DNA of 64,000 nucleotides. Source: a bacterium (GTDB lineage Bacteria; Krumholzibacteriota; Krumholzibacteriia; G020349025). A program made the position numbers and the translations under genes. The stretch spans positions 36,163-100,162 of the forward strand of contig JANLSU010000078.1 of assembly GCA_031362565.1 (NCBI GenBank). Reading direction: 5' to 3'. The notes below the pieces were generated by a model that did not search any database, had not been told where the DNA came from, and saw nothing but the letters and a program-made list of their open reading frames with translations. Positions 1 through 64,000 of this stretch are shown piece by piece; the first letter of the stretch is position 1; the number at the start of each line of letters is the position of its first letter.

Positions 1-695
1 AGCTGGTTGTTGATCGCCGTGGAGATGTTGCCTTCCTTGATTCCGACGCGCAGCTGCGTCGAACCAAGCGTCTGCAGACTCGAGTTCACGGTCGTGATGG
101 CCGCGTTGACCGCCGCCAGGGCCGTCGACGCGTTTGAAGTCGAGTCGACCGCGAGTGCCGCGTCGTTGACGCCGAGGCCGGTGGCGCCATGGTTCTGCGA
201 CACCGAGAACGACAGCGTGTCGGTCGAACCCTGGCCGACCTGGAACTGCTTGCTCGTGAACGTGCCGTCGAGCAGCTTCTGGCCGCCCCACTGGGTCGTG
301 TTCACGATGTCGTCGACTTCGCTCGCGAGCTGGTCGAGCTGGCTCTCCACCGCGGTGCGCTCGTCCGTGCCGAGCGTGTCACTGGCGGCTTGGAGGACTT
401 TTTCCTTCATGACCAGGAGGATCTCGTTGATCGACTGCATGCCGCCTTCGGCCGTCGACACCAGGTTCGACACGTCACCGATGTTGTCACGCGCGACGAC
501 CAGACCACGCGTCTTCGACTCGAGGTTCTTCGCAAAAACCAACCCTGCCGGGTCATCGCCAGCCTGGTTGATGCGCTTGCCGGTCGCGATGCGGAGCTGA
601 TGCATCGCCAGGTTCGAGTTGGCGTCGCGGAGCGCCTTCAACGCGTTCAAGGCGCCGATATTGGTATTGATCCGCGACAGATCCGGGCCTGCCAT
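1..695 (-). CDS. fliC: Flagellin (3' end runs off the window)
   Basis: Not in the ORF track; translated by hand from ATG at 695: MAGPDLSRINTNIGALNALKALRDANSNLAMHQLRIATGKRINQAGDDPAGL...AEGGMQSINEILLVMKEKVLQAASDT, a typical flagellin N-terminal domain. RBS AAAGGGG upstream. Confidence 0.95.
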   Translation of the reverse strand, partial: MAGPDLSRINTNIGALNALKALRDANSNLAMHQLRIATGKRINQAGDDPAGLVFAKNLESKTRGLVVARDNIGDVSNLVSTAEGGMQSINEILLVMKEKVLQAASDTLGTDERTAVESQLDQLASEVDDIVNTTQWGGQKLLDGTFTSKQFQVGQGSTDTLSFSVSQNHGATGLGVNDAALAVDSTSNASTALAAVNAAITTVNSSLQTLGSTQLRVGIKEGNISTAINNQ

Positions 696-724
696 GTGGG
701 TCCCCTTTCACAATTTAGGACGCA

Positions 725-781
725 GTCCGTGCCAGGAGCTTGGGCGCCGGTGAGCGGCGCCGGCTGCGAAGCGTCCGTGCC
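725..781 (-). promoter_or_regulatory. Two putative CsrA-binding sites (ACGGA) in the flagellin 5'UTR
   Basis: The 9-mer GGCACGGAC occurs twice on the minus strand (773-781, 725-733), each in a short stem-loop context; matches the ANGGA CsrA motif; fliW is in the cluster. Confidence 0.55.
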
Positions 782-816
782 TTCTGGCCGGTGCGTCGCT
801 CTTGGCTCCAGGGACT

Positions 817-843
817 TCATCGCAAGCCTGAGCCCGAACTTGA
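817..843 (-). promoter_or_regulatory. Sigma-28 (FliA) promoter of flagellin
   Basis: Minus strand TCAAGTTC-N11-TGCGATGA versus consensus TAAAGTTT-N11-GCCGATAA; about 120 bp upstream of the flagellin ATG and overlapping the last codons of the KaiC-like gene. Confidence 0.7.
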
Positions 844-2493
844 GCCGTCTGGACGTGCAGCACCGCGGAATGAATCGGCAACCACAGGATGCGGCCCACC
901 CGCATTGGCAACCTGCGGATCCCCTGCCATCGGTGCGGGCAGTGCATCCGGCACTGCGACCGGCGTCCGGCGTGGTGCCGGCAGTGTTTCCGGCAGCAGC
1001 ACGCCAAGCTTGGCAGGCATCACCGGCGACGTTGGCGGCGCGCCGGCCGGCGCCGGCGTATCGGCCATGACTCGAAAGCCATCCTTGTCGATGTGATAGT
1101 CGACGATCTGCTTCGAGTGGTCGCTGCCGGCATGCTTGGTCACCGCAATGACGCGCCGCGACCAGTCCTTGTGCGTCGAAGCCGTGAGCCGAATGACCGT
1201 GTTCGCCAAGTAACTGTAGTCCGGCACGTCACCCGCCTGGATGCCACCCAATTGCCGGATCTCGTTCAACACGATCGACGTCGTTCCAGCCGCCTGGAAC
1301 AGTGCTGCAAGCACGAGGACGTAGTCACGGACGCGATCCTCGTCCTTCACCGCCGCCCACAAGTCGTCGATGCTGTCGAGAACGAGACGGCGCGGCTGCG
1401 TGGTCCGCAGATCGCGCATCAGGCCATCGATCATTTCCTCGACGCACAGGGTCGTGGGATCGTGGTGGCGAATGAGCAGCGCGCCACTGCGATACGCCGC
1501 CGACCAGTCCATTTGCAGCGATTGAGCCTGGGCCAGAATCTGGTCCGGCGTATTCTTGATGCTGAGCAAGAGGCAATTCTCGCCGGCGCGTAGGCCGGAG
1601 TCGATGAAGTGTTGCGCCAGCACGGATTTGCCGGTCCCGGGCGGGCCGGAGACGAGGTTCAGCGAACCATTCCAGAGCCCGCCATCCAACATCGCGTCGA
1701 CACCGCGGACGCCCGTCGACACGCGGGTGCGATCGGGCTTTGCCAGGTCGCCCATGATGCGATGCACGTCCACCGGGCGCAGACGTGGATACACGACGAC
1801 ACCTTCAGGCCCGAGCTTGAAAGGATGGCGCCCCGAGAGATGCGGTTGGCCGCGCGTCTTCCGCACCTCGATTTGGCGCAAGTTCTCGCCCCCGCCCGTC
1901 GAGTTGACGTTGTGCAGCCGGATCGACGCATCGACCAAGTACTCCTCGAAGGCGATCGTTTCATCGTTCAGACGGTCGAGTTCCTTGACCAGGATGGACG
2001 TGATGCCCCGCAGCTTGAGAGCGTTCAGAATCTGGCCCAGTAGTTCGCGCAAGCCTTGCTCTTCGGCGGTGACACGCCGGAAGTGGGTGATGCTGTCGAT
2101 GACGAGCCGGCGAACGCCGATTTCCTCGACGATCTTGTCGACCAGATCCAGCTTGCCGCTGAAACTCTTCAGAATGCGCGCCGGCGGCGTCCACACCAGA
2201 CGCAGCAGGCCGGCGGCTTCAAGCGGCTTCAGGTCGATTCCAAACTGCAGAGCCTCGAGGTACACCTGGCGCGGAAATTCTTCGAAGGTGATCATGAGTG
2301 CCGGCTCGGAGTATTTGACGATGCCTTCGTAGAGAATCCGCATCGCGACGCTGCTCTTGCCGCTGCCGGGTGGGCCCTCGATGAGCAAGCTGTTGCCGCG
2401 CACGAGGCCGCCGTCCAGGAGGTGGTCCAGTCCGGCGATGCCGGTCGGCATCCGTTCAAAACCTTGCCCAGGGTCGGTGATCGCGGTGCGCAT
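817..2493 (-). CDS. KaiC-like double RecA-domain ATPase
   Basis: Two RecA-like domains: TGIAGLDHLLDGG/GPPGSGKS/ITFEE/LVIDSI/VRKTRG and TGVRGVDAMLDGG/GPPGTGKS/LVLDSI; Pro/Ala-rich tail. Start placed at MRTAITD (2493) because the longer ORF overlaps the upstream gene. Confidence 0.9.
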   Translation of the reverse strand: MRTAITDPGQGFERMPTGIAGLDHLLDGGLVRGNSLLIEGPPGSGKSSVAMRILYEGIVKYSEPALMITFEEFPRQVYLEALQFGIDLKPLEAAGLLRLVWTPPARILKSFSGKLDLVDKIVEEIGVRRLVIDSITHFRRVTAEEQGLRELLGQILNALKLRGITSILVKELDRLNDETIAFEEYLVDASIRLHNVNSTGGGENLRQIEVRKTRGQPHLSGRHPFKLGPEGVVVYPRLRPVDVHRIMGDLAKPDRTRVSTGVRGVDAMLDGGLWNGSLNLVSGPPGTGKSVLAQHFIDSGLRAGENCLLLSIKNTPDQILAQAQSLQMDWSAAYRSGALLIRHHDPTTLCVEEMIDGLMRDLRTTQPRRLVLDSIDDLWAAVKDEDRVRDYVLVLAALFQAAGTTSIVLNEIRQLGGIQAGDVPDYSYLANTVIRLTASTHKDWSRRVIAVTKHAGSDHSKQIVDYHIDKDGFRVMADTPAPAGAPPTSPVMPAKLGVLLPETLPAPRRTPVAVPDALPAPMAGDPQVANAGGPHPVVADSFRGAARPDGSSSGSGLR

Positions 2494-2519
2494 GTGGGTG
2501 CCGTTTCGTTGGTTTGGAT

Positions 2520-4634
2520 CTATCGCGTTTCGCAGCCGCAATAGGGGCAGGCTTGCCACTCCGGGCTTTGCGGGGCATTGCACTGGGTGCAGTAGGCTTG
2601 CTTCCAGTCGCGCTCGATTTCGTTGCCGCAGTGGGCGCAGACTTCCCAGTTCGCTTCGACCGGCCGGGTGCACGTCGGACAGCTCTCGCGCAGCACCGTC
2701 TTGCAGTACGGGCAGTTGGCGTATTCGATACTGACGAGCTGCTTGCAGCCGGTGCACAGGCGCTCGTGCGCTTCTTCCGACAGCAGGCAACGCTCGACCT
2801 CGGCGATCGTCGTGATGCCTTCCAAGACGGCACGCTTGCCGTATTCGCCCAAGGTCATCATGCCGTCGCGGCGCGCCGCATTGCGCAGCGCCGAGGAGGA
2901 GGCACGTTCGAGCACCATGCGGTGGTATCGCTCCTCGAGCCGGAAGTATTCGAAGACCGCCAGGCGGCCCCGATAGCCGGTGAAGCCGCATTCGGTGCAG
3001 CCGAGGCCGCGGTACAACTGCGGAACGTCGGTTCCGAGCACGGCGATCTCGGTGGGACTCGGCACGTAGGCTTCCTTGCACGGCACACAGATCGTGCGCA
3101 CGAGCCGCTGCGCCAAAACTCCGCGCAGGGTCGCGGTGATGAGATACGGCACACAGCCCATGTCCACCAGGCGCGCCACGGCTTGCGTCGCGTCGTTGGT
3201 GTGCAGCGTGCTGAAGACCTTGTGGCCGGTCAGTGCAGCTCGACACGCAATCTCGACGGTGTCATTGCTGCGAATTTCGCCGACCAGCACCACATCCGGG
3301 TCCTGCCGCAGGATCGATTGCAACGCCCGTTCGAAGGTCAAACCGGCCGGTTCATTGATCTGAACCTGGGTGATGCCCGCCAGCGAATACTCGATCGGGT
3401 CTTCGATGGCGACGATGTTCTGCGATTCCCGGTCGAGTGCCGCGAGCGTCGCGTACAGCGTCGTCGTCTTGCCGCTGCCGGTCGGCCCGGTGACCAGGAA
3501 GAATCCCTGCGGGTTTTCGATCATGTCGCGATGCAGGGCCCGGATTGCATCCGGCATTTGCAGCTTGGTGATGTCGAGAAGACTCATGTCCTTCTTCAAC
3601 AGGCGCACGACGATCTTTTCACCGAACTGCGATGGCAGGCTCGAGACCCGCAGGTCGACGAGGATGCCGTCGCGCTGCATCGAGAAGCGGCCGTCTTGTG
3701 GCATCCGGCGCTCGGCAATGTCCATTTGCGACATGACTTTCAATCGTGACGTGACCGCCGGGGTCAGCGCATCCGGCAGTGACGCAACATGATGCAGGAT
3801 GCCGTCGATTCGAAAGCGAATGCCGAGCGCGCCAAGCCCCGGCTCTACATGCGCGTCGGTGGCATCCATCGAATATGCCGCGCTCAACATTTCCTCGACG
3901 ATATCGGTCGCATTCGCGGCGTGTTGCTTCAGCCGTTCTTCGATGTCGAAACGGCCGGCGTGTTGCGACGCCTGGCCGGACACCGCCGGCGCCGAGTCGA
4001 ATTCGTCCCGCGCCGCCGCCGGCAGGGGCCGTGCAGTTTCGACGCCCGGCGCTGGACCAGTGGCGGTCGATGCCCACGGCGTCGGTCCGGCGGCCGCCGT
4101 GGCTTGCACCGCCGGCGCCGGGGCGCGTCCGCGTCCCATCTCAGTGTGCGTGGCCTCCGACTGGGCGACGAGTTCGGCGACCTTGGCGTAGTGCGCGTCG
4201 ATGACTTCGCAAAGATCGCCGGGCAGCGCTACGAAGCTGCGCAGCTTGCGCTGCAGCACTGCCGTCACGGCTTCCAGTGCGGCTTCGTTGTCGGGCCGCG
4301 CGAATGCGACGCACACCGTGTCGCCCTGAACACCGACGACGAGCGCTTGATGCCGCTTGGCAAGGCGCGACGGCAGCATGCGCACGAGACGCGCATCGTA
4401 GACGACCGCATGCACGTCGATCGCCGGGGAGAAATAGTAGTTCTCGAGCACCTGGAGGAGCTGGCGGCGCGACATGGCGCCTTCGCGGACGAGCAACGCC
4501 TCGATGGAGATCTGTTCGTCTTGCGCCACCGCCGCCCACAAGCTGGCGCGTGGTTCATCGAGAATCTTGCAATGGATGAGAATGGCGTCGAGCCCGACCT
4601 CTTCGGCGGATCGAAGCGCTTCGGTCAACGGCAT
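2520..4634 (-). CDS. GspE/PilB-family secretion ATPase with degenerate MshEN N-terminus and C-terminal zinc-ribbon array
   Basis: Walker A GPTGSGKT, Asp box IEDPIEY, Walker B VVLVGEIR, His box GHKVFSTLH, internal CxxC...CxxC, six further CxxC at the C-terminus. Confidence 0.92.
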   Translation of the reverse strand: MPLTEALRSAEEVGLDAILIHCKILDEPRASLWAAVAQDEQISIEALLVREGAMSRRQLLQVLENYYFSPAIDVHAVVYDARLVRMLPSRLAKRHQALVVGVQGDTVCVAFARPDNEAALEAVTAVLQRKLRSFVALPGDLCEVIDAHYAKVAELVAQSEATHTEMGRGRAPAPAVQATAAAGPTPWASTATGPAPGVETARPLPAAARDEFDSAPAVSGQASQHAGRFDIEERLKQHAANATDIVEEMLSAAYSMDATDAHVEPGLGALGIRFRIDGILHHVASLPDALTPAVTSRLKVMSQMDIAERRMPQDGRFSMQRDGILVDLRVSSLPSQFGEKIVVRLLKKDMSLLDITKLQMPDAIRALHRDMIENPQGFFLVTGPTGSGKTTTLYATLAALDRESQNIVAIEDPIEYSLAGITQVQINEPAGLTFERALQSILRQDPDVVLVGEIRSNDTVEIACRAALTGHKVFSTLHTNDATQAVARLVDMGCVPYLITATLRGVLAQRLVRTICVPCKEAYVPSPTEIAVLGTDVPQLYRGLGCTECGFTGYRGRLAVFEYFRLEERYHRMVLERASSSALRNAARRDGMMTLGEYGKRAVLEGITTIAEVERCLLSEEAHERLCTGCKQLVSIEYANCPYCKTVLRESCPTCTRPVEANWEVCAHCGNEIERDWKQAYCTQCNAPQSPEWQACPYCGCETR

Positions 4635-6109
4635 GACATGCCTCGCGTTTCAGCCGCCGGCGCCATCTGCTGGAGATGCACGCGCGCCTGATCGTCGTCG
4701 CCCAACTTGTGATACAGACCCGCGAGACGCCGGTGTGCTTCCTCGCACGTCGCGTCGATCTGCAGCACGTTTTCGTAACTCTCGGCAGCCGCCGCGAGTT
4801 GGTTCAAGCCCATGCGGAGCCGCGCTTGCAAGCGGAACAACTCCGCATCGCGCACCTGCTGCACGGCTTCACCCGCGGTGGTGAGCGCCGCATCGAGATC
4901 GGTGTCGGCGAGCGCGCACACCAGTTCGCACCAGCCGCCCGCCAGGTCGGGCTCGAGCTGTGTGGCGCGCCGCCAGTGCGTGAGCGCTGCATCGTGCGCG
5001 CCGCGCTGAGCTGCGAGGCGCGCCAGGAGGCGCTCACACGGCGCCCACCCGGGCCGGGCTGCCTGTACCTCTGCTGCAGCCTCTGCCGCCTGGGCCCAAT
5101 TCCCGGCGCGGAACTGACACTCCGCCAAAATGAGCCAAGCGCGCGGTGCGTCCGGCGCAAAGCCCAGGCTCGAGCCGCTAGCGGTTCCACGCGCGCACTG
5201 CCGCAAGTACGCCTGCGCGTCGGCGCGCGCGGCATCGAAGGCACCTTGGCGCGTCCGCGCTGCGGCACGCACCAAGAGCGCCATCGCCGTCTGCGGGTCG
5301 ATCCGCAGCGCTGCATCCGCCGCGGTCACCGCCTCAGCCAATCGTCCGAGTTTCAGCAAGACACTCGCCAGGTTCTGGTACGCGGCGGCGCGGTGTGCCG
5401 AATCGAGGCTGTTGGTGCGAAGCGCCGCCTCGTAGTACGGCACGGCTTCAGCCGGTTGCTGCAGCAAGGATTGCGTCTCGGCCAAGTGATACAGCACGAA
5501 TCCATCGCCCGGGCGGTCGGCAAGATCGAGTTCGAGAAGACGAAGATTGCGCTCCAACTTGATCCGTTTGGGTCCCGTGTCGATACAGTAGCCAGAATGC
5601 ACGAGCACAATATCGCTCCTGCCGATCACGCACCCGGCGGCGGCGAGCGATGGGGTCACTTGTTCGTGAACGCGGCCCTGGAATCGCACCCCGGCGAGAT
5701 TGCGGAACAGGCGCGGGTAGCGATGGACGAATTCCTGGCCTGCCTGCGAGCCGGCAAGCGGGCTGCGAATCGCGACCAGCCAAGCACCGGTATCGGCACG
5801 GCGCAGGCACTGTCGCAACGCCGCCTCTTGGCCCGGCGCCAACTCTTCGTCGGCGTCGAGACACAGGATCCAGTCGCCGGTTGCGGCCGCCAACGCTGCG
5901 TTGCGTGCCGCCGCGAAATCCTCTTGCCATGGCACTTCGAGGACGCGCGCCCCGTGTGCTTGGGCGATCGCAATCGTCGCATCGGTCGAACCCGTGTCCA
6001 CGACGATGATTTCCGGCGCGACGTCGCGCACCGAGGCCAGCGCCTTCGCCACGACCGCAGCTTCGTTGCGGACGATCATGCAGATGGAGAGATTGCTGCC
6101 GCGATGCAT
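4625..6109 (-). CDS. Family 2 glycosyltransferase with TPR repeats (likely flagellin glycosylation)
   Basis: SICMIVRNE, VDTGSTD, DFAAARN, LDADE, GRVHEQ followed by TPR helices; RBS AAGGAG before ATG 6109. Confidence 0.9.
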   Translation of the reverse strand: MHRGSNLSICMIVRNEAAVVAKALASVRDVAPEIIVVDTGSTDATIAIAQAHGARVLEVPWQEDFAAARNAALAAATGDWILCLDADEELAPGQEAALRQCLRRADTGAWLVAIRSPLAGSQAGQEFVHRYPRLFRNLAGVRFQGRVHEQVTPSLAAAGCVIGRSDIVLVHSGYCIDTGPKRIKLERNLRLLELDLADRPGDGFVLYHLAETQSLLQQPAEAVPYYEAALRTNSLDSAHRAAAYQNLASVLLKLGRLAEAVTAADAALRIDPQTAMALLVRAAARTRQGAFDAARADAQAYLRQCARGTASGSSLGFAPDAPRAWLILAECQFRAGNWAQAAEAAAEVQAARPGWAPCERLLARLAAQRGAHDAALTHWRRATQLEPDLAGGWCELVCALADTDLDAALTTAGEAVQQVRDAELFRLQARLRMGLNQLAAAAESYENVLQIDATCEEAHRRLAGLYHKLGDDDQARVHLQQMAPAAETRGMSCR

Positions 6110-6123
6110 GGCGGACTCCTTCG

Positions 6124-6573
6124 TCACGCGTCGCCACGCCGCGCTTGCAGCGCGTCGAGGACCCGGTAACGTGCTGGCCAGCGATCACCGGGAAGCACGA
6201 TTTGAACGCCACGGCGGCGCTTGGGATTGACGAGAATCGGCCCCTTCAAATTGGCGGTCATCTCGCCCGGGTCATCGGGAATACCGACCGTGACCAGTAC
6301 CATCACGCCCGAATCTTCCCACCAGTGCACCGCGGCCGCGTCGGCTTCGGAAATCTCGACGGTGTAGTCCGGGCAAATGAGGAACGGCTCGATGACGACG
6401 AATGCCAAAGAGGGGTCTTGCAGCGATTGCAGCAGCCGCAGCGGCGACTTCGGGCCATGCTCGAGCAGTACGTAGCGATGCTCGTGCTCGAACCCAAAGA
6501 GGCCGCGCTCGAACTCCAAGACATCCGCCTCGGAGACCTCGACCACACCGTATCGCTCCGTCTGCACCTGCAT
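6124..6573 (-). CDS. fliW: Flagellar assembly factor FliW
   Basis: F..GLFGFE, LQSLQDPSLAFVVIEPF, MTANLKGPILVN; follows flgL. Confidence 0.93.
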   Translation of the reverse strand: MQVQTERYGVVEVSEADVLEFERGLFGFEHEHRYVLLEHGPKSPLRLLQSLQDPSLAFVVIEPFLICPDYTVEISEADAAAVHWWEDSGVMVLVTVGIPDDPGEMTANLKGPILVNPKRRRGVQIVLPGDRWPARYRVLDALQARRGDA

Positions 6574-6606
6574 CGAAATCCGACGCCCCTTCTTCCCCCA
6601 AAGGAA

Positions 6607-7716
6607 CTACCGCAGGAAGTTCGTGAGACTCATTTGAAACATGCGCGAGGTGGCCGCGAGCGCCGCCTGATAGGCGTTCTGTTGCGCCTGCAGCCGCACC
6701 ATCGTCTCGGGCAGATCCGCGTCCCGCACCTGGGACAGGTGGTCTTCGAGCGCCAGGTGGTCGCTGGCCAGGAGTTGGCTCTGGGTCTCGAGCGCCGCCG
6801 ACCGCGCGCCGAGCAATCCGACTTGCTTGCCGACGTTGGAAATCGCCGTGTCGATGCCGCTCAAGAGCGAGCGCACCTTGTCGCCGTCGTTTTTCCACAG
6901 GGCGTTCTTGAGATCGATGGCGAGTTGAAACAAATTGCTGCCGTTGGTGAAGACTTCCGGCCCGGTGAGATTCACGGGTTCGGTCCGTTCCGGGCCGATC
7001 TGGCGCAAGATGTCACCCGTCAGCGTGCCTTGAGCCGGTACGGCGCTCGTCGTCTGGGTCGTGTAACTCGCGGTGTAGTCCGTGCCGTCGAGCATCGCGC
7101 CGCCCGGAATCGCTTCGATGCGGCCTTTGTCGTAGTCGATGCGGTAGTCGACGCCTTCGCGATAGGTCACCGCACCGTTGGTCGATCGCACCACGACCGA
7201 TCCGGCGGCGAGCTTGGCGTTCGCCAGGTCGACCTCAGTGGCGATTCCGGCGCGAAACGTCTCCGAAGCGACCGCCGTGCTCTTGGCATAGGGCGCTGAC
7301 TCGCTGCGGAAACCACCAAAGAGATACCGGTCGCCATCCGTGGCGTTCGCTTGCTCCACCAATTCCTGCAGCAACTGATCGACGGAAGTGCCCAAGGTGC
7401 CGCGTTCGCCGTTCGAGTCGTCGCTGCCGCGGAGTGCGATCTCCTTGAGCTTCGACAAGAGTTCCTGCACGGTGCCCAAGGGATGCTCGGTCGCCGCCAC
7501 CCAATGCGCCCCGTCGTCGACATTGGCCTGGTACTGCGCGTTGCGCTCCAGGAGCGCTTGTAGCTTTTGCGACAGCATCGTGCCGCTCGGATCCTGCGAC
7601 GGCCGCGCGAACCGCCGTCCCGTGGCGATTTCCTGCTGGTATTCGTTGATCTGGCCGAGGGCCCGCGCAACGTTTTGGCGCATCGAACGATGCATCTGTG
7701 CGTCGGTGACTCTCAT
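6607..7716 (-). CDS. flgL: Hook-associated protein 3 FlgL
   Basis: MRVT...IATGRRFARPSQDP, RYLFGG, flagellin-like C-terminus (SLTNFLR); follows flgK. Confidence 0.92.
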   Translation of the reverse strand: MRVTDAQMHRSMRQNVARALGQINEYQQEIATGRRFARPSQDPSGTMLSQKLQALLERNAQYQANVDDGAHWVAATEHPLGTVQELLSKLKEIALRGSDDSNGERGTLGTSVDQLLQELVEQANATDGDRYLFGGFRSESAPYAKSTAVASETFRAGIATEVDLANAKLAAGSVVVRSTNGAVTYREGVDYRIDYDKGRIEAIPGGAMLDGTDYTASYTTQTTSAVPAQGTLTGDILRQIGPERTEPVNLTGPEVFTNGSNLFQLAIDLKNALWKNDGDKVRSLLSGIDTAISNVGKQVGLLGARSAALETQSQLLASDHLALEDHLSQVRDADLPETMVRLQAQQNAYQAALAATSRMFQMSLTNFLR

Positions 7717-7726
7717 TCGGGCCTCC

Positions 7727-9094
7727 TCACATCCGGACGATGGAATCGAGCATCTGGTCGATGGTCGTCGTGACGCGTACCATCGCCTGGTACGCATGCT
7801 GCGTCGCCATCATCTGGGTCATTTCTTCGTCGAGCGAGACGCCGCTGACGTCGGCGCGCTGCGCATCGATCTGGTCGAGGATCGCGCCTTGCGCGTCCTG
7901 AAACGATTGCGCTTGGCTGGTGTCGAGGCCGATACGGCCGACCATGCTGCGATAGGCCGAACCCAGCGTCTCGGTGCCGTTGCCCAGCAGTTTCGAGCCG
8001 GCGATCTGCGCCATCGCAAGCGCCTGGCGCCCATCGCCGCGCTCGCCGCCGGCCGATGCGGCGATGAGGTTGACGTCGCCCTCGATCGCGGCGTCGATCC
8101 GGATGTCGCCGGCGTGGACGCGCGTCGGATCAAAGAAATTGTGTCCGGTCGACCCATCGAGCCTGGTGCCCGCCGCATGGATCCGGTTGGTTTCGGCGAT
8201 GAGGCCAGCCGCGATGTCGTCCAGGGCCTGGCGATAGGCGGCAATTCGGTCATCGCGCGTCGTGAGAAGTCCGCTCAGACGTCCGCCGGCGAGAACGGGT
8301 GATTGCTTCGTATCCTGCCAACGGATGGCGGTGGAGCCGCTCCCCGGATCCGCGACTTCCAAGGCGCGTGCTTCCGGCCCCTGCACCAGCACCTCGGAGC
8401 CAAGATGCACCGTGATGGATCCGGCGGCGTTCTCTTCCACTTGCACGTTGGCGAGGCCGGCGAGTTCATCGACCAACCGGTCGCGCTCGTCGAGCAGGCC
8501 GCTCGGTTCGTCGCCATTCGATTTGGCGGCCACGACCATGGCATTGAGAGCGCCGAGACGTGTCGCGATCGAATTGACGCGGTCGACGCCCGTGCCGATC
8601 TCGCCGTTGATGTCTTCGACCAGAGAGTCGAGATGCGAATCGAGCCGCTTGAAGGTGTCGGTCAGCGCCCGCGCTTTCTCACGCACCGCGATGCGTGCCG
8701 AACCACTCTCGGGCTGGTTCGCGAGGTCGCTCCAGGACTTCCAATACTCGGCGAGTGCCGGTCCGAGGCCGGTGCTGTCGTCGGCTGGAAAAGCGCTTTC
8801 GACCCGCGACAGCGATTCTTGCATCGAACCCCAACGCCCGAAATCGGTGTGGTGGCCGCGATACGACTTGTCGAGAATTCCATCCCGGGCCCGGCTCACG
8901 CCGACCACGTCGACGCCGGTGCCCATGCTGCCGGAGGGCGTTTGAATATCCATTCCGGGCCGCAATTCGGCGCGCCGGCGCGAGTAGCCGGGCGTCTCGA
9001 CGTTGGCAATGTTGCCGCCCAGCACGTTCAGCGTCAGCTGATGGGCCCGCAGCGCGCGGCGCGCAATCTCCAAGCCTGCCGATAGACCGAACAC
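7727..9094 (-). CDS. flgK: Hook-associated protein 1 FlgK
   Basis: NIANVETPGYSR, LLDERDRLVDEL, SGVSLDEEM. Confidence 0.95.
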   Translation of the reverse strand: MFGLSAGLEIARRALRAHQLTLNVLGGNIANVETPGYSRRRAELRPGMDIQTPSGSMGTGVDVVGVSRARDGILDKSYRGHHTDFGRWGSMQESLSRVESAFPADDSTGLGPALAEYWKSWSDLANQPESGSARIAVREKARALTDTFKRLDSHLDSLVEDINGEIGTGVDRVNSIATRLGALNAMVVAAKSNGDEPSGLLDERDRLVDELAGLANVQVEENAAGSITVHLGSEVLVQGPEARALEVADPGSGSTAIRWQDTKQSPVLAGGRLSGLLTTRDDRIAAYRQALDDIAAGLIAETNRIHAAGTRLDGSTGHNFFDPTRVHAGDIRIDAAIEGDVNLIAASAGGERGDGRQALAMAQIAGSKLLGNGTETLGSAYRSMVGRIGLDTSQAQSFQDAQGAILDQIDAQRADVSGVSLDEEMTQMMATQHAYQAMVRVTTTIDQMLDSIVRM

Positions 9095-9106
9095 GGCGTC
9101 CTCCGT

Positions 9107-9619
9107 TCAGGCACTGTGATCGACGAGAGTGTCGATCTGGCTGCGAGTCAGCGTTCCCGAGGCTTGGTACGTCGGTGCTGCCGGCGCGCGGCCGCTTGCC
9201 GCCGCCAGCATCGTTTCGATGAATTCGAGCGACTGCTCGATGAGACGGCGGTTGTCGTTGTTGACCCGCGTGACGATCGCGAGCGCTTCGCGGCCGGTCG
9301 TCGAGAGCGACTCGAGCTCCTGGCCCAGCGTGCCACCCAACGCGCCCGCCAGGTCGCGCAGTGTCGCCTTGCCGGCCTCGAGTCCCAATCCGGCCGAAAG
9401 CTGGGTCAGGACGCGGGTGCGTTGTTCGTCGGCGGTACGGAGCTTGTCGAGCACTGCCGTCTGCTCGGCAAGCGATGCCAGAACGGCCTCGACATCGCGG
9501 CCGATAACCGCGGTTTGCTGCTGCCGCAAGGTCGCTTCGAGCTTGCGCAGGTGATCGACCTGTTGGTTGACCAACGTCGCGAGTTCGCGCGCCAGTTCTT
9601 CGTGCCGGGAGCCGGTCAT
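9107..9619 (-). CDS. flgN: Flagellar export chaperone FlgN
   Basis: Coiled coil, VNNDNRRLIEQSL, TYQASG; immediately upstream of flgK. Confidence 0.85.
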   Translation of the reverse strand: MTGSRHEELARELATLVNQQVDHLRKLEATLRQQQTAVIGRDVEAVLASLAEQTAVLDKLRTADEQRTRVLTQLSAGLGLEAGKATLRDLAGALGGTLGQELESLSTTGREALAIVTRVNNDNRRLIEQSLEFIETMLAAASGRAPAAPTYQASGTLTRSQIDTLVDHSA

Positions 9620-10011
9620 CGCTTGCCTCCGTCTGGCGCGTTCAGGGCGCCGTCCGCGGTCGCTGCGTGGCGCTTCGATTGCGCTTCGAGTTGCTGGCCC
9701 AAGTCGTGGCCAAGGCCGATGCCGCCGCGATGCGCCAACGCCACCGACAAATGCTCGTCCATGACATCGCGCATGAGCCCGTTGCCGGTCGGTGCGTCCG
9801 AATCCTCGGCCATCGCCTCGGTCGAGGCGCGCATCGTGCGCAGCATCGTCGCCAAGAGCAGCGACTCGAAGTCCTGCGCCGAGCGCTCGAGCTTCAGACG
9901 GTCGGCCGCATGCGGTTCGGCGGCGCGTTCCGCCGGCAAGCCCGCGGACGGCGCCTGCAAGGGGATGCCCGGCGGGCGCTGCAGCGGCACGAACGAAATA
10001 GGTCCGGGCAT
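9616..10011 (-). CDS. flgJ: Short rod-binding FlgJ (no muramidase domain)
   Basis: AQDFESLLLATMLRTMR...GGIGLG motif; 131 aa; follows flgI. Confidence 0.85.
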   Translation of the reverse strand: MPGPISFVPLQRPPGIPLQAPSAGLPAERAAEPHAADRLKLERSAQDFESLLLATMLRTMRASTEAMAEDSDAPTGNGLMRDVMDEHLSVALAHRGGIGLGHDLGQQLEAQSKRHAATADGALNAPDGGKR

Positions 10012-10018
10012 GGTGACC

Positions 10019-11161
10019 TCACAGAATTCGCAGCTCGGCGCGCAATGCGCCGGCTTCTTTGAGCGCCTGGAAGATGGCGATCATGTCGCGCGGTCCGACA
10101 CCGAGCGCATTGAGCGCCCGCGCCAGATCGCCGACGCTCGCCGATTCCTGCAACGGGAACAGCCCGCCGCCATCTTCACTCGCCTCGATCTGGTTTTCCT
10201 GGGCCACGACGGTCTCGCCGTGCGCCAACGAGCGCGGCTGCGAGACGACCGGCTTCGAGTCGATCTTCACCGACAAGTTGCCATGCGCCACCGCCACGCT
10301 CGCGATCGACACGTGTTCGCCGGCCACGATGGTGCCGGTGCGCTCGTTGACCACGAGACGCGCCGCGATATCCGGTTCCACATCCAACGATTCGATGCGT
10401 GCCAGCAACGTGACGCGAGCCGCGCGGCCGTCCAGGGACGAGTCACGAATCGCCGCCGCCGGAACTTGGATTGTTCCGGCATCGATGGCGCGCGCCGTCT
10501 TGCCACCCAACTCGCGATTGATTGCCGCGGCAACGCGCAGCGCGGTGGTGAAATCGGGTTCGTCCAGAACAACGGTGATGCCGTCGCTGATACGCGGCGG
10601 ATTCCATTCGCTTTCGATCGCACCGCCGCCGGGGACGCGGCCGACAAGCACGTAATTTTGCGCCACCTTGCTGTCGCCGCCGCGCGCACTGAAGCCGCCG
10701 ACGGAAACCGGCCCCTGGGCGCTCGCGTAGACGAGACCCTCGGGGGTCGCGAGCGGCGTGTACAGGAGCGTGCCACCTTCCAGGCTCTTGGCGTCACCGA
10801 GCGACGAGACGCTGACGTCGAAACGCGCGCCGCGGCGCTGATACGGTTGCATGCGCGCCACCACCATGACGGCGGCGACGTTCTTGACCCGCACCTGGCC
10901 TTCGGGAACGGTCACTCCGAGGCGCGTCAGCATGTTGCCGACCGATTGCATCGTGAATGTCGAGGAGCGGGAGTCACCGCTGCCGTCCAAGCCGACGACG
11001 ATGCCATAGCCCACGAGTTGCTGTTCCGCACCCGGATCGATGCGCGCCATGTCTTTCAGACGGACCCCGGCCGTTGCCGGCGCTGCCATGCCGAGCATGG
11101 CGGCGATGGCGGCCGCGATCAACAGTGCCACGTGACGCGGGGTACGAATCGTCCGGCGCAT
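10019..11161 (-). CDS. flgI: P-ring protein FlgI
   Basis: LVGYGIVVGLDGSGD, KNVAAVMV, NERTGTIV, LKEAGAL. Confidence 0.97.
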   Translation of the reverse strand: MRRTIRTPRHVALLIAAAIAAMLGMAAPATAGVRLKDMARIDPGAEQQLVGYGIVVGLDGSGDSRSSTFTMQSVGNMLTRLGVTVPEGQVRVKNVAAVMVVARMQPYQRRGARFDVSVSSLGDAKSLEGGTLLYTPLATPEGLVYASAQGPVSVGGFSARGGDSKVAQNYVLVGRVPGGGAIESEWNPPRISDGITVVLDEPDFTTALRVAAAINRELGGKTARAIDAGTIQVPAAAIRDSSLDGRAARVTLLARIESLDVEPDIAARLVVNERTGTIVAGEHVSIASVAVAHGNLSVKIDSKPVVSQPRSLAHGETVVAQENQIEASEDGGGLFPLQESASVGDLARALNALGVGPRDMIAIFQALKEAGALRAELRIL

Positions 11162-11802
11162 CAGAACAACCAGCCTAGGACGCGGGCGATGACGTTGGGC
11201 TTGGTGCCATTCGTCATCTGGCCCTTGCCTTTGTAGAGGATTTTGGCGTTGGCGATGTCGGATGAGAACACGACGTTGCCTTCGCGAATGTCGATCGGGC
11301 GCACGATGCCCGAGAGCTGCAGGATCTCCTTCTCGTCGTTGATCTGCACTTCGTGCTCGCCGCTGATCCCGAGATCGCCGTTGGCGCGCACCTCGTTCAC
11401 GGTGACCGCCATGCGCGCCGTCAGCCGGCCCTCGCGGCTCAGTTGTCCGGCGCCCGTGTGGTCGCTGCCAAGATCTGCCGACATGCCGAAGTCGGGCAGG
11501 AACTTCAGCGCCCCGGTCCCGGCATCGGCTTTGTTCTGGAACTTGCTTTTGCGGCTGGTGGAAATCGTCGAGGAGTTGCTGGCACTCGCCCGCTCGACAA
11601 TCGCCACAGTCAAAATGTCGCCCAGTGCGCGCGCATGGACGTCGGCGAAAAGCGACGCCTGGCGCACGGTGCGCGGGCCGTTCGCTGCGGCGGGTGCGGC
11701 TGTGGCTGTGGCCGGCACCGCGGTGTTGGTTTGGATTTCGGCGGCGGCGCTCTGCGCCAGTATCGCGCCGACCAGACTGACCAGGAACCCATGGCGAATC
11801 AT
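11161..11802 (-). CDS. flgH: L-ring protein FlgH
   Basis: LFAD.HARALGDILTV, V.EVRANGDL.I.G, LSGIVRP.DI. Confidence 0.93.
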   Translation of the reverse strand: MIRHGFLVSLVGAILAQSAAAEIQTNTAVPATATAAPAAANGPRTVRQASLFADVHARALGDILTVAIVERASASNSSTISTSRKSKFQNKADAGTGALKFLPDFGMSADLGSDHTGAGQLSREGRLTARMAVTVNEVRANGDLGISGEHEVQINDEKEILQLSGIVRPIDIREGNVVFSSDIANAKILYKGKGQMTNGTKPNVIARVLGWLF

Positions 11803-11805
11803 CGT

Positions 11806-12534
11806 TCAGCCTCCGATCGCGTTGTCGTCGAGCTCGATGCGGACACTGCCCGGGCCCATGACGGTGGCCTGCAGGCGGCGGCCGCTGCGGTCGTTCTTGA
11901 TCGCGACGCGTTGTCCGACGGCGCCGTCATCGAGAGCGATGCCGCTCACCGTTACGGTGATGCCGCCCAAACCGAGGGTCGCCATGACCTTGTCGCCGCG
12001 CCGGATAACGGGCAGTGGTTCGAGATCACTTGGATGGACCGTTTCGCCGGCGCTGAAGCTGCGCCGCAGGCGCATGCCGCGCACCGATTCGACGCTCGCC
12101 ACCACAGTGTCGCCGTCGGCGGCTGCCTCGCGGCGTTCAACGCTGAACTGTTCGGGAGCGGCCGCGGCGCCGCGGCCGATGGGTGCGACCGCGACCAGCA
12201 CACTGCGGTAGACACGCAATTGCACGGACACCGAGCGTTCACCGATCTTCGTGCCATCACGCCACATCTCGAGCGCCACCAGGGTCGGCCCGGAGGCACG
12301 CCGGGTGCCGAGAACGCGGCCGTGAATCTCGGCTTCCTGACCTTGCAGTCCACCCAGCGCCGGCATCGGGCCGCAAACGACCTCGACGTCCGCACCGGTT
12401 CCGAAGGCGGACCGCGCGGCATCCTCGGCGGCCAGCGCCAGGGCGCGGGCATCGAGGACCACGGCGGCGGCGCGCGGCGCAGCCACGAGCGCCAAGAGCG
12501 CCACCAGCAGCACCAGTTTCGAGAGTCGTTGCAT
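11806..12534 (-). CDS. flgA: P-ring chaperone FlgA
   Basis: Signal peptide, SAF domain, GIALDDGAVGQRVAIKNDRSGR. Confidence 0.9.
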   Translation of the reverse strand: MQRLSKLVLLVALLALVAAPRAAAVVLDARALALAAEDAARSAFGTGADVEVVCGPMPALGGLQGQEAEIHGRVLGTRRASGPTLVALEMWRDGTKIGERSVSVQLRVYRSVLVAVAPIGRGAAAAPEQFSVERREAAADGDTVVASVESVRGMRLRRSFSAGETVHPSDLEPLPVIRRGDKVMATLGLGGITVTVSGIALDDGAVGQRVAIKNDRSGRRLQATVMGPGSVRIELDDNAIGG

Positions 12535-12548
12535 CGCGGGCTTCCTCC

Positions 12549-13337
12549 TTACCGTGCGAGATCGTTGGCCATCGTCATCATCTCGTCCGATGCTTTGATG
12601 GCCTTGGAGTTGATTTCGTAGGCGCGCTGCGCGGTGATCAAGTTGATCATTTCTTCGACGATCTCGACGTTGGAGACCTCGAGCTGGCCCTGCGCGATGC
12701 GGCCAAAGCCCTGCGTGGTCGGAGTTCCGGACACCGGCTCACCGGAGGCTCCGGACAAGACGAACAAGTTCTGACCCTGGGCCGACAAACCGGCGGCGTT
12801 CATGAAGCGCACCAGCTCGATCTGCCCTACCGACTGCGGCGTGGCGTCGCCCGGGACGCGCACCGAGACCGCGCCGTCGGCCCCGACCAGGACTTCCTTC
12901 GTGTCGTCGGGCAACGTGATGTCCGGACTCAATGGATAGCCGTCGCTGGTGACGATGCGGCCCTCGGCCGAGACCTTGAAGCTGCCGTCGCGCGTGTAGG
13001 CTTCCGTTCCATCAGGCATCTGCACCCGGAAGAACCCGTCGCCCATGATCGCCAGGTCGGTGGCGTTGCCGGTCTGTTGGGTTTCGCCCTGCGTGAACAT
13101 GCGCTGCGTCGACACCGGTGTCGCGCCGTAACCGATCTGCACCGATGCGGGTGCGACGATACCGGTCGAACCGGCGCCGCCGACGCCACGCATCTGCTGA
13201 TAGAAGAGATCCTGAAACTCCATCCGGGCCTTCTTGAAGCCCGTGGTGTTGACGTTCGCCAGGTTGTTGGCGATGTTGTCGACGTTGAGCTGCTGCGCCT
13301 TCATGCCGCTCGCAGCGGTCTGCATGGCTCGAATCAT
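12549..13337 (-). CDS. flgG: Distal rod protein FlgG
   Basis: ANNLANVNTTGFK, YTRDGSF, LEVSNV..VEEM; 262 aa. Confidence 0.97.
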   Translation of the reverse strand: MIRAMQTAASGMKAQQLNVDNIANNLANVNTTGFKKARMEFQDLFYQQMRGVGGAGSTGIVAPASVQIGYGATPVSTQRMFTQGETQQTGNATDLAIMGDGFFRVQMPDGTEAYTRDGSFKVSAEGRIVTSDGYPLSPDITLPDDTKEVLVGADGAVSVRVPGDATPQSVGQIELVRFMNAAGLSAQGQNLFVLSGASGEPVSGTPTTQGFGRIAQGQLEVSNVEIVEEMINLITAQRAYEINSKAIKASDEMMTMANDLAR

Positions 13338-13356
13338 GGCGTCCTCCCGTGCGGCC

Positions 13357-14073
13357 TCACCGCTGGATCAACTCGTTGACCGTGCGCCCGAGAGCATCGC
13401 TCTGCAGGCGGACCATGCGCTGAGATGCTTCGTATTCACGCATGAGAGTCATCATGCGAACCATCTCGTCCATCGTTTCGACGTTCGATCGCTCGAGACT
13501 CTTCTGGCGCACGTGGGCGGTTGTGGGTGCCGGCTCGAGCGTCGTGCCCGGCCGCGGCGCGAAATGGCTCTTGCCTTCGCGTACCAGGCCGGCGGTCGAA
13601 GCGAAATTCTTGATCGCCAAGCGCCCTACCGACTGCTCGTCCACGAACACTTCACCGCTCGCATCGATGGCGACGCGATTGCCGGTCAGGGTCATCGGAC
13701 CGGATTCGGACAGCACCGGCGCACCGCTCGAATCCACCAGCGTGCCGGCCGGATCGAGCGAGAAGTTGCCGTTGCGCGTGTAGCGCTCGCCTTCCGGCGT
13801 GTCGACGGCGAAGAATCCCGGGCCCTCGATCGCCACATCCAGGTCGCGCCCGGTCGGCTCGACCAACCCTTGAGCGAAGTCCGTGAAGATGTGCTGTTTC
13901 TTCTCCACGTCGCGAATCGATTCGGCCGACTGGATATCGGTCAATTCCTCGGAGAAAACCCGGGTCGCCTTGAAGCCGGGCGTCGAGGTGTTTGCGAGGT
14001 TCTCGCTCACCGCGTTCTGCCACACTTGGCGCGCCACCATCGCGGCGCCCGAGGTGTACATCCCGTCCGACAT
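13357..14073 (-). CDS. flgF: Proximal rod protein FlgF
   Basis: NLANTSTPGFK, YTRNGNF, LERSNV; start MSDGMY with RBS GGGAGG. Confidence 0.92.
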   Translation of the reverse strand: MSDGMYTSGAAMVARQVWQNAVSENLANTSTPGFKATRVFSEELTDIQSAESIRDVEKKQHIFTDFAQGLVEPTGRDLDVAIEGPGFFAVDTPEGERYTRNGNFSLDPAGTLVDSSGAPVLSESGPMTLTGNRVAIDASGEVFVDEQSVGRLAIKNFASTAGLVREGKSHFAPRPGTTLEPAPTTAHVRQKSLERSNVETMDEMVRMMTLMREYEASQRMVRLQSDALGRTVNELIQR

Positions 14074-14119
14074 GTGCGCCGCCTCCCGCGGTTTCCGTAC
14101 TCGTCCAGTGGTCGAACGC

Positions 14120-14135
14120 TGCAGACGACGTGCCC
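14120..14135 (-). promoter_or_regulatory. Putative sigma-54 promoter of the flgF operon
   Basis: Minus strand GGGCACGTCGTCTGCA (GG-N10-GC, close to TGGCACG-N4-TTGCA), about 47 bp upstream of flgF. Confidence 0.6.
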
Positions 14136-14315
14136 AGCGCGTCGATTCAACCTGCTTCAGCGCCGGCGCCGCTCGGCGGCTGTCGTCGCGCGTCGAGACG
14201 CGCAGCACTTGTTCGGCCCCTGTCCTATGCTCGTGTACGTCCGGCGACGTACGCGTGCAGTGCGTCCGGTGCGCTGCACGATTCCGATCCGCACCGGCGT
14301 GGCCGTTTTCCGGCC

Positions 14316-14519
14316 TCAGGCCTCGACGTCGAGTTTGTGGCCTGAATGCTCGTCGGCCGGCGCCGGCCGCGATTCTTCTTCGTCGGGCGATTCGTGCGGC
14401 GCCCCGTCAGGGTTCTGCTGGCGCGGCGCATCGTCGCCGACCCGCGGTGTCCGTCCGATCCGCTGGATGAGCGGCGCTCCCGGCCGCACGGGTGGTACAT
14501 CGAATCCCGCCGCGCTCAC
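14316..14519 (-). CDS. Small hypothetical protein coupled to fliA
   Basis: GTG overlaps the fliA stop (GTGA); 67 aa, acidic and disordered, ending GHKLDVEA. Confidence 0.6.
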   Translation of the reverse strand: MSAAGFDVPPVRPGAPLIQRIGRTPRVGDDAPRQQNPDGAPHESPDEEESRPAPADEHSGHKLDVEA

Positions 14520-15262
14520 GAGTCATCTCCAAAGCCGAGGGTGACGCACAGCCGCGCGCGCAGCGCGGCCACGGCCGCGGTACGGATCTGCGACACGCGT
14601 GACTCCGTGACGCCCAGCACCGCACCGATTTCCTTCATTTTAAGCTGCTCGTGGTAGTAGAGCGCCAAGACCAGGCGTTCGTTGCGCGGCAACTCTTCGA
14701 TCCAACGCATGACAAGTGCTTCGACCTCGCGCTGCTCGACTTCACCAAGCGGGTCGAGCTTGCTTTCGTCGATCTCTTCGGGCAGCGAATCGCTGCGTTC
14801 CAGGAGTTCTTCGATGGAGTACAGCGGCACGCGGGCGGCGGTGTCGAGAAGGTCGACGACATCCTCGGGCGTGCTGCCGATCTCGGCGGCAATTTCCACC
14901 GGCGTGGGGGTGCGCTTCAACGTTTGCGACAAGGACGCCGCGGTGCGCTCGACGCGCCGCACCTTGACGCGCGTCGAGTACGGCAGCGGATCTTGCGCCC
15001 GCAAGTGGTCGTACACGGCGCCGCGCACATACTGTGACGCGAAGCTTTCGAAGCGCGTGCCGCGCCCGGGGTCGAAGGCGTCCACGGCGCGAATCAGTCC
15101 GAGCATTCCGGCGCTCACGAGGTCGGCGGCGTCGACGTGCCGCGGCACCGCGGCGGCGACGCCGTGCGCGATCCGCTTTACGAGCGGCATGTGCTGCAGG
15201 ATGGTTTGCTCACGATCGGCCCGTAGCGCCGCGTCGTATGCTGTGCCTTCCATCGCCTTCAC
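14516..15262 (-). CDS. fliA: Sigma-28 factor FliA/WhiG
   Basis: DLVSAGMLGL..AVDAFDP.RG..F, LYYHEQL..KEIG.VLGVTESRVSQI. Confidence 0.95.
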   Translation of the reverse strand: MKAMEGTAYDAALRADREQTILQHMPLVKRIAHGVAAAVPRHVDAADLVSAGMLGLIRAVDAFDPGRGTRFESFASQYVRGAVYDHLRAQDPLPYSTRVKVRRVERTAASLSQTLKRTPTPVEIAAEIGSTPEDVVDLLDTAARVPLYSIEELLERSDSLPEEIDESKLDPLGEVEQREVEALVMRWIEELPRNERLVLALYYHEQLKMKEIGAVLGVTESRVSQIRTAAVAALRARLCVTLGFGDDS

Positions 15263-15286
15263 ATCCCCTCACTCCCCCAAAGGCCC

Positions 15287-17383
15287 TCAAGCGGCTGCCG
15301 GCACCGGCTCTAATACGGGTTCGGCGCTGCGCGCCGCAGCTAGGCTCAGGACGCCCACGGCGCGGACATCGATGTCGGTCGCGAGCTCGTGATACGCGAG
15401 AACCGGCAGAGTCGGAAACGACGCCTCGAGCAAGCGGCGGACCGCGATGCGCACCCGCGGCGCGCACACGACCGCCGGCCGTTCCTGGCGATCCAGAATG
15501 GCGCGCACGTACCGGCGCAGGAGCTGGAAGAGCGCCTGAGTATCCTGTGGCGGCATCGCCACGACGCCGTCGCGCAAGGACTGCTGCAGCAGTTGCTCGA
15601 GCGCCGGATCGAGTGAAACGACCTCGAGTTTGTGTTCCGCGGATGCGCAAGCTTCGCAGATGGCGCGCGCCAGTCCAGCCCGCACCGATTCCGTGAGCGC
15701 ATCGACGTCGCGCGTTTGCGGTGCGTAGTCCGCCAAGATCTCCAAGATGCGCCCCAGATCCCGTACCGGCACGCGTTCGCGCAAGAGGTTCTGCAGCACG
15801 CGCTGTAGAATGCCCATCGACACGATGTCGGGCACGACGTCCTTGACGAGCGTCGGGCTGTCCTTGCGGAGCTCCTCGAGCAGCGATTGGACGTCTTGCC
15901 GGGACATGATTTCGGCGGCTTGCGACTTCACGACTTCGGTGAGATGCGTCGCCAAGACGACGCTGTTCGTCACGACGGTGAGTCCCTGGTCTTCGGCGCG
16001 CGGCTTCACCGCGCCGGTGACCCATTTCGCACTCAGCCCGAACGCCGGTTCCTTGGTCTCGACGCCGTCGATGCGCCCGAGCGCCGCCAAGTCGCCCATC
16101 GCCAGCCAGTAGCCGGCCAGCAAGCGCCCGCCATCGACACGATGGCCGCGGATCCGGATCTCGTAGTGGTCCGGACGCAGACGAATATCGTCGCGGATGC
16201 GAATCTTCGGGATGATGATGCCGAGCTCGGACGCCATCTGGCGCCGCATCGTGATGACGCGGTCCAGAAAATCGCTGCCGCCATCCTTGTCGAGCAGCGG
16301 GATCAGACCGAAGCCGACCGCAACCTCGAGCCGGTCGACGCGCAGGAATTCTTCCGGCGTCTCTTCGTGCTTCGGGACCGGAGCCGGAGCCGCCGCCGCC
16401 GCCGAACGCTTCTTTTCGCGCCGCGCCGCAGCCTGCCCCAAGAGCGCCAATGCGCCCGCCAGCACCAGGAGCGCCATGGACGGAATGCCGGGAACCAGTG
16501 CCAGCACGCACAACGCGATCGCCACGATGTTGAGCGGCCGGCGGCGGTCGAACAACTGGTGGCCCATTTCGGCGCCCAGCTTCTCGCCCGCGGCGGCACG
16601 GCTTACCACGATACCGGCGGCGGTCGAAACGATCAGCGCCGGAATCTGGCTCACCAGGCCGTCGCCGATCGTCAGGCGCGTGTAGGTGCGCAGCGCTTCC
16701 CCGGGCGCCATCTTGAGCTGCAGCACGCCGATGATGAAACCGGCGAAGATGTTGACGAGCGCGATTACGATACCGGCGATCGCATCGCCTCGGACGAACT
16801 TCGACGCGCCGTCCATGGCGCCATAGAAGTTCGCTTCGCGCGACAGGTTTTCGCGCCGGCGCAGCGCTTCCTTGTCGTCGATGAGGCCGGCGTTGAGATC
16901 TGCGTCGATGCTCATCTGCTTGCCAGGCATCGCGTCCAAGGTGAAGCGCGCCCCGACTTCGGCATTTCGCTCCGTACCCTTGACGATGACGAAAAACTGA
17001 ATGATGACCAGAATGATGAAAATCACGCTGCCGACGACGTAGTTGTCCTTGACGACGAAGGTGCCGAAGGCGGAAATCATCTTTCCGGCGTAGGCCTGGC
17101 CCAGGATGAGGCGCGTCGATGCGACGTTGAGCGCCAGGCGGAACAGAGTCAGGACCAGCATCAAGCTCGGGAACACGGACAGTTGCAGTGGCTCCTTGGC
17201 ATGCAGGGCATTCACCAGGACGATGAGCGAGAAACTGATGTTGAAGGCGAGCATGATGTCGATCAAGAACGTCGGCACCGGAACGATCATGACGCCCAGG
17301 ATGCCGATGACGGCAAATGCCAAAATGGCATCCGAGCGATTCCCGAGGCCGAGAACGGCCGGAGTTTTTGCGACGGCGCTCAT
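15287..17383 (-). CDS. flhA: Export gate protein FlhA
   Basis: FHIPEP motif AEVGARFTLDAMPGKQMSIDADLNAG, FYGAMDGASKFVRGD. Confidence 0.98.
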   Translation of the reverse strand: MSAVAKTPAVLGLGNRSDAILAFAVIGILGVMIVPVPTFLIDIMLAFNISFSLIVLVNALHAKEPLQLSVFPSLMLVLTLFRLALNVASTRLILGQAYAGKMISAFGTFVVKDNYVVGSVIFIILVIIQFFVIVKGTERNAEVGARFTLDAMPGKQMSIDADLNAGLIDDKEALRRRENLSREANFYGAMDGASKFVRGDAIAGIVIALVNIFAGFIIGVLQLKMAPGEALRTYTRLTIGDGLVSQIPALIVSTAAGIVVSRAAAGEKLGAEMGHQLFDRRRPLNIVAIALCVLALVPGIPSMALLVLAGALALLGQAAARREKKRSAAAAAPAPVPKHEETPEEFLRVDRLEVAVGFGLIPLLDKDGGSDFLDRVITMRRQMASELGIIIPKIRIRDDIRLRPDHYEIRIRGHRVDGGRLLAGYWLAMGDLAALGRIDGVETKEPAFGLSAKWVTGAVKPRAEDQGLTVVTNSVVLATHLTEVVKSQAAEIMSRQDVQSLLEELRKDSPTLVKDVVPDIVSMGILQRVLQNLLRERVPVRDLGRILEILADYAPQTRDVDALTESVRAGLARAICEACASAEHKLEVVSLDPALEQLLQQSLRDGVVAMPPQDTQALFQLLRRYVRAILDRQERPAVVCAPRVRIAVRRLLEASFPTLPVLAYHELATDIDVRAVGVLSLAAARSAEPVLEPVPAAA

Positions 17384-18474
17384 CGCGTGCCTCCGTCACT
17401 CGTCGAGACCCGGCCCTTGAGCCGGTAGACGTAACCCAGGACCTCAGCCACGGCGCGATAGAGCTCGCCCGGAATCTCGGCGCCCACCGGCGCCATGCGG
17501 AAGAGCGCCCGCGCCAGCGGCTTGTCCTCGATGACCGGCACGCCGTGCTGGCGGGCGAGATCCTTGATGCGCTGCGCGATCAAGCGTTCACCCTTGGCGA
17601 CCACTCGTGGCGCACCCATGGACCCTGCGTCGTACTTGAGCGCCACCGCCAAGTGCGTCGGGTTCGTGAGCACGACGTCGGCGGTCGGTACCGCGTCCAT
17701 CATCCGGCGCCGCGCCAGGTCGCGCTGGCGGCTGCGAATGCGGGACTTGATGATCGGATCGCCCTCCGCTTCCTTCTGTTCTTCTTTGACTTCTTGGCGG
17801 CTCATGAGCAGATCTTGGTTGTAGCGGCGGCGCTGCCAGAGCCAGTCGACGACTCCCGAAGCCACCAAAACCAGCGCCACCCGCAACGCGATCGAACCGG
17901 CGAGATCCTCGACGCGCCCAAGCAATGAGGGCAATTCGAAGTCGAGGCCGGCCGCCATCGTTGTCATCATTTCGCGGATCCCGACCCAGCAGACCGCACC
18001 GACGACCGCCACCTTCAGCAGATCGCGCAAAAGCGAGAAGCCTGTCCCGGCCGAGAACATGCGGCGAAATCCGGCCAACGGATCGATGCGCGACAGATCA
18101 GGCATCGCCAAACGCGGCACGAACAGCAGCCCGCCTTGCAGCATCGCGGCAGAACCCGCCGCCGCGACGGTGACGATGCCGAAGAGCGGCAGCAGCAACT
18201 GCACCGTCCACACGAACCAGGACTGCGCGAGCAGCGGCAGTTCGGCGGCCGCCAGCGACTGGCGCGAGATCAATTGCAGGCACTCCGACCAGCGGTCCAT
18301 GGTGCGCTGCATCATCCACGGCCCCACCGTCCGCAATCCCAAAACTGCCAGGAACAGGATGACCGACGATTGCAATTCCTTGCTGCGAATGACCTGGCCG
18401 CGGTCGCGAGCTCGCTTCTTATGCCTTCCGGTAGGCTGTTCGGTCCTGTTGCTCTGTTGCTCGGCCACTGCCAT
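17380..18474 (-). CDS. flhB: Export protein FlhB
   Basis: RTEQPT, EGDP, NPTH autocleavage motif. Confidence 0.97.
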   Translation of the reverse strand: MAVAEQQSNRTEQPTGRHKKRARDRGQVIRSKELQSSVILFLAVLGLRTVGPWMMQRTMDRWSECLQLISRQSLAAAELPLLAQSWFVWTVQLLLPLFGIVTVAAAGSAAMLQGGLLFVPRLAMPDLSRIDPLAGFRRMFSAGTGFSLLRDLLKVAVVGAVCWVGIREMMTTMAAGLDFELPSLLGRVEDLAGSIALRVALVLVASGVVDWLWQRRRYNQDLLMSRQEVKEEQKEAEGDPIIKSRIRSRQRDLARRRMMDAVPTADVVLTNPTHLAVALKYDAGSMGAPRVVAKGERLIAQRIKDLARQHGVPVIEDKPLARALFRMAPVGAEIPGELYRAVAEVLGYVYRLKGRVSTSDGGTR

Positions 18475-18525
18475 TCACCTCGCCGTCGCCGGTTTGCAAG
18501 CTTTCCCGTGCCGTAGCGTGCGCGC

Positions 18526-19305
18526 TCAGTGCGCCAGCGCCGCCACCAATCCGTCGACCGTGTTTGGAACCGAGATCAGTGTCCGTTGGATCAGGGCGAA
18601 AGTCGCCGGCAACGCCAGGGCCGCCACTGCGATCCCGATCACGATGCGGACACCGAATCCCACGCTGAACAAGTTGAACTGCGGCACGCTGCGCGACAGC
18701 AACGCCATCGCCAGTTCCGCCAGAATCACACTCGCGACCACCGGCGCGGCGATTTGCACCGCGATGACGACCGAGTTCCCGAACAACGCCAGGAAGGCCT
18801 CGGCAAGGTGGCCGGAAAACTGCGCCTGTCCCACCGGCACGATCGTGTAGCTGCGGCCGAGTCCGGCCAAGACGACCCGGTGCGCACCGGTCGTCACGAA
18901 CAGGGTGACCGCGAGCAAATCGTGCAGGCGGTCGAGAATGACTTCCTGCTCACCGAAATTCGGGTCGACGCTGGCGGCAAAGCCGAAGCCGATTTGGGCG
19001 CCCGCCAGCCGTCCGCCGTATTGCGCCGCCGAGACCACCACTTGCACCGCGAGGCCGATGAGCACACCCATGGCGGCTTCGCGCGCCACCAAGAGCGCCA
19101 GGCCGAGCGGATCGCTGGGCACCGTCACGCCGGCGCCGGCCACCGGCAGCAGCAGGACGGCGATCATCAGCGACAGCCAGACGCGCAGCGCCGGCGGCAT
19201 GAGCCGCGACGCGAAGCAAGGTGCCACGAACAGCAGCGCCCCGATCCGCACCGCGATCAGCAGCAGGAGCGGTACTTGTGTGAACCACGTCTCGAGTGAC
19301 GACAC
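18526..19305 (-). CDS. fliR: Export protein FliR
   Basis: Hydrophobic, QIGFG, RSVPQFNLF. Confidence 0.93.
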   Translation of the reverse strand: MSSLETWFTQVPLLLLIAVRIGALLFVAPCFASRLMPPALRVWLSLMIAVLLLPVAGAGVTVPSDPLGLALLVAREAAMGVLIGLAVQVVVSAAQYGGRLAGAQIGFGFAASVDPNFGEQEVILDRLHDLLAVTLFVTTGAHRVVLAGLGRSYTIVPVGQAQFSGHLAEAFLALFGNSVVIAVQIAAPVVASVILAELAMALLSRSVPQFNLFSVGFGVRIVIGIAVAALALPATFALIQRTLISVPNTVDGLVAALAH

Positions 19306-19317
19306 GGTACGAACTCC

Positions 19318-19587
19318 TCAGCGCGCGAAGGCGGCAAAATCCCCGAACAACAGCGTCGTGAAACCGACGAGCTTTTGAATCATCCACGGGGCGCATATCA
19401 AGAAGGCGATGCCGACCGCGATGGCCTTGGGAATGAATCCCAGGCTGGTTTCCTGAACTTGCGTCACGGCTTGCAGGACACTCATCAGGATGCCGACGAG
19501 CATTCCGAACAGCAGCATGGGGCCGGCGAGCTGCAGCGTGAGCATCAGCGTCTCGCGGGTCAGGCCCATGAGCATCTCTTCGGTCAT
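19318..19587 (-). CDS. fliQ: Export protein FliQ
   Basis: QAVTQVQETSLGFIPK; 89 aa. Confidence 0.97.
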   Translation of the reverse strand: MTEEMLMGLTRETLMLTLQLAGPMLLFGMLVGILMSVLQAVTQVQETSLGFIPKAIAVGIAFLICAPWMIQKLVGFTTLLFGDFAAFAR

Positions 19588-19597
19588 GTCCGCTTCC

Positions 19598-20365
19598 TCA
19601 CCTGAAACTCGTCACCAGCGACTGCACGACGAGGTGCCACCCATCCACCAGGACGAAGAGCAAGATCTTGAACGGCATCGAAAAGGTGATCGGCGGCAGC
19701 ATCATCATGCCCATGGACATCAGAACGCTTGCCACCACGAGATCGATCACCAGGAATGGAATGAAGAGCATGAAGCCGATCTGGAAGGCAGTCGTCAGCT
19801 CGCTGACGATGAAAGCCGGCACGACGGCTTGCAGCGGCACGTCGGCGACGCTCTTGGCGTCGTGCACTCCGGCCATGTTGGCGAACAGGCCTAGATCTTT
19901 TTCGCGCGTCTGCCGCAGCATGAAGCCGCGCACCGGCTCAGTGGCGCGATGCCAGGCGTCGATTTCCGAGATCTCGTGGCGCACGAGCGGCTGCAGTGCG
20001 TTGTCATTGACTTGCTTCCAGACCGGCGCCATGACGAACGCGGTCAGAAAGAGCGCCAGACCCACCAGCACTTGGTTGGGCGGCGTTTGCTGCTGGCCGA
20101 TGGCGTGCTTCAGGAAACCGAGCACGATGACGATCCGCGTGAATGACGTCACCAGCACCGCGAGTGCCGGCGCCAGCGACAGGATCGTCAGCAATACGAC
20201 GATGCGCAGCGTGACCGGCAAACTCGCCGGGTCACCCGTGCCGTCGACGTTCAACGACACCTTGGGCAGCGCCCAAGCGGCGCTCGCGCCTAGAACGAGG
20301 ACGAGTCCCGCCAAGGCCGCGATGCGCGGCGTACTGCACACGCGCCGGCGGCCGGGGAGCCTCAT
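19598..20365 (-). CDS. fliP: Export protein FliP
   Basis: TSFTRIVIVL, QTPPNQ, MGMMMLPP, PFKILLFVLVDGW. Confidence 0.98.
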   Translation of the reverse strand: MRLPGRRRVCSTPRIAALAGLVLVLGASAAWALPKVSLNVDGTGDPASLPVTLRIVVLLTILSLAPALAVLVTSFTRIVIVLGFLKHAIGQQQTPPNQVLVGLALFLTAFVMAPVWKQVNDNALQPLVRHEISEIDAWHRATEPVRGFMLRQTREKDLGLFANMAGVHDAKSVADVPLQAVVPAFIVSELTTAFQIGFMLFIPFLVIDLVVASVLMSMGMMMLPPITFSMPFKILLFVLVDGWHLVVQSLVTSFR

Positions 20366-20868
20366 GGCGCACCCGCCTTCTGCGTCACGATGTGCAGGAG
20401 GCTCGCGAACGCCGTACCGCGCGGTGCATCACCGGGCGGGTAGAGCGTTGCTGCCTCTTCCGGCGACAGCTCGAACACCGGTGCGATGGACGTTTCCGTG
20501 ACGCCGACCACGACGACGCGTGACCCGGCACGTACGCCATAGAGCGCCCGCTTCGGGGCCAGGTCCAGGCGGTCGACGATTTGGAGTCGGCTGACGCCGG
20601 CCGTGCCGCCGCGCGTGCCCATCGCCCGCCGCAGCACGAATCCGGCACCGAGGATCAGCGCCACGATGAGGGCCAACGCGAGTCCGAGCCGCAGCGACAA
20701 CGACGCCAAGCCGCCGCCCGGGACACCGGGCGGTGTGGCCGATACGCCGGCGCCCGCGACTCCGGTGGCTGGCGGCGTCGTGCCGGTACTGCACCAAACC
20801 AAGAGCGCCGCGCAGCAACACGCCGCGACGGCGATCCAAAGCCAACGGCTGCCGCGCAACGGCTTCAC
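20362..20868 (-). CDS. fliO: FliO/FliZ export chaperone
   Basis: TM helix then LQIVDRLDLAPKRALYGVRAG; between fliN and fliP. Confidence 0.85.
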   Translation of the reverse strand: MKPLRGSRWLWIAVAACCCAALLVWCSTGTTPPATGVAGAGVSATPPGVPGGGLASLSLRLGLALALIVALILGAGFVLRRAMGTRGGTAGVSRLQIVDRLDLAPKRALYGVRAGSRVVVVGVTETSIAPVFELSPEEAATLYPPGDAPRGTAFASLLHIVTQKAGAP

Positions 20869-21317
20869 TTCTTCTCCACGTTCGGGTCGAGCAGTTCGGT
20901 AACACGAATTCCGAAGCGGTCGTCCACGACCACGACTTCACCGCGGCCCACCAGTTCCCGATTGATCAAGATGTCTACGGGCTCGCCCAAGGCGCGTTCG
21001 AGACGCACCACCGATCCAGGGCCAATCTTGAGCGCATCGCGGAGCGGTATCGAGGCACCGCCAAGCACAACGGTCATCGTGACCACCACGTCCATCAGCA
21101 GGCCGATGTTGTCGCGGCCTTCCGGACTCGCGCCGGCTTGCAGCGGTTGAAATTGCGCCCGCCGCACTTCAGTCGTCGCGGCGTCGCCGGCGGCCGGTGC
21201 TGCGGCCCCGACTGGCGGCTCTGCTGCCGGCGCCGACACCGGCACGGCCGCCGCGACGGCGGGGCGGGCCGGATCCACGACCGGGCGTCCGGCGGGTTGT
21301 GCTGTTTCGTTCGCCAC
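20865..21317 (-). CDS. fliN: C-ring protein FliN
   Basis: SPOA domain: IGLLMDV..., GEVVVVDDRFGIRV. Confidence 0.93.
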   Translation of the reverse strand: MANETAQPAGRPVVDPARPAVAAAVPVSAPAAEPPVGAAAPAAGDAATTEVRRAQFQPLQAGASPEGRDNIGLLMDVVVTMTVVLGGASIPLRDALKIGPGSVVRLERALGEPVDILINRELVGRGEVVVVDDRFGIRVTELLDPNVEKK

Positions 21318-21389
21318 GATTCCGTTCTCCTTCCCTTTCCCTGGCGCGTTCGACCGGCGGGCGTATTGCCGCCGCGCCGACGCCGCGCT

Positions 21390-22247
21390 TCACACCGAGC
21401 GCGTGATGCGGACTCCGAATGCGTCCTCGACCGAACCGGGATGGCCCCGGAATGCGACTCGGTCGCCGATCATCACCACGAGTTCGTCGCCGAGCTTGTG
21501 CTCCAGATGAACCACGTCACCGACGCGCAGCGCCGCCAGATCGCGGATGCGGATCGCCGTCGGCGGCCACTGCACACGAACGTGCACGCCGACGTTCTCG
21601 ACGTGCTGCCACGTGAGGCCTTCGCCGTCCTTGACGGTCGTCGCTTCCTCGCCGATCGCCCGGCCGATTTCACCGTGCGAATAGAACAATTCGACGACGC
21701 CGGCTGCGTCGCCGACTCGCACTTCGAATGTCGCCGCCACACCTTCCGTTGCTTCGGTCGCGTGGCGTTCTTCGGCAGCAACGAGCACCGCGGGATGCCC
21801 AGGTGCCGGCGGCACATTCCAGGCCGTCGCCAGCGCCTTGCGCACCGGGTCGGCGGTCAGGGTCAGCAACGCCGACTCGATCTCGGTCGGCTCGCGCGCC
21901 ACTTCGCGCACCGCGCCCATGCCACCCAAGAGCCGGTCGACAAAGGCCTGCGATAGTTGCGCATCGACGCGCAAGAGGATCTGGCCCGCGTCCGTGAACG
22001 GTGCGAGCCGGAAAACGGGGTCGTACGGTGTCTCGAAGAGCTGCGCCGAAGCGCCTTCGCCGGCGCTTCGCAAGGTCACGTCGCAGGTCACTCCCAGCCG
22101 CTCACCGAGTGCCGCGGCGAGCGGCTTCACGAGAGCCGTCTGGTTTTCCGACAAGCGCTCGCGGACTCCCGCCGTAATCCGCACCGGCCGGCGAAAATCG
22201 TAGGCCTGTACTTCGTTGGCTGTCGCCGCCGCGCTCTCGGTCACCAC
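21390..22247 (-). CDS. fliM: C-ring protein FliM (divergent, N-terminally short)
   Basis: YDFRRP, DRLLGG, REPTEIE, C-terminal SPOA domain; between fliL and fliN. Confidence 0.87.
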   Translation of the reverse strand: MVTESAAATANEVQAYDFRRPVRITAGVRERLSENQTALVKPLAAALGERLGVTCDVTLRSAGEGASAQLFETPYDPVFRLAPFTDAGQILLRVDAQLSQAFVDRLLGGMGAVREVAREPTEIESALLTLTADPVRKALATAWNVPPAPGHPAVLVAAEERHATEATEGVAATFEVRVGDAAGVVELFYSHGEIGRAIGEEATTVKDGEGLTWQHVENVGVHVRVQWPPTAIRIRDLAALRVGDVVHLEHKLGDELVVMIGDRVAFRGHPGSVEDAFGVRITRSV

Positions 22248-22256
22248 CAGCTCCGC

Positions 22257-22853
22257 TCACTGAAGGACGAACCGCACGAAGTAGATCGCGCCCACTTCTT
22301 CTTCCGGAAGCAACCGGTCGACCTCGGCTTGGATTTCCTTGCGGATCGTCTCGCGCTGCGAAACGTCGGCGAGTTCTTCGACGGTCTTCGAACTCAAGAT
22401 TTGAATCAGTGCATCCTTGATGGGTGCGTCCTTGGTCTTCATGTCGTCGAGAAACGTCGGCAGCCCGGACTGCAGACCAACGCTGGCGGCGAGATAGCGG
22501 GTACCGCCGCAGCCGGCGGGATTCACCACCAGGTCTTCGATGAGGTAGACGCTGCCGGCAACGGTGCCGCCGGATTCGCTTTCGCCATGGCCCCCGCCGT
22601 GTTCCTGACTCTTTTTCTTGCCACCCTTGTGCGCTTCGCCGCCGGCGGACGCCGGCGTAAAGGCGCCGCGCTGCCCCGACGGCGGAACACTGGCCATCCC
22701 CGGCACCACGACGCGCTCCACCAGCGCCGCCGCACCCAGCGCCGTACCGACGTACAACGCGATGACCAGCGGCAACATCTTGTTGCTCTTGGCCGGTGGC
22801 GCGGCGATCGCTGCCGCGTCCCCAGAGCCTGCTGCCGGTGCTTGATCGGCCAC
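22257..22853 (-). CDS. fliL: FliL
   Basis: Single TM, VVNPAG..GTRYL, IKDALIQILSSKT, IYFVRFVLQ. Confidence 0.92.
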   Translation of the reverse strand: MADQAPAAGSGDAAAIAAPPAKSNKMLPLVIALYVGTALGAAALVERVVVPGMASVPPSGQRGAFTPASAGGEAHKGGKKKSQEHGGGHGESESGGTVAGSVYLIEDLVVNPAGCGGTRYLAASVGLQSGLPTFLDDMKTKDAPIKDALIQILSSKTVEELADVSQRETIRKEIQAEVDRLLPEEEVGAIYFVRFVLQ

Positions 22854-22903
22854 GTTGCATCACCTCCGAAACCGATGGCGGCGGCGCGGTTGCCGCCGCT
22901 TCG

Positions 22904-24829
22904 TCACTGCTTCAGGTTGATCAAATCACTCATGATCTGATCGCTGGTCGTGATGACGCGAGCGTTGGCTTGGAATCCACGCTGCGCGACGATCATCGAC
23001 ACGAATTCTTCGGACAGGTCGACGTTCGATGCTTCGAGCGATCCGGATTCGATCGAGGCGGGAATCGTCGACCCGGCGGCACCGACGATCGGGTCACTGG
23101 TATTGAGCGAGTTCTGGTACAGGCTGCCCGACACCCGCTCCAGGCCGTCGGCGTTGTTGAAGCGCGCCAGCACCACTTGGCCGAGCGTGCGCAGCACGCC
23201 GTTCGTGAAGTGGCCGGCGATCACTCCGGTCGCGTCGATCGACAGCGAGCTCAAGGAGCCGGTCGCCGACCCGTCTTGGGCGTTGGCGCGAGCCGTGAAC
23301 GCCCCGGAGAGTTGCGTCAGCCCGTCGAACGCCGACGCCGTTCCGGCGTCGAACTTGAGAGTCATCGGTTCCGCACCCGGATCGGGGCTCAAGGCCAGCG
23401 CATCCGACCCGCCGTCGTACATCCACGACTGCATGGAACCATCGGTGTTGAACTGCACACTGCCGGAACTACCGGACGTCACCGTCTCGCCGCCGTCGAA
23501 GCCGGCCTTCCAAGACCAAAGACCCGGAGTCGCGGTGCGCGTGAATGTCATGTTCAGCGTGTGCGAGGTGCCGAGCGAGTCATAGACGAGGGTCGACGAC
23601 TTGTGTTCGGTGGCCGCGGTGTCGATGGTCGCGATACCTGCCGCGAGCCCGCTCGCCGAGGTGACTTCGACGTCGCCACCGCCCAGTTTCTCGAGGCCGT
23701 CCGCGACACCCGTCGTCTCGTTGAAGTGGATGGTGAGCGCCACCGGCGACGCCGCCTGGCCGCCCGTCGGCGTGAACACATCGGTCGCCTGTAGGGTGCT
23801 GGCGGTGCCGTTGTTGGCCTGGAAGCTGGCGCCCACGCCGGCGCCGAACAGTTGGCGCGAGATGTTGCCGGCGACGCCGTTCGACGTGACGATGTTGTTC
23901 ACGGCGCCATCACCGTGCATGTCACGCGACAGCTGCACTTCACCATTGACGATCGAGGCCGTCACACCCTTGACGATGCTGTTGATGCTCGATATGAGAT
24001 CCGCGACGGTTGACTGCCCGGTGAGTCCAGTGACCGACACCGGTGTCCCGCCGTCGATCGTGAGACTGAAATCGGCGGCATTCGTGACCCCGAGCGAGGC
24101 CAAGGTTTCGACGCCCGTGAGCCCGCCTGGCACCAGCAGGTTACTGCCAGCCGCCGTGCTCGAGGTGGCGCCTGTCCCGGTGATCGTCACTGCATGCTGG
24201 CCGCCGGCGCCGTCTTTCGCCTTCCCAGAGGTGCGGGTGATCCCGGTCGTGCCGGCCGAGTTCATCGTCGCAATGCTGTCGGTCGCGCTCGCATTGAGAT
24301 TCGCCTTCAACCCAACGGTGGTCGAGGCGGTGCCGGGAATGCTCAGATCGAGCGGCAGGTGCAAGCCTTCGAGCGGCGCGCCGGTCGGAATTGCGCCCTG
24401 GCTGTCGGCGAGCCATCCCTGGACGACATGGCCCGAGCCGCGGTTCACGAGGCTGCCGTCCTTGTCGAACGTGAACGTGCCGGCGCGCGTGTAGAACTTG
24501 TCGTTGCCGTTCGCCAGAACGAAGTAGCCATCGCCGCTCACCGCCATGTCGGTAAGAATGCCCGTACTCTGCATCACGCCCTGAGTGCGGTCGGTGTCGA
24601 CGCTCGCCACTTCCATCCCGAGTCCGAGCTGAATTGCGTTCTGTCCACCCAGGTTGCCGGAGGGCGCCGAGGCGCCGCGCAGCGTTTGCACGAGCGCTTC
24701 ACGGAACGTCGTCCGGTTCGACTTGTAGCCGGGTGTGTTCGAGTTCGCGATGTTGTTACCGATCACGTCCATGCTGAACAGGTGGCCTTTGAGGCCGGAG
24801 ATCGCGCTGTACAACGCTCCGAGAGCCAT
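22904..24829 (-). CDS. flgE: Hook protein FlgE (long form, 641 aa)
   Basis: IGNNIANSNTPGYK, YTRAG.F, LEASNVDLSEEF..MIVAQRGFQAN. Confidence 0.96.
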   Translation of the reverse strand: MALGALYSAISGLKGHLFSMDVIGNNIANSNTPGYKSNRTTFREALVQTLRGASAPSGNLGGQNAIQLGLGMEVASVDTDRTQGVMQSTGILTDMAVSGDGYFVLANGNDKFYTRAGTFTFDKDGSLVNRGSGHVVQGWLADSQGAIPTGAPLEGLHLPLDLSIPGTASTTVGLKANLNASATDSIATMNSAGTTGITRTSGKAKDGAGGQHAVTITGTGATSSTAAGSNLLVPGGLTGVETLASLGVTNAADFSLTIDGGTPVSVTGLTGQSTVADLISSINSIVKGVTASIVNGEVQLSRDMHGDGAVNNIVTSNGVAGNISRQLFGAGVGASFQANNGTASTLQATDVFTPTGGQAASPVALTIHFNETTGVADGLEKLGGGDVEVTSASGLAAGIATIDTAATEHKSSTLVYDSLGTSHTLNMTFTRTATPGLWSWKAGFDGGETVTSGSSGSVQFNTDGSMQSWMYDGGSDALALSPDPGAEPMTLKFDAGTASAFDGLTQLSGAFTARANAQDGSATGSLSSLSIDATGVIAGHFTNGVLRTLGQVVLARFNNADGLERVSGSLYQNSLNTSDPIVGAAGSTIPASIESGSLEASNVDLSEEFVSMIVAQRGFQANARVITTSDQIMSDLINLKQ

Positions 24830-24919
24830 GGGTGAAACTCCTTTTTTGTCGTACGCCCGTTCGGACCCCGAACGGGTTTCCTGTCGATCGTTCGCCGGCC
24901 GTGGCGCGGCGCAGCACAG

Positions 24920-25678
24920 TCACTGTTCGTGGCCGAAAATCCCCAGCCGCAGTGCGGCATGTACAAGGCCGGCTTCGGTATGCACGTCCAGCTTGCGCAT
25001 GATGTGCGCGCGGTGCGTGTGGACCGTCCGGGTGGCGATGTTCAGTTGGGCGCCGATATCGCGCGACCCTTTGCCGCTCGCGACCAAGCGCAGAACTTCG
25101 CGTTCACGGTTCGTCAACGGCCGGCGATGCGGCGCGCCGCCGCGTTCGACGTAGTCGCGCACCACGACCCGCGACGTCCCCGCCGACAAGTGGAAGCGTC
25201 CCGCGTGGACGGCGCGGACGACCGCCGGCAACTCGTCGACGTTCTCGTCCTTCAAGAAGTAGCCGGCAGCGCCGTGTTCGAAGGCGGTGCGCACGGCGTC
25301 TTCGGACCGGCGCTGTGAAAGCACAACGGTGCGCGTGCCGGGACAGGCGCGGCTCACCTCATCTAAGACGTCGAGGCCGCCGCAGCCTGGAATCGCCAGG
25401 TCGAGAACGATGACATGCGGCTGCGTGCGCAGCGCCAGCGACAGCGCCTGCGCGCTGTCATGTGCCTCGCCGACGATTTCGAAGTCGGGGACGCGCGACA
25501 GCACGAAGCGAAGGCCGGCGAGAACCAGCGTGGTCCCATCGGCCAGCAGCACGCGGATCGGCGTCGTCGCCGCGGCGCGCGCCGGCTGAACCTCGGACTC
25601 GGTCCAGAGCCATGGCCCGAATTCGCGTCCCGCCGCTGGAGACTCCCGTGCTGGTTCGTATGCGAGTGGCGTTTTCAT
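24920..25678 (-). CDS. NarL/FixJ-family response regulator (REC + LuxR HTH)
   Basis: IRVLLAD, VIVLDLAIP, GYFLK, LTNREREVLRLVASG...TVHTHRAHIMRKL; start uncertain (25678 chosen; track gives 25753). Confidence 0.9.
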   Translation of the reverse strand: MKTPLAYEPARESPAAGREFGPWLWTESEVQPARAAATTPIRVLLADGTTLVLAGLRFVLSRVPDFEIVGEAHDSAQALSLALRTQPHVIVLDLAIPGCGGLDVLDEVSRACPGTRTVVLSQRRSEDAVRTAFEHGAAGYFLKDENVDELPAVVRAVHAGRFHLSAGTSRVVVRDYVERGGAPHRRPLTNREREVLRLVASGKGSRDIGAQLNIATRTVHTHRAHIMRKLDVHTEAGLVHAALRLGIFGHEQ

Positions 25679-26278
25679 TCTGGGACGGCATTCAGCAAGG
25701 TCTCTGCCACGCGAGTGATTCTCATCGTGTGATAGGGGTTCCGACTTGAGCACTATCGTGATCCGACGTATGCGACGTACGACTGGCCGTGCTGCGCGTT
25801 GTTGCGACTGCTCGATTCGGAGGCGCGCGGGCGGGCTTTCGATCGTTCCGGCGCTCAGTCTCCGCCACCATCATTTGCAGGACGTGATCGAACGCAGTCC
25901 AATTGGATGAACCACAGGCGGGTGTTCAGAGGATGTCTGGATGAGTGATTTGAACTACGGGGGGGCACGTGGTTCCGGGGCGCGGCGCCGCCGGACCGAC
26001 CTGGATCGCGCATTTCTACGCCACTCAGCCTCTAGAATCCGGCGAAATCGTAGTTTAGCGTAGTTCTTCTGAATGATACGCCGCTTGGCCGTTCGCCCGA
26101 TACCGACCCCCCGTACACACGATTCCGAGGGCCGTCACCGTCCTGTCCCGTTTTATGCGTCCTCTATTTGACAACTCGCGGGGATGAGGTATATGCATCC
26201 CGTCAATCGCCCCTCGCGGGATGTGTGCGGGCAGACCGGAACTGCCCAGGACCGGGAACTCGGATGGAGGGGTTCGCA

Positions 26279-27010
26279 GTGCCTTATCAGTCGACCGTGA
26301 AGGTGGAATCGCCTGGTTCCGCGCGTGTCGAGCACGAGATCGTGACGCCGGCGCCATTTGGATCTCCGTGCCCGCCAGTTCGTGTGCTTGTCGTAGACCG
26401 CCCCGGGTGGGTGTATTTCGGTTCCGCAGCAGTGGCGAGTGACAACGCCTCTCTCGAGGTCGTGGGCCGGGCGCTCGATGCGTCCGACGCGGCTCGCTTG
26501 GCGTTGCAAACCCGGCCGGACGTGCTCGTGGTCAACTTGCCGTCCGATCCGCGCCGTGCCATCGATACCATTCAGGAACTGAAGCGTACCCTTCCCGACA
26601 CCCGGATGGTCGCCTTTGCGTCGATCGGCAGCGGGCCGTTCGTACGCGAAGCGTTCGAGGCCGGCGTCGCCGCGCTGCTTTTCCGCGACGACGATCCGGC
26701 GATGCTGGCAGAGGTCATCCGCACCGTGCGGAGCGGGAAGTTCGTGGCGCCGTTCGTGTCGGAGATCTTGCGCGACGACGCGGCCCGCGCTGTCGAGCAG
26801 GAGTCGTTCGTGAATGTTCTGACCCGCCGGGAGTGGAGCGTTCTGAAACTGATCGCCGAAGGCCTCAACTCGCGCCAGATGGCGGGCGGCCTCGGTATCA
26901 AGCTCACCACCGTGCACGCGCACCGGGCCAACATCATGAAGAAGCTGAACATCCACAAGGCGGTTCAGCTCTCGCAGTACTACTTCCGGTACGTGGCGTA
27001 CGTTCGCTGA
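26279..27010 (+). CDS. Atypical NarL-family regulator (pseudo-receiver + LuxR HTH)
   Basis: LTRREWSVLKLIAEG...TVHAHRANIMKKL; REC has Asn at the phospho-Asp position (DVLVVNLP); GTG 26279 preceded by GGAGG. Confidence 0.85.
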   Translation: MPYQSTVKVESPGSARVEHEIVTPAPFGSPCPPVRVLVVDRPGWVYFGSAAVASDNASLEVVGRALDASDAARLALQTRPDVLVVNLPSDPRRAIDTIQELKRTLPDTRMVAFASIGSGPFVREAFEAGVAALLFRDDDPAMLAEVIRTVRSGKFVAPFVSEILRDDAARAVEQESFVNVLTRREWSVLKLIAEGLNSRQMAGGLGIKLTTVHAHRANIMKKLNIHKAVQLSQYYFRYVAYVR

Positions 27011-27141
27011 CGCCGGCGGTGGCTCGGAGGGGCGGCGCGCCAACGAGGTCGCGCGCCGGAAGCCCAAGCCCGCCCGGTACAGACCGCCAGACGAGTCCGC
27101 GAGCCGAGTTGCTCGCCGGCTTGTACTGGCGGTCCGTGCTT

Positions 27142-27825
27142 TCAGGGCAGGATTTCGTCGATGTCGCTCAAGCTGACTTCGGTCGCACCGAGAAGCACGC
27201 GGGCGGTCCCGTCCTTGTAGCGAATGCCGCTCACTCGCGCCACCAACAGTCCATGCGACTCGATTGTCGAACCGTCGGCACGCGTCGCCGCGACCTTGAA
27301 CGTATAGTGTCCTGACGCGGCCTGCACGCCGCTGTCGTCTTTTCCGTCCCATTCGAGGCCGTGCGCACCGGTGGAGCCGGCATCTGCGCCGTTCGCCTCG
27401 ATCGTGCGGACCAGTTTCCCGGCGTCGTTGTAGACCGAGACCGTGACCTTGGTCGCATCACCGTCCAACCGGTAACCGAGCGGCGCCGGCTGGCCGGACT
27501 GGAGGTCGAACGAGTCCGCCACGACATGCACCTGCTTGCCGATGAGGCCGGTCGACATCGTGTTACTGAGCAACTGGCCGAGCGCCAGGTTGACGTCGAG
27601 GTTCTGTTGCAAGGCCGTGCTCATGTTCTGCAGTTGCTCGAGAGAACTGAACTGCGCCAGTTGGGCGATCATATTCTCGTTCTTCATCGGTTCGAGCGGA
27701 TCCTGCAGCTTCATCTGGGTCACGAGCAGGTTCAAGAACGCATCGCGGCCCAACGCTGAACCGGGCGCCGGTGTCGTACCGGCGTTCTGCTGAGTCGAAG
27801 AATTCATGATCGATTGCACAGCCAT
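27142..27825 (-). CDS. flgD: Hook capping protein FlgD
   Basis: FLNLLVTQMKLQDPLEP, AQLAQFSSLEQ, WDGKD. Confidence 0.96.
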   Translation of the reverse strand: MAVQSIMNSSTQQNAGTTPAPGSALGRDAFLNLLVTQMKLQDPLEPMKNENMIAQLAQFSSLEQLQNMSTALQQNLDVNLALGQLLSNTMSTGLIGKQVHVVADSFDLQSGQPAPLGYRLDGDATKVTVSVYNDAGKLVRTIEANGADAGSTGAHGLEWDGKDDSGVQAASGHYTFKVAATRADGSTIESHGLLVARVSGIRYKDGTARVLLGATEVSLSDIDEILP

Positions 27826-27891
27826 GTCCGAACTCCCTTCCGAACCGCCCGGGCGCATGCGGCGCACTGCCGCTGCCGCCACGTCGAGGCG

Positions 27892-29394
27892 CTAGAACCA
27901 GTAGTCCACCAAGCCGGAACCCGCGCCAGGCCTGCCGGAGGCGCGCGCGGTGGCCGGTGCATCGCCCGCTCCAGGCTCTTTCTTGGGCGCGGCATCTGAA
28001 TCACGCTTGTTCTCACGCCGGTCGTGTCCACGGCGGGAGTCCGCCAGGCGGATGTCCATGCGCTCGAGGTTGAAGCCCGAGCGTTCGAGCGCCACAACCA
28101 GTCCCTGCATGTTCGCTTCGAGTGCCGCCTTGACCGCCGGATTCTCGACCGTGATCGAACCCTCGACGACGCGGTTTCGCACCGCGAGCCGCAAGCGCAG
28201 TTTGCCGAGATCGGGCGGTTCGAGATCCAACCGTGCCTCGCCACCGCCGATCCGCACGAGGGCGGCCATTTCGGCGGCGACTCGCTCTTGTGCCGCATTC
28301 ATCTCGGGCGCCTGCGCCGTGTGCACGCGCGCCTCTGGCTGGAACTGCATCTCCGCGGGGCCGCTCGTGTTCGCCATGGCGAGCGCGAAGCGGGCTTCGG
28401 ACTGCGAGCTGTTCGCCGAACTGTGGTTGCTAATGGCCGCCAGCGGCTCGAGCGGATCGCCGGACGAGTGCCGCGTGTCGCTGGCGGTAAATGCTGCTGC
28501 CGGCGAGCGACGCGCGGCCCCCGCACCGAGATCATTCGACGGCGCGACACCGATCGCGGTGCGGCGCGCTGCGACACCGAGTGCGGTGTTGGTGCCTGGC
28601 TCGCGCGGCGCGGCGCTCGAAGTCGAACTCGTCGCCGCCGGCATCGTGGCCGCGGCGATTTCAGGCGTGGCGTCGACCCGCGCTGGAGCGGGGCCGGCTG
28701 GTTCCGGCGCCGGCGCCGAATGCGGGCCCGCAGCCGCGGCCGCAACCGCAACCGGTCGGACCAGCGCTTCTTGCGCGGCGCGCATACCGCTTACGGACAA
28801 CGCCCCGGGCTGCGGCTCCGGTAGATGCGGTGGTACAGGTGCAGGCATCGCGGTGCGTTCCGGCACGATTTCGGGATTCAAAACCGGCGCCGGAATCGGT
28901 TCGGGCAATCGCGCCGGCAGCGGTGGCGGCTCGGCGCGTGGTTGCGCGCCAATCGGGCGCTCCACTGGATTTATTTCAGTATCGATGGCGGCGGCGGGCC
29001 CGAGGTCGAGCGGTGGTGCTTGCTGCGCCGCTCTTGCGATAGCGATCTGCTCGGGCAGTAACGGCGGTGGCGTGGGTTCCAAGAGCGGCAACGCCGGTGC
29101 GGTGGAACCAGCGTCCGGAGACTGCACGAGCGGCAGCGGCAGCGGCACCGGCACCGACCACTCGAGCGGCGGCGGCGCGATGGGCAGTACCGGCACGACG
29201 GCCTGGGCCAGCGTCGCGTCGTCGGGTTCGGGCCCTTCCTCTGGCGGTTCGCCTGCTTTTGCGAGGCGTTCGGCAATCGCCTTGAAGCTCGTTCCAGCGT
29301 CGCAACCATCCGGCGCGTTGCCGGCCGGGATGTCGACCGGCGACACCGCAGGCGCCGGTGAAACTCCCCAAAACGTACCGATCGATGTCGTCAT
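27892..29394 (-). CDS. fliK: Hook-length control protein FliK
   Basis: Pro/Ala-rich N-terminal part; C-terminal LDLEPPDLGKL motif. Confidence 0.88.
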   Translation of the reverse strand: MTTSIGTFWGVSPAPAVSPVDIPAGNAPDGCDAGTSFKAIAERLAKAGEPPEEGPEPDDATLAQAVVPVLPIAPPPLEWSVPVPLPLPLVQSPDAGSTAPALPLLEPTPPPLLPEQIAIARAAQQAPPLDLGPAAAIDTEINPVERPIGAQPRAEPPPLPARLPEPIPAPVLNPEIVPERTAMPAPVPPHLPEPQPGALSVSGMRAAQEALVRPVAVAAAAAGPHSAPAPEPAGPAPARVDATPEIAAATMPAATSSTSSAAPREPGTNTALGVAARRTAIGVAPSNDLGAGAARRSPAAAFTASDTRHSSGDPLEPLAAISNHSSANSSQSEARFALAMANTSGPAEMQFQPEARVHTAQAPEMNAAQERVAAEMAALVRIGGGEARLDLEPPDLGKLRLRLAVRNRVVEGSITVENPAVKAALEANMQGLVVALERSGFNLERMDIRLADSRRGHDRRENKRDSDAAPKKEPGAGDAPATARASGRPGAGSGLVDYWF

Positions 29395-29966
29395 GGTCTT
29401 GGGTCCTTGGCCAGCATCTCACTCAAGCGCGCGGCGTTCGTCGGATCCATTCCGGCGATTACCTTCGCGGCGGTGCGATCCTTCAGGTTCGAGAGAATCG
29501 CCAAGGTATTTTCATCCGACAGCGAATCGAGAATCTGCGCCACCGCCTTGGGCTTCATCTTTTCGTAGACCCGGACGAGATGCGCCACGCCTTCAGTGTT
29601 TGGCAGTTCCACGGGCAGCACCGGCGTCCCATCTTCGATGGCAACTTCGTTCGCGGCGGTGGTGTCCATCGGCGCAGCCGACTGCGTCACACCCGCGAGC
29701 GCCAGGGCCAGCGAATCTTCCGGGCTGCGCTGATATTCGGCGTGCGGTTGTTCGGGCGCCGTCTCGGTCGCTGGTTCGGCAGGTGCGGCGTCCTCGCCGG
29801 GCACCGGCTCCGGGACGACCGCGGTGCTGTCGGCAACGGCGCGGCTGGGCTCCGGGACGATGAAAGGCGGCCGCGGCACGAGCATGCCCTTCAGCACCAG
29901 CATCAGGACCACCGAGGCAATGAACGTGACGACGACTCCGATGACGTGAACGACGATCGGTTTCAC
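29391..29966 (-). CDS. MotE/YlxF/FlbB-like protein (MgtE_N-type)
   Basis: N-terminal TM; LVRVYEKMKPKAVAQIL...AAKVIAGMDP; lies between fliJ and fliK. Confidence 0.8.
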   Translation of the reverse strand: MKPIVVHVIGVVVTFIASVVLMLVLKGMLVPRPPFIVPEPSRAVADSTAVVPEPVPGEDAAPAEPATETAPEQPHAEYQRSPEDSLALALAGVTQSAAPMDTTAANEVAIEDGTPVLPVELPNTEGVAHLVRVYEKMKPKAVAQILDSLSDENTLAILSNLKDRTAAKVIAGMDPTNAARLSEMLAKDPRP

Positions 29967-30430
29967 ACCCGCTCCTCCCGTACTCTACCTTCACTGTCAC
30001 GCACGAACGCTTGTCGTGCCATTTCGTCGGTTTCGATTTGTTCGAGCGCATCTTGTTCGCGGCGCCAGGCCTCCGCGTGACGCGCCTCGAGATTCTCGAG
30101 CACCTTGCGATCGATCGCGGCGCTGACGAGAGCGGCGCGGCGTTCCTCGGCGCGGCGCTCGCAGTGCGTCACGGCTTCTTCTTGCCGGCGTGCCGCATCG
30201 GTCACCCGGTCGAGCATGGCGCGCAACGCCACCTGGGTCGGCACGTCGAGCTGGCCCGCCGGCATCGCCAAGGCCTCGGCCCGCAGGCTTTCGGCTTCGG
30301 CACGCATTCGCTCCAGGACGGCGCGCTCCCGGTTCAAGACTTGGTTGGCAGCCGCGAGTTCTTGCTGGCGGCGGCTCTCGGCGACGCGCCGCGCTTCGAG
30401 AACTTTCTGCAGCCGGAATGCCTTGCTCAC
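29963..30430 (-). CDS. fliJ: Export protein FliJ
   Basis: GTG 30430 overlaps the fliI stop; FRLQKVLEAR, RKVLENL, EQ..TDE. Confidence 0.88.
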   Translation of the reverse strand: MSKAFRLQKVLEARRVAESRRQQELAAANQVLNRERAVLERMRAEAESLRAEALAMPAGQLDVPTQVALRAMLDRVTDAARRQEEAVTHCERRAEERRAALVSAAIDRKVLENLEARHAEAWRREQDALEQIETDEMARQAFVRDSEGRVREERV

Positions 30431-31749
30431 GCCGCACCGCCTTCGACGAGCGTCGCGAGTGCCTGCTGAGTCGCCTCGAACGGCGAGGTCTCGGCGGCGC
30501 CTTGGCGCAGAAATGCCCGCATGGCGTCGATCTTGGCGAGCGCCGTATCGATGCGCGCGCTCGAACCACGGGCGTAGGCGCCGATGTGCACGAGGTCTTC
30601 GGCCTCGCGATATGTCGAGAGGAGTTCCCGCAAGCGCGAGGCTTGGCGCACATGTTCCGGCGGCACCACTTCGTGCATGACGCGGCTGACACTCGCCAGC
30701 ACATCGATCGCCGGGTAGTGACCTTCGGAAGCGAGACGGCGCGATAGCACGATGTGTCCGTCCAGAATCGATCGCGCCATGTCGGCCACCGGTTCGTTCA
30801 TGTCGTCGCCCTCGACGAGCACCGTATAGAGCGCCGTGATGCTCCCCGCCCGCGCCATTCCCGAGCGCTCGAGCAGGCGCGGCAAGAGCGCGTACACCGA
30901 CGGTGGATAGCCCTTGGTCGCCGGCGGCTCGCCCACGGCAAGGCCGATTTCGCGTTGTGCCATCGCCACCCGGGTCAGCGAATCCATCACCAGGAGCACA
31001 TCGCGGCCCTGATCGCGGAAGTGCTCGGCGATGGTCGTCGCGAGCAGCGCGCACTTGATACGCAGCAACGCCGGCTGATCGGAAGTCGCCGTCACCACAA
31101 TCGAGCGCGCCAGGCCCTCGGGCCCGAGGTCGCGCTCGAGGAAGTCGCGGACTTCGCGCCCACGTTCGCCGACCAGCGCGATGACGTTGAGGTCGGCGGC
31201 GCAGTTGCGCGCGATGCTGCCGAGCAACACACTCTTACCGACACCGCTGCCGGCGAAAATTCCGACACGTTGGCCCTTGCCGCAGGTCAGCAGCGCATCG
31301 ATGGCGCGCACCCCGGTGGCCATCGGTTCGAGCACGCGCTGGCGTTCGAGGGGCGGTGGGGCTCCGGAGCGCAGCGAGCGCATCGAGCGGGCCCGCGTCG
31401 GGCCCAAGCCATCGATCGGACGGCCGAGCGCATCGAGCACACGCCCCAGCAATTCGTCGCCGACCGGCACCTGTAGCGCGCTGCCACACGCCGCGACGGT
31501 GGCGCCGGGCGCCACGCCATGTAATTCGGCCAACGGCATCAAGAGCACCCGCGAGCCGCGAAAGCCCACCACCTCGGCCAGGACGCTCGCGCCGCCCGGC
31601 AGGCCTTCGATGCGGCAGGTTTCACCAACTGCCACCTGCGGCCCATCTGATTCGAGCAGCAAGCCGATCGCCTCGACTACGCGTCCGGTGCGGCGGATCG
31701 GCTCCAGCCCTTCGAGGCGGTGCAGGCAGTCTTCGAGATTCACCGTCAT
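30427..31749 (-). CDS. fliI: Export ATPase FliI
   Basis: GIFAGSGVGKS, GERGREV, DSLTR, GHIVLSR. Confidence 0.98.
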   Translation of the reverse strand: MTVNLEDCLHRLEGLEPIRRTGRVVEAIGLLLESDGPQVAVGETCRIEGLPGGASVLAEVVGFRGSRVLLMPLAELHGVAPGATVAACGSALQVPVGDELLGRVLDALGRPIDGLGPTRARSMRSLRSGAPPPLERQRVLEPMATGVRAIDALLTCGKGQRVGIFAGSGVGKSVLLGSIARNCAADLNVIALVGERGREVRDFLERDLGPEGLARSIVVTATSDQPALLRIKCALLATTIAEHFRDQGRDVLLVMDSLTRVAMAQREIGLAVGEPPATKGYPPSVYALLPRLLERSGMARAGSITALYTVLVEGDDMNEPVADMARSILDGHIVLSRRLASEGHYPAIDVLASVSRVMHEVVPPEHVRQASRLRELLSTYREAEDLVHIGAYARGSSARIDTALAKIDAMRAFLRQGAAETSPFEATQQALATLVEGGAA

Positions 31750-32462
31750 GACACACCCGGCGATTCCGTTGTCAGCGTTTCCACCAACGCTGTTTCGATA
31801 ACTTGCAACTGGTCTTCGATGGCGGCGGCAATTTCACACGCTTCGGTGCCGATGGCGCAGCTGCCGCGCTGTTGCTGATCGTCGGCTTCGATGCGCAACG
31901 AACGGCTGCGCCGGGCGGCTTGGGCCCACTCGGCCGCATGTTCTTGGACGAGTGCGAGATCGTCGGGATGCACCCGGATCGTGACCTGGTGTGCTTCGGC
32001 GGCGTAGCGCAACGCCCGCCGGACGACCTGCAGCACGAACTTCTCGTCGATACGCACCGCGTCGGCGACGATCTTGCGGGCGATGGCCATCGTCAAACGC
32101 ACCGCCGCCTCTTCGGCGCCCAGCAAAAGCGCCGACCGCTCGGCCTGGAGCGCATCGACCGCCGCCGTGAGGCGCGCCACTGCCACGGTGACCTCGGCGC
32201 GCAGTTTGCTCTCGGCGCGCGCGTCCGCTTCACGCAGTCCGTCGACGTACACCTGTTCGCGCTGCACGAGCCGCAGTTCGAATTCCTGCAGCGCGAGCGA
32301 CAGCAGGCGTTCCCGCTCGGTGTGGTTGGCGGCGGCCGTCATCGCCGCGACCTCGTTGTCCGTTGCCTGTACGATGGCCGGTGTTTCGTCCCGGTCGAGT
32401 GGCACAATTTTGCGATGCACGGCCTCGGACACCTGGGCGGTACGAATCACCTTAGCCAGCAT
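31746..32462 (-). CDS. fliH: FliH
   Basis: Coiled coil, IARKIV, IRVHPDD; between fliG and fliI. Confidence 0.85.
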   Translation of the reverse strand: MLAKVIRTAQVSEAVHRKIVPLDRDETPAIVQATDNEVAAMTAAANHTERERLLSLALQEFELRLVQREQVYVDGLREADARAESKLRAEVTVAVARLTAAVDALQAERSALLLGAEEAAVRLTMAIARKIVADAVRIDEKFVLQVVRRALRYAAEAHQVTIRVHPDDLALVQEHAAEWAQAARRSRSLRIEADDQQQRGSCAIGTEACEIAAAIEDQLQVIETALVETLTTESPGVS

Positions 32463-33468
32463 GAGCGGCACCGCCGGTCCGGTCGATGACGATCTCGCCC
32501 TTTTCCTCCAGCGCCCGGACCTGATCGATGATGGTGTCGCGCGCCAATTCGATTTCCGCGGGCTTTGGATTGCGCAGGAACTCGATTTCGTCTTTCAGCG
32601 TTTGGCGCATGCGTTCGGAAACGTTCTTGAAGAACTTCTCCTTGAGCGTGTCGTCGGCGTCCTTGAGCGCCAAGACGAGATTCTTGGTATCGACGTCCTT
32701 CAGCAGGCGCTGAATGCCGCGGTCGTCGATCATCAGGATGTCCTTGAACAAGAACATCAGCTTGCGGACCCGTTTGGCGATGTCGCCGTCAAGCGACGCG
32801 AGCGTTTCGAGAACGCTGCGCTGCGCTTCCATACCGACCATCGTCAGCACGCTGGCCGCCTTTTGCTCGCCGCCGAACCCTTCGAGGCGTTTGGTTGGGG
32901 CGCCGACCTGCGTTTTGTACTTCGAGGCCAAGGCACCGTGCACTGCCGACGCCACATCGGGCGGAATGGCGCGCATGGTGGCGATGCGCCACACCATCTC
33001 GTGCTGCCACTTCTCGGACAAGGCCTCGATGACCTTGGCGGAAACCGGCTGGTCGAGCTGGGTGAGCAGAAAGGCCGCCGTTTGGGGGTGTTCCTGCTCG
33101 ATCATTTTCGCGAAGCGCTCCGGGTCGAGCCGCGCATAGCTGCGGAGTTTCTGGTTGTCGCGCCATTCCATGCGCTTGACGGCTTCGCCTGCTTGCTCCT
33201 TGCCCAGGCTCGCCTCGAGCACTTTGGCGGCGCGTTGCAAGCCGTTGTCGGTGACTTGTGACGCCGCCAGCTTGTTGTGGAATTGCGCCAGCACTTCGTC
33301 GCGTACCGAGTCCGGTACGTCGCCAAGCTGCACGAACTCCCCGGCAAGCTGCTCCACCTGGCCATCGCCCAACCGCGACAGGAGTTCCTTGGCCTCGGAG
33401 CCCAAGGTCATCACCACGACCGCCGCCTTCTGGCGCGGTGTGAGGTCGCTGATGGACGCAATTGCCAT
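32452..33468 (-). CDS. fliG: Rotor protein FliG
   Basis: QKAA, EHPQT, GG linker, MFLFKD, C-terminal torque helix. Confidence 0.96.
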   Translation of the reverse strand: MAIASISDLTPRQKAAVVVMTLGSEAKELLSRLGDGQVEQLAGEFVQLGDVPDSVRDEVLAQFHNKLAASQVTDNGLQRAAKVLEASLGKEQAGEAVKRMEWRDNQKLRSYARLDPERFAKMIEQEHPQTAAFLLTQLDQPVSAKVIEALSEKWQHEMVWRIATMRAIPPDVASAVHGALASKYKTQVGAPTKRLEGFGGEQKAASVLTMVGMEAQRSVLETLASLDGDIAKRVRKLMFLFKDILMIDDRGIQRLLKDVDTKNLVLALKDADDTLKEKFFKNVSERMRQTLKDEIEFLRNPKPAEIELARDTIIDQVRALEEKGEIVIDRTGGAAHAG

Positions 33469-33474
33469 CGCCGA

Positions 33475-35007
33475 TCAGCGCTCCTCTTCGAGCATGTTCA
33501 GAATGAGTGCCGCCGCTTCTTCAGGCCGCTTGCGGCTGATTTCCGAGACGCGTCCGGAGACCACGCTGTTTCTTGGCGGCGTGACCGCCGGCAGTTCCAT
33601 GTTGAGTGTCGGACCCGCTGCCGCCGCCGGTGCGGCACCCCCGGCATAGGCGGCCGACGGTGCAGTCGCACTCAAGACCTTGGCCATCGATGCGAAGGCC
33701 ATCTTGAGCGCGATGAACACCACGACCGCCGCCAGGACGATCGAACCCTTGCTGACGACCGTCTGCATGACCACGCGCTGGGTTTCGCGCGCCGCCTCGA
33801 CTTGCGCCTCGTCCAGATACGAACGATCGAACTGGACGCAGGCGATCTGGAATTGATCGCCGCGCTTGTCGTCGAAGCCGACGGCGTTGCGAACCAGGGC
33901 CGCGAGTTTGTCGAGTTCGGCGTTCGGGCGCGGCGTGAACTTGGGAACGGCGTCCTTGGCACCCTTGGCGACCGGTTCGTGCCGTCCGTCCACGGTCACC
34001 GCCACCGTCAGGCGCTTGATCGAACCCGGCGCCTTCTTGATTTTTTCGACCGTCTTGTTGACCTCGTAGTTGGTGAGCGACGAGGTCGCGTCACCCGTTG
34101 CTGCGGCGCCGGTCTGTTCGCTCGATTGCTCGCTGCGAATCGCCGAGTTGTTCGGGTCGTAGGATTCGCTTTCGCGGTCCAGTTTGTCGAAGTCGAGATC
34201 GACCGCCAAACGCACCACCGCTTGCTCGGGACCCACGACACGATCCAGAAGCGTCTGGGCCCGCTCCTCGAGCGCCCGCGCTACTTCGTGCTCCATACCG
34301 AATTTCGCCGTCGCCTCGGCGTCGACGCCATGGCCGGCGCCGCTCGACGAGAGCAAGTTGCCGAACGCATCCAGGATGTTCACCTTGTCGCCGCTCAGGC
34401 CTTCCACAGCCCCAGCGACCAGCGCGGTGATCCCCTGAACCTGCTTCGGACCGAGGCTGGCGCCGGACTTCAAATGCAGCACTACGGAAGCCGACGGCTG
34501 TTTGTTTTCGTCCGCAAAAACCGCGTGCTCGGGAATGACCAAGTGGACGCGCGCCGAAACGACTTCATCCATGCCGCGGATCGTTTCGGAAAGCTCACCC
34601 TCGAGAGCGCGGCGATAGTTGACTTGTTGCATGAAGTTGGTCATGCCGAACTTGCTGTGATCCAGCAGCTCGTAGCCGCCGCTGGCGCCGTTGGCGGCGA
34701 TTTCCGGCGCGATCTTCAAACGCAGCCGCGACACTTCCTGCTCGGGGACCTGGATCGTCCGGCCGCCGTTGTCGAGCCGGAACGGCACTTTTTCCGCCCG
34801 CAGCTTTTCGACGATCGAACTCGCCGCATCCGGTTCGAGGTTGCTCATCAGCATGCCGTAGCTCACGTGACGGGCCACGAATGCCGACACGACGACAGTC
34901 AGGCCTGCTCCCGCGAGCAGGCAGCCGATCCAAAGCCGCTGCGTGGCCGGCAGCACACTCCACCGGGCGGCAAAGCCCGTCGCCATGGTCTTGAGCTGGT
35001 CGAACAC
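33475..35007 (-). CDS. fliF: MS-ring protein FliF
   Basis: GYELLD, RALEGELSETI, ARVHLVIP, PSASV; two TM segments. Confidence 0.96.
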   Translation of the reverse strand: MFDQLKTMATGFAARWSVLPATQRLWIGCLLAGAGLTVVVSAFVARHVSYGMLMSNLEPDAASSIVEKLRAEKVPFRLDNGGRTIQVPEQEVSRLRLKIAPEIAANGASGGYELLDHSKFGMTNFMQQVNYRRALEGELSETIRGMDEVVSARVHLVIPEHAVFADENKQPSASVVLHLKSGASLGPKQVQGITALVAGAVEGLSGDKVNILDAFGNLLSSSGAGHGVDAEATAKFGMEHEVARALEERAQTLLDRVVGPEQAVVRLAVDLDFDKLDRESESYDPNNSAIRSEQSSEQTGAAATGDATSSLTNYEVNKTVEKIKKAPGSIKRLTVAVTVDGRHEPVAKGAKDAVPKFTPRPNAELDKLAALVRNAVGFDDKRGDQFQIACVQFDRSYLDEAQVEAARETQRVVMQTVVSKGSIVLAAVVVFIALKMAFASMAKVLSATAPSAAYAGGAAPAAAAGPTLNMELPAVTPPRNSVVSGRVSEISRKRPEEAAALILNMLEEER

Positions 35008-35020
35008 CGACGAACTCCCC

Positions 35021-35323
35021 TCAGATCTGCGTGCGTTGCAGCTCCTGATACGATTCCATCAGCCGGTTGCGGACTTCGATCAAGAGGTCGAGCGCCATGT
35101 TGGCCTGCTCGACCGCCATCATCAGTTGATGCGGTTCCACGGCTTGGCCCTGTGACATCGCTTGCACGTGGGCATCGGCGACCTTGTCGAGCCGCGCGAC
35201 TTCGCCGAGGGTGTTTTTCAGCGTGTCGCCGAACGACGGCCCGGACTGCAACGGCGCGCCGGCCATCGGAAATTCGCTGGCACCCTTGTCCAGGCGCAGT
35301 GCACGCGTCACATCCAAGTTCAT
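35021..35323 (-). CDS. fliE: FliE
   Basis: VRNRLMESYQELQRTQI. Confidence 0.95.
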   Translation of the reverse strand: MNLDVTRALRLDKGASEFPMAGAPLQSGPSFGDTLKNTLGEVARLDKVADAHVQAMSQGQAVEPHQLMMAVEQANMALDLLIEVRNRLMESYQELQRTQI

Positions 35324-35364
35324 ACGGCCCCGTCCCGTGTACGGCGTCGTTCACGACGCCAAGG

Positions 35365-35859
35365 TCAGATCTCCAGCGACTTGGTGACGATGTTCTGATA
35401 GGCCTTCATGGCCGCCAGGTTGGCTTCGTAGGCCCGGGTCGCGGCCACCATATCGACCATCTCCGAGACTGTGTCGACGTCGGGCATGCGGACGTACCCA
35501 TCCGGGCCCGCGTCCGGATGCTGCGGATTGAAGACCAGCGTCACCCCAGCCGTCGGATCGACGACTTCCTGCGCCTCGACAGTTGATGTCGGCGCCATTG
35601 GCAGCAACATCGGTGGCGCGCTCGTCAGATGTTCGGGCGACGTGCGCGTCACCGGCAGTTCCATGCCTGGAACTTGCAGGGGCGCCGTTGGGGCCTCGCT
35701 GCTGCGGATGACGACTGTGTGCCGCTTATAGGTTTCGCCATCGGCGGCGCGCGTCGTTTCGGAGTTCGCGAGATTCTTGGCGATCGCGTCCATGCGCTTG
35801 CGCTGGGCACTCATCCCGGAGGCGCTGATCGACATGGCGCCAAATAAATCCTGTGACAT
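35365..35859 (-). CDS. flgC: Rod protein FlgC
   Basis: ISASGMSAQRKRM..IAKNLAN, HPDA..DGYV.MP, RAYEAN. Confidence 0.97.
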   Translation of the reverse strand: MSQDLFGAMSISASGMSAQRKRMDAIAKNLANSETTRAADGETYKRHTVVIRSSEAPTAPLQVPGMELPVTRTSPEHLTSAPPMLLPMAPTSTVEAQEVVDPTAGVTLVFNPQHPDAGPDGYVRMPDVDTVSEMVDMVAATRAYEANLAAMKAYQNIVTKSLEI

Positions 35860-35879
35860 GTCGCCTCCCCGTTACGGCG

Positions 35880-36260
35880 TTACTTGTGGCCGGTGATCGC
35901 GGCGCGAATTCCCGCCACGCGCAAGGTGGCGACCCGCGCCGCGAGATCGAATCGCAGCTCGTTTTCCGCCAGCGCCACCATTTCTTGATCGAGATCGATG
36001 CCCGGACCCTTGGCCAGTGGATCGCGCACCACCAGCGGCACCGGCTCGCCCGCGGCCTGCATGCCGAGATGCCCCGGCTGGGTCGCAGCGAGCGCCATCC
36101 CGTTGGCGGCGGCGAGTTCGTCGGCGAAACGCGCCTCGCGCCGCTCGTAGCCCGGCGTACTGACGTTTGCCACGTTGCCGGAGTAGACCCGTTGCTTCCA
36201 CGCTGCGAGGTTCATCACCTTGGCAAGCGATGGCAGGCTCGTGTTGTCGAAGAAACCCAT
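35880..36260 (-). CDS. flgB: Rod protein FlgB
   Basis: NVANVSTPGY, IDLDQEM; start MGFFD with RBS GGAG. Confidence 0.92.
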   Translation of the reverse strand: MGFFDNTSLPSLAKVMNLAAWKQRVYSGNVANVSTPGYERREARFADELAAANGMALAATQPGHLGMQAAGEPVPLVVRDPLAKGPGIDLDQEMVALAENELRFDLAARVATLRVAGIRAAITGHK

Positions 36261-36346
36261 GGCCGTCTCCACACGTATCGAGCCGCCGCACCATCGCGGC
36301 AGCACCTTGGGAAAGGGCGCGGCCCTTCTTGCGCGCTGCGGTAAGC

Positions 36347-36361
36347 GCAAGGATTGGGCCC
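36347..36361 (-). promoter_or_regulatory. Putative sigma-54 promoter of the flgB operon
   Basis: Minus strand GGGCCCAATCCTTGC (GG-N10-GC with TTGC), about 87 bp upstream of flgB, preceded by an A-tract. Confidence 0.45.
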
Positions 36362-36621
36362 GATGTTCTTTTTTGCTCAAGTCGGAGCCTGTGCCTCTCA
36401 CGAGCACGCCAGGAGTGGATTTGCGACGCGGTACGCCGTCGCGCTCGGCTCCGAAGGGGGCCGTGGCGCGCATGTCGTGGCCATGGACGGGGTTCGGTGG
36501 ACCAGAAACTAGCCGCCGTCGTCCAGCCATACGGACTGCGTGGACTTGGCGTCTTGGAAGTGGGCCTCCTGCAAAGACGGGATCGCTGGTTGTCGGACGG
36601 CCTTTTCGATACGATGCGGCG

Positions 36622-37683
36622 ATGCGGTTGGCTTTCCTGGCAGATGCTTCGCTCCCGCACACCGTTCGGTGGGTGAACCACTTTGCGGACCGTGGCGATG
36701 ACTGCGTGCTTATCTCACTCGAGCCGGGGAGCGGTTTCAACTGTTCGGTGGAGCGCCTGCACGACCGCCCCGGCCTGCCGCGCTTCGTGCGCTATTCGCT
36801 CGAGATTCCGTCTGTCGTAGCCCTGTTGAGCTCCTTTCGACCCGATGTCGTGAACGCGCACTTCGTCCCCAACTACGGCTGGATGGCGGCGCGCGCCCGG
36901 GCGCATCCGCTCGTCGTGACGGCGCTCGGGAGCGACATTCTCACTGTACCGGCGCGCAGCTTCTTGCACCGGTGGCGAACGCGGTATGTGCTCGGGCAAA
37001 GCGATGCCATCACGTCCGACGCCAGGATGCTGAGCGACGCCATCGAAGGCTTTGGCGTCGATGCCGGCCGCATTCTCACGGTACCGCTAGGCATCGAAGC
37101 GGCGCGTTTCGTGACGCTGCGCGAGCGAGGCGCGACACCGGTCGTGGTGCTGTCGACGCGGCGGCTCGAGCCGGTGTACGACGTCGCGACGCTGGTGCGT
37201 GCGTACGCGCGGTTGGCGCCCGATGAGCGCGCCGGGATGATATTGCGCATCGCCGGCAACGGCAGCCAGGAGGCCGCGTTGCGCGCCGTCGCGACCCCAC
37301 TCGGCGCCACGTTCGCCGGCTGGCTCGACTCGCCGGCGATGGACCGCGAACTCGGCGCCGCCCACATTTACGTTTCGACATCGTTGAGCGACAGCACCTC
37401 GGTGTCATTGCTCGAGGCAATGGCCGCCGGGTGTCTGCCGGTCGTAAGCGACATTGCCGCCAACCGCGAGTGGCTCGAGCCCGGCACGACCGGGCTCTTT
37501 TTTCCGCCTGGCGACGATTCGGCGCTCGCGGATTGCCTGCGCCGGGCCGCGAGCGACACCGCGTTGCGCAGTGCAGCCGCGGTCCGCAACCGTGCTACGA
37601 TCCGCGCCCGCGCCACCTGGGAGAAGAACATGGAAGATGTCGGAGCGCTCTTCCAACGGCTGGCGGCGGCGCGGCGCTCGTAG
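36622..37683 (+). CDS. Family 4 glycosyltransferase
   Basis: MRLAFLAD, NAHF, GSDI, SVSLLEAMAAGC..V.SD. Confidence 0.9.
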   Translation: MRLAFLADASLPHTVRWVNHFADRGDDCVLISLEPGSGFNCSVERLHDRPGLPRFVRYSLEIPSVVALLSSFRPDVVNAHFVPNYGWMAARARAHPLVVTALGSDILTVPARSFLHRWRTRYVLGQSDAITSDARMLSDAIEGFGVDAGRILTVPLGIEAARFVTLRERGATPVVVLSTRRLEPVYDVATLVRAYARLAPDERAGMILRIAGNGSQEAALRAVATPLGATFAGWLDSPAMDRELGAAHIYVSTSLSDSTSVSLLEAMAAGCLPVVSDIAANREWLEPGTTGLFFPPGDDSALADCLRRAASDTALRSAAAVRNRATIRARATWEKNMEDVGALFQRLAAARRS

Positions 37684-37740
37684 ATTCGTGCGCCGCCTTG
37701 GAATTCGTGGCCACGGTACGACGCTCGAGAGGACGGTCCG

Positions 37741-38469
37741 TTGCAGGCAGATCTGTCGCGCTTCGCCCTCTACGCGGCGGCCATTTTCGCGGTGTCCTTC
37801 GCCGGCGGGCTGGTACCACTCGTCCACCGCTGGTCGCACAGCGCGCTCCAGACACTCATCAGCCTGAGCGCCGGTATCATCCTCGGCGTGCTGTTTCTCG
37901 ATTTGTTGCCGGAAGTCGCGGCCAGCACTCCCTACTTTCACATCCTGACCCTCGCCGGTTTCTTGTCGCTTTTCGTGTTCGAGAAATTCGTGTTCATTCA
38001 CCCGCACGAAACCGACGATCTCGCCGAGCAACGCAGTGGTCTAGCCGCCTATGTGAGCATTTCCATCCATAGCCTGCTGGACGGTGTCGCTCTGGGGTCG
38101 AGCACCATGCTGCCGGCGCTCGCGCCTGCGGTTCTCTTCGCCATCGTCGCCCACAAAGTGCCGGATACGTTTTCGGTGGCCAGCATCCTGACCTACTTCG
38201 GTTTCCGGCGCCGCAAGACACTTTTGTTCATGCTGTTCTTTTCCCTGCTGACACCATTGGGTGGATTCATCGCGCTCGTCTTACTGCGCAACGCGAGCCC
38301 CGCGACACTCGCCGCGCCGATCGCCCTCGCCTGCGGCACGTTCCTTTTCATCGCCACCTCCGACCTCCTGCCTCACACCCACGAACACCACGACGGCCGT
38401 TTCCGCAATCTTGCCGCTGTGTTCGCCGGAATCGCCGTCATCGCGCTCGCGCAACACTTCCTCCACTGA
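37741..38469 (+). CDS. ZIP-family metal transporter
   Basis: HSLLDG, HKVPD, DLLP motifs, His-rich loops, multiple TMs. Confidence 0.9.
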   Translation: MQADLSRFALYAAAIFAVSFAGGLVPLVHRWSHSALQTLISLSAGIILGVLFLDLLPEVAASTPYFHILTLAGFLSLFVFEKFVFIHPHETDDLAEQRSGLAAYVSISIHSLLDGVALGSSTMLPALAPAVLFAIVAHKVPDTFSVASILTYFGFRRRKTLLFMLFFSLLTPLGGFIALVLLRNASPATLAAPIALACGTFLFIATSDLLPHTHEHHDGRFRNLAAVFAGIAVIALAQHFLH

Positions 38470-38535
38470 CCGCTCCGAGGCGGCGAGGGGACGGACGTCG
38501 CGGCGACGCAGGAACGCCGGGACGATACGCGTCGT

Positions 38536-39303
38536 TCACCACTTGTAGATGCGGCGGAGTTCCTTGGCGTGCTGGCGGGAAAGCGGCACGTGCGTCGCGG
38601 CGGTGTCGTCCATGACCAGTTCGTAGTTGCCGGATGCGAGCGGGATGATTTCGCCGATGTGATTGACGTTGGCGAGATAGGACCGATGCACCCGGTGAAA
38701 GACCGCCGGATCCAGTTCCGAGGCGAACTCGTCGAGGGTCCGGTACGCCACCAGATCGTGCGTATCGCCGGCCACCACGAACACCAGGCCCTCTTTCACA
38801 TACGCGTAGAGCACCGAGTCGACGTCCAAGAGCAGCAGGTGCTTGCGGCGCCGCACCGGAATCTTCGAGAGGCGCCGGGTCCGCGCCGGCAGCGCCGACA
38901 AAAGTGCGCTCAGCTTGTCGCCGAGATCATCGGTCGTTTCCATCGACATTCGAACCTTGTCGAGCGCTTGAAGCAGCCGCTCGCGCGACACCGGCTTCAG
39001 CAAATAGTCGAGGGCACTGACGTCGAACGCCTGCAGCGCGTAGCGATCGTAGGCGGTCACGAACACCACCCGCGGCCGGCTCTCGAGCGCCTGAATTTCA
39101 CGCACCAACTGAAACCCGTCGAGCCCCGGCATTTCGATATCCAAAAACGCCAGGTCGGGCCGTTCCTTTTCGATCAGATGGAAAGCATCGACCCCATTGC
39201 TGGCCTCGCCGACGACGTCGACGTCATCGACGCTCTGCAGTAGGAAGCCGATCTCTTCGCGCGCCAGTTTTTCGTCGTCGGCGAACACGGCACGGATGGT
39301 CAT
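38536..39303 (-). CDS. LytTR-family response regulator
   Basis: ADDE, FLDIEMP, FVTAYD, DYLLKP, FHRVHRSY. Confidence 0.95.
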   Translation of the reverse strand: MTIRAVFADDEKLAREEIGFLLQSVDDVDVVGEASNGVDAFHLIEKERPDLAFLDIEMPGLDGFQLVREIQALESRPRVVFVTAYDRYALQAFDVSALDYLLKPVSRERLLQALDKVRMSMETTDDLGDKLSALLSALPARTRRLSKIPVRRRKHLLLLDVDSVLYAYVKEGLVFVVAGDTHDLVAYRTLDEFASELDPAVFHRVHRSYLANVNHIGEIIPLASGNYELVMDDTAATHVPLSRQHAKELRRIYKW

Positions 39304-39337
39304 CGCGATCTACCTCCGCGCGCGATCCCAAGGGCGG

Positions 39338-40687
39338 TCACGTCGCGTGTTGTGCCTCGAGTAGCTCGCGGCTTGGCGCAAAGGGTACATCGAACCCAAC
39401 GTGTGTGCCAACGCCTCGCTCGGCGCGAATTTCGACACCGCGGCCGTACGCCATGCGCAACCGTTGATGCACGTTGGCGAGGCCGATGCCGCCCGTGCCA
39501 CCGGTACCGCGCGCCGGGGTCCCAGCGTCGAGGTCCAAGGATCGCGCGTCGAACCCGGCGCCATTGTCCTCGATTTCGATGTGCACGCGCCCGGCGCCGG
39601 CCCGGGCCCGAATCGTGATCGTGCCGCCCGCCGACAACGGCGCGATGCCGTGCAGCACGGCGTTCTCGACGATCGGCTGCAGCACCATGCAGGGCACGAG
39701 CGCCGTGCAAGCCGCCGCATCGACATCCTTGACGATGCGCAGCTTCTCCTCGCCGAACCGCACCACCTCGATGTCGAGATATGCATCGATGTATTCCAGC
39801 TCTTCGGCCAGCGGTACGAACGTTTTTTGGGTATCGAGGACGCGGCGCAGAATCGCCGACAACTTCTGAATCAAGTGCCGGGCCACATCGGGGTCGATGC
39901 GCGCCGCCGAACTGATCGAGTTCAGGGTGTTGAACAGGAAATGCGGGTTGATCTGCTGGGTCAGCGCATCGAGCCGGGCGCGTACCGCGAGCGCCTCTTG
40001 TTCCTTCAGGCGGGCTTCGAGGCGGCTGTTGTTCCAGATCTTGAGCGGTACCCCGAGCGTGATGAGGCTCGTCAACCACACCGCGCACTGGACGATGTCG
40101 CGCGTCGGTTCGTGACTCCACAGAAACGCTTTGCCGAAGTGCAGCGACAGCGCCGAGCGCGCGACGTCGAACCCCAGGCAGATCACGCTCAAGATGACCG
40201 GCACGAAATACCGGCGCCCGTGGGCCCGCAACAACCGGAACACGTTCATGTACGGGTAGGGCGAATACTCCCAGCGTTGTTGGCGGGCGTCGGGAAGCTG
40301 CAGCAGCGCCCCGCCGAGCAAACCGGCGGTTACGAGCAACGGCAGCGCCAGCCATTCGCCGCGCAACGACGCCGCGCCACCGGCCAGTGCCCCGGTCAAC
40401 ATGCCACCGGCCGGACCCGCAAACACACCTGCCAAGAGCGTCCCCGACAGGCTCAGGTCCGCCGCCGCGTAACCCAAAGACAGTCGCCAACCCACTCCAA
40501 CGGCGAGTGACGTTCCCCACGACAGCGCGAACCACAACGGATCCGCGGGCCGCATCGCCTCCTGGCGCAACAGGCGCTTGTAGAAGCGTGTCGTCGCCAT
40601 CAGGCTCGCCAGGCAGGCCATGAGCGCGACCTGCACGAGCAGACTGACGAGGATCCGTTGATCGCCGCTCAGGAGAATTTCATCCAT
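39338..40687 (-). CDS. LytS-type membrane sensor histidine kinase
   Basis: QINPHFLFNTLN, LQPIVENAVLHG, DNGAG, GIGLANVHQRL; N-terminal TMs. Confidence 0.95.
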   Translation of the reverse strand: MDEILLSGDQRILVSLLVQVALMACLASLMATTRFYKRLLRQEAMRPADPLWFALSWGTSLAVGVGWRLSLGYAAADLSLSGTLLAGVFAGPAGGMLTGALAGGAASLRGEWLALPLLVTAGLLGGALLQLPDARQQRWEYSPYPYMNVFRLLRAHGRRYFVPVILSVICLGFDVARSALSLHFGKAFLWSHEPTRDIVQCAVWLTSLITLGVPLKIWNNSRLEARLKEQEALAVRARLDALTQQINPHFLFNTLNSISSAARIDPDVARHLIQKLSAILRRVLDTQKTFVPLAEELEYIDAYLDIEVVRFGEEKLRIVKDVDAAACTALVPCMVLQPIVENAVLHGIAPLSAGGTITIRARAGAGRVHIEIEDNGAGFDARSLDLDAGTPARGTGGTGGIGLANVHQRLRMAYGRGVEIRAERGVGTHVGFDVPFAPSRELLEAQHAT

Positions 40688-40797
40688 GCGGTCTCGCCGT
40701 TCGGTTCCAAGGCGCTTTTCCCCTCGACAATCTCTGCGCGAGACACGGTGGATTCGACCCCGACGGGTCTCGTTCATGCGGCGGCTCGGACGGCCTC

Positions 40798-43700
40798 CTA
40801 GCGAACCACCACCATTTTCCGGCTTTGTGATACCTCGCCCGCTTCAAATCGATAGACATATACGCCCGACGCCACGACAGCGTGCTGGTCGTTCCGTCCG
40901 TCCCACGCAACCCGATACTGGCCGGGAACGGTCTGTCGATCATGAAGAACTCGTACGAGGCGCCCGGAAACGTCGTACACGCGAAGCCGTGCTTGTGTCT
41001 TTGTCGCGATGTCGAACTGAATCTGTGTGCTCGGGTTGCAGGGGTTGGGGTAGTTTGCATACAATCGAGTGACCAACGGCGGTAGCAACCCCTCAGGTTC
41101 CTGGTCTGTATCCGTCGTGCCAAGGCCACCACACCCACCACCAAGCACATCGGAGACAATGCTTCTCGCCAGGGTCTCCGTTGGTGACGGTCCTGTGGTG
41201 GTTGTCCGGAGGATCGCGTTCCACGGGAATGTCATCAACACGATGTTCTGGTGGGCCGGGTGGTACTCCCCATTCACGCCAGAGGTAAAGGCTCGGTTGC
41301 TCATCAGGACCATGCCTTGGTTGCCGTATTTATTCGTGATAGCGACTTCTTGTTGTGGGAAGCCGACGCTCATGGTTGACACGCCATCGTAGTCCGGATC
41401 CTGTGGACAAACATTGGTCAATCGCAGATCGACAAAGGTCTTCGGTAGAGCGTAGCCGTTCGCCTGAATGAACCGAAACGGTGCAGCATGCCCGATTGTA
41501 GCGTCAGTACCTTGCAGAATAACCGCACTCTCAATTTGCGAACCCCCGAGACCCAGCTCTGAGCCGAGCAGGCTCCCGACCGTATGACGAGTTGTTGACG
41601 CTATGTTTTCGCCGATCAACCACAACGTGGCCGCGCCCTTGCCAAGGACCGACATACCAGCGAGACCAAGCCAACTCTGATACCATGCGTCCTGCGTGAG
41701 GGGTGCGAGTTCAAGATCGCTGCCATCAGGCAACGCGCCGACGTGCAGGGTCCCTGCGTCGTGAATAATCAACGAGTATTTTATGGCCTGGTCGGGCCGT
41801 GCCCTGCTCGCCAGATCGTTCGACACATTGCCGAATCCCTGGACATCATAGACGTCGTAGTTGCCGGTATATCCGATTGTGTCGAGGGTGTACATGAAGG
41901 ACGTTCGATTCGCACGACCGCTCCGACGACTCGTGTTCACCTTGTTGACGTACAGAATGCAGTTTGTTTGCGGGCTCGCACCTTTCTCCTCGGTAGTCGG
42001 CGTAAGCTTACCATGCGCATCCGCCGCAACTCGCGCCAGATAGGTCGACGACCACGAGATTGTGGGCAAGAAGTTGACCTCAAACAGACCGCCGGTGACA
42101 GCTTCGGCCTGAGTAACATTGGGGATCGGCGACGATAGTCCCGGTGGCAGGCTTGCGCTAGCGAGTCCCTGGTCGATGGCTAACCAGAAATAGCGCACCA
42201 CGTCGCCACCGCGGAAATAGTCGTCGTCAAGATCAACAAAATAGAGGCCAGCGACAGCGGCTCCGGATGCAGTGCGACAAACCTCTGCGCCGACCGCAAA
42301 GAAACCGGTTGTACCAACCGTATATGGGGCCGGCGCTTTGCCAGCGTGTGGTCCGGCTACGATTGCGGCGTACAACGTGACCGTAGCGATCGGCGATCCT
42401 CGCCGATCTCGCGCGGAGATAAAGATCGAGTCAGGCGCGCCGCTTCCACCCCGGAGGAATCCACTCGAACCAAACGAACAGCTTCCCCATACGTCGCCCA
42501 CGACAAGTGGGGTCCCGGCGCTGAAGGTGTCCTGTGCCTGCGAGCGAGTGTCTTCGCCAGCGTTCAGCACCGGCCCTGTCACGGCAAATCGCCCGATTCG
42601 AACCCGATCGATATAGGGGCCGGGGCCTGGATCGAAAACTGCCGGTGGGGACCCCCCGTATAGGTACTGCCAATCGGCGACGCGAAACCGCACCTGAACA
42701 GAGCCCCAGCCCGCCTCAACAAAGGGCGTTATGTCTAGCGCGCGGTCGACCCAGGAGAATGCTCCAAGATCCTGCCATGTGCCCTTTGAACCCTGTGCCG
42801 AGTTGCTCCACGGTGATGCACAAGTGCTTCCGCTTGGGATTCCACGGACAGACCAGTTTCGCACGACTCGTCCATGCTCGAACGGATTGCCAGGAAACTC
42901 ACGGAATCGGAGAACCGTTCCAGGCTTATTGCTCGGCAACGCAACCCAGGGGCTTACTATGATCTCGTCGAGCCACGAGTGAATAACGGCTTGCCCAGGT
43001 CCGAAACCCATAAACGGATATAGACCGATGGATGCAATTCGAATGGGGTCCGTGAACAACCAGGCACACGTACCGTTCTCGGTACACTGATCGTTATCCG
43101 TAATGTGATTGAACACCCGACTCCAAGGGGCTGTATTCCACGTCGAGGCCGCCGGGCGTGTTGGCGCGCTGTTAACGGGCACAACGTATGGACTCCATGT
43201 TTGATTCTCGAAATCCTCCGAGTAGGGAAGACCGCCGGTTACTGTGATGTTGTCGATGATCAAACCTGCGTTCATCGCAGTGAGATACTTGCCATCCTCG
43301 TCTGACCCCGCATCGTCCGACCAGAACCGAATATACCAACATCCATTCGTGGTGCCTTCCTGGGGCGAGCAGGAGGCCGGATTTGTACTCTGGCACGTAT
43401 TCACCGTAATGCGCGCATGTGCGACCGACCCCGAAAAACTAGATGCGTCGTTTGGCAAGCGCACTCGAAGTCTGGTGGGCACGTCACTTTCGTCGAGCTG
43501 CGCGGACGAATTACACCCGAAGTCAACCTCTACAGACAGGCCGTCAGAAGATTCGCAGTCCACGATGTAGTCGAAGGACAAAGTCGACGCCGCACCCTCA
43601 AAGCTAACCCGCAGCGACTGATCCCAATCATTGCCGTATCCGGGATTCTGGACCCAGCAAGGATTTGAACTCCTGAGAACCGCTGCTTTCCCGGTGACTC

Positions 43701-44604
43701 CACCCGACCCATCCAGCCCGTCGTACCCCGCCACCGCCGACCAATAGACCTGGCCGTTGTTCAAGACGCGGTTGTCGAGCCTCTGCCAGCCAGTCATTGC
43801 GCACGTGGATCCGGAATCGAAACTCCAGTCGGCTACCCAGGCAGTATCGCTCTGTGTCTTGCTCGCGGGTGGAGAAATGGCTGCGGATTCAATGTCTGGC
43901 TGACCCGGATCTGCGATCAGAGTCGGCTTTCGGAAAACCTCTGATGCCACCTCATTGCCCGCCGACGGATCCGGGGTTGATGACACTTCTGGCGCATTGA
44001 GCCCGGAGGCAAAGACGGGAATATCGCCGCTGACCTGGGACAAGACGGCCTTTGCAAAGGAGCACGGTGGCTCGGAACCGGCAGTCATGCACACCGATGA
44101 GAATTGGGGCCCATCGCAAACAGTAAAGAGGGGGCACGGGAAGTTTGCGTTTGAGGGTCGGCTATGGCGTTTCACGAGTAGGCTAGTGGGACTTCCTCCC
44201 GCGTTGAAGACACTCAACGTCCCGAGCCCGACTGCTCCTTCAGTCGACGGGGTTTGGCAGGCTGCGAACGCAATGTTGAGGCCAGATCCATCGAGGTCGT
44301 TCGCCGGAAACAGGTCGACCATGGTTCCAAGTGGCGTAGAACCGCTTGGAGGGTTGTAGCTAAAGAACCATCCGGCGGGTTGCGTCACTTCCACACGAAA
44401 CTCAGCGCCGACGATCCCACTTGCGGTGTTACCCGCCACCTTCGCAACGACGTAGAGAGTGGTGCCGGTAAACGCTGGAATGGTGGTACACGCGATTGTG
44501 CCGGCGGGGTCCAGGTAGATTCCGACGTAGCCATCTCCTGCGCTCGCGGATTCCACGGCCACCGTGAGGCTGCTCACAATCACCAACGATTGGAGAAGAC
44601 GCAT
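40798..44604 (-). CDS. Large secreted multidomain protein with C-terminal FlgD-Ig/T9SS-like domain
   Basis: Signal peptide MRLLQSLVIVSSLTVAVESASA; C-terminus NYPNP.NPST...VYDVSGRLVR...WDGRND...ASGVY. Confidence 0.85.
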   Translation of the reverse strand: MRLLQSLVIVSSLTVAVESASAGDGYVGIYLDPAGTIACTTIPAFTGTTLYVVAKVAGNTASGIVGAEFRVEVTQPAGWFFSYNPPSGSTPLGTMVDLFPANDLDGSGLNIAFAACQTPSTEGAVGLGTLSVFNAGGSPTSLLVKRHSRPSNANFPCPLFTVCDGPQFSSVCMTAGSEPPCSFAKAVLSQVSGDIPVFASGLNAPEVSSTPDPSAGNEVASEVFRKPTLIADPGQPDIESAAISPPASKTQSDTAWVADWSFDSGSTCAMTGWQRLDNRVLNNGQVYWSAVAGYDGLDGSGGVTGKAAVLRSSNPCWVQNPGYGNDWDQSLRVSFEGAASTLSFDYIVDCESSDGLSVEVDFGCNSSAQLDESDVPTRLRVRLPNDASSFSGSVAHARITVNTCQSTNPASCSPQEGTTNGCWYIRFWSDDAGSDEDGKYLTAMNAGLIIDNITVTGGLPYSEDFENQTWSPYVVPVNSAPTRPAASTWNTAPWSRVFNHITDNDQCTENGTCAWLFTDPIRIASIGLYPFMGFGPGQAVIHSWLDEIIVSPWVALPSNKPGTVLRFREFPGNPFEHGRVVRNWSVRGIPSGSTCASPWSNSAQGSKGTWQDLGAFSWVDRALDITPFVEAGWGSVQVRFRVADWQYLYGGSPPAVFDPGPGPYIDRVRIGRFAVTGPVLNAGEDTRSQAQDTFSAGTPLVVGDVWGSCSFGSSGFLRGGSGAPDSIFISARDRRGSPIATVTLYAAIVAGPHAGKAPAPYTVGTTGFFAVGAEVCRTASGAAVAGLYFVDLDDDYFRGGDVVRYFWLAIDQGLASASLPPGLSSPIPNVTQAEAVTGGLFEVNFLPTISWSSTYLARVAADAHGKLTPTTEEKGASPQTNCILYVNKVNTSRRSGRANRTSFMYTLDTIGYTGNYDVYDVQGFGNVSNDLASRARPDQAIKYSLIIHDAGTLHVGALPDGSDLELAPLTQDAWYQSWLGLAGMSVLGKGAATLWLIGENIASTTRHTVGSLLGSELGLGGSQIESAVILQGTDATIGHAAPFRFIQANGYALPKTFVDLRLTNVCPQDPDYDGVSTMSVGFPQQEVAITNKYGNQGMVLMSNRAFTSGVNGEYHPAHQNIVLMTFPWNAILRTTTTGPSPTETLARSIVSDVLGGGCGGLGTTDTDQEPEGLLPPLVTRLYANYPNPCNPSTQIQFDIATKTQARLRVYDVSGRLVRVLHDRQTVPGQYRVAWDGRNDQHAVVASGVYVYRFEAGEVSQSRKMVVVR

Positions 44605-44693
44605 AGTTTGCCTCCGAACGAATGACGCCGCTTGTGTTGCGGTAACAACGTAAAACCGCGATGGACACTTGTCCATCGTTTTCTTCTGCTCGG

Positions 44694-44727
44694 TTGACTT
44701 CCTATGCTGTTGCTGTTAAATTTAACA
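44694..44727 (+). promoter_or_regulatory. Sigma-70-type promoter overlapped by a perfect palindrome
   Basis: TTGACT-N17-TAAATT; palindrome TGTTAAATTTAACA (44714-44727) covers the -10 box. Confidence 0.55.
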
Positions 44728-44750
44728 TGAGCCCTTCGGAGCGTGGTTCG

Positions 44751-46415
44751 ATGTTGTGGACAGCTATATTGTGCAAGCGCGCAGTACTGGTTGGGCTGGT
44801 CGTGTGCGCTGTCGTCGTATGCCCGGCATCCGCCGACTGGCAGAGTGGTTTTACGGGTCCCGGCGCATTGACCCAGTGGGTCACCAGTCTTGCCATGTAT
44901 CGGGGAGTTCTAATCGCGGGTGGCGACTTCTATGTGACACAGGACGTCACGCGACTAAACAATATCGCCGCCTGGGATGGGTCGCGTTGGCAACCCCTTG
45001 GCGGCGGGGTCCGGCATGACGGCTGCCCTGGTCCCGAGTGCTGGGAACAAGTAAGCGCTCTGACCACGTTCGACGACAAGCTCATCGCCGGCGGTAAGTT
45101 TCTCTTCGCGGGGAATCACGCGGCCAACAACATCGGTTCCTGGGATGGGGCTGATTGGGCGCCCCTCGGCAGCGGCACGGATGCTTGGGTTTTCTGTGCG
45201 AAGACGGTCGGCCAAGACCTGTATGTCGGAGGAATGTTTGAAACGGCGGGCGGGCTGCCGTCCCGCGGAATCGCACGGTGGGACGGTAGTCAATGGCATG
45301 CACTTGGCACAGGCATCGATGGATACGTGTCCGACATTACCGTTTTCAATGGAGAGGTTATCGTTGCCGGCGGATTCTCGCCTACGGGTGGCCTTCCATC
45401 CCTCGGGCTTGCGGCGTGGGACGGTAACTCGTGGCGCTATTTGGCGGCGCCTCTGAAGAGCGCGAGTGGCCTTGTCGTTTACAACAACGCCCTCGCCGTG
45501 AGCGGACAATTCACCGACCCCCAGAGCGGCTTGCCTTATCAGTTTGGGCAGTGGGATGGGCAAGTATGGTCACCCATTGGTCCGATCGATCCTTTGGGGC
45601 GTGGATTCAGCTACAAGCTTGCGGTGTTCCAAGGGAGGCTCTGGTCTGCGGAAGGAATGGGTGCAGAGGGGTCCCTCTACGTCTTCGACGGGCAGGCGTG
45701 GCTCCCGATCCAACCGAATGCGAACGACAAGGCCAATTGCATTCTCGCGACATCATCCTCGGTCTTTGTCGGTGGTCGATTTACGATGATTGGTGACATA
45801 CCCGCCGGTTATATCGCGCGATGGGATGACACAACACCAGTCTTCGTCGAGGACTTCCAGGCCCTGCGCGACGATGTCCGCGGCACCACTCGTGTGTCGT
45901 GGCGTTTCCGGGGTCGCGCCGGTGCCGATCTCGCTAGCATTCGGATCGAGCGCGCCGCAGAGGAGTTGGGCCCCTTTGCGGCAATTTCCGCCGATCTATC
46001 GCCCCAAACGATTCGCTTCGACGACGAGGCCGTTGGAGGCGCCGAAGGGCCCTGGTACCGACTCGTTGGCACGCGCCGCGATGGAACAAGCGAGGTTACG
46101 AGACCCGTGCAATCAACTCTCGCGTCGAAGTCAGGCACGCCAAAGCTCGCAATCCTCCACGAGGGCACAGGACCGATCTCGATCAGCTACTCCGCTGGCA
46201 ACAGCCACGAGCCCTATGCCTTGAACGTGTACAACGTGCTGGGTCGACTGGTCAGCACTGTCGCGACCGGTCGCTCCGATCCTGACACGCATCTCGTAGC
46301 CTGGGACCGAAGCTCCGCTTCCGGCGCCCCAGTTGCTCGAGGTGTGTACTTCGTGACGCTGCGCGTCGGCGGAACTCTTCTCTCCGAAAAACTGCCGATC
46401 GTTCACGCGCGATAG
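44751..46415 (+). CDS. Secreted beta-propeller repeat protein with C-terminal FlgD-Ig/T9SS-like domain
   Basis: Signal peptide; repeated L.AGG.F...IA.WDG..W..LG.G units; tail VYNVLGRLV...WD...VARGVYF. Confidence 0.82.
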   Translation: MLWTAILCKRAVLVGLVVCAVVVCPASADWQSGFTGPGALTQWVTSLAMYRGVLIAGGDFYVTQDVTRLNNIAAWDGSRWQPLGGGVRHDGCPGPECWEQVSALTTFDDKLIAGGKFLFAGNHAANNIGSWDGADWAPLGSGTDAWVFCAKTVGQDLYVGGMFETAGGLPSRGIARWDGSQWHALGTGIDGYVSDITVFNGEVIVAGGFSPTGGLPSLGLAAWDGNSWRYLAAPLKSASGLVVYNNALAVSGQFTDPQSGLPYQFGQWDGQVWSPIGPIDPLGRGFSYKLAVFQGRLWSAEGMGAEGSLYVFDGQAWLPIQPNANDKANCILATSSSVFVGGRFTMIGDIPAGYIARWDDTTPVFVEDFQALRDDVRGTTRVSWRFRGRAGADLASIRIERAAEELGPFAAISADLSPQTIRFDDEAVGGAEGPWYRLVGTRRDGTSEVTRPVQSTLASKSGTPKLAILHEGTGPISISYSAGNSHEPYALNVYNVLGRLVSTVATGRSDPDTHLVAWDRSSASGAPVARGVYFVTLRVGGTLLSEKLPIVHAR

Positions 46416-46428
46416 AGCAACCCACCGC

Positions 46429-46854
46429 TTACGGCATTACGCCGAGCTGGCGCAGCAATGTCGCGAAGTCGAAGTAGACTTTTTCACACGTCAGGCGGTC
46501 GTCGTCGAAATCGAAGATGCAGGCGCTCATCAGGTCGATTTTTTTCCCGGTCGCCGGGATGCCGGCCCATTCGGCCTGGTGGGTGCCCGTCAGGGCGATC
46601 TCGGCAACAATCGCGTCGTCGGCGTGCATGGTCCGGCGCACCTCGACCTTGAAGTCGGGAAAGCCCGTGAACAAACCCGCGAGCAGATCGTGCACCGCTT
46701 GTGGACCGTCGCTCACCGCACCAAAGGCAATGACCTCGTAGCGCGGCGCGTGAAAGGTGGCGATCGTCGCTGCAACATCATGGCGATTTTCCGCTTCGGC
46801 GTGCCGGCGTACGACCGCCTCGCGGCGTTCACGGAGTCCAGGATCGACGGACAT
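46429..46854 (-). CDS. SnoaL/NTF2-like ester cyclase family protein
   Basis: GFPDF, GTHQAEWAGIPATGKKI. Confidence 0.85.
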   Translation of the reverse strand: MSVDPGLRERREAVVRRHAEAENRHDVAATIATFHAPRYEVIAFGAVSDGPQAVHDLLAGLFTGFPDFKVEVRRTMHADDAIVAEIALTGTHQAEWAGIPATGKKIDLMSACIFDFDDDRLTCEKVYFDFATLLRQLGVMP

Positions 46855-47017
46855 GCGTTGTTCTCCTGTTTCGACGGACCTTGGGCCTTAGACGCTCGGA
46901 TGCGAGCAACGCTAGCACATTCCTCGACACCTCTCCAGACCACCTCACAGGCGCCCGCGCAGCCTACGAAGATGTTTGCCGACGTGGACGCGCCAGGCTG
47001 TTAGAATCCTGCCGCGT

Positions 47018-49144
47018 ATGGATGCGAACTCTGCGCGCCCCACCGCGCCTGCCGCCTCACTTGCATCGCGTGTCGCACGTTTCGAGACGTGGCTCGACGC
47101 CCATCCCGGTGCGACGGCTCTCCTGTTGCTCGCGTTCGCCCTCCTGGTGCGGGCGATCTATCTCGGGAGCTTCCGGCACACGCTCCTGGCGCGCGTGCCG
47201 TTCATGGACGAGGCGTTCTATCGCACCGAAGCGCTGGACCTGGTACGCGGCGCGCCGCCCGTCTCCGACGCCTACTTCATGACGCCGCTCTATCCGTGGT
47301 TCCTGAGCCTGGTGTTCCGTGCCGTGGGCGACGGCCCGGCGGCGCCGTATGCAGTGCAGCTCGGGCTCGGTGCGTGCGCCGCACCGATGACGTGGCTTCT
47401 GGCCCGCAAAGCGCTGCGGCCGGCGCTCGCCCTCGCCGCCGCGCTGGCACTCGCCAGTTTCGCGCCGCTCGTATTCTTCGAAGCCCTGTACCTCGTCGAG
47501 GGGCTCGTCCTGCTTGCGCTGCTCGCGGCGTTATTGCTGGCCCTCGCGGCCTCCCGCGGCAGCGCACTCGCACTGCTTTCCGGCGTTTGCCTCGGCGTCG
47601 CCGTGCTCGGGCGCGGCAGCAACCTCGCTCTCCTGCCGGTTCTCGCCCTGTGGCCGTGGTTCGATCGCGAGCCTGCACGCTCGTCCGCCCTGCGGCGTGC
47701 GTTGCTCTGCGTGCTCGGCTGCCTCGCCACCATTGCGCCACTCGCCGCCCGCAACCTGTCGCAAGCCAAGCGGCCCGTGTTGCTGACCGCGAACATGGGC
47801 TTCAATCTCTATGTCGGGAATGGTCCGCAAGCGAATGGCATCTTCGTCCGCGTGCCGGGGCTCGACTTGCAACAGGACCCGCTGACGCTCCGCTACGTGC
47901 AGCGCCAGCTCCATCACCCCGTCACCGCGAGCGAAACATCGGCTTACTGGCTGGGGCGCACGCGCGCCTTCGTACGCGCCAACCCGGCGCGCACCGTGCG
48001 GTTATTCTTTTGGAAACTTTTGTTGTTTTGGAACCGGCTGTCGATTCCGCAGGTCGAAGGTTTCGAGGCTATGGCGCCCGGGACGCCGCTCGCCCATGCA
48101 CCGTTCTGGCGCAGTTTTGCGTTTCTGCCTCTCGCCCTCGCGGGCACGCTGCTGACCGCGATTGCCGTGCTCCGGCGGCGCACCCCGGTCGGCCGGCGAG
48201 AGCGCGTCCGCGCCCTCATCGCCGTGTGGACCTGGGTGTATGCGGCGTCGATCGCGCTTTTCTTCGTGACGGACCGCTACCGCGTGCCGCTCTTCCCGTG
48301 TTTGGTCGTCTTGGCCGCGGTCACGCTCGATTGGGTCATCGCCTGGTGCGCGCCCGAACGCCGCCGCTATCTGCCGGGCATGGCGGCGGGAGTGGGTGCC
48401 GCGTTCTTCGTCACGAGCCCGCAACTCTTGGGAGTCGATCTCAACCGGATGCAGCGCGACCTGTATGTTCACTCGGCGCTGCGGAACGCCGAAGCCGGGC
48501 TGTTCGATGCCGCGTTGCACGAGTATGCCGCCGCACGTGCCCTCGACCCCGCGGACGCCGAAGTACGTGACGGCGAGGCTCGTTTGCTGAGCCGCGCCGG
48601 GCACGACAGCTTAGCGCTCGCGGCATTCCGTTCGCTGTTGCACGATCATCCGGATGACGCACGCGTGTGGTACAACCTCGGCAATGCGTTCCGCCGCGCC
48701 CAAAGAGATACCGCGGCGCTGGGCGCGTACCAGCGGGCGTTGGCCCTCGAACCTGAGCGCGAATCAGCGTGGAACCAGCTCGGTGAGGTGTATCGCGCTT
48801 TCGGCGACACGGCGCGTGCCGCCGATTGTTACCGGAGCGCCATCGCAATCGTGCCCGCCTACGAACAAGCGCTCAACAATTTGGCCGCGTTGCGCGCCTA
48901 TCAGGGCTACGCTGCAACGGCCGAGGCCGGCTTCCGGGCGGCGATCGCCGCAAACCCGCGATACGTGCCGGCGCTCGTGAACTTGGGCGTGCTGCTCACC
49001 GACTCCGGGCGGACGGCGGAAGCCGTCGCGACTTGGCGCCGCGTGCTCGCCGCTGATCCGGACCAACCGTTCGCCCAGCGGGCGCTGCGCGAACTCGAAA
49101 CCGGCTCAGGCTCATCCGACCGCCCGTTGGGAGACGTACCGTGA
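47018..49144 (+). CDS. GT-C (PMT/ArnT-like) membrane glycosyltransferase with TPR repeats
   Basis: DE motif (PFMDEAFY), PLYP, many TMs, GFNLYVGN, RYRVP, C-terminal TPRs (WYNLGN, LNNLA, LVNLG). Confidence 0.82.
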   Translation: MDANSARPTAPAASLASRVARFETWLDAHPGATALLLLAFALLVRAIYLGSFRHTLLARVPFMDEAFYRTEALDLVRGAPPVSDAYFMTPLYPWFLSLVFRAVGDGPAAPYAVQLGLGACAAPMTWLLARKALRPALALAAALALASFAPLVFFEALYLVEGLVLLALLAALLLALAASRGSALALLSGVCLGVAVLGRGSNLALLPVLALWPWFDREPARSSALRRALLCVLGCLATIAPLAARNLSQAKRPVLLTANMGFNLYVGNGPQANGIFVRVPGLDLQQDPLTLRYVQRQLHHPVTASETSAYWLGRTRAFVRANPARTVRLFFWKLLLFWNRLSIPQVEGFEAMAPGTPLAHAPFWRSFAFLPLALAGTLLTAIAVLRRRTPVGRRERVRALIAVWTWVYAASIALFFVTDRYRVPLFPCLVVLAAVTLDWVIAWCAPERRRYLPGMAAGVGAAFFVTSPQLLGVDLNRMQRDLYVHSALRNAEAGLFDAALHEYAAARALDPADAEVRDGEARLLSRAGHDSLALAAFRSLLHDHPDDARVWYNLGNAFRRAQRDTAALGAYQRALALEPERESAWNQLGEVYRAFGDTARAADCYRSAIAIVPAYEQALNNLAALRAYQGYAATAEAGFRAAIAANPRYVPALVNLGVLLTDSGRTAEAVATWRRVLAADPDQPFAQRALRELETGSGSSDRPLGDVP

Positions 49145-49698
49145 CTGCTCTTGGCCGTGCGACCGCCGCCTGTGTGGCACTCGGTTTCCTGTTCGGTGCT
49201 TGCGCGCCCATCGTGCCGCAACGCTCCAAGCCGGGCGGCGCGGCCCGCTGGGCCGAGCAGATCGCGATTTCGAGCGCCTTCGATTGGGGTGGCGAACGCG
49301 TTCAGCTCTGCCGCGTCACCGGGGCGGGTGTCGGCGCCGAAGGCTGGCTGCCGGATCGCGGTGGCCAATGGGCGTTCACGTACTGGAGCCCCGCCCAAAC
49401 GGCGCTGCTGCAAGTGACCGTCGACTCCGACGGCAACGTAAAATCTGCTGCCGCCAAGGACGGGCCGCGCGGCACCACGCTGCCGCCCGGATGGGTCGAT
49501 TCCCCGAAACTCTGGGCGGCGACGCGCTCGCATCAGAAGCGCGAACCGCTCAATACGCTCGACGCCGAACTCTCAGCGAGCGCCGACCCGGAGCATTTCA
49601 AGGATCAAGTCGTGTGGCGGATTCGATTCTGGCTGGATGACAGCACGATGGAAACGCACATCGTGACGCCGGACGGCAAGTGGCTCTTGTCCTACTGA
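49141..49698 (+). CDS. Hypothetical lipoprotein
   Basis: Lipobox FGAC; start overlaps the upstream stop. Confidence 0.7.
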   Translation: MTALGRATAACVALGFLFGACAPIVPQRSKPGGAARWAEQIAISSAFDWGGERVQLCRVTGAGVGAEGWLPDRGGQWAFTYWSPAQTALLQVTVDSDGNVKSAAAKDGPRGTTLPPGWVDSPKLWAATRSHQKREPLNTLDAELSASADPEHFKDQVVWRIRFWLDDSTMETHIVTPDGKWLLSY

Positions 49699-49772
49699 CT
49701 GCAACGGACCGCGAAGCAGAGTGCGCACCCAAATCTGCCACCCCTGCGGCCGCGGTCCGTCACAGTTTGCGG

Positions 49773-50624
49773 TCAGTTGCGCGAGTGCTCGAGCAGCAGT
49801 GATGTCTGCGGCGAGTTGCGCAGGCGCACGATGGCTCGGTCGCGGATTTGACGCACGCGCTCGCGCGTCAACTGGTAGACCTTGCCGATCTCTTCGAGGG
49901 TGTGCGCCTCCTGGCCAAGTCCGTAGTAGCGGCGCACGATGTCCTGCTCGCGCGGATTCAGCAATGCCAGCGCCGATTCGATGTCCTCCGAACGCATCGC
50001 TTCGGCGACCGCCTCGTCCGGTGCCAACGACACGTCGTCACCCAAGGTGTCGACATGGAAGTCGCTGTCCTGGCCTTCGACAGCTTCGTCGATGGAGAAC
50101 TGTTTTGTCGGCATGTTCAACACCAGCTCGACATCGTCGGCCGAGAGGTGCATGCGCTGGGCGATTTCATCCGCCGTCGGCTCGCGCCCCAGCTCTTGGC
50201 CCAGCCGCTGCGACGCACGCGTGATGCGCGTCAGCGCGGTCGTCTTGTTGAGCGGCAAGCGCACGGTGCGCGATTGCTCGCCGAGATACTGCAGGATCGC
50301 TTGCTTGATCCACCACACGGCGTACGAAATGAAGCGATAGCCGCGTTCGACGTCGAAACGCTTGGCGGCGCGAATGAGCCCCAGGTTGCCCTCGTTCACG
50401 AGGTCTTCGAGCGGCACACCGCTGCCGAGATACTGTTTGGCGACGGACACTACGAAGCGCAGATTGCGCTGCACGAGTTCGTCGAGCGCGGCGGCGTCGC
50501 CACCTTGGGCCCGACGCGCGAGCGTGACTTCATCCGCGGGCGTCAGGAGTGGGATGCGGCGGATCTCCCGCAGGTACAGACCGAGGGCGTCGGCGGGCGG
50601 GGTTTGCGTTTGAACCTTGCTCAT
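49773..50624 (-). CDS. RpoD/SigA-family sigma factor lacking region 1.1
   Basis: YLREI..IPLL, NLRFVVSVAKQY, EGNLGL, FISYAVWWI, LTRERVRQI; 283 aa. Confidence 0.93.
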   Translation of the reverse strand: MSKVQTQTPPADALGLYLREIRRIPLLTPADEVTLARRAQGGDAAALDELVQRNLRFVVSVAKQYLGSGVPLEDLVNEGNLGLIRAAKRFDVERGYRFISYAVWWIKQAILQYLGEQSRTVRLPLNKTTALTRITRASQRLGQELGREPTADEIAQRMHLSADDVELVLNMPTKQFSIDEAVEGQDSDFHVDTLGDDVSLAPDEAVAEAMRSEDIESALALLNPREQDIVRRYYGLGQEAHTLEEIGKVYQLTRERVRQIRDRAIVRLRNSPQTSLLLEHSRN

Positions 50625-50669
50625 TTCGACACCTCTCCGTTCCTTGACCGGGCCTATGAGGTCTGGATC

Positions 50670-50685
50670 TGCAAGAGCCGTACCC
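50670..50685 (-). promoter_or_regulatory. Putative sigma-54 promoter of the sigma-factor gene
   Basis: Minus strand GGGTACGGCTCTTGCA, about 46 bp upstream of the ATG. Confidence 0.6.
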
Positions 50686-50959
50686 CGGCGAGGAATCGGA
50701 CCTCTCGGCTCTCCAGACCCCTCGCAGCCGGTCATAGAGTAGATACACCGGCCGGATTCAGTTCATTCCACCTGCCGGAGGGCCCAGTGCACGCCACCTT
50801 GGCACCCCTGTCATGCCATATTGGCGTCATTGTGTCATGGCAAGGTGGCAGAGTTAGGGCGAATCGGGCAGCGGCGGGCGTTTTCGTGCGGTTGGCGGGT
50901 GCAGCCCGGCCGGGCGTCCCAGTATCAGCCGAACAACAGCGTGATACGAAAGAGGCTCT

Positions 50960-51421
50960 CTAGACCACCAGGCTGGGGTCGTACTGCTCGAGCGCCCGGC
51001 GCAGCGATTCCGGCACCCGGCACGGCACTCCATCGGCGTTCAGGCTGGCGTGAATGGTGAACCCGGTGGCCAGGTTCTCGGCCTCGCCGGCGCGCCGGAT
51101 GCGGTATTCGAACCGGACGCGCACCCGCCCCAGCTCGACGATCCATGCCTCGAGCCGCAGCCAGTCATCATAGTGAGCCGGGTTGTGGTACTTGCAGCCG
51201 GCCTCGACCACCGGCAGGCGCACGCCGTCGGCTTCGATTCGTTTGTAGGGAAACCCCACGGCACGCAGGTACTCGTTGCGCGCCATCTCGAACCAACGCA
51301 AGTAGTTCGCGTAGTAGGCGACGCCCATTTGGTCGGTGTCGCCGTAGAAGACGCGCACCTCGTAAGCGCTCGGGCGTGGCGCGCGTCCGCCAGGGCGGAC
51401 GCTGGGGTGCGATTCGCTCAC
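50960..51421 (-). CDS. YbgC/FadM-family acyl-CoA thioesterase
   Basis: RVFYGDTDQMGVAYYANYLRWFE.AR. Confidence 0.92.
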   Translation of the reverse strand: MSESHPSVRPGGRAPRPSAYEVRVFYGDTDQMGVAYYANYLRWFEMARNEYLRAVGFPYKRIEADGVRLPVVEAGCKYHNPAHYDDWLRLEAWIVELGRVRVRFEYRIRRAGEAENLATGFTIHASLNADGVPCRVPESLRRALEQYDPSLVV

Positions 51422-52233
51422 GTGTGGAGGTGCGCCCGCAGGCCATTGGGGGTCTCGATGACCGCGCCGCTGATGCGGTCGGGCGCGACTTTGGGCGCTT
51501 TGTCGATCCACGCGAGCGCCAGGGTGACGTTGTCGCCGCCGCCGCCGCGCTTGGCATCCTCCACCAGCGTCGCCACGCATGCTTCGCGGTTCGACTGTGT
51601 GGCTAAGACCTCCGTCATTCGATCCTCGGTGACGAAGTTGTGCAGGCCATCCGTGCACAGCAAGTACAGTTCGGCGGGATCGGCGGGTCCAATCGTGAAA
51701 TCGACTTCGAAGTCTTCTCCGACTCCCACGGCCCGCGTCAGAATGTTGCGAATTCCCGCGAAGCTGGCGCGCGCCGACTCGGGAAGCGTCGCGATATAAC
51801 TGTGATCGGCGGTCAATTGATGCAGGATCCCGTCGCGGAAACAATAGACCCGGCTGTCACCGACGTGCACCGCGCACAGCAAACCCTGGTGTTCCTGCAG
51901 CGCCGCCAAAGTCGTTCCCATGCCCTGAAACTGGCTGTGTTTTCGCCCATAGGCGCGCAGGCAACGGTCGGCGGCGAACGCCCCGCGTACCAGGTTCACG
52001 AACGGCCGCAGCGGCGCGAGTTGTGCCAGATCGCCGGCGCCGATCTCGGTGTCGGATGTGCCGGTCACCACGTGCTGGACTTCTTCAGCCGCCATCCGGC
52101 TCGCCAAGTCCCCGCCCGGATGCCCACCCATGCCATCGCACAGCACGACAAGATCGTGCGCCGATTCGATTACGAAGAAATCCTCGTTGCGTTTGCGAAC
52201 CAGGCCCACGTCGGTTCCGGCGACGATCTGCAC
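51418..52233 (-). CDS. PP2C-family Ser/Thr phosphatase
   Basis: TDVGLVRKRNED, CDGMGG, MGTT, HVGDSR, CTDGL, GG.DNVT. Confidence 0.93.
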   Translation of the reverse strand: MQIVAGTDVGLVRKRNEDFFVIESAHDLVVLCDGMGGHPGGDLASRMAAEEVQHVVTGTSDTEIGAGDLAQLAPLRPFVNLVRGAFAADRCLRAYGRKHSQFQGMGTTLAALQEHQGLLCAVHVGDSRVYCFRDGILHQLTADHSYIATLPESARASFAGIRNILTRAVGVGEDFEVDFTIGPADPAELYLLCTDGLHNFVTEDRMTEVLATQSNREACVATLVEDAKRGGGGDNVTLALAWIDKAPKVAPDRISGAVIETPNGLRAHLHT

Positions 52234-52261
52234 GAAATCCTCCCCAAAGAATCGACGAACT

Positions 52262-52615
52262 TCAGCGGCAGTGTATTTCGATCCCGGCGAAATCCAAGGC
52301 GCCCGCAAGTGGCGGCCGGAGCTTTTGCACGCGAACGATGAGAGCCTCGAATCGGGTCGATTGGCGCAATTCCTCTTCGATGCGCCCGGCGAATCGTTCC
52401 AGCAACGCAAACTCCTCGTCGCGGGCCAGCCGCTGCACCACATCGAACACCCGGGCGTAGTCGATGGTGTCCTGCACATCGTCCGACTTGCGAGCGCGGC
52501 TGAGGTCGCACTCCAGTTCGACATCGACGCGGCAGTCCTGTGGGATGCGGCGTTCGGCGGCTGCGACCCCGACCCGCAGGGCGCAGCGAATCCCGCTCAA
52601 CACGACTCGGTCCAA
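52262..52615 (-). CDS. folB: Dihydroneopterin aldolase
   Basis: GV...ER, SDDVQDTIDY, LLERFA, VQK. Confidence 0.9.
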   Translation of the reverse strand: MDRVVLSGIRCALRVGVAAAERRIPQDCRVDVELECDLSRARKSDDVQDTIDYARVFDVVQRLARDEEFALLERFAGRIEEELRQSTRFEALIVRVQKLRPPLAGALDFAGIEIHCR

Positions 52616-52764
52616 CGGACTCCATCCAAGCTTGACCCTTGAGCCAAGGGCATTCTAGGCATCTGCCCCAGGGCCTGTCTAGAAGCACGGATGCCATCAG
52701 GAATCGCGCCGCGCCACCGGCCTCTTCTGGTAGAATAGGACTTCGCCCCCTTCGGAGTCTCATC

Positions 52765-53862
52765 GTGTCTTTTTGCTCCCCCAAGCGCCTTGGCGGGCGG
52801 CTTGCGTTGCTGCGCCATTTGCCGCCGCGCAATCTGGGGTTCGTGGTCCTGCTGTTGTGCGCCACGCGCTGCGTCGACATCCAGGATCCGTATCCGACAC
52901 CGCTGCCGCCTAATCTGCGCTTTACCATCACGCCGCCTTTGGACGCCGTCGTCGACACCTGGGCGGCGGACAGCATCGTGCTGGCTTTCGACCGCCCCAT
53001 GGACCAAGCCTCACTGCGGCAAGTCCGCCGCGTGTCGTTCCTGCTGCCCGCCGCGCTGCACGACCTGGACGGCACCTGGAACGGCGCCGGCACCCGGGTC
53101 GTCTTTCACCTGACGGATTTTCCGCGTCAACCGGGCGCTCGGTACGAGGTCCGCTTCGCGGGCCTGCGGTCCGCCGGCGGTGAGCTCTACAACGGCGGGC
53201 CACTCGACGTGCGCTTTGCGACCCGCGGCGTGCCCGATCTGTTTCCGATGGATCCACATCCGCGCGTCGCGACGCGGGTCTATTGCCGGCTCACCGACGA
53301 GCCGGACGCGCCGTGCGGTGACGTCGTGCTGCATTTCGAAGCCGCCGGCGCCGGCGCCGTGCGCATGCAATCGTCGTGCGAAGGCTGCATGCCGCGCAAC
53401 GACTGGTTCCAGCGCCGCAACGCCCGCATCGAATGGCTGGGATGGGATGACTTGAACAGCGACGAAACGGTCGTCACGAGCACGCGCTGGCCCGATCCGC
53501 CGGTGATTATCCCGTCGAGCGCCAAGCGGGGAGACGCCTGGGAGACGCCCGCACAGACCGCCGCCGACGGCGCGCAACTCATCCGCTGGCATGTCACACA
53601 CGCGGGCTTCGAGAGCCCATCGCGCCTGGTCTCGGTGCTGGGCGGCTCGGTGGAAATTGCGTACTCGGGATCGACGGTCCTCGACCTGGACTACGTGCTG
53701 CAACTGCCCGACGGGCGCCGCGAATCGCACCTGGAGCGCTGGTGGCTGTCGCCGGGCGTGGGCATCGTCAAACGCGATGTTCGCCGGCAATTCAGTGACG
53801 GCACGCCGGCATCGCACGCGGTCGACATCTTTGTTCCATCACTCGTCAATCTGGGACGCTGA
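52765..53862 (+). CDS. Exported Ig-like (Big_5-type) domain protein, possible lipoprotein
   Basis: Hydrophobic segment ending in Cys, LAFDRPMD..S, C-terminal W.SPGVGIVK; start uncertain. Confidence 0.6.
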   Translation: MSFCSPKRLGGRLALLRHLPPRNLGFVVLLLCATRCVDIQDPYPTPLPPNLRFTITPPLDAVVDTWAADSIVLAFDRPMDQASLRQVRRVSFLLPAALHDLDGTWNGAGTRVVFHLTDFPRQPGARYEVRFAGLRSAGGELYNGGPLDVRFATRGVPDLFPMDPHPRVATRVYCRLTDEPDAPCGDVVLHFEAAGAGAVRMQSSCEGCMPRNDWFQRRNARIEWLGWDDLNSDETVVTSTRWPDPPVIIPSSAKRGDAWETPAQTAADGAQLIRWHVTHAGFESPSRLVSVLGGSVEIAYSGSTVLDLDYVLQLPDGRRESHLERWWLSPGVGIVKRDVRRQFSDGTPASHAVDIFVPSLVNLGR

Positions 53863-53873
53863 TCTCCCAAGGG

Positions 53874-55358
53874 TCACGGCGCGCGCGGCGCAAAGTAGGC
53901 GCTCGCCACTCCCAAGGCCGGTGCGACGGCGCCCGGCTGGAAACTCACCAAATCGCCGTTCGTCTGCCAGAGATCGTGGAAGAACACGAGCGGCACGCAC
54001 CAGTCGCCCTTCAGCAACGATTGTTCGGGGTCCTTCGCGGCCCGGACGCGCGCCGCAGTCCAAGCTTCGGGCGCCGCGTCGCGCAACAGCGGTTGCAACA
54101 CGCCGGTCGCGAGCAATTGATTGCGCGTCGCGGGGTCGAACTCCGCGACGGCGGGTTGCGGCGGCGTCCAACCCACCACCACGAGGTCGAAGGCACGCGT
54201 TGCAATGGCTTGGTTCCAGGCATCCGCTGCCAGAATATCCAGGTCGGCGGCGAGCCCAATCGCGAACAGATGGACTTGCAAGCGTTCGCCGAGAGCGCGC
54301 AGCACCGGCTCGGATGCCGCAACGACAATCCGCACGTGCTGTTGAGGGCGGGTGCCAAGATCACCGGGGGGTTCGGCCGACCGCGCGCTCACGGTCTTCA
54401 CCCCACGCGGTGACACGCCCTCGGTGCCGCGCCCGTCGCCGCCCAACACGGCACGCACAAACACCGCCCGGTCGAACGACTGCGCCAGCTTATCGCGCAA
54501 AACGTCGACATTCAGAACCGCGCTCTGCGGATTCACGACCGCGAGTCCTAAGCGTTCGGCCGGCGACCGCCAGCGCATCGCGCCGGCCGGCAGCGCATCG
54601 GCCACCAGTGCCCGGTTCACTTCGGTGACCGCATCGCTCGAAGGTGGCTCGACGTCGCGTTTCGCCACCAGTTCGACATGGTCGACATAGGGGCGGCCAT
54701 CCCGGTGATCGCGCGACGCGGTGAGCCGCAAGACACCCGGAGCTGCCGCCAGCACTTCGAAAGGCCCTGTTCCGAGCCAGTCCTCGCCATGATGACGCAC
54801 GATCGACGCTGCCGGCAGCGCCAAACGCGCCGGCAAGTCACTGACCGCGGTGGCGAACCGGAGTTCGATTTGGTTGTTCTCGATCACATCGAGGCCTTCG
54901 ATGGATGGGGAGCGGCCGGCCACGAAGTCGTCCCACCCGACCAGGTCCGCGAGCATCCAGGCGTAGGGTGATTGGCGCGGATCGGCCAAGCGCTCGAGGC
55001 ATTGGCGCACGGCTGTAGCATCGCAACGCGAGCCGTCGTGGAATTGCACATCGTTGCGCAGGTAGAAGAGCCAGCGCTTTGCATCTTCGTCGCGCACCCA
55101 CTGCCGGGCGATCCCGGGCGCCAAGTCGGTCGCGTCCCAACGCGTCAGCCCGTCGTAGATACAGGAGGCAACGAGCGCACCGTCGTCGCCATGCAAACGC
55201 AACGGGTCGAGGCTCGACGGCACCGAAGCGAGGCGGAAGCGCAGGTCACCGCCATAGCGCGGCAAGCGGCCGGCTTGCGTTGTTGCGGCCGCGAAACCGA
55301 GCAGCAACGCGGCAATTCCGGCGGTGATTCGAACCGCGGTTCGGCGGTGAAGTTTCAT
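53874..55358 (-). CDS. Family 5 ABC substrate-binding protein
   Basis: PRYGG.L, SLDP, IYDGL, FYLR.DVQFHDG, GTGPF. Confidence 0.85.
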   Translation of the reverse strand: MKLHRRTAVRITAGIAALLLGFAAATTQAGRLPRYGGDLRFRLASVPSSLDPLRLHGDDGALVASCIYDGLTRWDATDLAPGIARQWVRDEDAKRWLFYLRNDVQFHDGSRCDATAVRQCLERLADPRQSPYAWMLADLVGWDDFVAGRSPSIEGLDVIENNQIELRFATAVSDLPARLALPAASIVRHHGEDWLGTGPFEVLAAAPGVLRLTASRDHRDGRPYVDHVELVAKRDVEPPSSDAVTEVNRALVADALPAGAMRWRSPAERLGLAVVNPQSAVLNVDVLRDKLAQSFDRAVFVRAVLGGDGRGTEGVSPRGVKTVSARSAEPPGDLGTRPQQHVRIVVAASEPVLRALGERLQVHLFAIGLAADLDILAADAWNQAIATRAFDLVVVGWTPPQPAVAEFDPATRNQLLATGVLQPLLRDAAPEAWTAARVRAAKDPEQSLLKGDWCVPLVFFHDLWQTNGDLVSFQPGAVAPALGVASAYFAPRAP

Positions 55359-57031
55359 CGCCCGCCTCCCGCGCCCGGCACGACCGGGCTGGTTGGGCGC
55401 GGCGCCAACGCCAAGAAGGGATGCAACCGCGTCCCGTCTTCGAGTCCTTCCGCCGCCACCAGATCGGCGCTGCCGTCGCCATTCAAGTCCAGGCTGATGA
55501 GCGCTACGAGCGTGCCCTCGAACGGTTCGCTGCTCCAAGTCACTTGCAAGTCGTCGGTGCCGACCTGTGCGGCGTGCAAACGGTCCGCTTCGCCGTGCCA
55601 CACCGGATCCGTGAGCCACAAGAGGGCGCGGGATGTGGCGCCGGCGCGTGCCGGCTGTGCCGCCTTGATATCGCCGAAGCCGACGAAGGTGCGCACGACA
55701 CGCTGCGCTGCCAGCTTCACCGACAACGATCCGTCGGCACTACTCCATGCCGCATCGACCCGGCCGTCCGCATCCAGATCCGCGAAGGAAGGACTGATTG
55801 CGGTCGCCAACTGTCCGGGCGCCGGCCACCAATGCGAGTCCGGCCGCTTCGCCGGCGTGCGGAGCGTGGCCCACAAACGTTCGAGCGCCGGTTCCGTTTC
55901 GACGCCGGCAGCGCGCACTTGCGGCAAGGCTTCCGGCCCCGCCCCCGCCGCCCAAAGCAGCGATGTCGCGCGGCGCTCGTCCGACAAGATGACCACGCCG
56001 CTGCCCAATTCCGGCGCCGCGCCGGCGGCTTGCATGTCGCGGGTGTTCACGACCGTGCACCACGGGTCACGCCGGTGCCGGGCGCGGGCGCCGAGCGCCA
56101 TGCTGTAGACCAAGCGCAACCCGGGAAACTGCAACGCCAGAACATGCACGCTGTCCGAGTCGACGGCTAAGAGATCGCCGCCGGGCCCCTCGCCGAATGC
56201 AACGACGCGCCACGGGTGGGTCTGCGGCGGCAGGCGCCGGAACCCGGGCGGCGCGCCTTGGCGCGCCCGGCCCGCCCGCAGCCAAGCGCGCATCAAGTCG
56301 TCGAGCGCTGAGCTCGCGACATCGATGTCGGTCGCCCGCCCGCGTTGCACCGTGTAGTACTCCAAATTCAGGACGAGCTTGCCGGGAGTTTGCAGCAACA
56401 CCGGATAGAGCACTTCGTCGACGGTCGTCTGTTTAGCAACGAAGTCGCCTTGCATGCTCGCCAGGTACGCAGCTTCGGCTCGCCGTTCGGCGTCGGGATT
56501 GTCGGTCAAGCGCACGAAGTTGCCGTTCGCGAGCGCCGCACGCAGCCGTTCACCGATCACGTCGGGAATCTCCGGCGCAACCTCGAGCAATGGAATACAA
56601 GGCGCGAGCAACAAGCGCGTCGTGCCGATGGGCCGCCGCACAACGTCACCGGCCTCGGCACGCACCCGGCCGATGCGTTCCTGCTCGCGGCACTCGGTCA
56701 GCCCGGCCTCGCTACTCAAGACCTCGACACGTCCGATGAAACGCTCGCCTTGGCCGCCCGGCCCGGGACGCACCACTTCGAGCACCGTGCCGGGCGGCGG
56801 TGGAATCTGCCGCAGGAGCACGAAGACCCGGTCGCGCTGACGCTCCGCGACCCGTCCCATGGGGCGCGTGTAGTGGTCTTGTACTTGTTGAACCGCCTGT
56901 TGCACGAGCTGGTCGAGGGCACTGCGTGGGGTCGATTGAGCGTGCGCCACACAGGCCGTCGCCATCCATGCGAGGCTCACAAAAAACGCCGTCGCGCGAT
57001 GGCGGACGGCGGCAGCTTCGCAACGCTTCAT
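55355..57031 (-). CDS. Hypothetical exported protein (FlgT-C-like beta module and FG-GAP-like repeats)
   Basis: Signal peptide; DLDADGRVD and DLNGDGSADL motifs; stop overlaps the SBP start. Confidence 0.6.
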   Translation of the reverse strand: MKRCEAAAVRHRATAFFVSLAWMATACVAHAQSTPRSALDQLVQQAVQQVQDHYTRPMGRVAERQRDRVFVLLRQIPPPPGTVLEVVRPGPGGQGERFIGRVEVLSSEAGLTECREQERIGRVRAEAGDVVRRPIGTTRLLLAPCIPLLEVAPEIPDVIGERLRAALANGNFVRLTDNPDAERRAEAAYLASMQGDFVAKQTTVDEVLYPVLLQTPGKLVLNLEYYTVQRGRATDIDVASSALDDLMRAWLRAGRARQGAPPGFRRLPPQTHPWRVVAFGEGPGGDLLAVDSDSVHVLALQFPGLRLVYSMALGARARHRRDPWCTVVNTRDMQAAGAAPELGSGVVILSDERRATSLLWAAGAGPEALPQVRAAGVETEPALERLWATLRTPAKRPDSHWWPAPGQLATAISPSFADLDADGRVDAAWSSADGSLSVKLAAQRVVRTFVGFGDIKAAQPARAGATSRALLWLTDPVWHGEADRLHAAQVGTDDLQVTWSSEPFEGTLVALISLDLNGDGSADLVAAEGLEDGTRLHPFLALAPRPTSPVVPGAGGGR

Positions 57032-57062
57032 GGCGCCACGATAGCACGCAACGGCGGCGCGA

Positions 57063-58169
57063 TCAACTGCCGCGCTCGGCGGCGACGCGGGTGTAGAGAT
57101 CGTCATAATGCGCCGCACTCACCTCGATGGAGTATGCCGCACAGGCGGCCCGCGCCGCGTGCCCGAGCCGGGTGCGGAGTGCGGCGTCGTCGCGCAGCTC
57201 TCCAAGCCGCGCGGCGAGTGCCACGGGGTCGCCGACTGCGGCACGCAAACCTGTGTCGCCCAGAGTGCCGGTCAGTTCCGGCAGGTCGCTCACGACACAG
57301 GCGCGGCCGGCGGCCATCGCCTCCAAGAGCGCCATCGAATGGCCCTCGAAACGCGATGGCTGGGCGAATGCATCGAGCGTCGCCAGAATCGCCGGGATAT
57401 CGGTGCGCCAGCCCAGCCAATGAATCTTGGCCGCCACGCCGCGCTTCGCCGCTTGCGCCTCGAGCGCCTGCCGGCGTGGCCCGTCGCCGACGACGATCAC
57501 TTCCACCCGCGGATCCTGCAATTCGGCAATCGCGTTGACCAAAACGTCGTGGCCTTTGGCGTCGTCGAGACGGCCCACGCTGCCAACGAGAAAGGCGCCC
57601 GGGCCCACTCCTAGATCGGCGCGTGGGACCGGCTGCGCCGCCACCCAGGGTTCGATTTCAATGCCGTTGGGGATGACTTCGACACGTGACGCGGGCAGAT
57701 GGAACCGTCGTTGCGTGGCCTTTGCGACGCTTTCCGACACCGCCACGATCCGCATCGCGAGCGGCGCCGAGAGGCGCATCGCCACCGATCGGCGCCATGG
57801 CAGTGCGGCGCGTTCGGTGCTGTGTTCGGTACTTACGATCACTGGAACGCCGGCCCAGTGCGCCGCCAACCGGCCGAAAGTATCGGCGTAAAAAAGATGG
57901 GTATGCACGACGTCCGGCCGCCCGCGCCGCAGGTGACGCCAGAGAGGGGCGAGAACCCGCACGTCGCGCAACGACCCGGAGCGCAAGCAAGTGAATGGAA
58001 TGCCGCGGTCCGCAAGTGCCGCCGCGAGCGGGTTGGGCTCCGTCAGCGCCACGACCTCGACGTGCAAGCCCTGGCGGCGTTGGGCGGCGGCGAGCAAGAG
58101 GAGAAAGCGTTCGGCGCCGCCCACCGGCAAGTTGTTGATGATGTGCACGACTTGCAGGGGGCGCTTCAT
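57063..58169 (-). CDS. Family 4 glycosyltransferase
   Basis: GGAE, HTHL, PNG, VGRL...KG, PSRFEG...LLEAMA. Confidence 0.92.
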   Translation of the reverse strand: MKRPLQVVHIINNLPVGGAERFLLLLAAAQRRQGLHVEVVALTEPNPLAAALADRGIPFTCLRSGSLRDVRVLAPLWRHLRRGRPDVVHTHLFYADTFGRLAAHWAGVPVIVSTEHSTERAALPWRRSVAMRLSAPLAMRIVAVSESVAKATQRRFHLPASRVEVIPNGIEIEPWVAAQPVPRADLGVGPGAFLVGSVGRLDDAKGHDVLVNAIAELQDPRVEVIVVGDGPRRQALEAQAAKRGVAAKIHWLGWRTDIPAILATLDAFAQPSRFEGHSMALLEAMAAGRACVVSDLPELTGTLGDTGLRAAVGDPVALAARLGELRDDAALRTRLGHAARAACAAYSIEVSAAHYDDLYTRVAAERGS

Positions 58170-59371
58170 GACTGCAACGCCCGGGTTCGGGCATTGCGCA
58201 GCGTGGCGCGAAAAGCTCCGAGCATGGCATCAGGAGAGAATGTTTCCGCCACCCGTTTCGCGCCTGCGGCACCGATGCGGGCGCGCAAGTCCGCATCCGC
58301 CAGCAAACGCTGCAGCGCCTCTGCCAGCGCCGCGGCATCACCCACCGGCGTCAAGAAGCCGGAGATGCCGTCTTCGATAACCTCGACGGTGCCGGCAGCC
58401 GGCGTCGCCACGGACGCAACTCCAAGCGCCAAGCCTTCGAGAACCGAGAGCGGCATGCCTTCGGCGCGGGACGGCAGCACTGCCACGTCGAGCGCCGCCA
58501 TCCAAGGCGCCGGGTTGGATTGATAGCCGGCAAGAATGAGCCGCACGCCGCGCGTCGCCGCCAACGCCGCGAGGCGGTCACGCTCCGGGCCTTCGCCGAT
58601 GAGCACGACCGTCGGCCGCGGCGTCGTGGCCGGCAGTTGTGCCACCGCTTCCAAGAGAACGTCGAAGGATTTGCGCGGAATCAATTGCCCCACGCCACCG
58701 ACCGCGAGGCCGTCCGGCGCGAGATCGAACGACTGACGCACGCGGGCGCGCTCATCGGGCGTGGCGCGCGCCAGTGGCACGCCATTCGGAATGACCGTGA
58801 TGCGCCCGGCATTAATGTGCTGCGTCGCCACCATGCGGCGCTTCGAGGCTTCGGATACGCCGACGATGCCCGCACACGTCCGCAGCGTCCACGCATCCAC
58901 GACGGCGAAGATGCGGCGTGACAGAAGCGGATACGGGTCGTCGGCAAGGGCGACGGGACGCCGCACGAGATGGGTCGCACGGGTGCCGCGCACGGCAAGC
59001 GCGGCGTGAAAATCGACCCGCAAGCCGTGCGACAGAACGACATCGATTTGCTGTTCGCGGATGAAATTCCCGAGCCGGCGTGCGAATGCCGGGTCGAGCC
59101 GGTGCAGCGGTTCGAGAGCCAAAACCTGGCGCGCCAAGCCACGATAGCGGTCGGCGAGCAGCCCGGCGCCCGGGTACACTGCGAATTGCTCGAAATCCGC
59201 GCCCAGGCCGGCGAGCAGGGATTCGACGACGCGTTCGACACCGGTGACTCCGGCAATGGTCGAGCCGATGCGGGCATGGCCGAGAACATGCAGAACGCGC
59301 AGCGGCGGCACGGGCCCGGTCCGGGCACCGGCTCGGACGTTCGTCTCGGGTGTTGTCGTGCGTGTATCCAA
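58166..59371 (-). CDS. Family 4 glycosyltransferase
   Basis: VIPNG, GQLIPRK, PSRAEGMPLSVLEG; start uncertain (59371 or 59311). Confidence 0.88.
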   Translation of the reverse strand: MDTRTTTPETNVRAGARTGPVPPLRVLHVLGHARIGSTIAGVTGVERVVESLLAGLGADFEQFAVYPGAGLLADRYRGLARQVLALEPLHRLDPAFARRLGNFIREQQIDVVLSHGLRVDFHAALAVRGTRATHLVRRPVALADDPYPLLSRRIFAVVDAWTLRTCAGIVGVSEASKRRMVATQHINAGRITVIPNGVPLARATPDERARVRQSFDLAPDGLAVGGVGQLIPRKSFDVLLEAVAQLPATTPRPTVVLIGEGPERDRLAALAATRGVRLILAGYQSNPAPWMAALDVAVLPSRAEGMPLSVLEGLALGVASVATPAAGTVEVIEDGISGFLTPVGDAAALAEALQRLLADADLRARIGAAGAKRVAETFSPDAMLGAFRATLRNARTRALQS

Positions 59372-59512
59372 TGTGAGTTGATCCGAGGCCGAAGTGGGGT
59401 CGTATCCCCTTCCAGAGGACCACCTGCCTGGTATCGGGTCAAGCTCTTTTCCGGGGCGCACGTTGCCCTTAGAATCCGCGCCGGAGGACATTGTGGTGAT
59501 GAGGACGCACGA

Positions 59513-60322
59513 GTGACGCGCATCGGAGTCTTCGATTCCGGCGTCGGCGGCTTGTCGGTGTGGCGCGAAATCGTCCACCAGTGGCCGGGCGTCGAAACCA
59601 TCTACTTCGCCGACCAAGCGCACATCCCGTACGGGTCACGCCCGGCGGAAGAGATCCGCGTCTTTGGCCGGGAAATCACCCGCTTCTTGGCGGCGCGGGA
59701 TTGCGACGCCATCGTCGTCGCATGCAACGCTGCATCGGCGGCGGCACTTGCCGTGCTGCGCGCCGAGTGGCCGCAGCTGCCGTTCGTCGGCATGGAGCCG
59801 GCGGTGAAGCCGGCGGCCGAATTGTCGCGCACTCGGGTGGCTGGCGTGCTCGCGACACCCGCCACGTTTCAAGGCGCGCTGTTCGCGACGACCGTCGAGC
59901 GCTTCGCGGCGGAAGTCCGCATCGTGCAGCAAGTCTGTCCGGGGCTCGTGGAGCGCATCGAAGCCGGCGACACGAATAGCGCCGAAACCCGGGCGCTCCT
60001 CGGCGATTTTCTCGCGCCATCGCTGCGCGCCGGCGCCGACACGATCGTGCTGGCCTGTACGCACTATCCATTCGTTCGCTCAGCCATCGAGTCGCTGGCG
60101 GGGCCCGGCGTCACGGTCATCGACCCGGCGCCGGCAATCGCGCGGCAGCTCGGACGCGTCTTGCCCGCACTTGGATCGAGCCGGATCGCGCCCAGCACCA
60201 CACCATGCCGGGAGTTCGTGACGAGCGGCGATGCGGCGGAATTCGAGCGCGTGGCAGCGCTTCTCCTGGGATTTCGAGTTGCGGCGAGTGCGGTGCGCTG
60301 GCAAGCGAATCAGCTTCCCTGA
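59513..60322 (+). CDS. murI: Glutamate racemase
   Basis: IGVFDSGVGGLSV, PYG, VACNAAS, LACTHYP. Confidence 0.96.
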   Translation: MTRIGVFDSGVGGLSVWREIVHQWPGVETIYFADQAHIPYGSRPAEEIRVFGREITRFLAARDCDAIVVACNAASAAALAVLRAEWPQLPFVGMEPAVKPAAELSRTRVAGVLATPATFQGALFATTVERFAAEVRIVQQVCPGLVERIEAGDTNSAETRALLGDFLAPSLRAGADTIVLACTHYPFVRSAIESLAGPGVTVIDPAPAIARQLGRVLPALGSSRIAPSTTPCREFVTSGDAAEFERVAALLLGFRVAASAVRWQANQLP

Positions 60323-60337
60323 ACTGGATAAAACGCC

Positions 60338-60373
60338 GCGAGGCCGCCTTCAGGGGGGTCAAGGCGGCCTCGC
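60338..60373. terminator. Intrinsic terminator between convergent murI and hsp20
   Basis: 13-bp stem GCGAGGCCGCCTT/AAGGCGGCCTCGC, followed by a T-tract on the minus strand; second GC hairpin at about 60402-60432. Confidence 0.7.
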
Positions 60374-60450
60374 TCGTCTCGCGACTCGAAGTGTCTGTCG
60401 CCGGCGGGGCCCGGGAGGGACCGGGCCCGCCGACCCAAAGCATCCGTGCG

Positions 60451-60894
60451 TTAGTTCTCGATCTCCACCGGGATCGAGCGGCCGATGTGTTCCTCGGCCT
60501 TCGGCAGCGCGATCGTCATCACGCCGTTCTTGTACTGCGCCTTCACCTTGTCGGCTTGCACGCGATACGGCAGCTCGACGGTACGCGTGAACTTGCCGTA
60601 CACCTGCTCGCTCTTCAGCACCTTGCCCTTGGCGGGGCCTTCGAACTTGCGCTCACCACTCACGGTGAGTACGTCGTCCTGCAACGTCACGTGGACGTCC
60701 TTGGGCTCGAGGCCGGGGACCTGAACGCTGACGACCAGCTTGTCGTCGTCGTCCACGAGATCCATCGGCGGGTACCAGGCACGCGGTTCGGTCGCGGCGG
60801 TGGCGTTGTCGAGTGCTTCGTACAGACCGCGGAAGAAAGGATCGCGGTTCAGAGATTCGAGGCCCGTGCGGGGCATGAAGCGAACCAGTGTCAT
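60451..60894 (-). CDS. Hsp20/alpha-crystallin small heat shock protein
   Basis: PPMDL, VPGL, LTVSGER, YGKFTRTVELP, AQYKNGVM.I.LPK. Confidence 0.95.
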   Translation of the reverse strand: MTLVRFMPRTGLESLNRDPFFRGLYEALDNATAATEPRAWYPPMDLVDDDDKLVVSVQVPGLEPKDVHVTLQDDVLTVSGERKFEGPAKGKVLKSEQVYGKFTRTVELPYRVQADKVKAQYKNGVMTIALPKAEEHIGRSIPVEIEN

Positions 60895-61047
60895 TGTTCT
60901 CGTCCTCCTGTGGCGGCTTGGCGCCCGGACCTTGGCGCCGAGGTGCCGCAGTGTGATGATGCCGGTCCGGAGATTCTGGACGAGCGCCCCGCGGTCGCCA
61001 GGGCTGCCAGCTCATCCGGCCCGAGGCGCGCTCGTACTAGGGCTCCT

Positions 61048-61172
61048 TACAAGTCGCGTGCCAGCGCCTTTGTTCTTGTAAAACACATAAAATCAATTGA
61101 TTGCGATTTTGAAGGCGTGTGCCATGGGCCCTGCCAAAACGGCAGGTGCGGAGGCGTGGTGCCATTCTGGCA
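61048..61172 (-). promoter_or_regulatory. Sigma-54 promoter, IHF site and upstream activator palindromes of hsp20
   Basis: TGGCACGCGACTTGTA (61063-61048); IHF consensus match AATCAATTGATTG (61091-61103); TGCC-N5-GGCA at 61132-61144 and 61160-61172. Confidence 0.65.
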
Positions 61173-61222
61173 GAGTTGTGGCAGATCGATGGGGTCGTTT
61201 GAGCAACCGGTGGGCTTGGCGC

Positions 61223-62821
61223 TCAGGACTCCAGCTCGAACATCGCGGCGCCGACGAAGTCGCCGATCTCGTGCGCGACCAGGCTGCGGGTCGCGCGCTC
61301 GTTGCAAGCGAGTTCCGCCGCCCGCCCGTGCAGCCACGATGCGAGGGCCGCTGCCGGACCGGCGCTGACGCCTTGTCCAAGAAGTGCGCCGAGCATCCCG
61401 GCCAGGAGATCGCCCGAGCCACCACTCGCGAGTCCGGCGTGTCCGGTGCCGTTCACATAGATGTCGCCGCTCGGGGTCGCAGTGAGAGCCGGCGCACCCT
61501 TGGCCAACAACACGACCTTTTGGTCCCGCGCCGCTTGCGCGACGTACTGCATGCGATCGAGAGGCGCACTCGGTACGGAGGCACCCAGCCACCGCGCCAA
61601 CTCGCCGGCGTGCGGCGTCACGACAATGGGAGCGCGCCGCGCGCCACTCGGCAACACCGCGATGGCTTCCGCATCGACCACCATCGGCACGGTGCACTGC
61701 GAGAGAACTTCGCGCGCGCAAGCCCGAGCCGTGTCGGACGCTCCCAGCCCCGGCCCGATCACAAGCGCTTGGGCACGCTCGAGTAGGGCGATTATTTCGG
61801 GTGCGGCATCGACCGCGAACGCTCCCTGCGCCGATTCCGGCACCCCGTGCACGATGACTTCCGTGAGCTTGGCCTGCAGGAGGGTGCGAATGCCCACGGG
61901 CACGACGAGGTGCACGAGGCCGGCGCCCGCGCGCTGCGCGCCGAAGGCGGCGAGTGCGGCGGCGCCCGGAAAATCGGCGCTGCCGGCTACGACGACGACC
62001 ACCCCGCGCGTGTACTTGTGCGCCGTGGGATCGAGCCGCGGGCACCACGAACGGGCCCGGTCTCTCTCGACCAGAAATCGCCGCGGCGCATGCTCACTGA
62101 CGATCTCGGGCGGAAACCCGATGTCGGCGACGGTGACACGGCCGGCGCGTTCACAGCCCGGATGGAAGGCGAGACCCACCTTGGGGAGGCCGAAGGTCAC
62201 CGTTGCATCGGCCCACACGGCGGCGCCTTCGACCGCGCCGTTGTCGCCGTTCACGCCGCTCGGAATGTCGAGTGACAGAGTGTTCGTGCTGGCGTGGTTG
62301 AGCACATTCACGAGGGCTGCCATGCGGCCTTGCAGCGGGCCGGAGACGCCGGTGCCAAGCAATGCGTCGACACACAAGTCGGCTTCGTTCAACGCTTCCT
62401 GCAAAGCGTTCGTCGCCGCGTCCTCAAATTCGACGAGGCTGCCACGGTCGCGCGGATCGTTCGCCGGACCTGGGTCATCGATGGTCTCGGGAAGCACTTG
62501 CACTTCGGCTGAGGTGGCTGACAAGCGCTCGTAGTTGGTGCGGGCCGCGGGCGACAAGTCATCGGGCGGATGGCTCAAGAAAACGTGCACCGACATCCCC
62601 GCTTGCGCCAGGACGCGCGCCACGACAAAGCCATCGCCACCGTTGTTGCCCTTGCCGCAGAGGATCTCGACGCGCGCATCGCGCCGCCCTTCGACCATGA
62701 CAATCGCCTCGTGGGCGGCCGCAGTTCCGGCGCTCTCCATCAATGCGAGCGCGGGAACGTGGCCACCGCCAATCGTCAGACGGTCGATCGACTGCATCTC
62801 GTGGGCTGTGACCAAGCGCAT
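61223..62821 (-). CDS. nnr: Bifunctional NAD(P)H-hydrate epimerase/dehydratase
   Basis: LMESAG, GKGNNGGDG, DALLGTG, DIPSG, HKYTRG, GPGLG, TPHAGE, GSGDLL. Confidence 0.95.
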   Translation of the reverse strand: MRLVTAHEMQSIDRLTIGGGHVPALALMESAGTAAAHEAIVMVEGRRDARVEILCGKGNNGGDGFVVARVLAQAGMSVHVFLSHPPDDLSPAARTNYERLSATSAEVQVLPETIDDPGPANDPRDRGSLVEFEDAATNALQEALNEADLCVDALLGTGVSGPLQGRMAALVNVLNHASTNTLSLDIPSGVNGDNGAVEGAAVWADATVTFGLPKVGLAFHPGCERAGRVTVADIGFPPEIVSEHAPRRFLVERDRARSWCPRLDPTAHKYTRGVVVVVAGSADFPGAAALAAFGAQRAGAGLVHLVVPVGIRTLLQAKLTEVIVHGVPESAQGAFAVDAAPEIIALLERAQALVIGPGLGASDTARACAREVLSQCTVPMVVDAEAIAVLPSGARRAPIVVTPHAGELARWLGASVPSAPLDRMQYVAQAARDQKVVLLAKGAPALTATPSGDIYVNGTGHAGLASGGSGDLLAGMLGALLGQGVSAGPAAALASWLHGRAAELACNERATRSLVAHEIGDFVGAAMFELES

Positions 62822-62912
62822 TGGCGGCCTTCCTGGCAGGGGGCGACTCTTGGCTGCATCCTGGAGCAGCCCACGCCGGTACTCAAGCGCGACTTCTGCG
62901 ATACTGCCGCGC

Positions 62913-63752
62913 ATGGACTCTCCCGCAGTGCGCGACAACGAGCCCGCACCGGCCGCGATGCTCGCCGTCGCCGTCGGCGCACTGGCCCTCAATCAACTGG
63001 TGAATTCGTTCGCGTGGAATGCGCTGCCGGCCGGCGTCGTCATCTTGCTCGGCGCCGGGCTCGGCGTACTGCTGCCGGTGTTGGCCTGGTGCGCGCTCCT
63101 GGGACGGCCGTGGCGTTCTACTCTGCGGCTCCGGGGGCTCGGCATGCGCCGGGCGCTTTTCGTGGCCGGTTTCGGAATCGCCAGTATTGCGCCGACCTAT
63201 GCGCTCAGCGTTTTGTGGCAACAATGGGTGCCACCGTCCGAGACCGCGCTCGAACTGTATCGAGCGCTACTGCCACAGGGTGGCGCGGATTGGGTCTTGG
63301 GTGGCCTGGCCGTCATCGTCGCCGGGCCGTTGGGCGAGGAGATCCTATTTCGCGCTCTGATGTTGCCCGCGCTTGCGCGGTGGATGCCAGCGGGGCTCGC
63401 AATTGCGGTCACTGCGGCAGCGTTCGGCGCCGCACATGGATCGGCCTGGCTCTTTGCGCCAACCGCGTTCTTGGGACTCGGGCTCGGAGCCGTCGCGTGG
63501 TGGAGCCGGTCCACGACTGCGTCGTGGATCGTGCATGGGCTCTTCAATGCGGCAGCATATGTGGATCTGTGCATGACGCGCGATGTGCACGGCGCAGCGC
63601 TCGAGCGCTGGTCGACTCAGCCGGCGGTGCTTGCAGTTTCGATCGGGGGATTGATTCTCTTCGGGAGGACCATTCGACAACCATCACCTGACCCGCGAGG
63701 CGGGGCGCCATGCGCCCAATCGCCACTTCCTCACGGGCGAGATCACTTGTAG
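62913..63752 (+). CDS. CPBP (Abi/CAAX) intramembrane protease
   Basis: EEILFR, FGAAH, HGLFN motifs; TMs. Confidence 0.88.
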   Translation: MDSPAVRDNEPAPAAMLAVAVGALALNQLVNSFAWNALPAGVVILLGAGLGVLLPVLAWCALLGRPWRSTLRLRGLGMRRALFVAGFGIASIAPTYALSVLWQQWVPPSETALELYRALLPQGGADWVLGGLAVIVAGPLGEEILFRALMLPALARWMPAGLAIAVTAAAFGAAHGSAWLFAPTAFLGLGLGAVAWWSRSTTASWIVHGLFNAAAYVDLCMTRDVHGAALERWSTQPAVLAVSIGGLILFGRTIRQPSPDPRGGAPCAQSPLPHGRDHL

Positions 63753-63949
63753 GACTGGCCTAGGGCCTTCCCAATGCTGATCTCACCATTATCGATCCGG
63801 ATGTTGAAGCCGCATGACGGGTTGTTGCACACCCAAGCCTTGTAGGTAATGGGCGCGCCATCACGGCCATAATCCGACAGAGGCAACAAGATGCCACCGC
63901 TGTCGCACTTCCTGCAGACGGGAAACTCGTATTTCTCCATCGTCGTCAT
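63743..63949 (-). CDS. Small zinc-ribbon protein
   Basis: 68 aa, CRKC...CNNPSC. Confidence 0.65.
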   Translation of the reverse strand: MTTMEKYEFPVCRKCDSGGILLPLSDYGRDGAPITYKAWVCNNPSCGFNIRIDNGEISIGKALGQSYK

Positions 63950-64000
63950 CCCCGACGTCGCACCGCGGCACGCCGCCGGAGCGACTCACCTCCCCACGTG

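Follow-up and report, generated by a model that had tools for sequence, protein, structure and literature searches.

A PilB/GspE-family ATPase with a zinc-ribbon tail and a double-domain KaiC-like ATPase are encoded side by side at the end of a flagellar operon in the bacterial DNA analysed here (64,000 nucleotides of contig JANLSU010000078.1, hereafter the window), and the two genes are a widely conserved, co-inherited unit. We hold with moderate confidence that the pair is a conserved cytoplasmic two-ATPase signalling module that was co-opted for motility control in the clade of the window. Because the pair is found elsewhere among signalling genes, the most likely reading is that this lineage has wired a regulatory module to swimming. 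A sequence-only reading had put the pair forward as an undescribed system, and our literature search found no published description of a PilB-like plus KaiC-like pair, which thus apparently has not been described so far.

The open reading frame coordinates and Pfam matches confirm the layout that had been read from the sequence, in which the two ATPase genes end the flagellar operon and lie between a GT2-TPR gene and flagellin (Table 1). Upstream of the pair, Pfam identifies FlgF, FlgG, FlgA, FlgH, FlgI, a rod-binding protein, FlgN, FlgK, FlgL, FliW, and the GT2+TPR protein. The GT2 start is overlapped by fliW by 4 nt, the junction sequence shows the GT2-TPR ORF running 10 nt into the PilB-like ORF, and a 26-nt spacer (2494-2519) separates the two ATPase genes. 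The flagellin start at 695 is 121 nt past the KaiC-like stop, and the contig continues downstream of flagellin with fliD, flbD, motA, and motB.

Table 1. Features at the end of the flagellar operon, in window coordinates.
Feature	Position	Strand	Details
flgL and flgK, hook-associated proteins	6607..9094	-	Pfam
fliW	6124..6573	-	Pfam FliW 123.5 bits
GT2 glycosyltransferase with TPR repeats	4625..6127	-	Pfam Glycos_transf_2 85.5 bits and TPR families
PilB/GspE-family ATPase with zinc-ribbon tail (PilB-DZR)	2520..4634	-	704 aa; ATG 4634, stop 2520
N-terminal MshEN-type domain	4173..4595	-	~aa 14-154; Pfam MshEN aa 70-151
T2SSE ATPase core	2790..3911	-	aa 242-615; Pfam PF00437 profile 8-370 of 370
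C-terminal triple zinc ribbon	2523..2756	-	aa 627-704; 12 Cys, six CxxC pairs; Pfam DZR
Double-domain KaiC-like ATPase	817..2493	-	558 aa; ATG 2493, end 817
KaiC CI-like domain, catalytically intact by motifs	1783..2448	-	aa 16-237
KaiC CII-like domain, degenerate	1069..1731	-	aa 255-475
Pro/Ala-rich C-terminal tail of KaiC-like protein	820..1068	-	aa 476-558
Flagellin, N-terminal part, runs off window	3..695	-	Pfam Flagellin_N 119.5 bits

The PilB-like protein matches the Pfam families T2SSE (397 bits), MshEN (49.7 bits), and DZR (46.1 bits), and its nearest solved structures are PilF (2e-109), PilB (~1e-105), and GspE (4e-100). ATPases of the PilB/GspE type form hexamers. In an alignment of 21 family sequences the Walker A, Asp box, Walker B, His box, and tetracysteine motifs are invariant, and by motif content the enzyme is catalytically intact. 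Each of the 12 Cys of the zinc-ribbon tail is conserved in 90% or more of the aligned family sequences, and PF12773 is present in 77 of the 120 PilB-like homologue clusters among those listed. Residues 14-154 match the C-terminal positions 483-622 of the 723-position NCBIfam model for NfrB, a c-di-GMP-activated glycosyltransferase (E 3e-7), in a part that we take to be its MshEN domain. The polar positions of the c-di-GMP motif are not conserved in the family alignment. The protein scores under the NCBIfam equivalog cut-offs for PilB (490.9 against 675.65 bits), GspE (490.4 against 630.25 bits), and TfpB; indeed, both proteins of the pair are under every such cut-off for PilB, GspE, FlaI, KaiC, and ArlH.

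The KaiC-like protein contains two PF06745 domains (292 bits in total) and falls short of the cut-offs of PRK09302 (273 vs 408) and circ_KaiC (176.7 vs 546). In its CI domain, the Walker A motif, the catalytic Glu-Glu pair, and an RKTRGQ segment do not vary among 20 family members, and the Glu pair aligns with that of Thermosynechococcus elongatus KaiC CI, presumably E77/E78. The CII domain retains Walker A and carries Lys-Asn at the position of the KaiC CII catalytic Glu pair, which we take to be E318/E319. Since CII keeps its P-loop and has lost the catalytic glutamates, it can probably bind nucleotide but not turn it over in the manner of KaiC. At the phosphosite (presumably S431/T432 of KaiC), Ser-Tyr is present where KaiC has Ser-Thr, in a column that is variable across the family. 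The Pro/Ala-rich tail stands in place of a conserved helical tail of ~90 aa that is found in 14 of 20 aligned members. Among the 120 KaiC relatives listed, 16 carry a fused receiver domain, and in 4 of them Hpt is fused as well.

That the two ATPases make up a real module, as had been proposed, is supported by the conservation of the pair. In all nine carrier genomes of the phylum the KaiC gene is immediately preceded by the PilB-type gene, which is on the same strand. This arrangement is also seen in 26 of the 27 metagenome loci, and the remaining one has only 135 bp of upstream sequence. Across the family the genes usually overlap by 1-40 nt. For 39 of the 77 zinc-ribbon PilB clusters, the length of the longest contig equals exactly that of a listed KaiC cluster, as it does for 33 of 46 when contigs of at least 8 kb are considered; a control with PilB proteins of ~1000 aa gave no such match (0/37). 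These counts place the pairing far beyond chance, and the KaiC and PilB trees agree on major clades.

PilC/GspF, secretin, prepilin peptidase, and KaiA/KaiB are all missing from the 54 scanned ORFs of the window (80 aa and above), so that the earlier statement of their absence holds at this scope. Whole-genome searches located the sole T2SSF protein and a prepilin peptidase on contig C85 and a secretin on contig C49, and found neither KaiB nor KaiA. The sequence-only reading had allowed that the ATPase might be a PilB separated from an ordinary pilus locus. This candidate is rejected: the same genome has a canonical pilB-pilT-pilC locus on another contig, and its PilB shares just 38% identity with the window protein. 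We also searched 36 loci of the pair (337 kb in total) by tblastn, using as queries this genome's own PilC and a pilin-sized ORF of its pilus locus, and no homologue of either was found.

Conservation beside flagellar genes had been expected, and this is true of the closest relatives, but the family as a whole is not tied to flagellar clusters, and most of its members lie among two-component/partner-switch or unrelated genes. The flagellar position is restricted to one clade, which consists of the window, L047, and G004 and spans two genera and one metagenome contig. The order in common is fliW - modification enzyme(s) - PilB - KaiC - fliC, assembled from three contigs in the case of G004, with KaiC proteins that are 62-73% identical. 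The KaiC tree supports this clade (0.987) with L048 as its sister (0.994); in the PilB tree the clade is weakly supported (0.57) and L048 is not its sister. The order at L048 is motA-motB-PilB-KaiC-histidine kinase. More widely, 9 of the 19 unique loci with flanking sequence have signalling genes (histidine kinase, receiver, Hpt, STAS, SpoIIE, RsbW-like) within 5 kb. In L050, L051, L055, and L070 the pair is preceded by a hybrid kinase with Hpt, a receiver-PP2C protein, a receiver-RsbW-like kinase, and a STAS protein. The other 10 of the 19 have no signalling gene nearby; among them are the other carriers from this phylum, with DUF4920, PepSY_TM-like, ECF sigma factor, and AMP-binding enzyme genes beside the pair. 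FlhA is encoded in 123 of 208 phylum genomes and the module in 9, which makes the module accessory, not core, to the flagellum; 114 of the 199 module-free genomes still have FlhA.

Several known systems share parts with this one. In the archaellum, the type IV filament superfamily ATPase ArlI (FlaI) works with the KaiC-like RecA ATPase ArlH (FlaH) (PMC5019145). The echo of this system that had been suggested for the window stands as an analogy at the superfamily level: in both, an ATPase of this superfamily is encoded beside a KaiC-like RecA ATPase, and both are linked to a motility organelle. Judged from the profile matches, it is not homology. ArlH is single-domain, whereas residues 11-475 of the two-domain window protein match the solved KaiC 8zn5 at E 4e-56, as compared to 5.7e-6 for FlaH, and the ArlH model gives 87.6 against a cut-off of 215. 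The partner ATPase is of the bacterial PilB/GspE type and reaches 61.6 bits with the FlaI model (cut-off 550). The archaellum also has an ArlJ-like platform and archaellins, of which none are near the window pair, and the organelle beside the pair is the unrelated bacterial flagellum.

KaiC-family ATPases are also encoded in archaeal type IV pilus loci (Makarova et al. 2016, PMC4858521), where they belong to pilus operons that include TadC and pilins. The window pair differs in its bacterial host, in the MshEN and zinc-ribbon additions to the ATPase, and in the result of the 36-locus search. Double-domain KaiC-like proteins of Pseudomonas pair with histidine kinases and have no clock function (bioRxiv 10.1101/2022.01.26.477890); these proteins, and cyanobacterial KaiC with SasA/CikA, have histidine kinase/receiver links like those of the signalling loci and REC/Hpt fusions described above. 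No secretion, pilus, or GspE-type genes come up in the text examined from that study, whereas here the constant partner is a PilB-like ATPase, CII lacks the catalytic glutamates, and the search for kaiB found none. The window ATPase shares its core, tetracysteine zinc site, and MshEN-type N-domain with PilB, GspE, and MshE, but it has an additional triple zinc ribbon, and in the examined loci no PilC homologue related to that of this genome adjoins it, and a KaiC-like gene always follows it. The signalling genes that precede the pair in L050, L051, L055, and L070 have the same parts list as the HptB-HsbR-HsbA system of Pseudomonas, which to our knowledge includes no ATPase pair. This partner switch controls the motility-biofilm switch (PMC5085249, PMC6482189), and Myxococcus PilB can double as a signalling protein (PMC5544727).

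Beyond the anatomy, motif status, pair conservation, and genomic contexts documented here, we infer physical binding of the two ATPases, in which the nucleotide state of the KaiC-like ring would gate the PilB-like ATPase, or the reverse. The gating would resemble the control that ArlH is held to exert over ArlI in archaea. The pair may also trade signals with phosphorelay or partner-switch proteins, much as KaiC communicates with its histidine kinases. In the clade of the window the module would have been captured by the flagellar regulon: its genes stand just ahead of flagellin in the late operon, and they follow motAB in the sister lineage. Its most likely flagellar target would be a late step, either filament output or stator function, tuned according to cellular state. 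The module would then be an accessory regulator and neither a structural part of the flagellum nor a pilus motor.

An unlikely alternative is that the PilB-like protein is a second extension ATPase for the C85 type IV pilus that is switched by the KaiC-like protein, so that expression from the flagellar operon coordinates swimming with pilus behaviour. The PilB-like ATPase retains all catalytic and zinc motifs of a working pilus motor, which also counts against the signalling reading, and its closest structures are pilus and secretion ATPases. A complete set of pilus genes (PilB, PilT, PilC, prepilin peptidase, secretin) is present in the genome. Since each of the 8 other carriers in the phylum, like this genome, encodes PilC-family platforms elsewhere, the ATPase might serve as the motor of a pilus encoded far from the pair. 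A second extension motor has a precedent in Acinetobacter TfpB (PMC8213720), and a pilin-like ORF lies upstream of the pair in L072, a distant family branch with a short ATPase. However, the neighbours of the pair are signalling or flagellar genes, no homologue of this genome's own PilC or of the pilin-sized ORF used as a query was found beside it in the 36 loci searched, the protein is under the PilB, GspE, and TfpB cut-offs, and its identity to the genome's PilB is low. Moreover, we know of no pilus motor with a zinc-ribbon tail or a KaiC partner.

The overlap with the GT2-TPR gene could instead mean that the pair helps with flagellin modification or export, for example by timing or powering glycosylation before export. 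L047 has a GT2-TPR gene at the same place, G004 has a methyltransferase and a GT2 there, after fliW, and an NAD-dependent sugar epimerase/dehydratase follows the pair in L048 (after the histidine kinase), L050, L051, and L070. We nevertheless regard this role as very improbable: most family members have no nearby glycosyltransferase, the G004 contigs are cut between GT2 and the pair, and we know of no role in glycosylation for either ATPase family. It is rather doubtful, too, that the pair is a general signalling module that landed once between a glycosyltransferase gene and fliC and was then inherited with no flagellar function. The flagellar link is one of gene order in a single clade and may reflect one historical event followed by inheritance; other carriers of the phylum are flagellated with the pair located elsewhere, and in family f2 FlhA is present in 90 of 91 genomes and the module in none. 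Against such a passenger, module and FlhA in family f1 either occur together (G000, G004) or are both not found (G001, G002, G003, G005, G006), the position has been held across the two genera and the metagenome contig at the KaiC identities given above, the spacing between the pair and the adjoining flagellar genes is tight, and in the sister lineage the pair is tied to flagellar genes in another way, by its place immediately behind motAB.

The sequence-only reading had placed a pair of ATPase genes at the end of a flagellar operon, directly before flagellin. This observation was confirmed since the ORF layout and a Pfam scan of the 54 window ORFs put the pair at the end of a long flagellar cluster. 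The cluster runs from flgB/C through fliE-F-G-H-I, flgD, flgE, fliL-M-N-P-Q-R, flhB-A, and a sigma-28-like factor to flgF-G-A-H-I, a rod-binding protein, flgN-K-L, fliW, and a gene encoding a GT2 glycosyltransferase with TPR repeats (GT2-TPR). The contig continues past the window with fliD, flbD, motA, and motB. All genes of the pair's region are on the minus strand, and the spacer from the PilB-like to the KaiC-like gene is 26 nt. A promoter and terminator scan of positions 1-9500 returned neither a sigma-70-like site nor, between the KaiC-like gene and flagellin, a terminator, and a sigma-28-like pattern had 0 matches in the window. A search for RNA sequencing runs that contain positions 600-6200 listed none.

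Positions of the features discussed in the text, in the window or in the locus or contig named
Feature	Sequence	Positions	Strand	Remark
PilB-like ATPase ORF, 704 aa	window	ATG 4634 to stop 2520	-	ORF calling
KaiC-like ATPase ORF, 558 aa	window	ATG 2493 to 817	-	ORF calling
GT2-TPR gene	window	4625-6127	-	stop 10 nt inside PilB-like ORF
fliW	window	6124-6573	-	4-nt overlap with GT2 start
Flagellin	window	start 695	-	121 nt after KaiC-like ORF
Flagellin leader	window	696-816		
LuxR/GerE-type regulator	window	24920-25753	-	
LuxR/GerE-type regulator	window	26168-27010	+	
ORF, 1292 aa	window	40798-44676	-	G+C 0.58-0.60
ORF, 584 aa	window	44661-46415	+	G+C 0.58-0.60
CsrA match	G000, contig C70	13487-13642		sole match in genome
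Epimerase/dehydratase	L048	13434-14543	pair's strand	
Epimerase/dehydratase	L050	8416-9441	pair's strand	
Epimerase/dehydratase	L051	11796-12842	pair's strand	
Epimerase/dehydratase	L070	11898-12299	pair's strand	
Short PilT-like ATPase	L065	2013-3164		
Short PilT-like ATPase	L072	695-1792		
ORF with prepilin N-methylation motif	L072	33-599	+	just upstream of short ATPase

The PilB-like protein consists of an MshEN domain (residues 70-151, Pfam, 49.7 bits against a cut-off of 23.1), a T2SSE core (residues 242-615, 397 bits), and a double zinc ribbon. Across 21 aligned members of this subfamily there is no variation in the Walker A, Asp box, Walker B, His box, or tetracysteine zinc motifs, giving the protein the core and the catalytic and zinc motifs of a PilB, and the C-terminus holds 12 further Cys that make up three CxxC...CxxC ribbons, each at least 90% conserved. 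The closest solved structures are PilF (2e-109), PilB (~1e-105), and GspE (4e-100), with PilT far weaker (1e-32) and archaeal FlaI absent among solved relatives at E <= 1e-20. None of the corresponding NCBIfam models was reached: the protein scored 490.9 bits on TIGR02538 (PilB, type IVa pilus assembly ATPase; cut-off 675.65), 490.4 bits on TIGR02533 (GspE, type II secretion ATPase; cut-off 630.25), and 407.3 on the TfpB model (cut-off 850). Judged by its sequence, the gene is not pilB, and annotators should beware. Residues 14-154 also match positions 483-622 of the NfrB model (NCBIfam, E 3e-7), a stretch that we take to be the MshEN domain of NfrB. MshEN reportedly binds c-di-GMP through paired 24-residue motifs, said to have been described by Wang et al. 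in 2016. When this motif was compared with the family consensus, the hydrophobic spacing was kept and the polar Arg, Gly, and Gln positions were not conserved.

The KaiC-like protein has two PF06745 KaiC domains (292 bits, Pfam), the tandem P-loop arrangement of KaiC, and a solved KaiC aligns over residues 11-475 (4e-56). Alignment to KaiC of Thermosynechococcus (T. elongatus) shows that the CI catalytic Glu pair is kept and that the CII Glu pair, presumably E318/E319 of KaiC, is replaced by Lys-Asn. The CII pair is required for the autokinase activity of KaiC. The Ser-Thr phosphosite pair, which we take to be Ser431/Thr432, reads Ser-Tyr, and these columns vary among 20 family members, in which the CI motifs and the CII P-loop are invariant. 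This pattern suggests an active-looking CI and a degenerate CII. Fourteen of the 20 members carry a conserved helical tail of ~90 aa, which the window protein and five others lack; the window protein and its nearest relatives have a Pro/Ala-rich tail instead. The NCBIfam KaiC models were not reached (PRK09302, 273.1 against 408; TIGR02655, 176.7 against 546.25). Neither KaiB nor KaiA was found in the window's own genome, which is rated 100% complete in 133 contigs and has this protein as its sole KaiC. A circadian clock was rejected on these grounds: the lost CII Glu pair, the KaiB and KaiA result, and the scores below the KaiC cut-offs. The gene is, as far as its sequence tells, not circadian kaiC, and here too annotators should beware. 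A defense system was likewise rejected, as PADLOC returned nothing beyond short P-loop-level matches of at most 42 bits.

The two genes are intact, under purifying selection, and always adjacent. Within the phylum, 9 of 208 genomes, from 5 of 81 genera, encode a KaiC-like orthologue (E <= 1e-60), and in all nine carriers a PilB-type gene with a zinc-ribbon tail is located directly upstream. A metagenome scan with the KaiC subfamily alignment yielded 27 loci, three of them duplicates (L061 of L060, L066 of L065, and L058 of the locus in the phylum genome G044). In 26, the gene immediately upstream, on the KaiC strand, encodes a T2SSE ATPase; the 27th has only 135 bp of upstream sequence. The upstream ATPase is long and tailed in 21 of the paired loci and short in five. 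With start codons chosen heuristically, the two genes overlap by 1 to 40 nt in most loci. Among the homologue matches listed, 77 of 120 PilB-like clusters carry the zinc ribbon, and in 39 of these 77 the longest contig is identical in size to that of a KaiC cluster among the 120 listed. With contigs of at least 8 kb the agreement rises to 33 of 46. Control PilB proteins of ~1000 aa from the same list gave 0 of 37. Source taxa of the listed clusters include Acidobacteriota, Terriglobia, Polarisedimenticolia, Sumerlaeota, and Omnitrophica; a protein atlas gave leads, not used as evidence, in Actinomycetota, Gemmatimonadota, and Acidobacteriota. Trees of the loci built from KaiC and from PilB agree in their major clades. 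A scan with the KaiC protein alone gave only two weak Anaerolineae matches (L045 and L046), on short contigs without a PilB match. One entry of the protein collection, P0241, is a 1198-aa gene call on a 5.4 kb contig with MshEN, T2SSE (profile positions 4-325), and KaiC in-frame. It is probably a frameshift artefact of assembly, the alternative being a rare natural PilB-KaiC fusion; a search for longer proteins, weak as evidence, returned no fusion at E <= 1e-60.

Conservation beside flagellar genes, which the sequence-only reading had made one of the touchstones of its proposal, held in two relatives and failed elsewhere, flagellar genes being limited to one clade. When 13 window proteins (10 flagellar) were searched against the 27 metagenome and two Anaerolineae loci, only L047 matched, and it repeats the window order flgK-flgL-fliW-GT2TPR-PilB-KaiC-fliC-fliS-fliD...motA. 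The second relative, G004, belongs to another genus of the window's family, and its order was read from three contigs: flgK-flgL-fliW-methyltransferase-GT2 (cut), PilB-KaiC (cut), and KaiC-fliC-fliS-fliD-x-motA-motB. A further metagenome locus, L048, has the operon motA-motB-PilB-KaiC-histidine kinase-epimerase. MotA, MotB, and FliD of the window's genome and MotA and MotB of L048, searched against 39 loci, matched only L047, G004, and L048. In a FastTree KaiC tree of 28 sequences (four duplicates and five fragments below 400 aa dropped), rooted by assumption on the short-ATPase group, the window, L047, and G004 form a clade (support 0.987) with L048 as its sister (0.994), and the other phylum carriers fall in separate clades. 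Neighbors in those carriers are DUF4920, PepSY_TM-like, ECF sigma factor, AMP-binding enzyme, OPT transporter, and multicopper oxidase genes; the three carriers looked at (G011, G025, and G040) all encode FlhA. In one clade of four phylum loci (L034, L035, L077, and L078, from G025, G040, G044, and G045), the pair is always flanked by a divergent DUF4920 gene and a PepSY_TM-like gene.

Signaling neighbors and fusions recur around the pair, in addition to the one clade with two different flagellar arrangements. Two-component or partner-switch genes lie within 5 kb in 9 of 19 unique loci with usable flanks. Directly upstream in L050, L051, L055, and L070 are genes for a hybrid kinase with Hpt, a receiver, a receiver-RsbW-like kinase, a receiver-SpoIIE phosphatase, and STAS. 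L062 has a hybrid kinase upstream and a KaiC fused to receiver and Hpt domains, kinases are near the pair in L048 and L068, a receiver gene is directly downstream in L065, and a hybrid kinase is 3.4 kb away in G040. Receiver-domain fusions are found in 16 of the 120 listed KaiC relatives, four of which also have Hpt. In Pseudomonas, the HptB-HsbR-HsbA partner switch steers motility versus biofilm (PMC5085249); compared by parts alone, its parts list equals the gene set upstream of the pair in L051-type loci. Phosphorelay signaling has been proposed for KaiC-like proteins near kinases in Pseudomonas (bioRxiv 10.1101/2022.01.26.477890) and in archaea (PMC5847659, PMC4858521).

Our current hypothesis is that the two ATPase rings bind each other, with mutual gating of the kind described for ArlH and ArlI (PMC5019145), that the pair would exchange signals with phosphorelays, and that in the window's clade its output would concern late flagellar assembly or the motor. 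The echo of archaellum ArlI/ArlH noted in the sequence-only reading survives as a likeness in logic only. Gene adjacency is common to both, a filament-superfamily ATPase gene adjoining the KaiC-like gene in the nine genomes and 26 of the 27 loci, but sequence membership failed: the ArlH and FlaI models gave 87.6 bits against a cut-off of 215 and 61.6 bits against 550, respectively (NCBIfam), and the FlaH structure 4yds was a weak match (E 5.7e-6). A prediction of the complex between KaiC-like residues 10-480 and PilB-like residues 242-704, run twice with alignments and no controls, scored 0.00 both times, which speaks neither for nor against the hypothesis.

An alternative is that the pair is an auxiliary pilus motor with the KaiC-like protein as its regulator. 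The invariant PilB motifs and the PilF and PilB structural matches are the features it would build on. The pilus genes themselves are located elsewhere. PilC, PilT, pilins, and PilMNOPQ were not found among the 54 window ORFs, nor was a T2SSF protein, and the association with GspF, secretin, and pseudopilins typical of GspE was not found. The genome search for pilC/gspF proposed in the sequence-only reading located the sole T2SSF/PilC protein on another contig, C85, with a canonical PilB (474 bits on T2SSE), PilT, and a prepilin peptidase; the single secretin is on C49. Homologues of this PilC and of a pilin-sized ORF of the pilus locus were not found in 36 loci totaling 337 kb. We regard an auxiliary pilus motor as unlikely, though well above negligible. 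A displaced canonical PilB was rejected, given the PilB-PilT-PilC set on C85, its PilB being 38% identical to the window ATPase, and the lack of a PilC match in the 36 related loci.

The remaining alternatives turn on how closely the pair is tied to the flagellum. FlhA is encoded in 123 of 208 phylum genomes and the module in 9, and a core part of the flagellar apparatus was thereby rejected. FlhA accompanies the module in all nine carriers but is also encoded in 114 of the 199 genomes without it, and in another family (f2) FlhA is present in 90 of 91 genomes and the module in 0 of 91, which makes the module an accessory of the flagellum. Within the window's family, G000, the window's own genome, and G004 are flagellated and carry the module, and neither was found in the other five (G001, G002, G003, G005, and G006). 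Because the nine carriers represent only three family-level lineages, we make no statistical claim on flagellar co-occurrence. A passenger without a flagellar role would sit easily with the flagella-free neighborhoods of most loci and less easily with motAB and late flagellar genes recurring in the window's clade and its sister; we consider it improbable. Help with flagellin modification would fit the GT2-TPR gene next to the pair in the window and L047, but most family members have no glycosyltransferase nearby; to this possibility we give the least credence. Our hypothesis of two gated rings has a bolder version, in which the PilB-type ATPase, gated by KaiC, would work on the bacterial flagellum itself, with MotAB stators or late filament assembly as possible targets. 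We hold this version to be a long shot, less probable than a passenger and only just ahead of flagellin modification. If true, a type IV pilus-family motor ATPase would have come to control a rotary organelle built on type III secretion, a solution independent of archaeal ArlI-ArlH, and the family at large would serve as a general ATPase switch of two rings, feeding phosphorelays for motile-sessile decisions across several phyla.

Two precedents are known: archaea pair a type IV filament ATPase with a KaiC-like one, and in bacteria KaiC takes part in signaling with kinases. A bacterial PilB/GspE-type ATPase paired with KaiC was not described in the full-text literature searched, a body that leaves out most subscription journals and supplements. 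The pairing has so far been an archaeal theme (archaellum and archaeal pili), and bacterial non-clock KaiC proteins are largely without assigned function on paper. The pair described herein is strictly conserved without accompanying pilus genes and is wired alternately to phosphorelays, motAB, or a late flagellar operon. It is thus a tractable system for KaiC-type ring control of PilB-type motors and a candidate new input to flagellar motility, and it suggests what a large orphan subfamily, the zinc-ribbon PilB-like ATPases, may do.

Several other features of these loci were recorded. An NAD-dependent sugar epimerase/dehydratase gene follows the pair in four loci of two clades, coming after the histidine kinase in L048, which may point to a connection with surface-sugar metabolism. 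KaiC relatives at the far end of the family (34-40% identical) have as their partner a short PilT-like ATPase (365-383 aa where Pfam was run) rather than the long type with zinc ribbons; this branch, with the prepilin-motif ORF of L072, may have kept a connection to a pilus-like system. The position of the GT2-TPR gene, between fliW and the pair with the repeats C-terminal, suggests a flagellin glycosyltransferase; its architecture presumably resembles Listeria GmaR, and its top NCBIfam match, a SunS-family peptide S-glycosyltransferase, is far below cut-off (66.5 against 350). No csrA gene adjoins fliW. Blocks conserved between the flagellin leaders of the window and L047 include GGA-containing stretches at the ribosome-binding site, which could be CsrA sites. 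Two LuxR/GerE-type regulators, one with a receiver domain (Pfam), lie mid-cluster between flgE and flgD and are possible lineage-specific flagellar regulators. Lastly, a low-G+C region, without an Rfam match, encodes two ORFs that end in sorting domains of the FlgD_ig / Por_Secre_tail type and show few other recognizable features, possibly acquired surface proteins.
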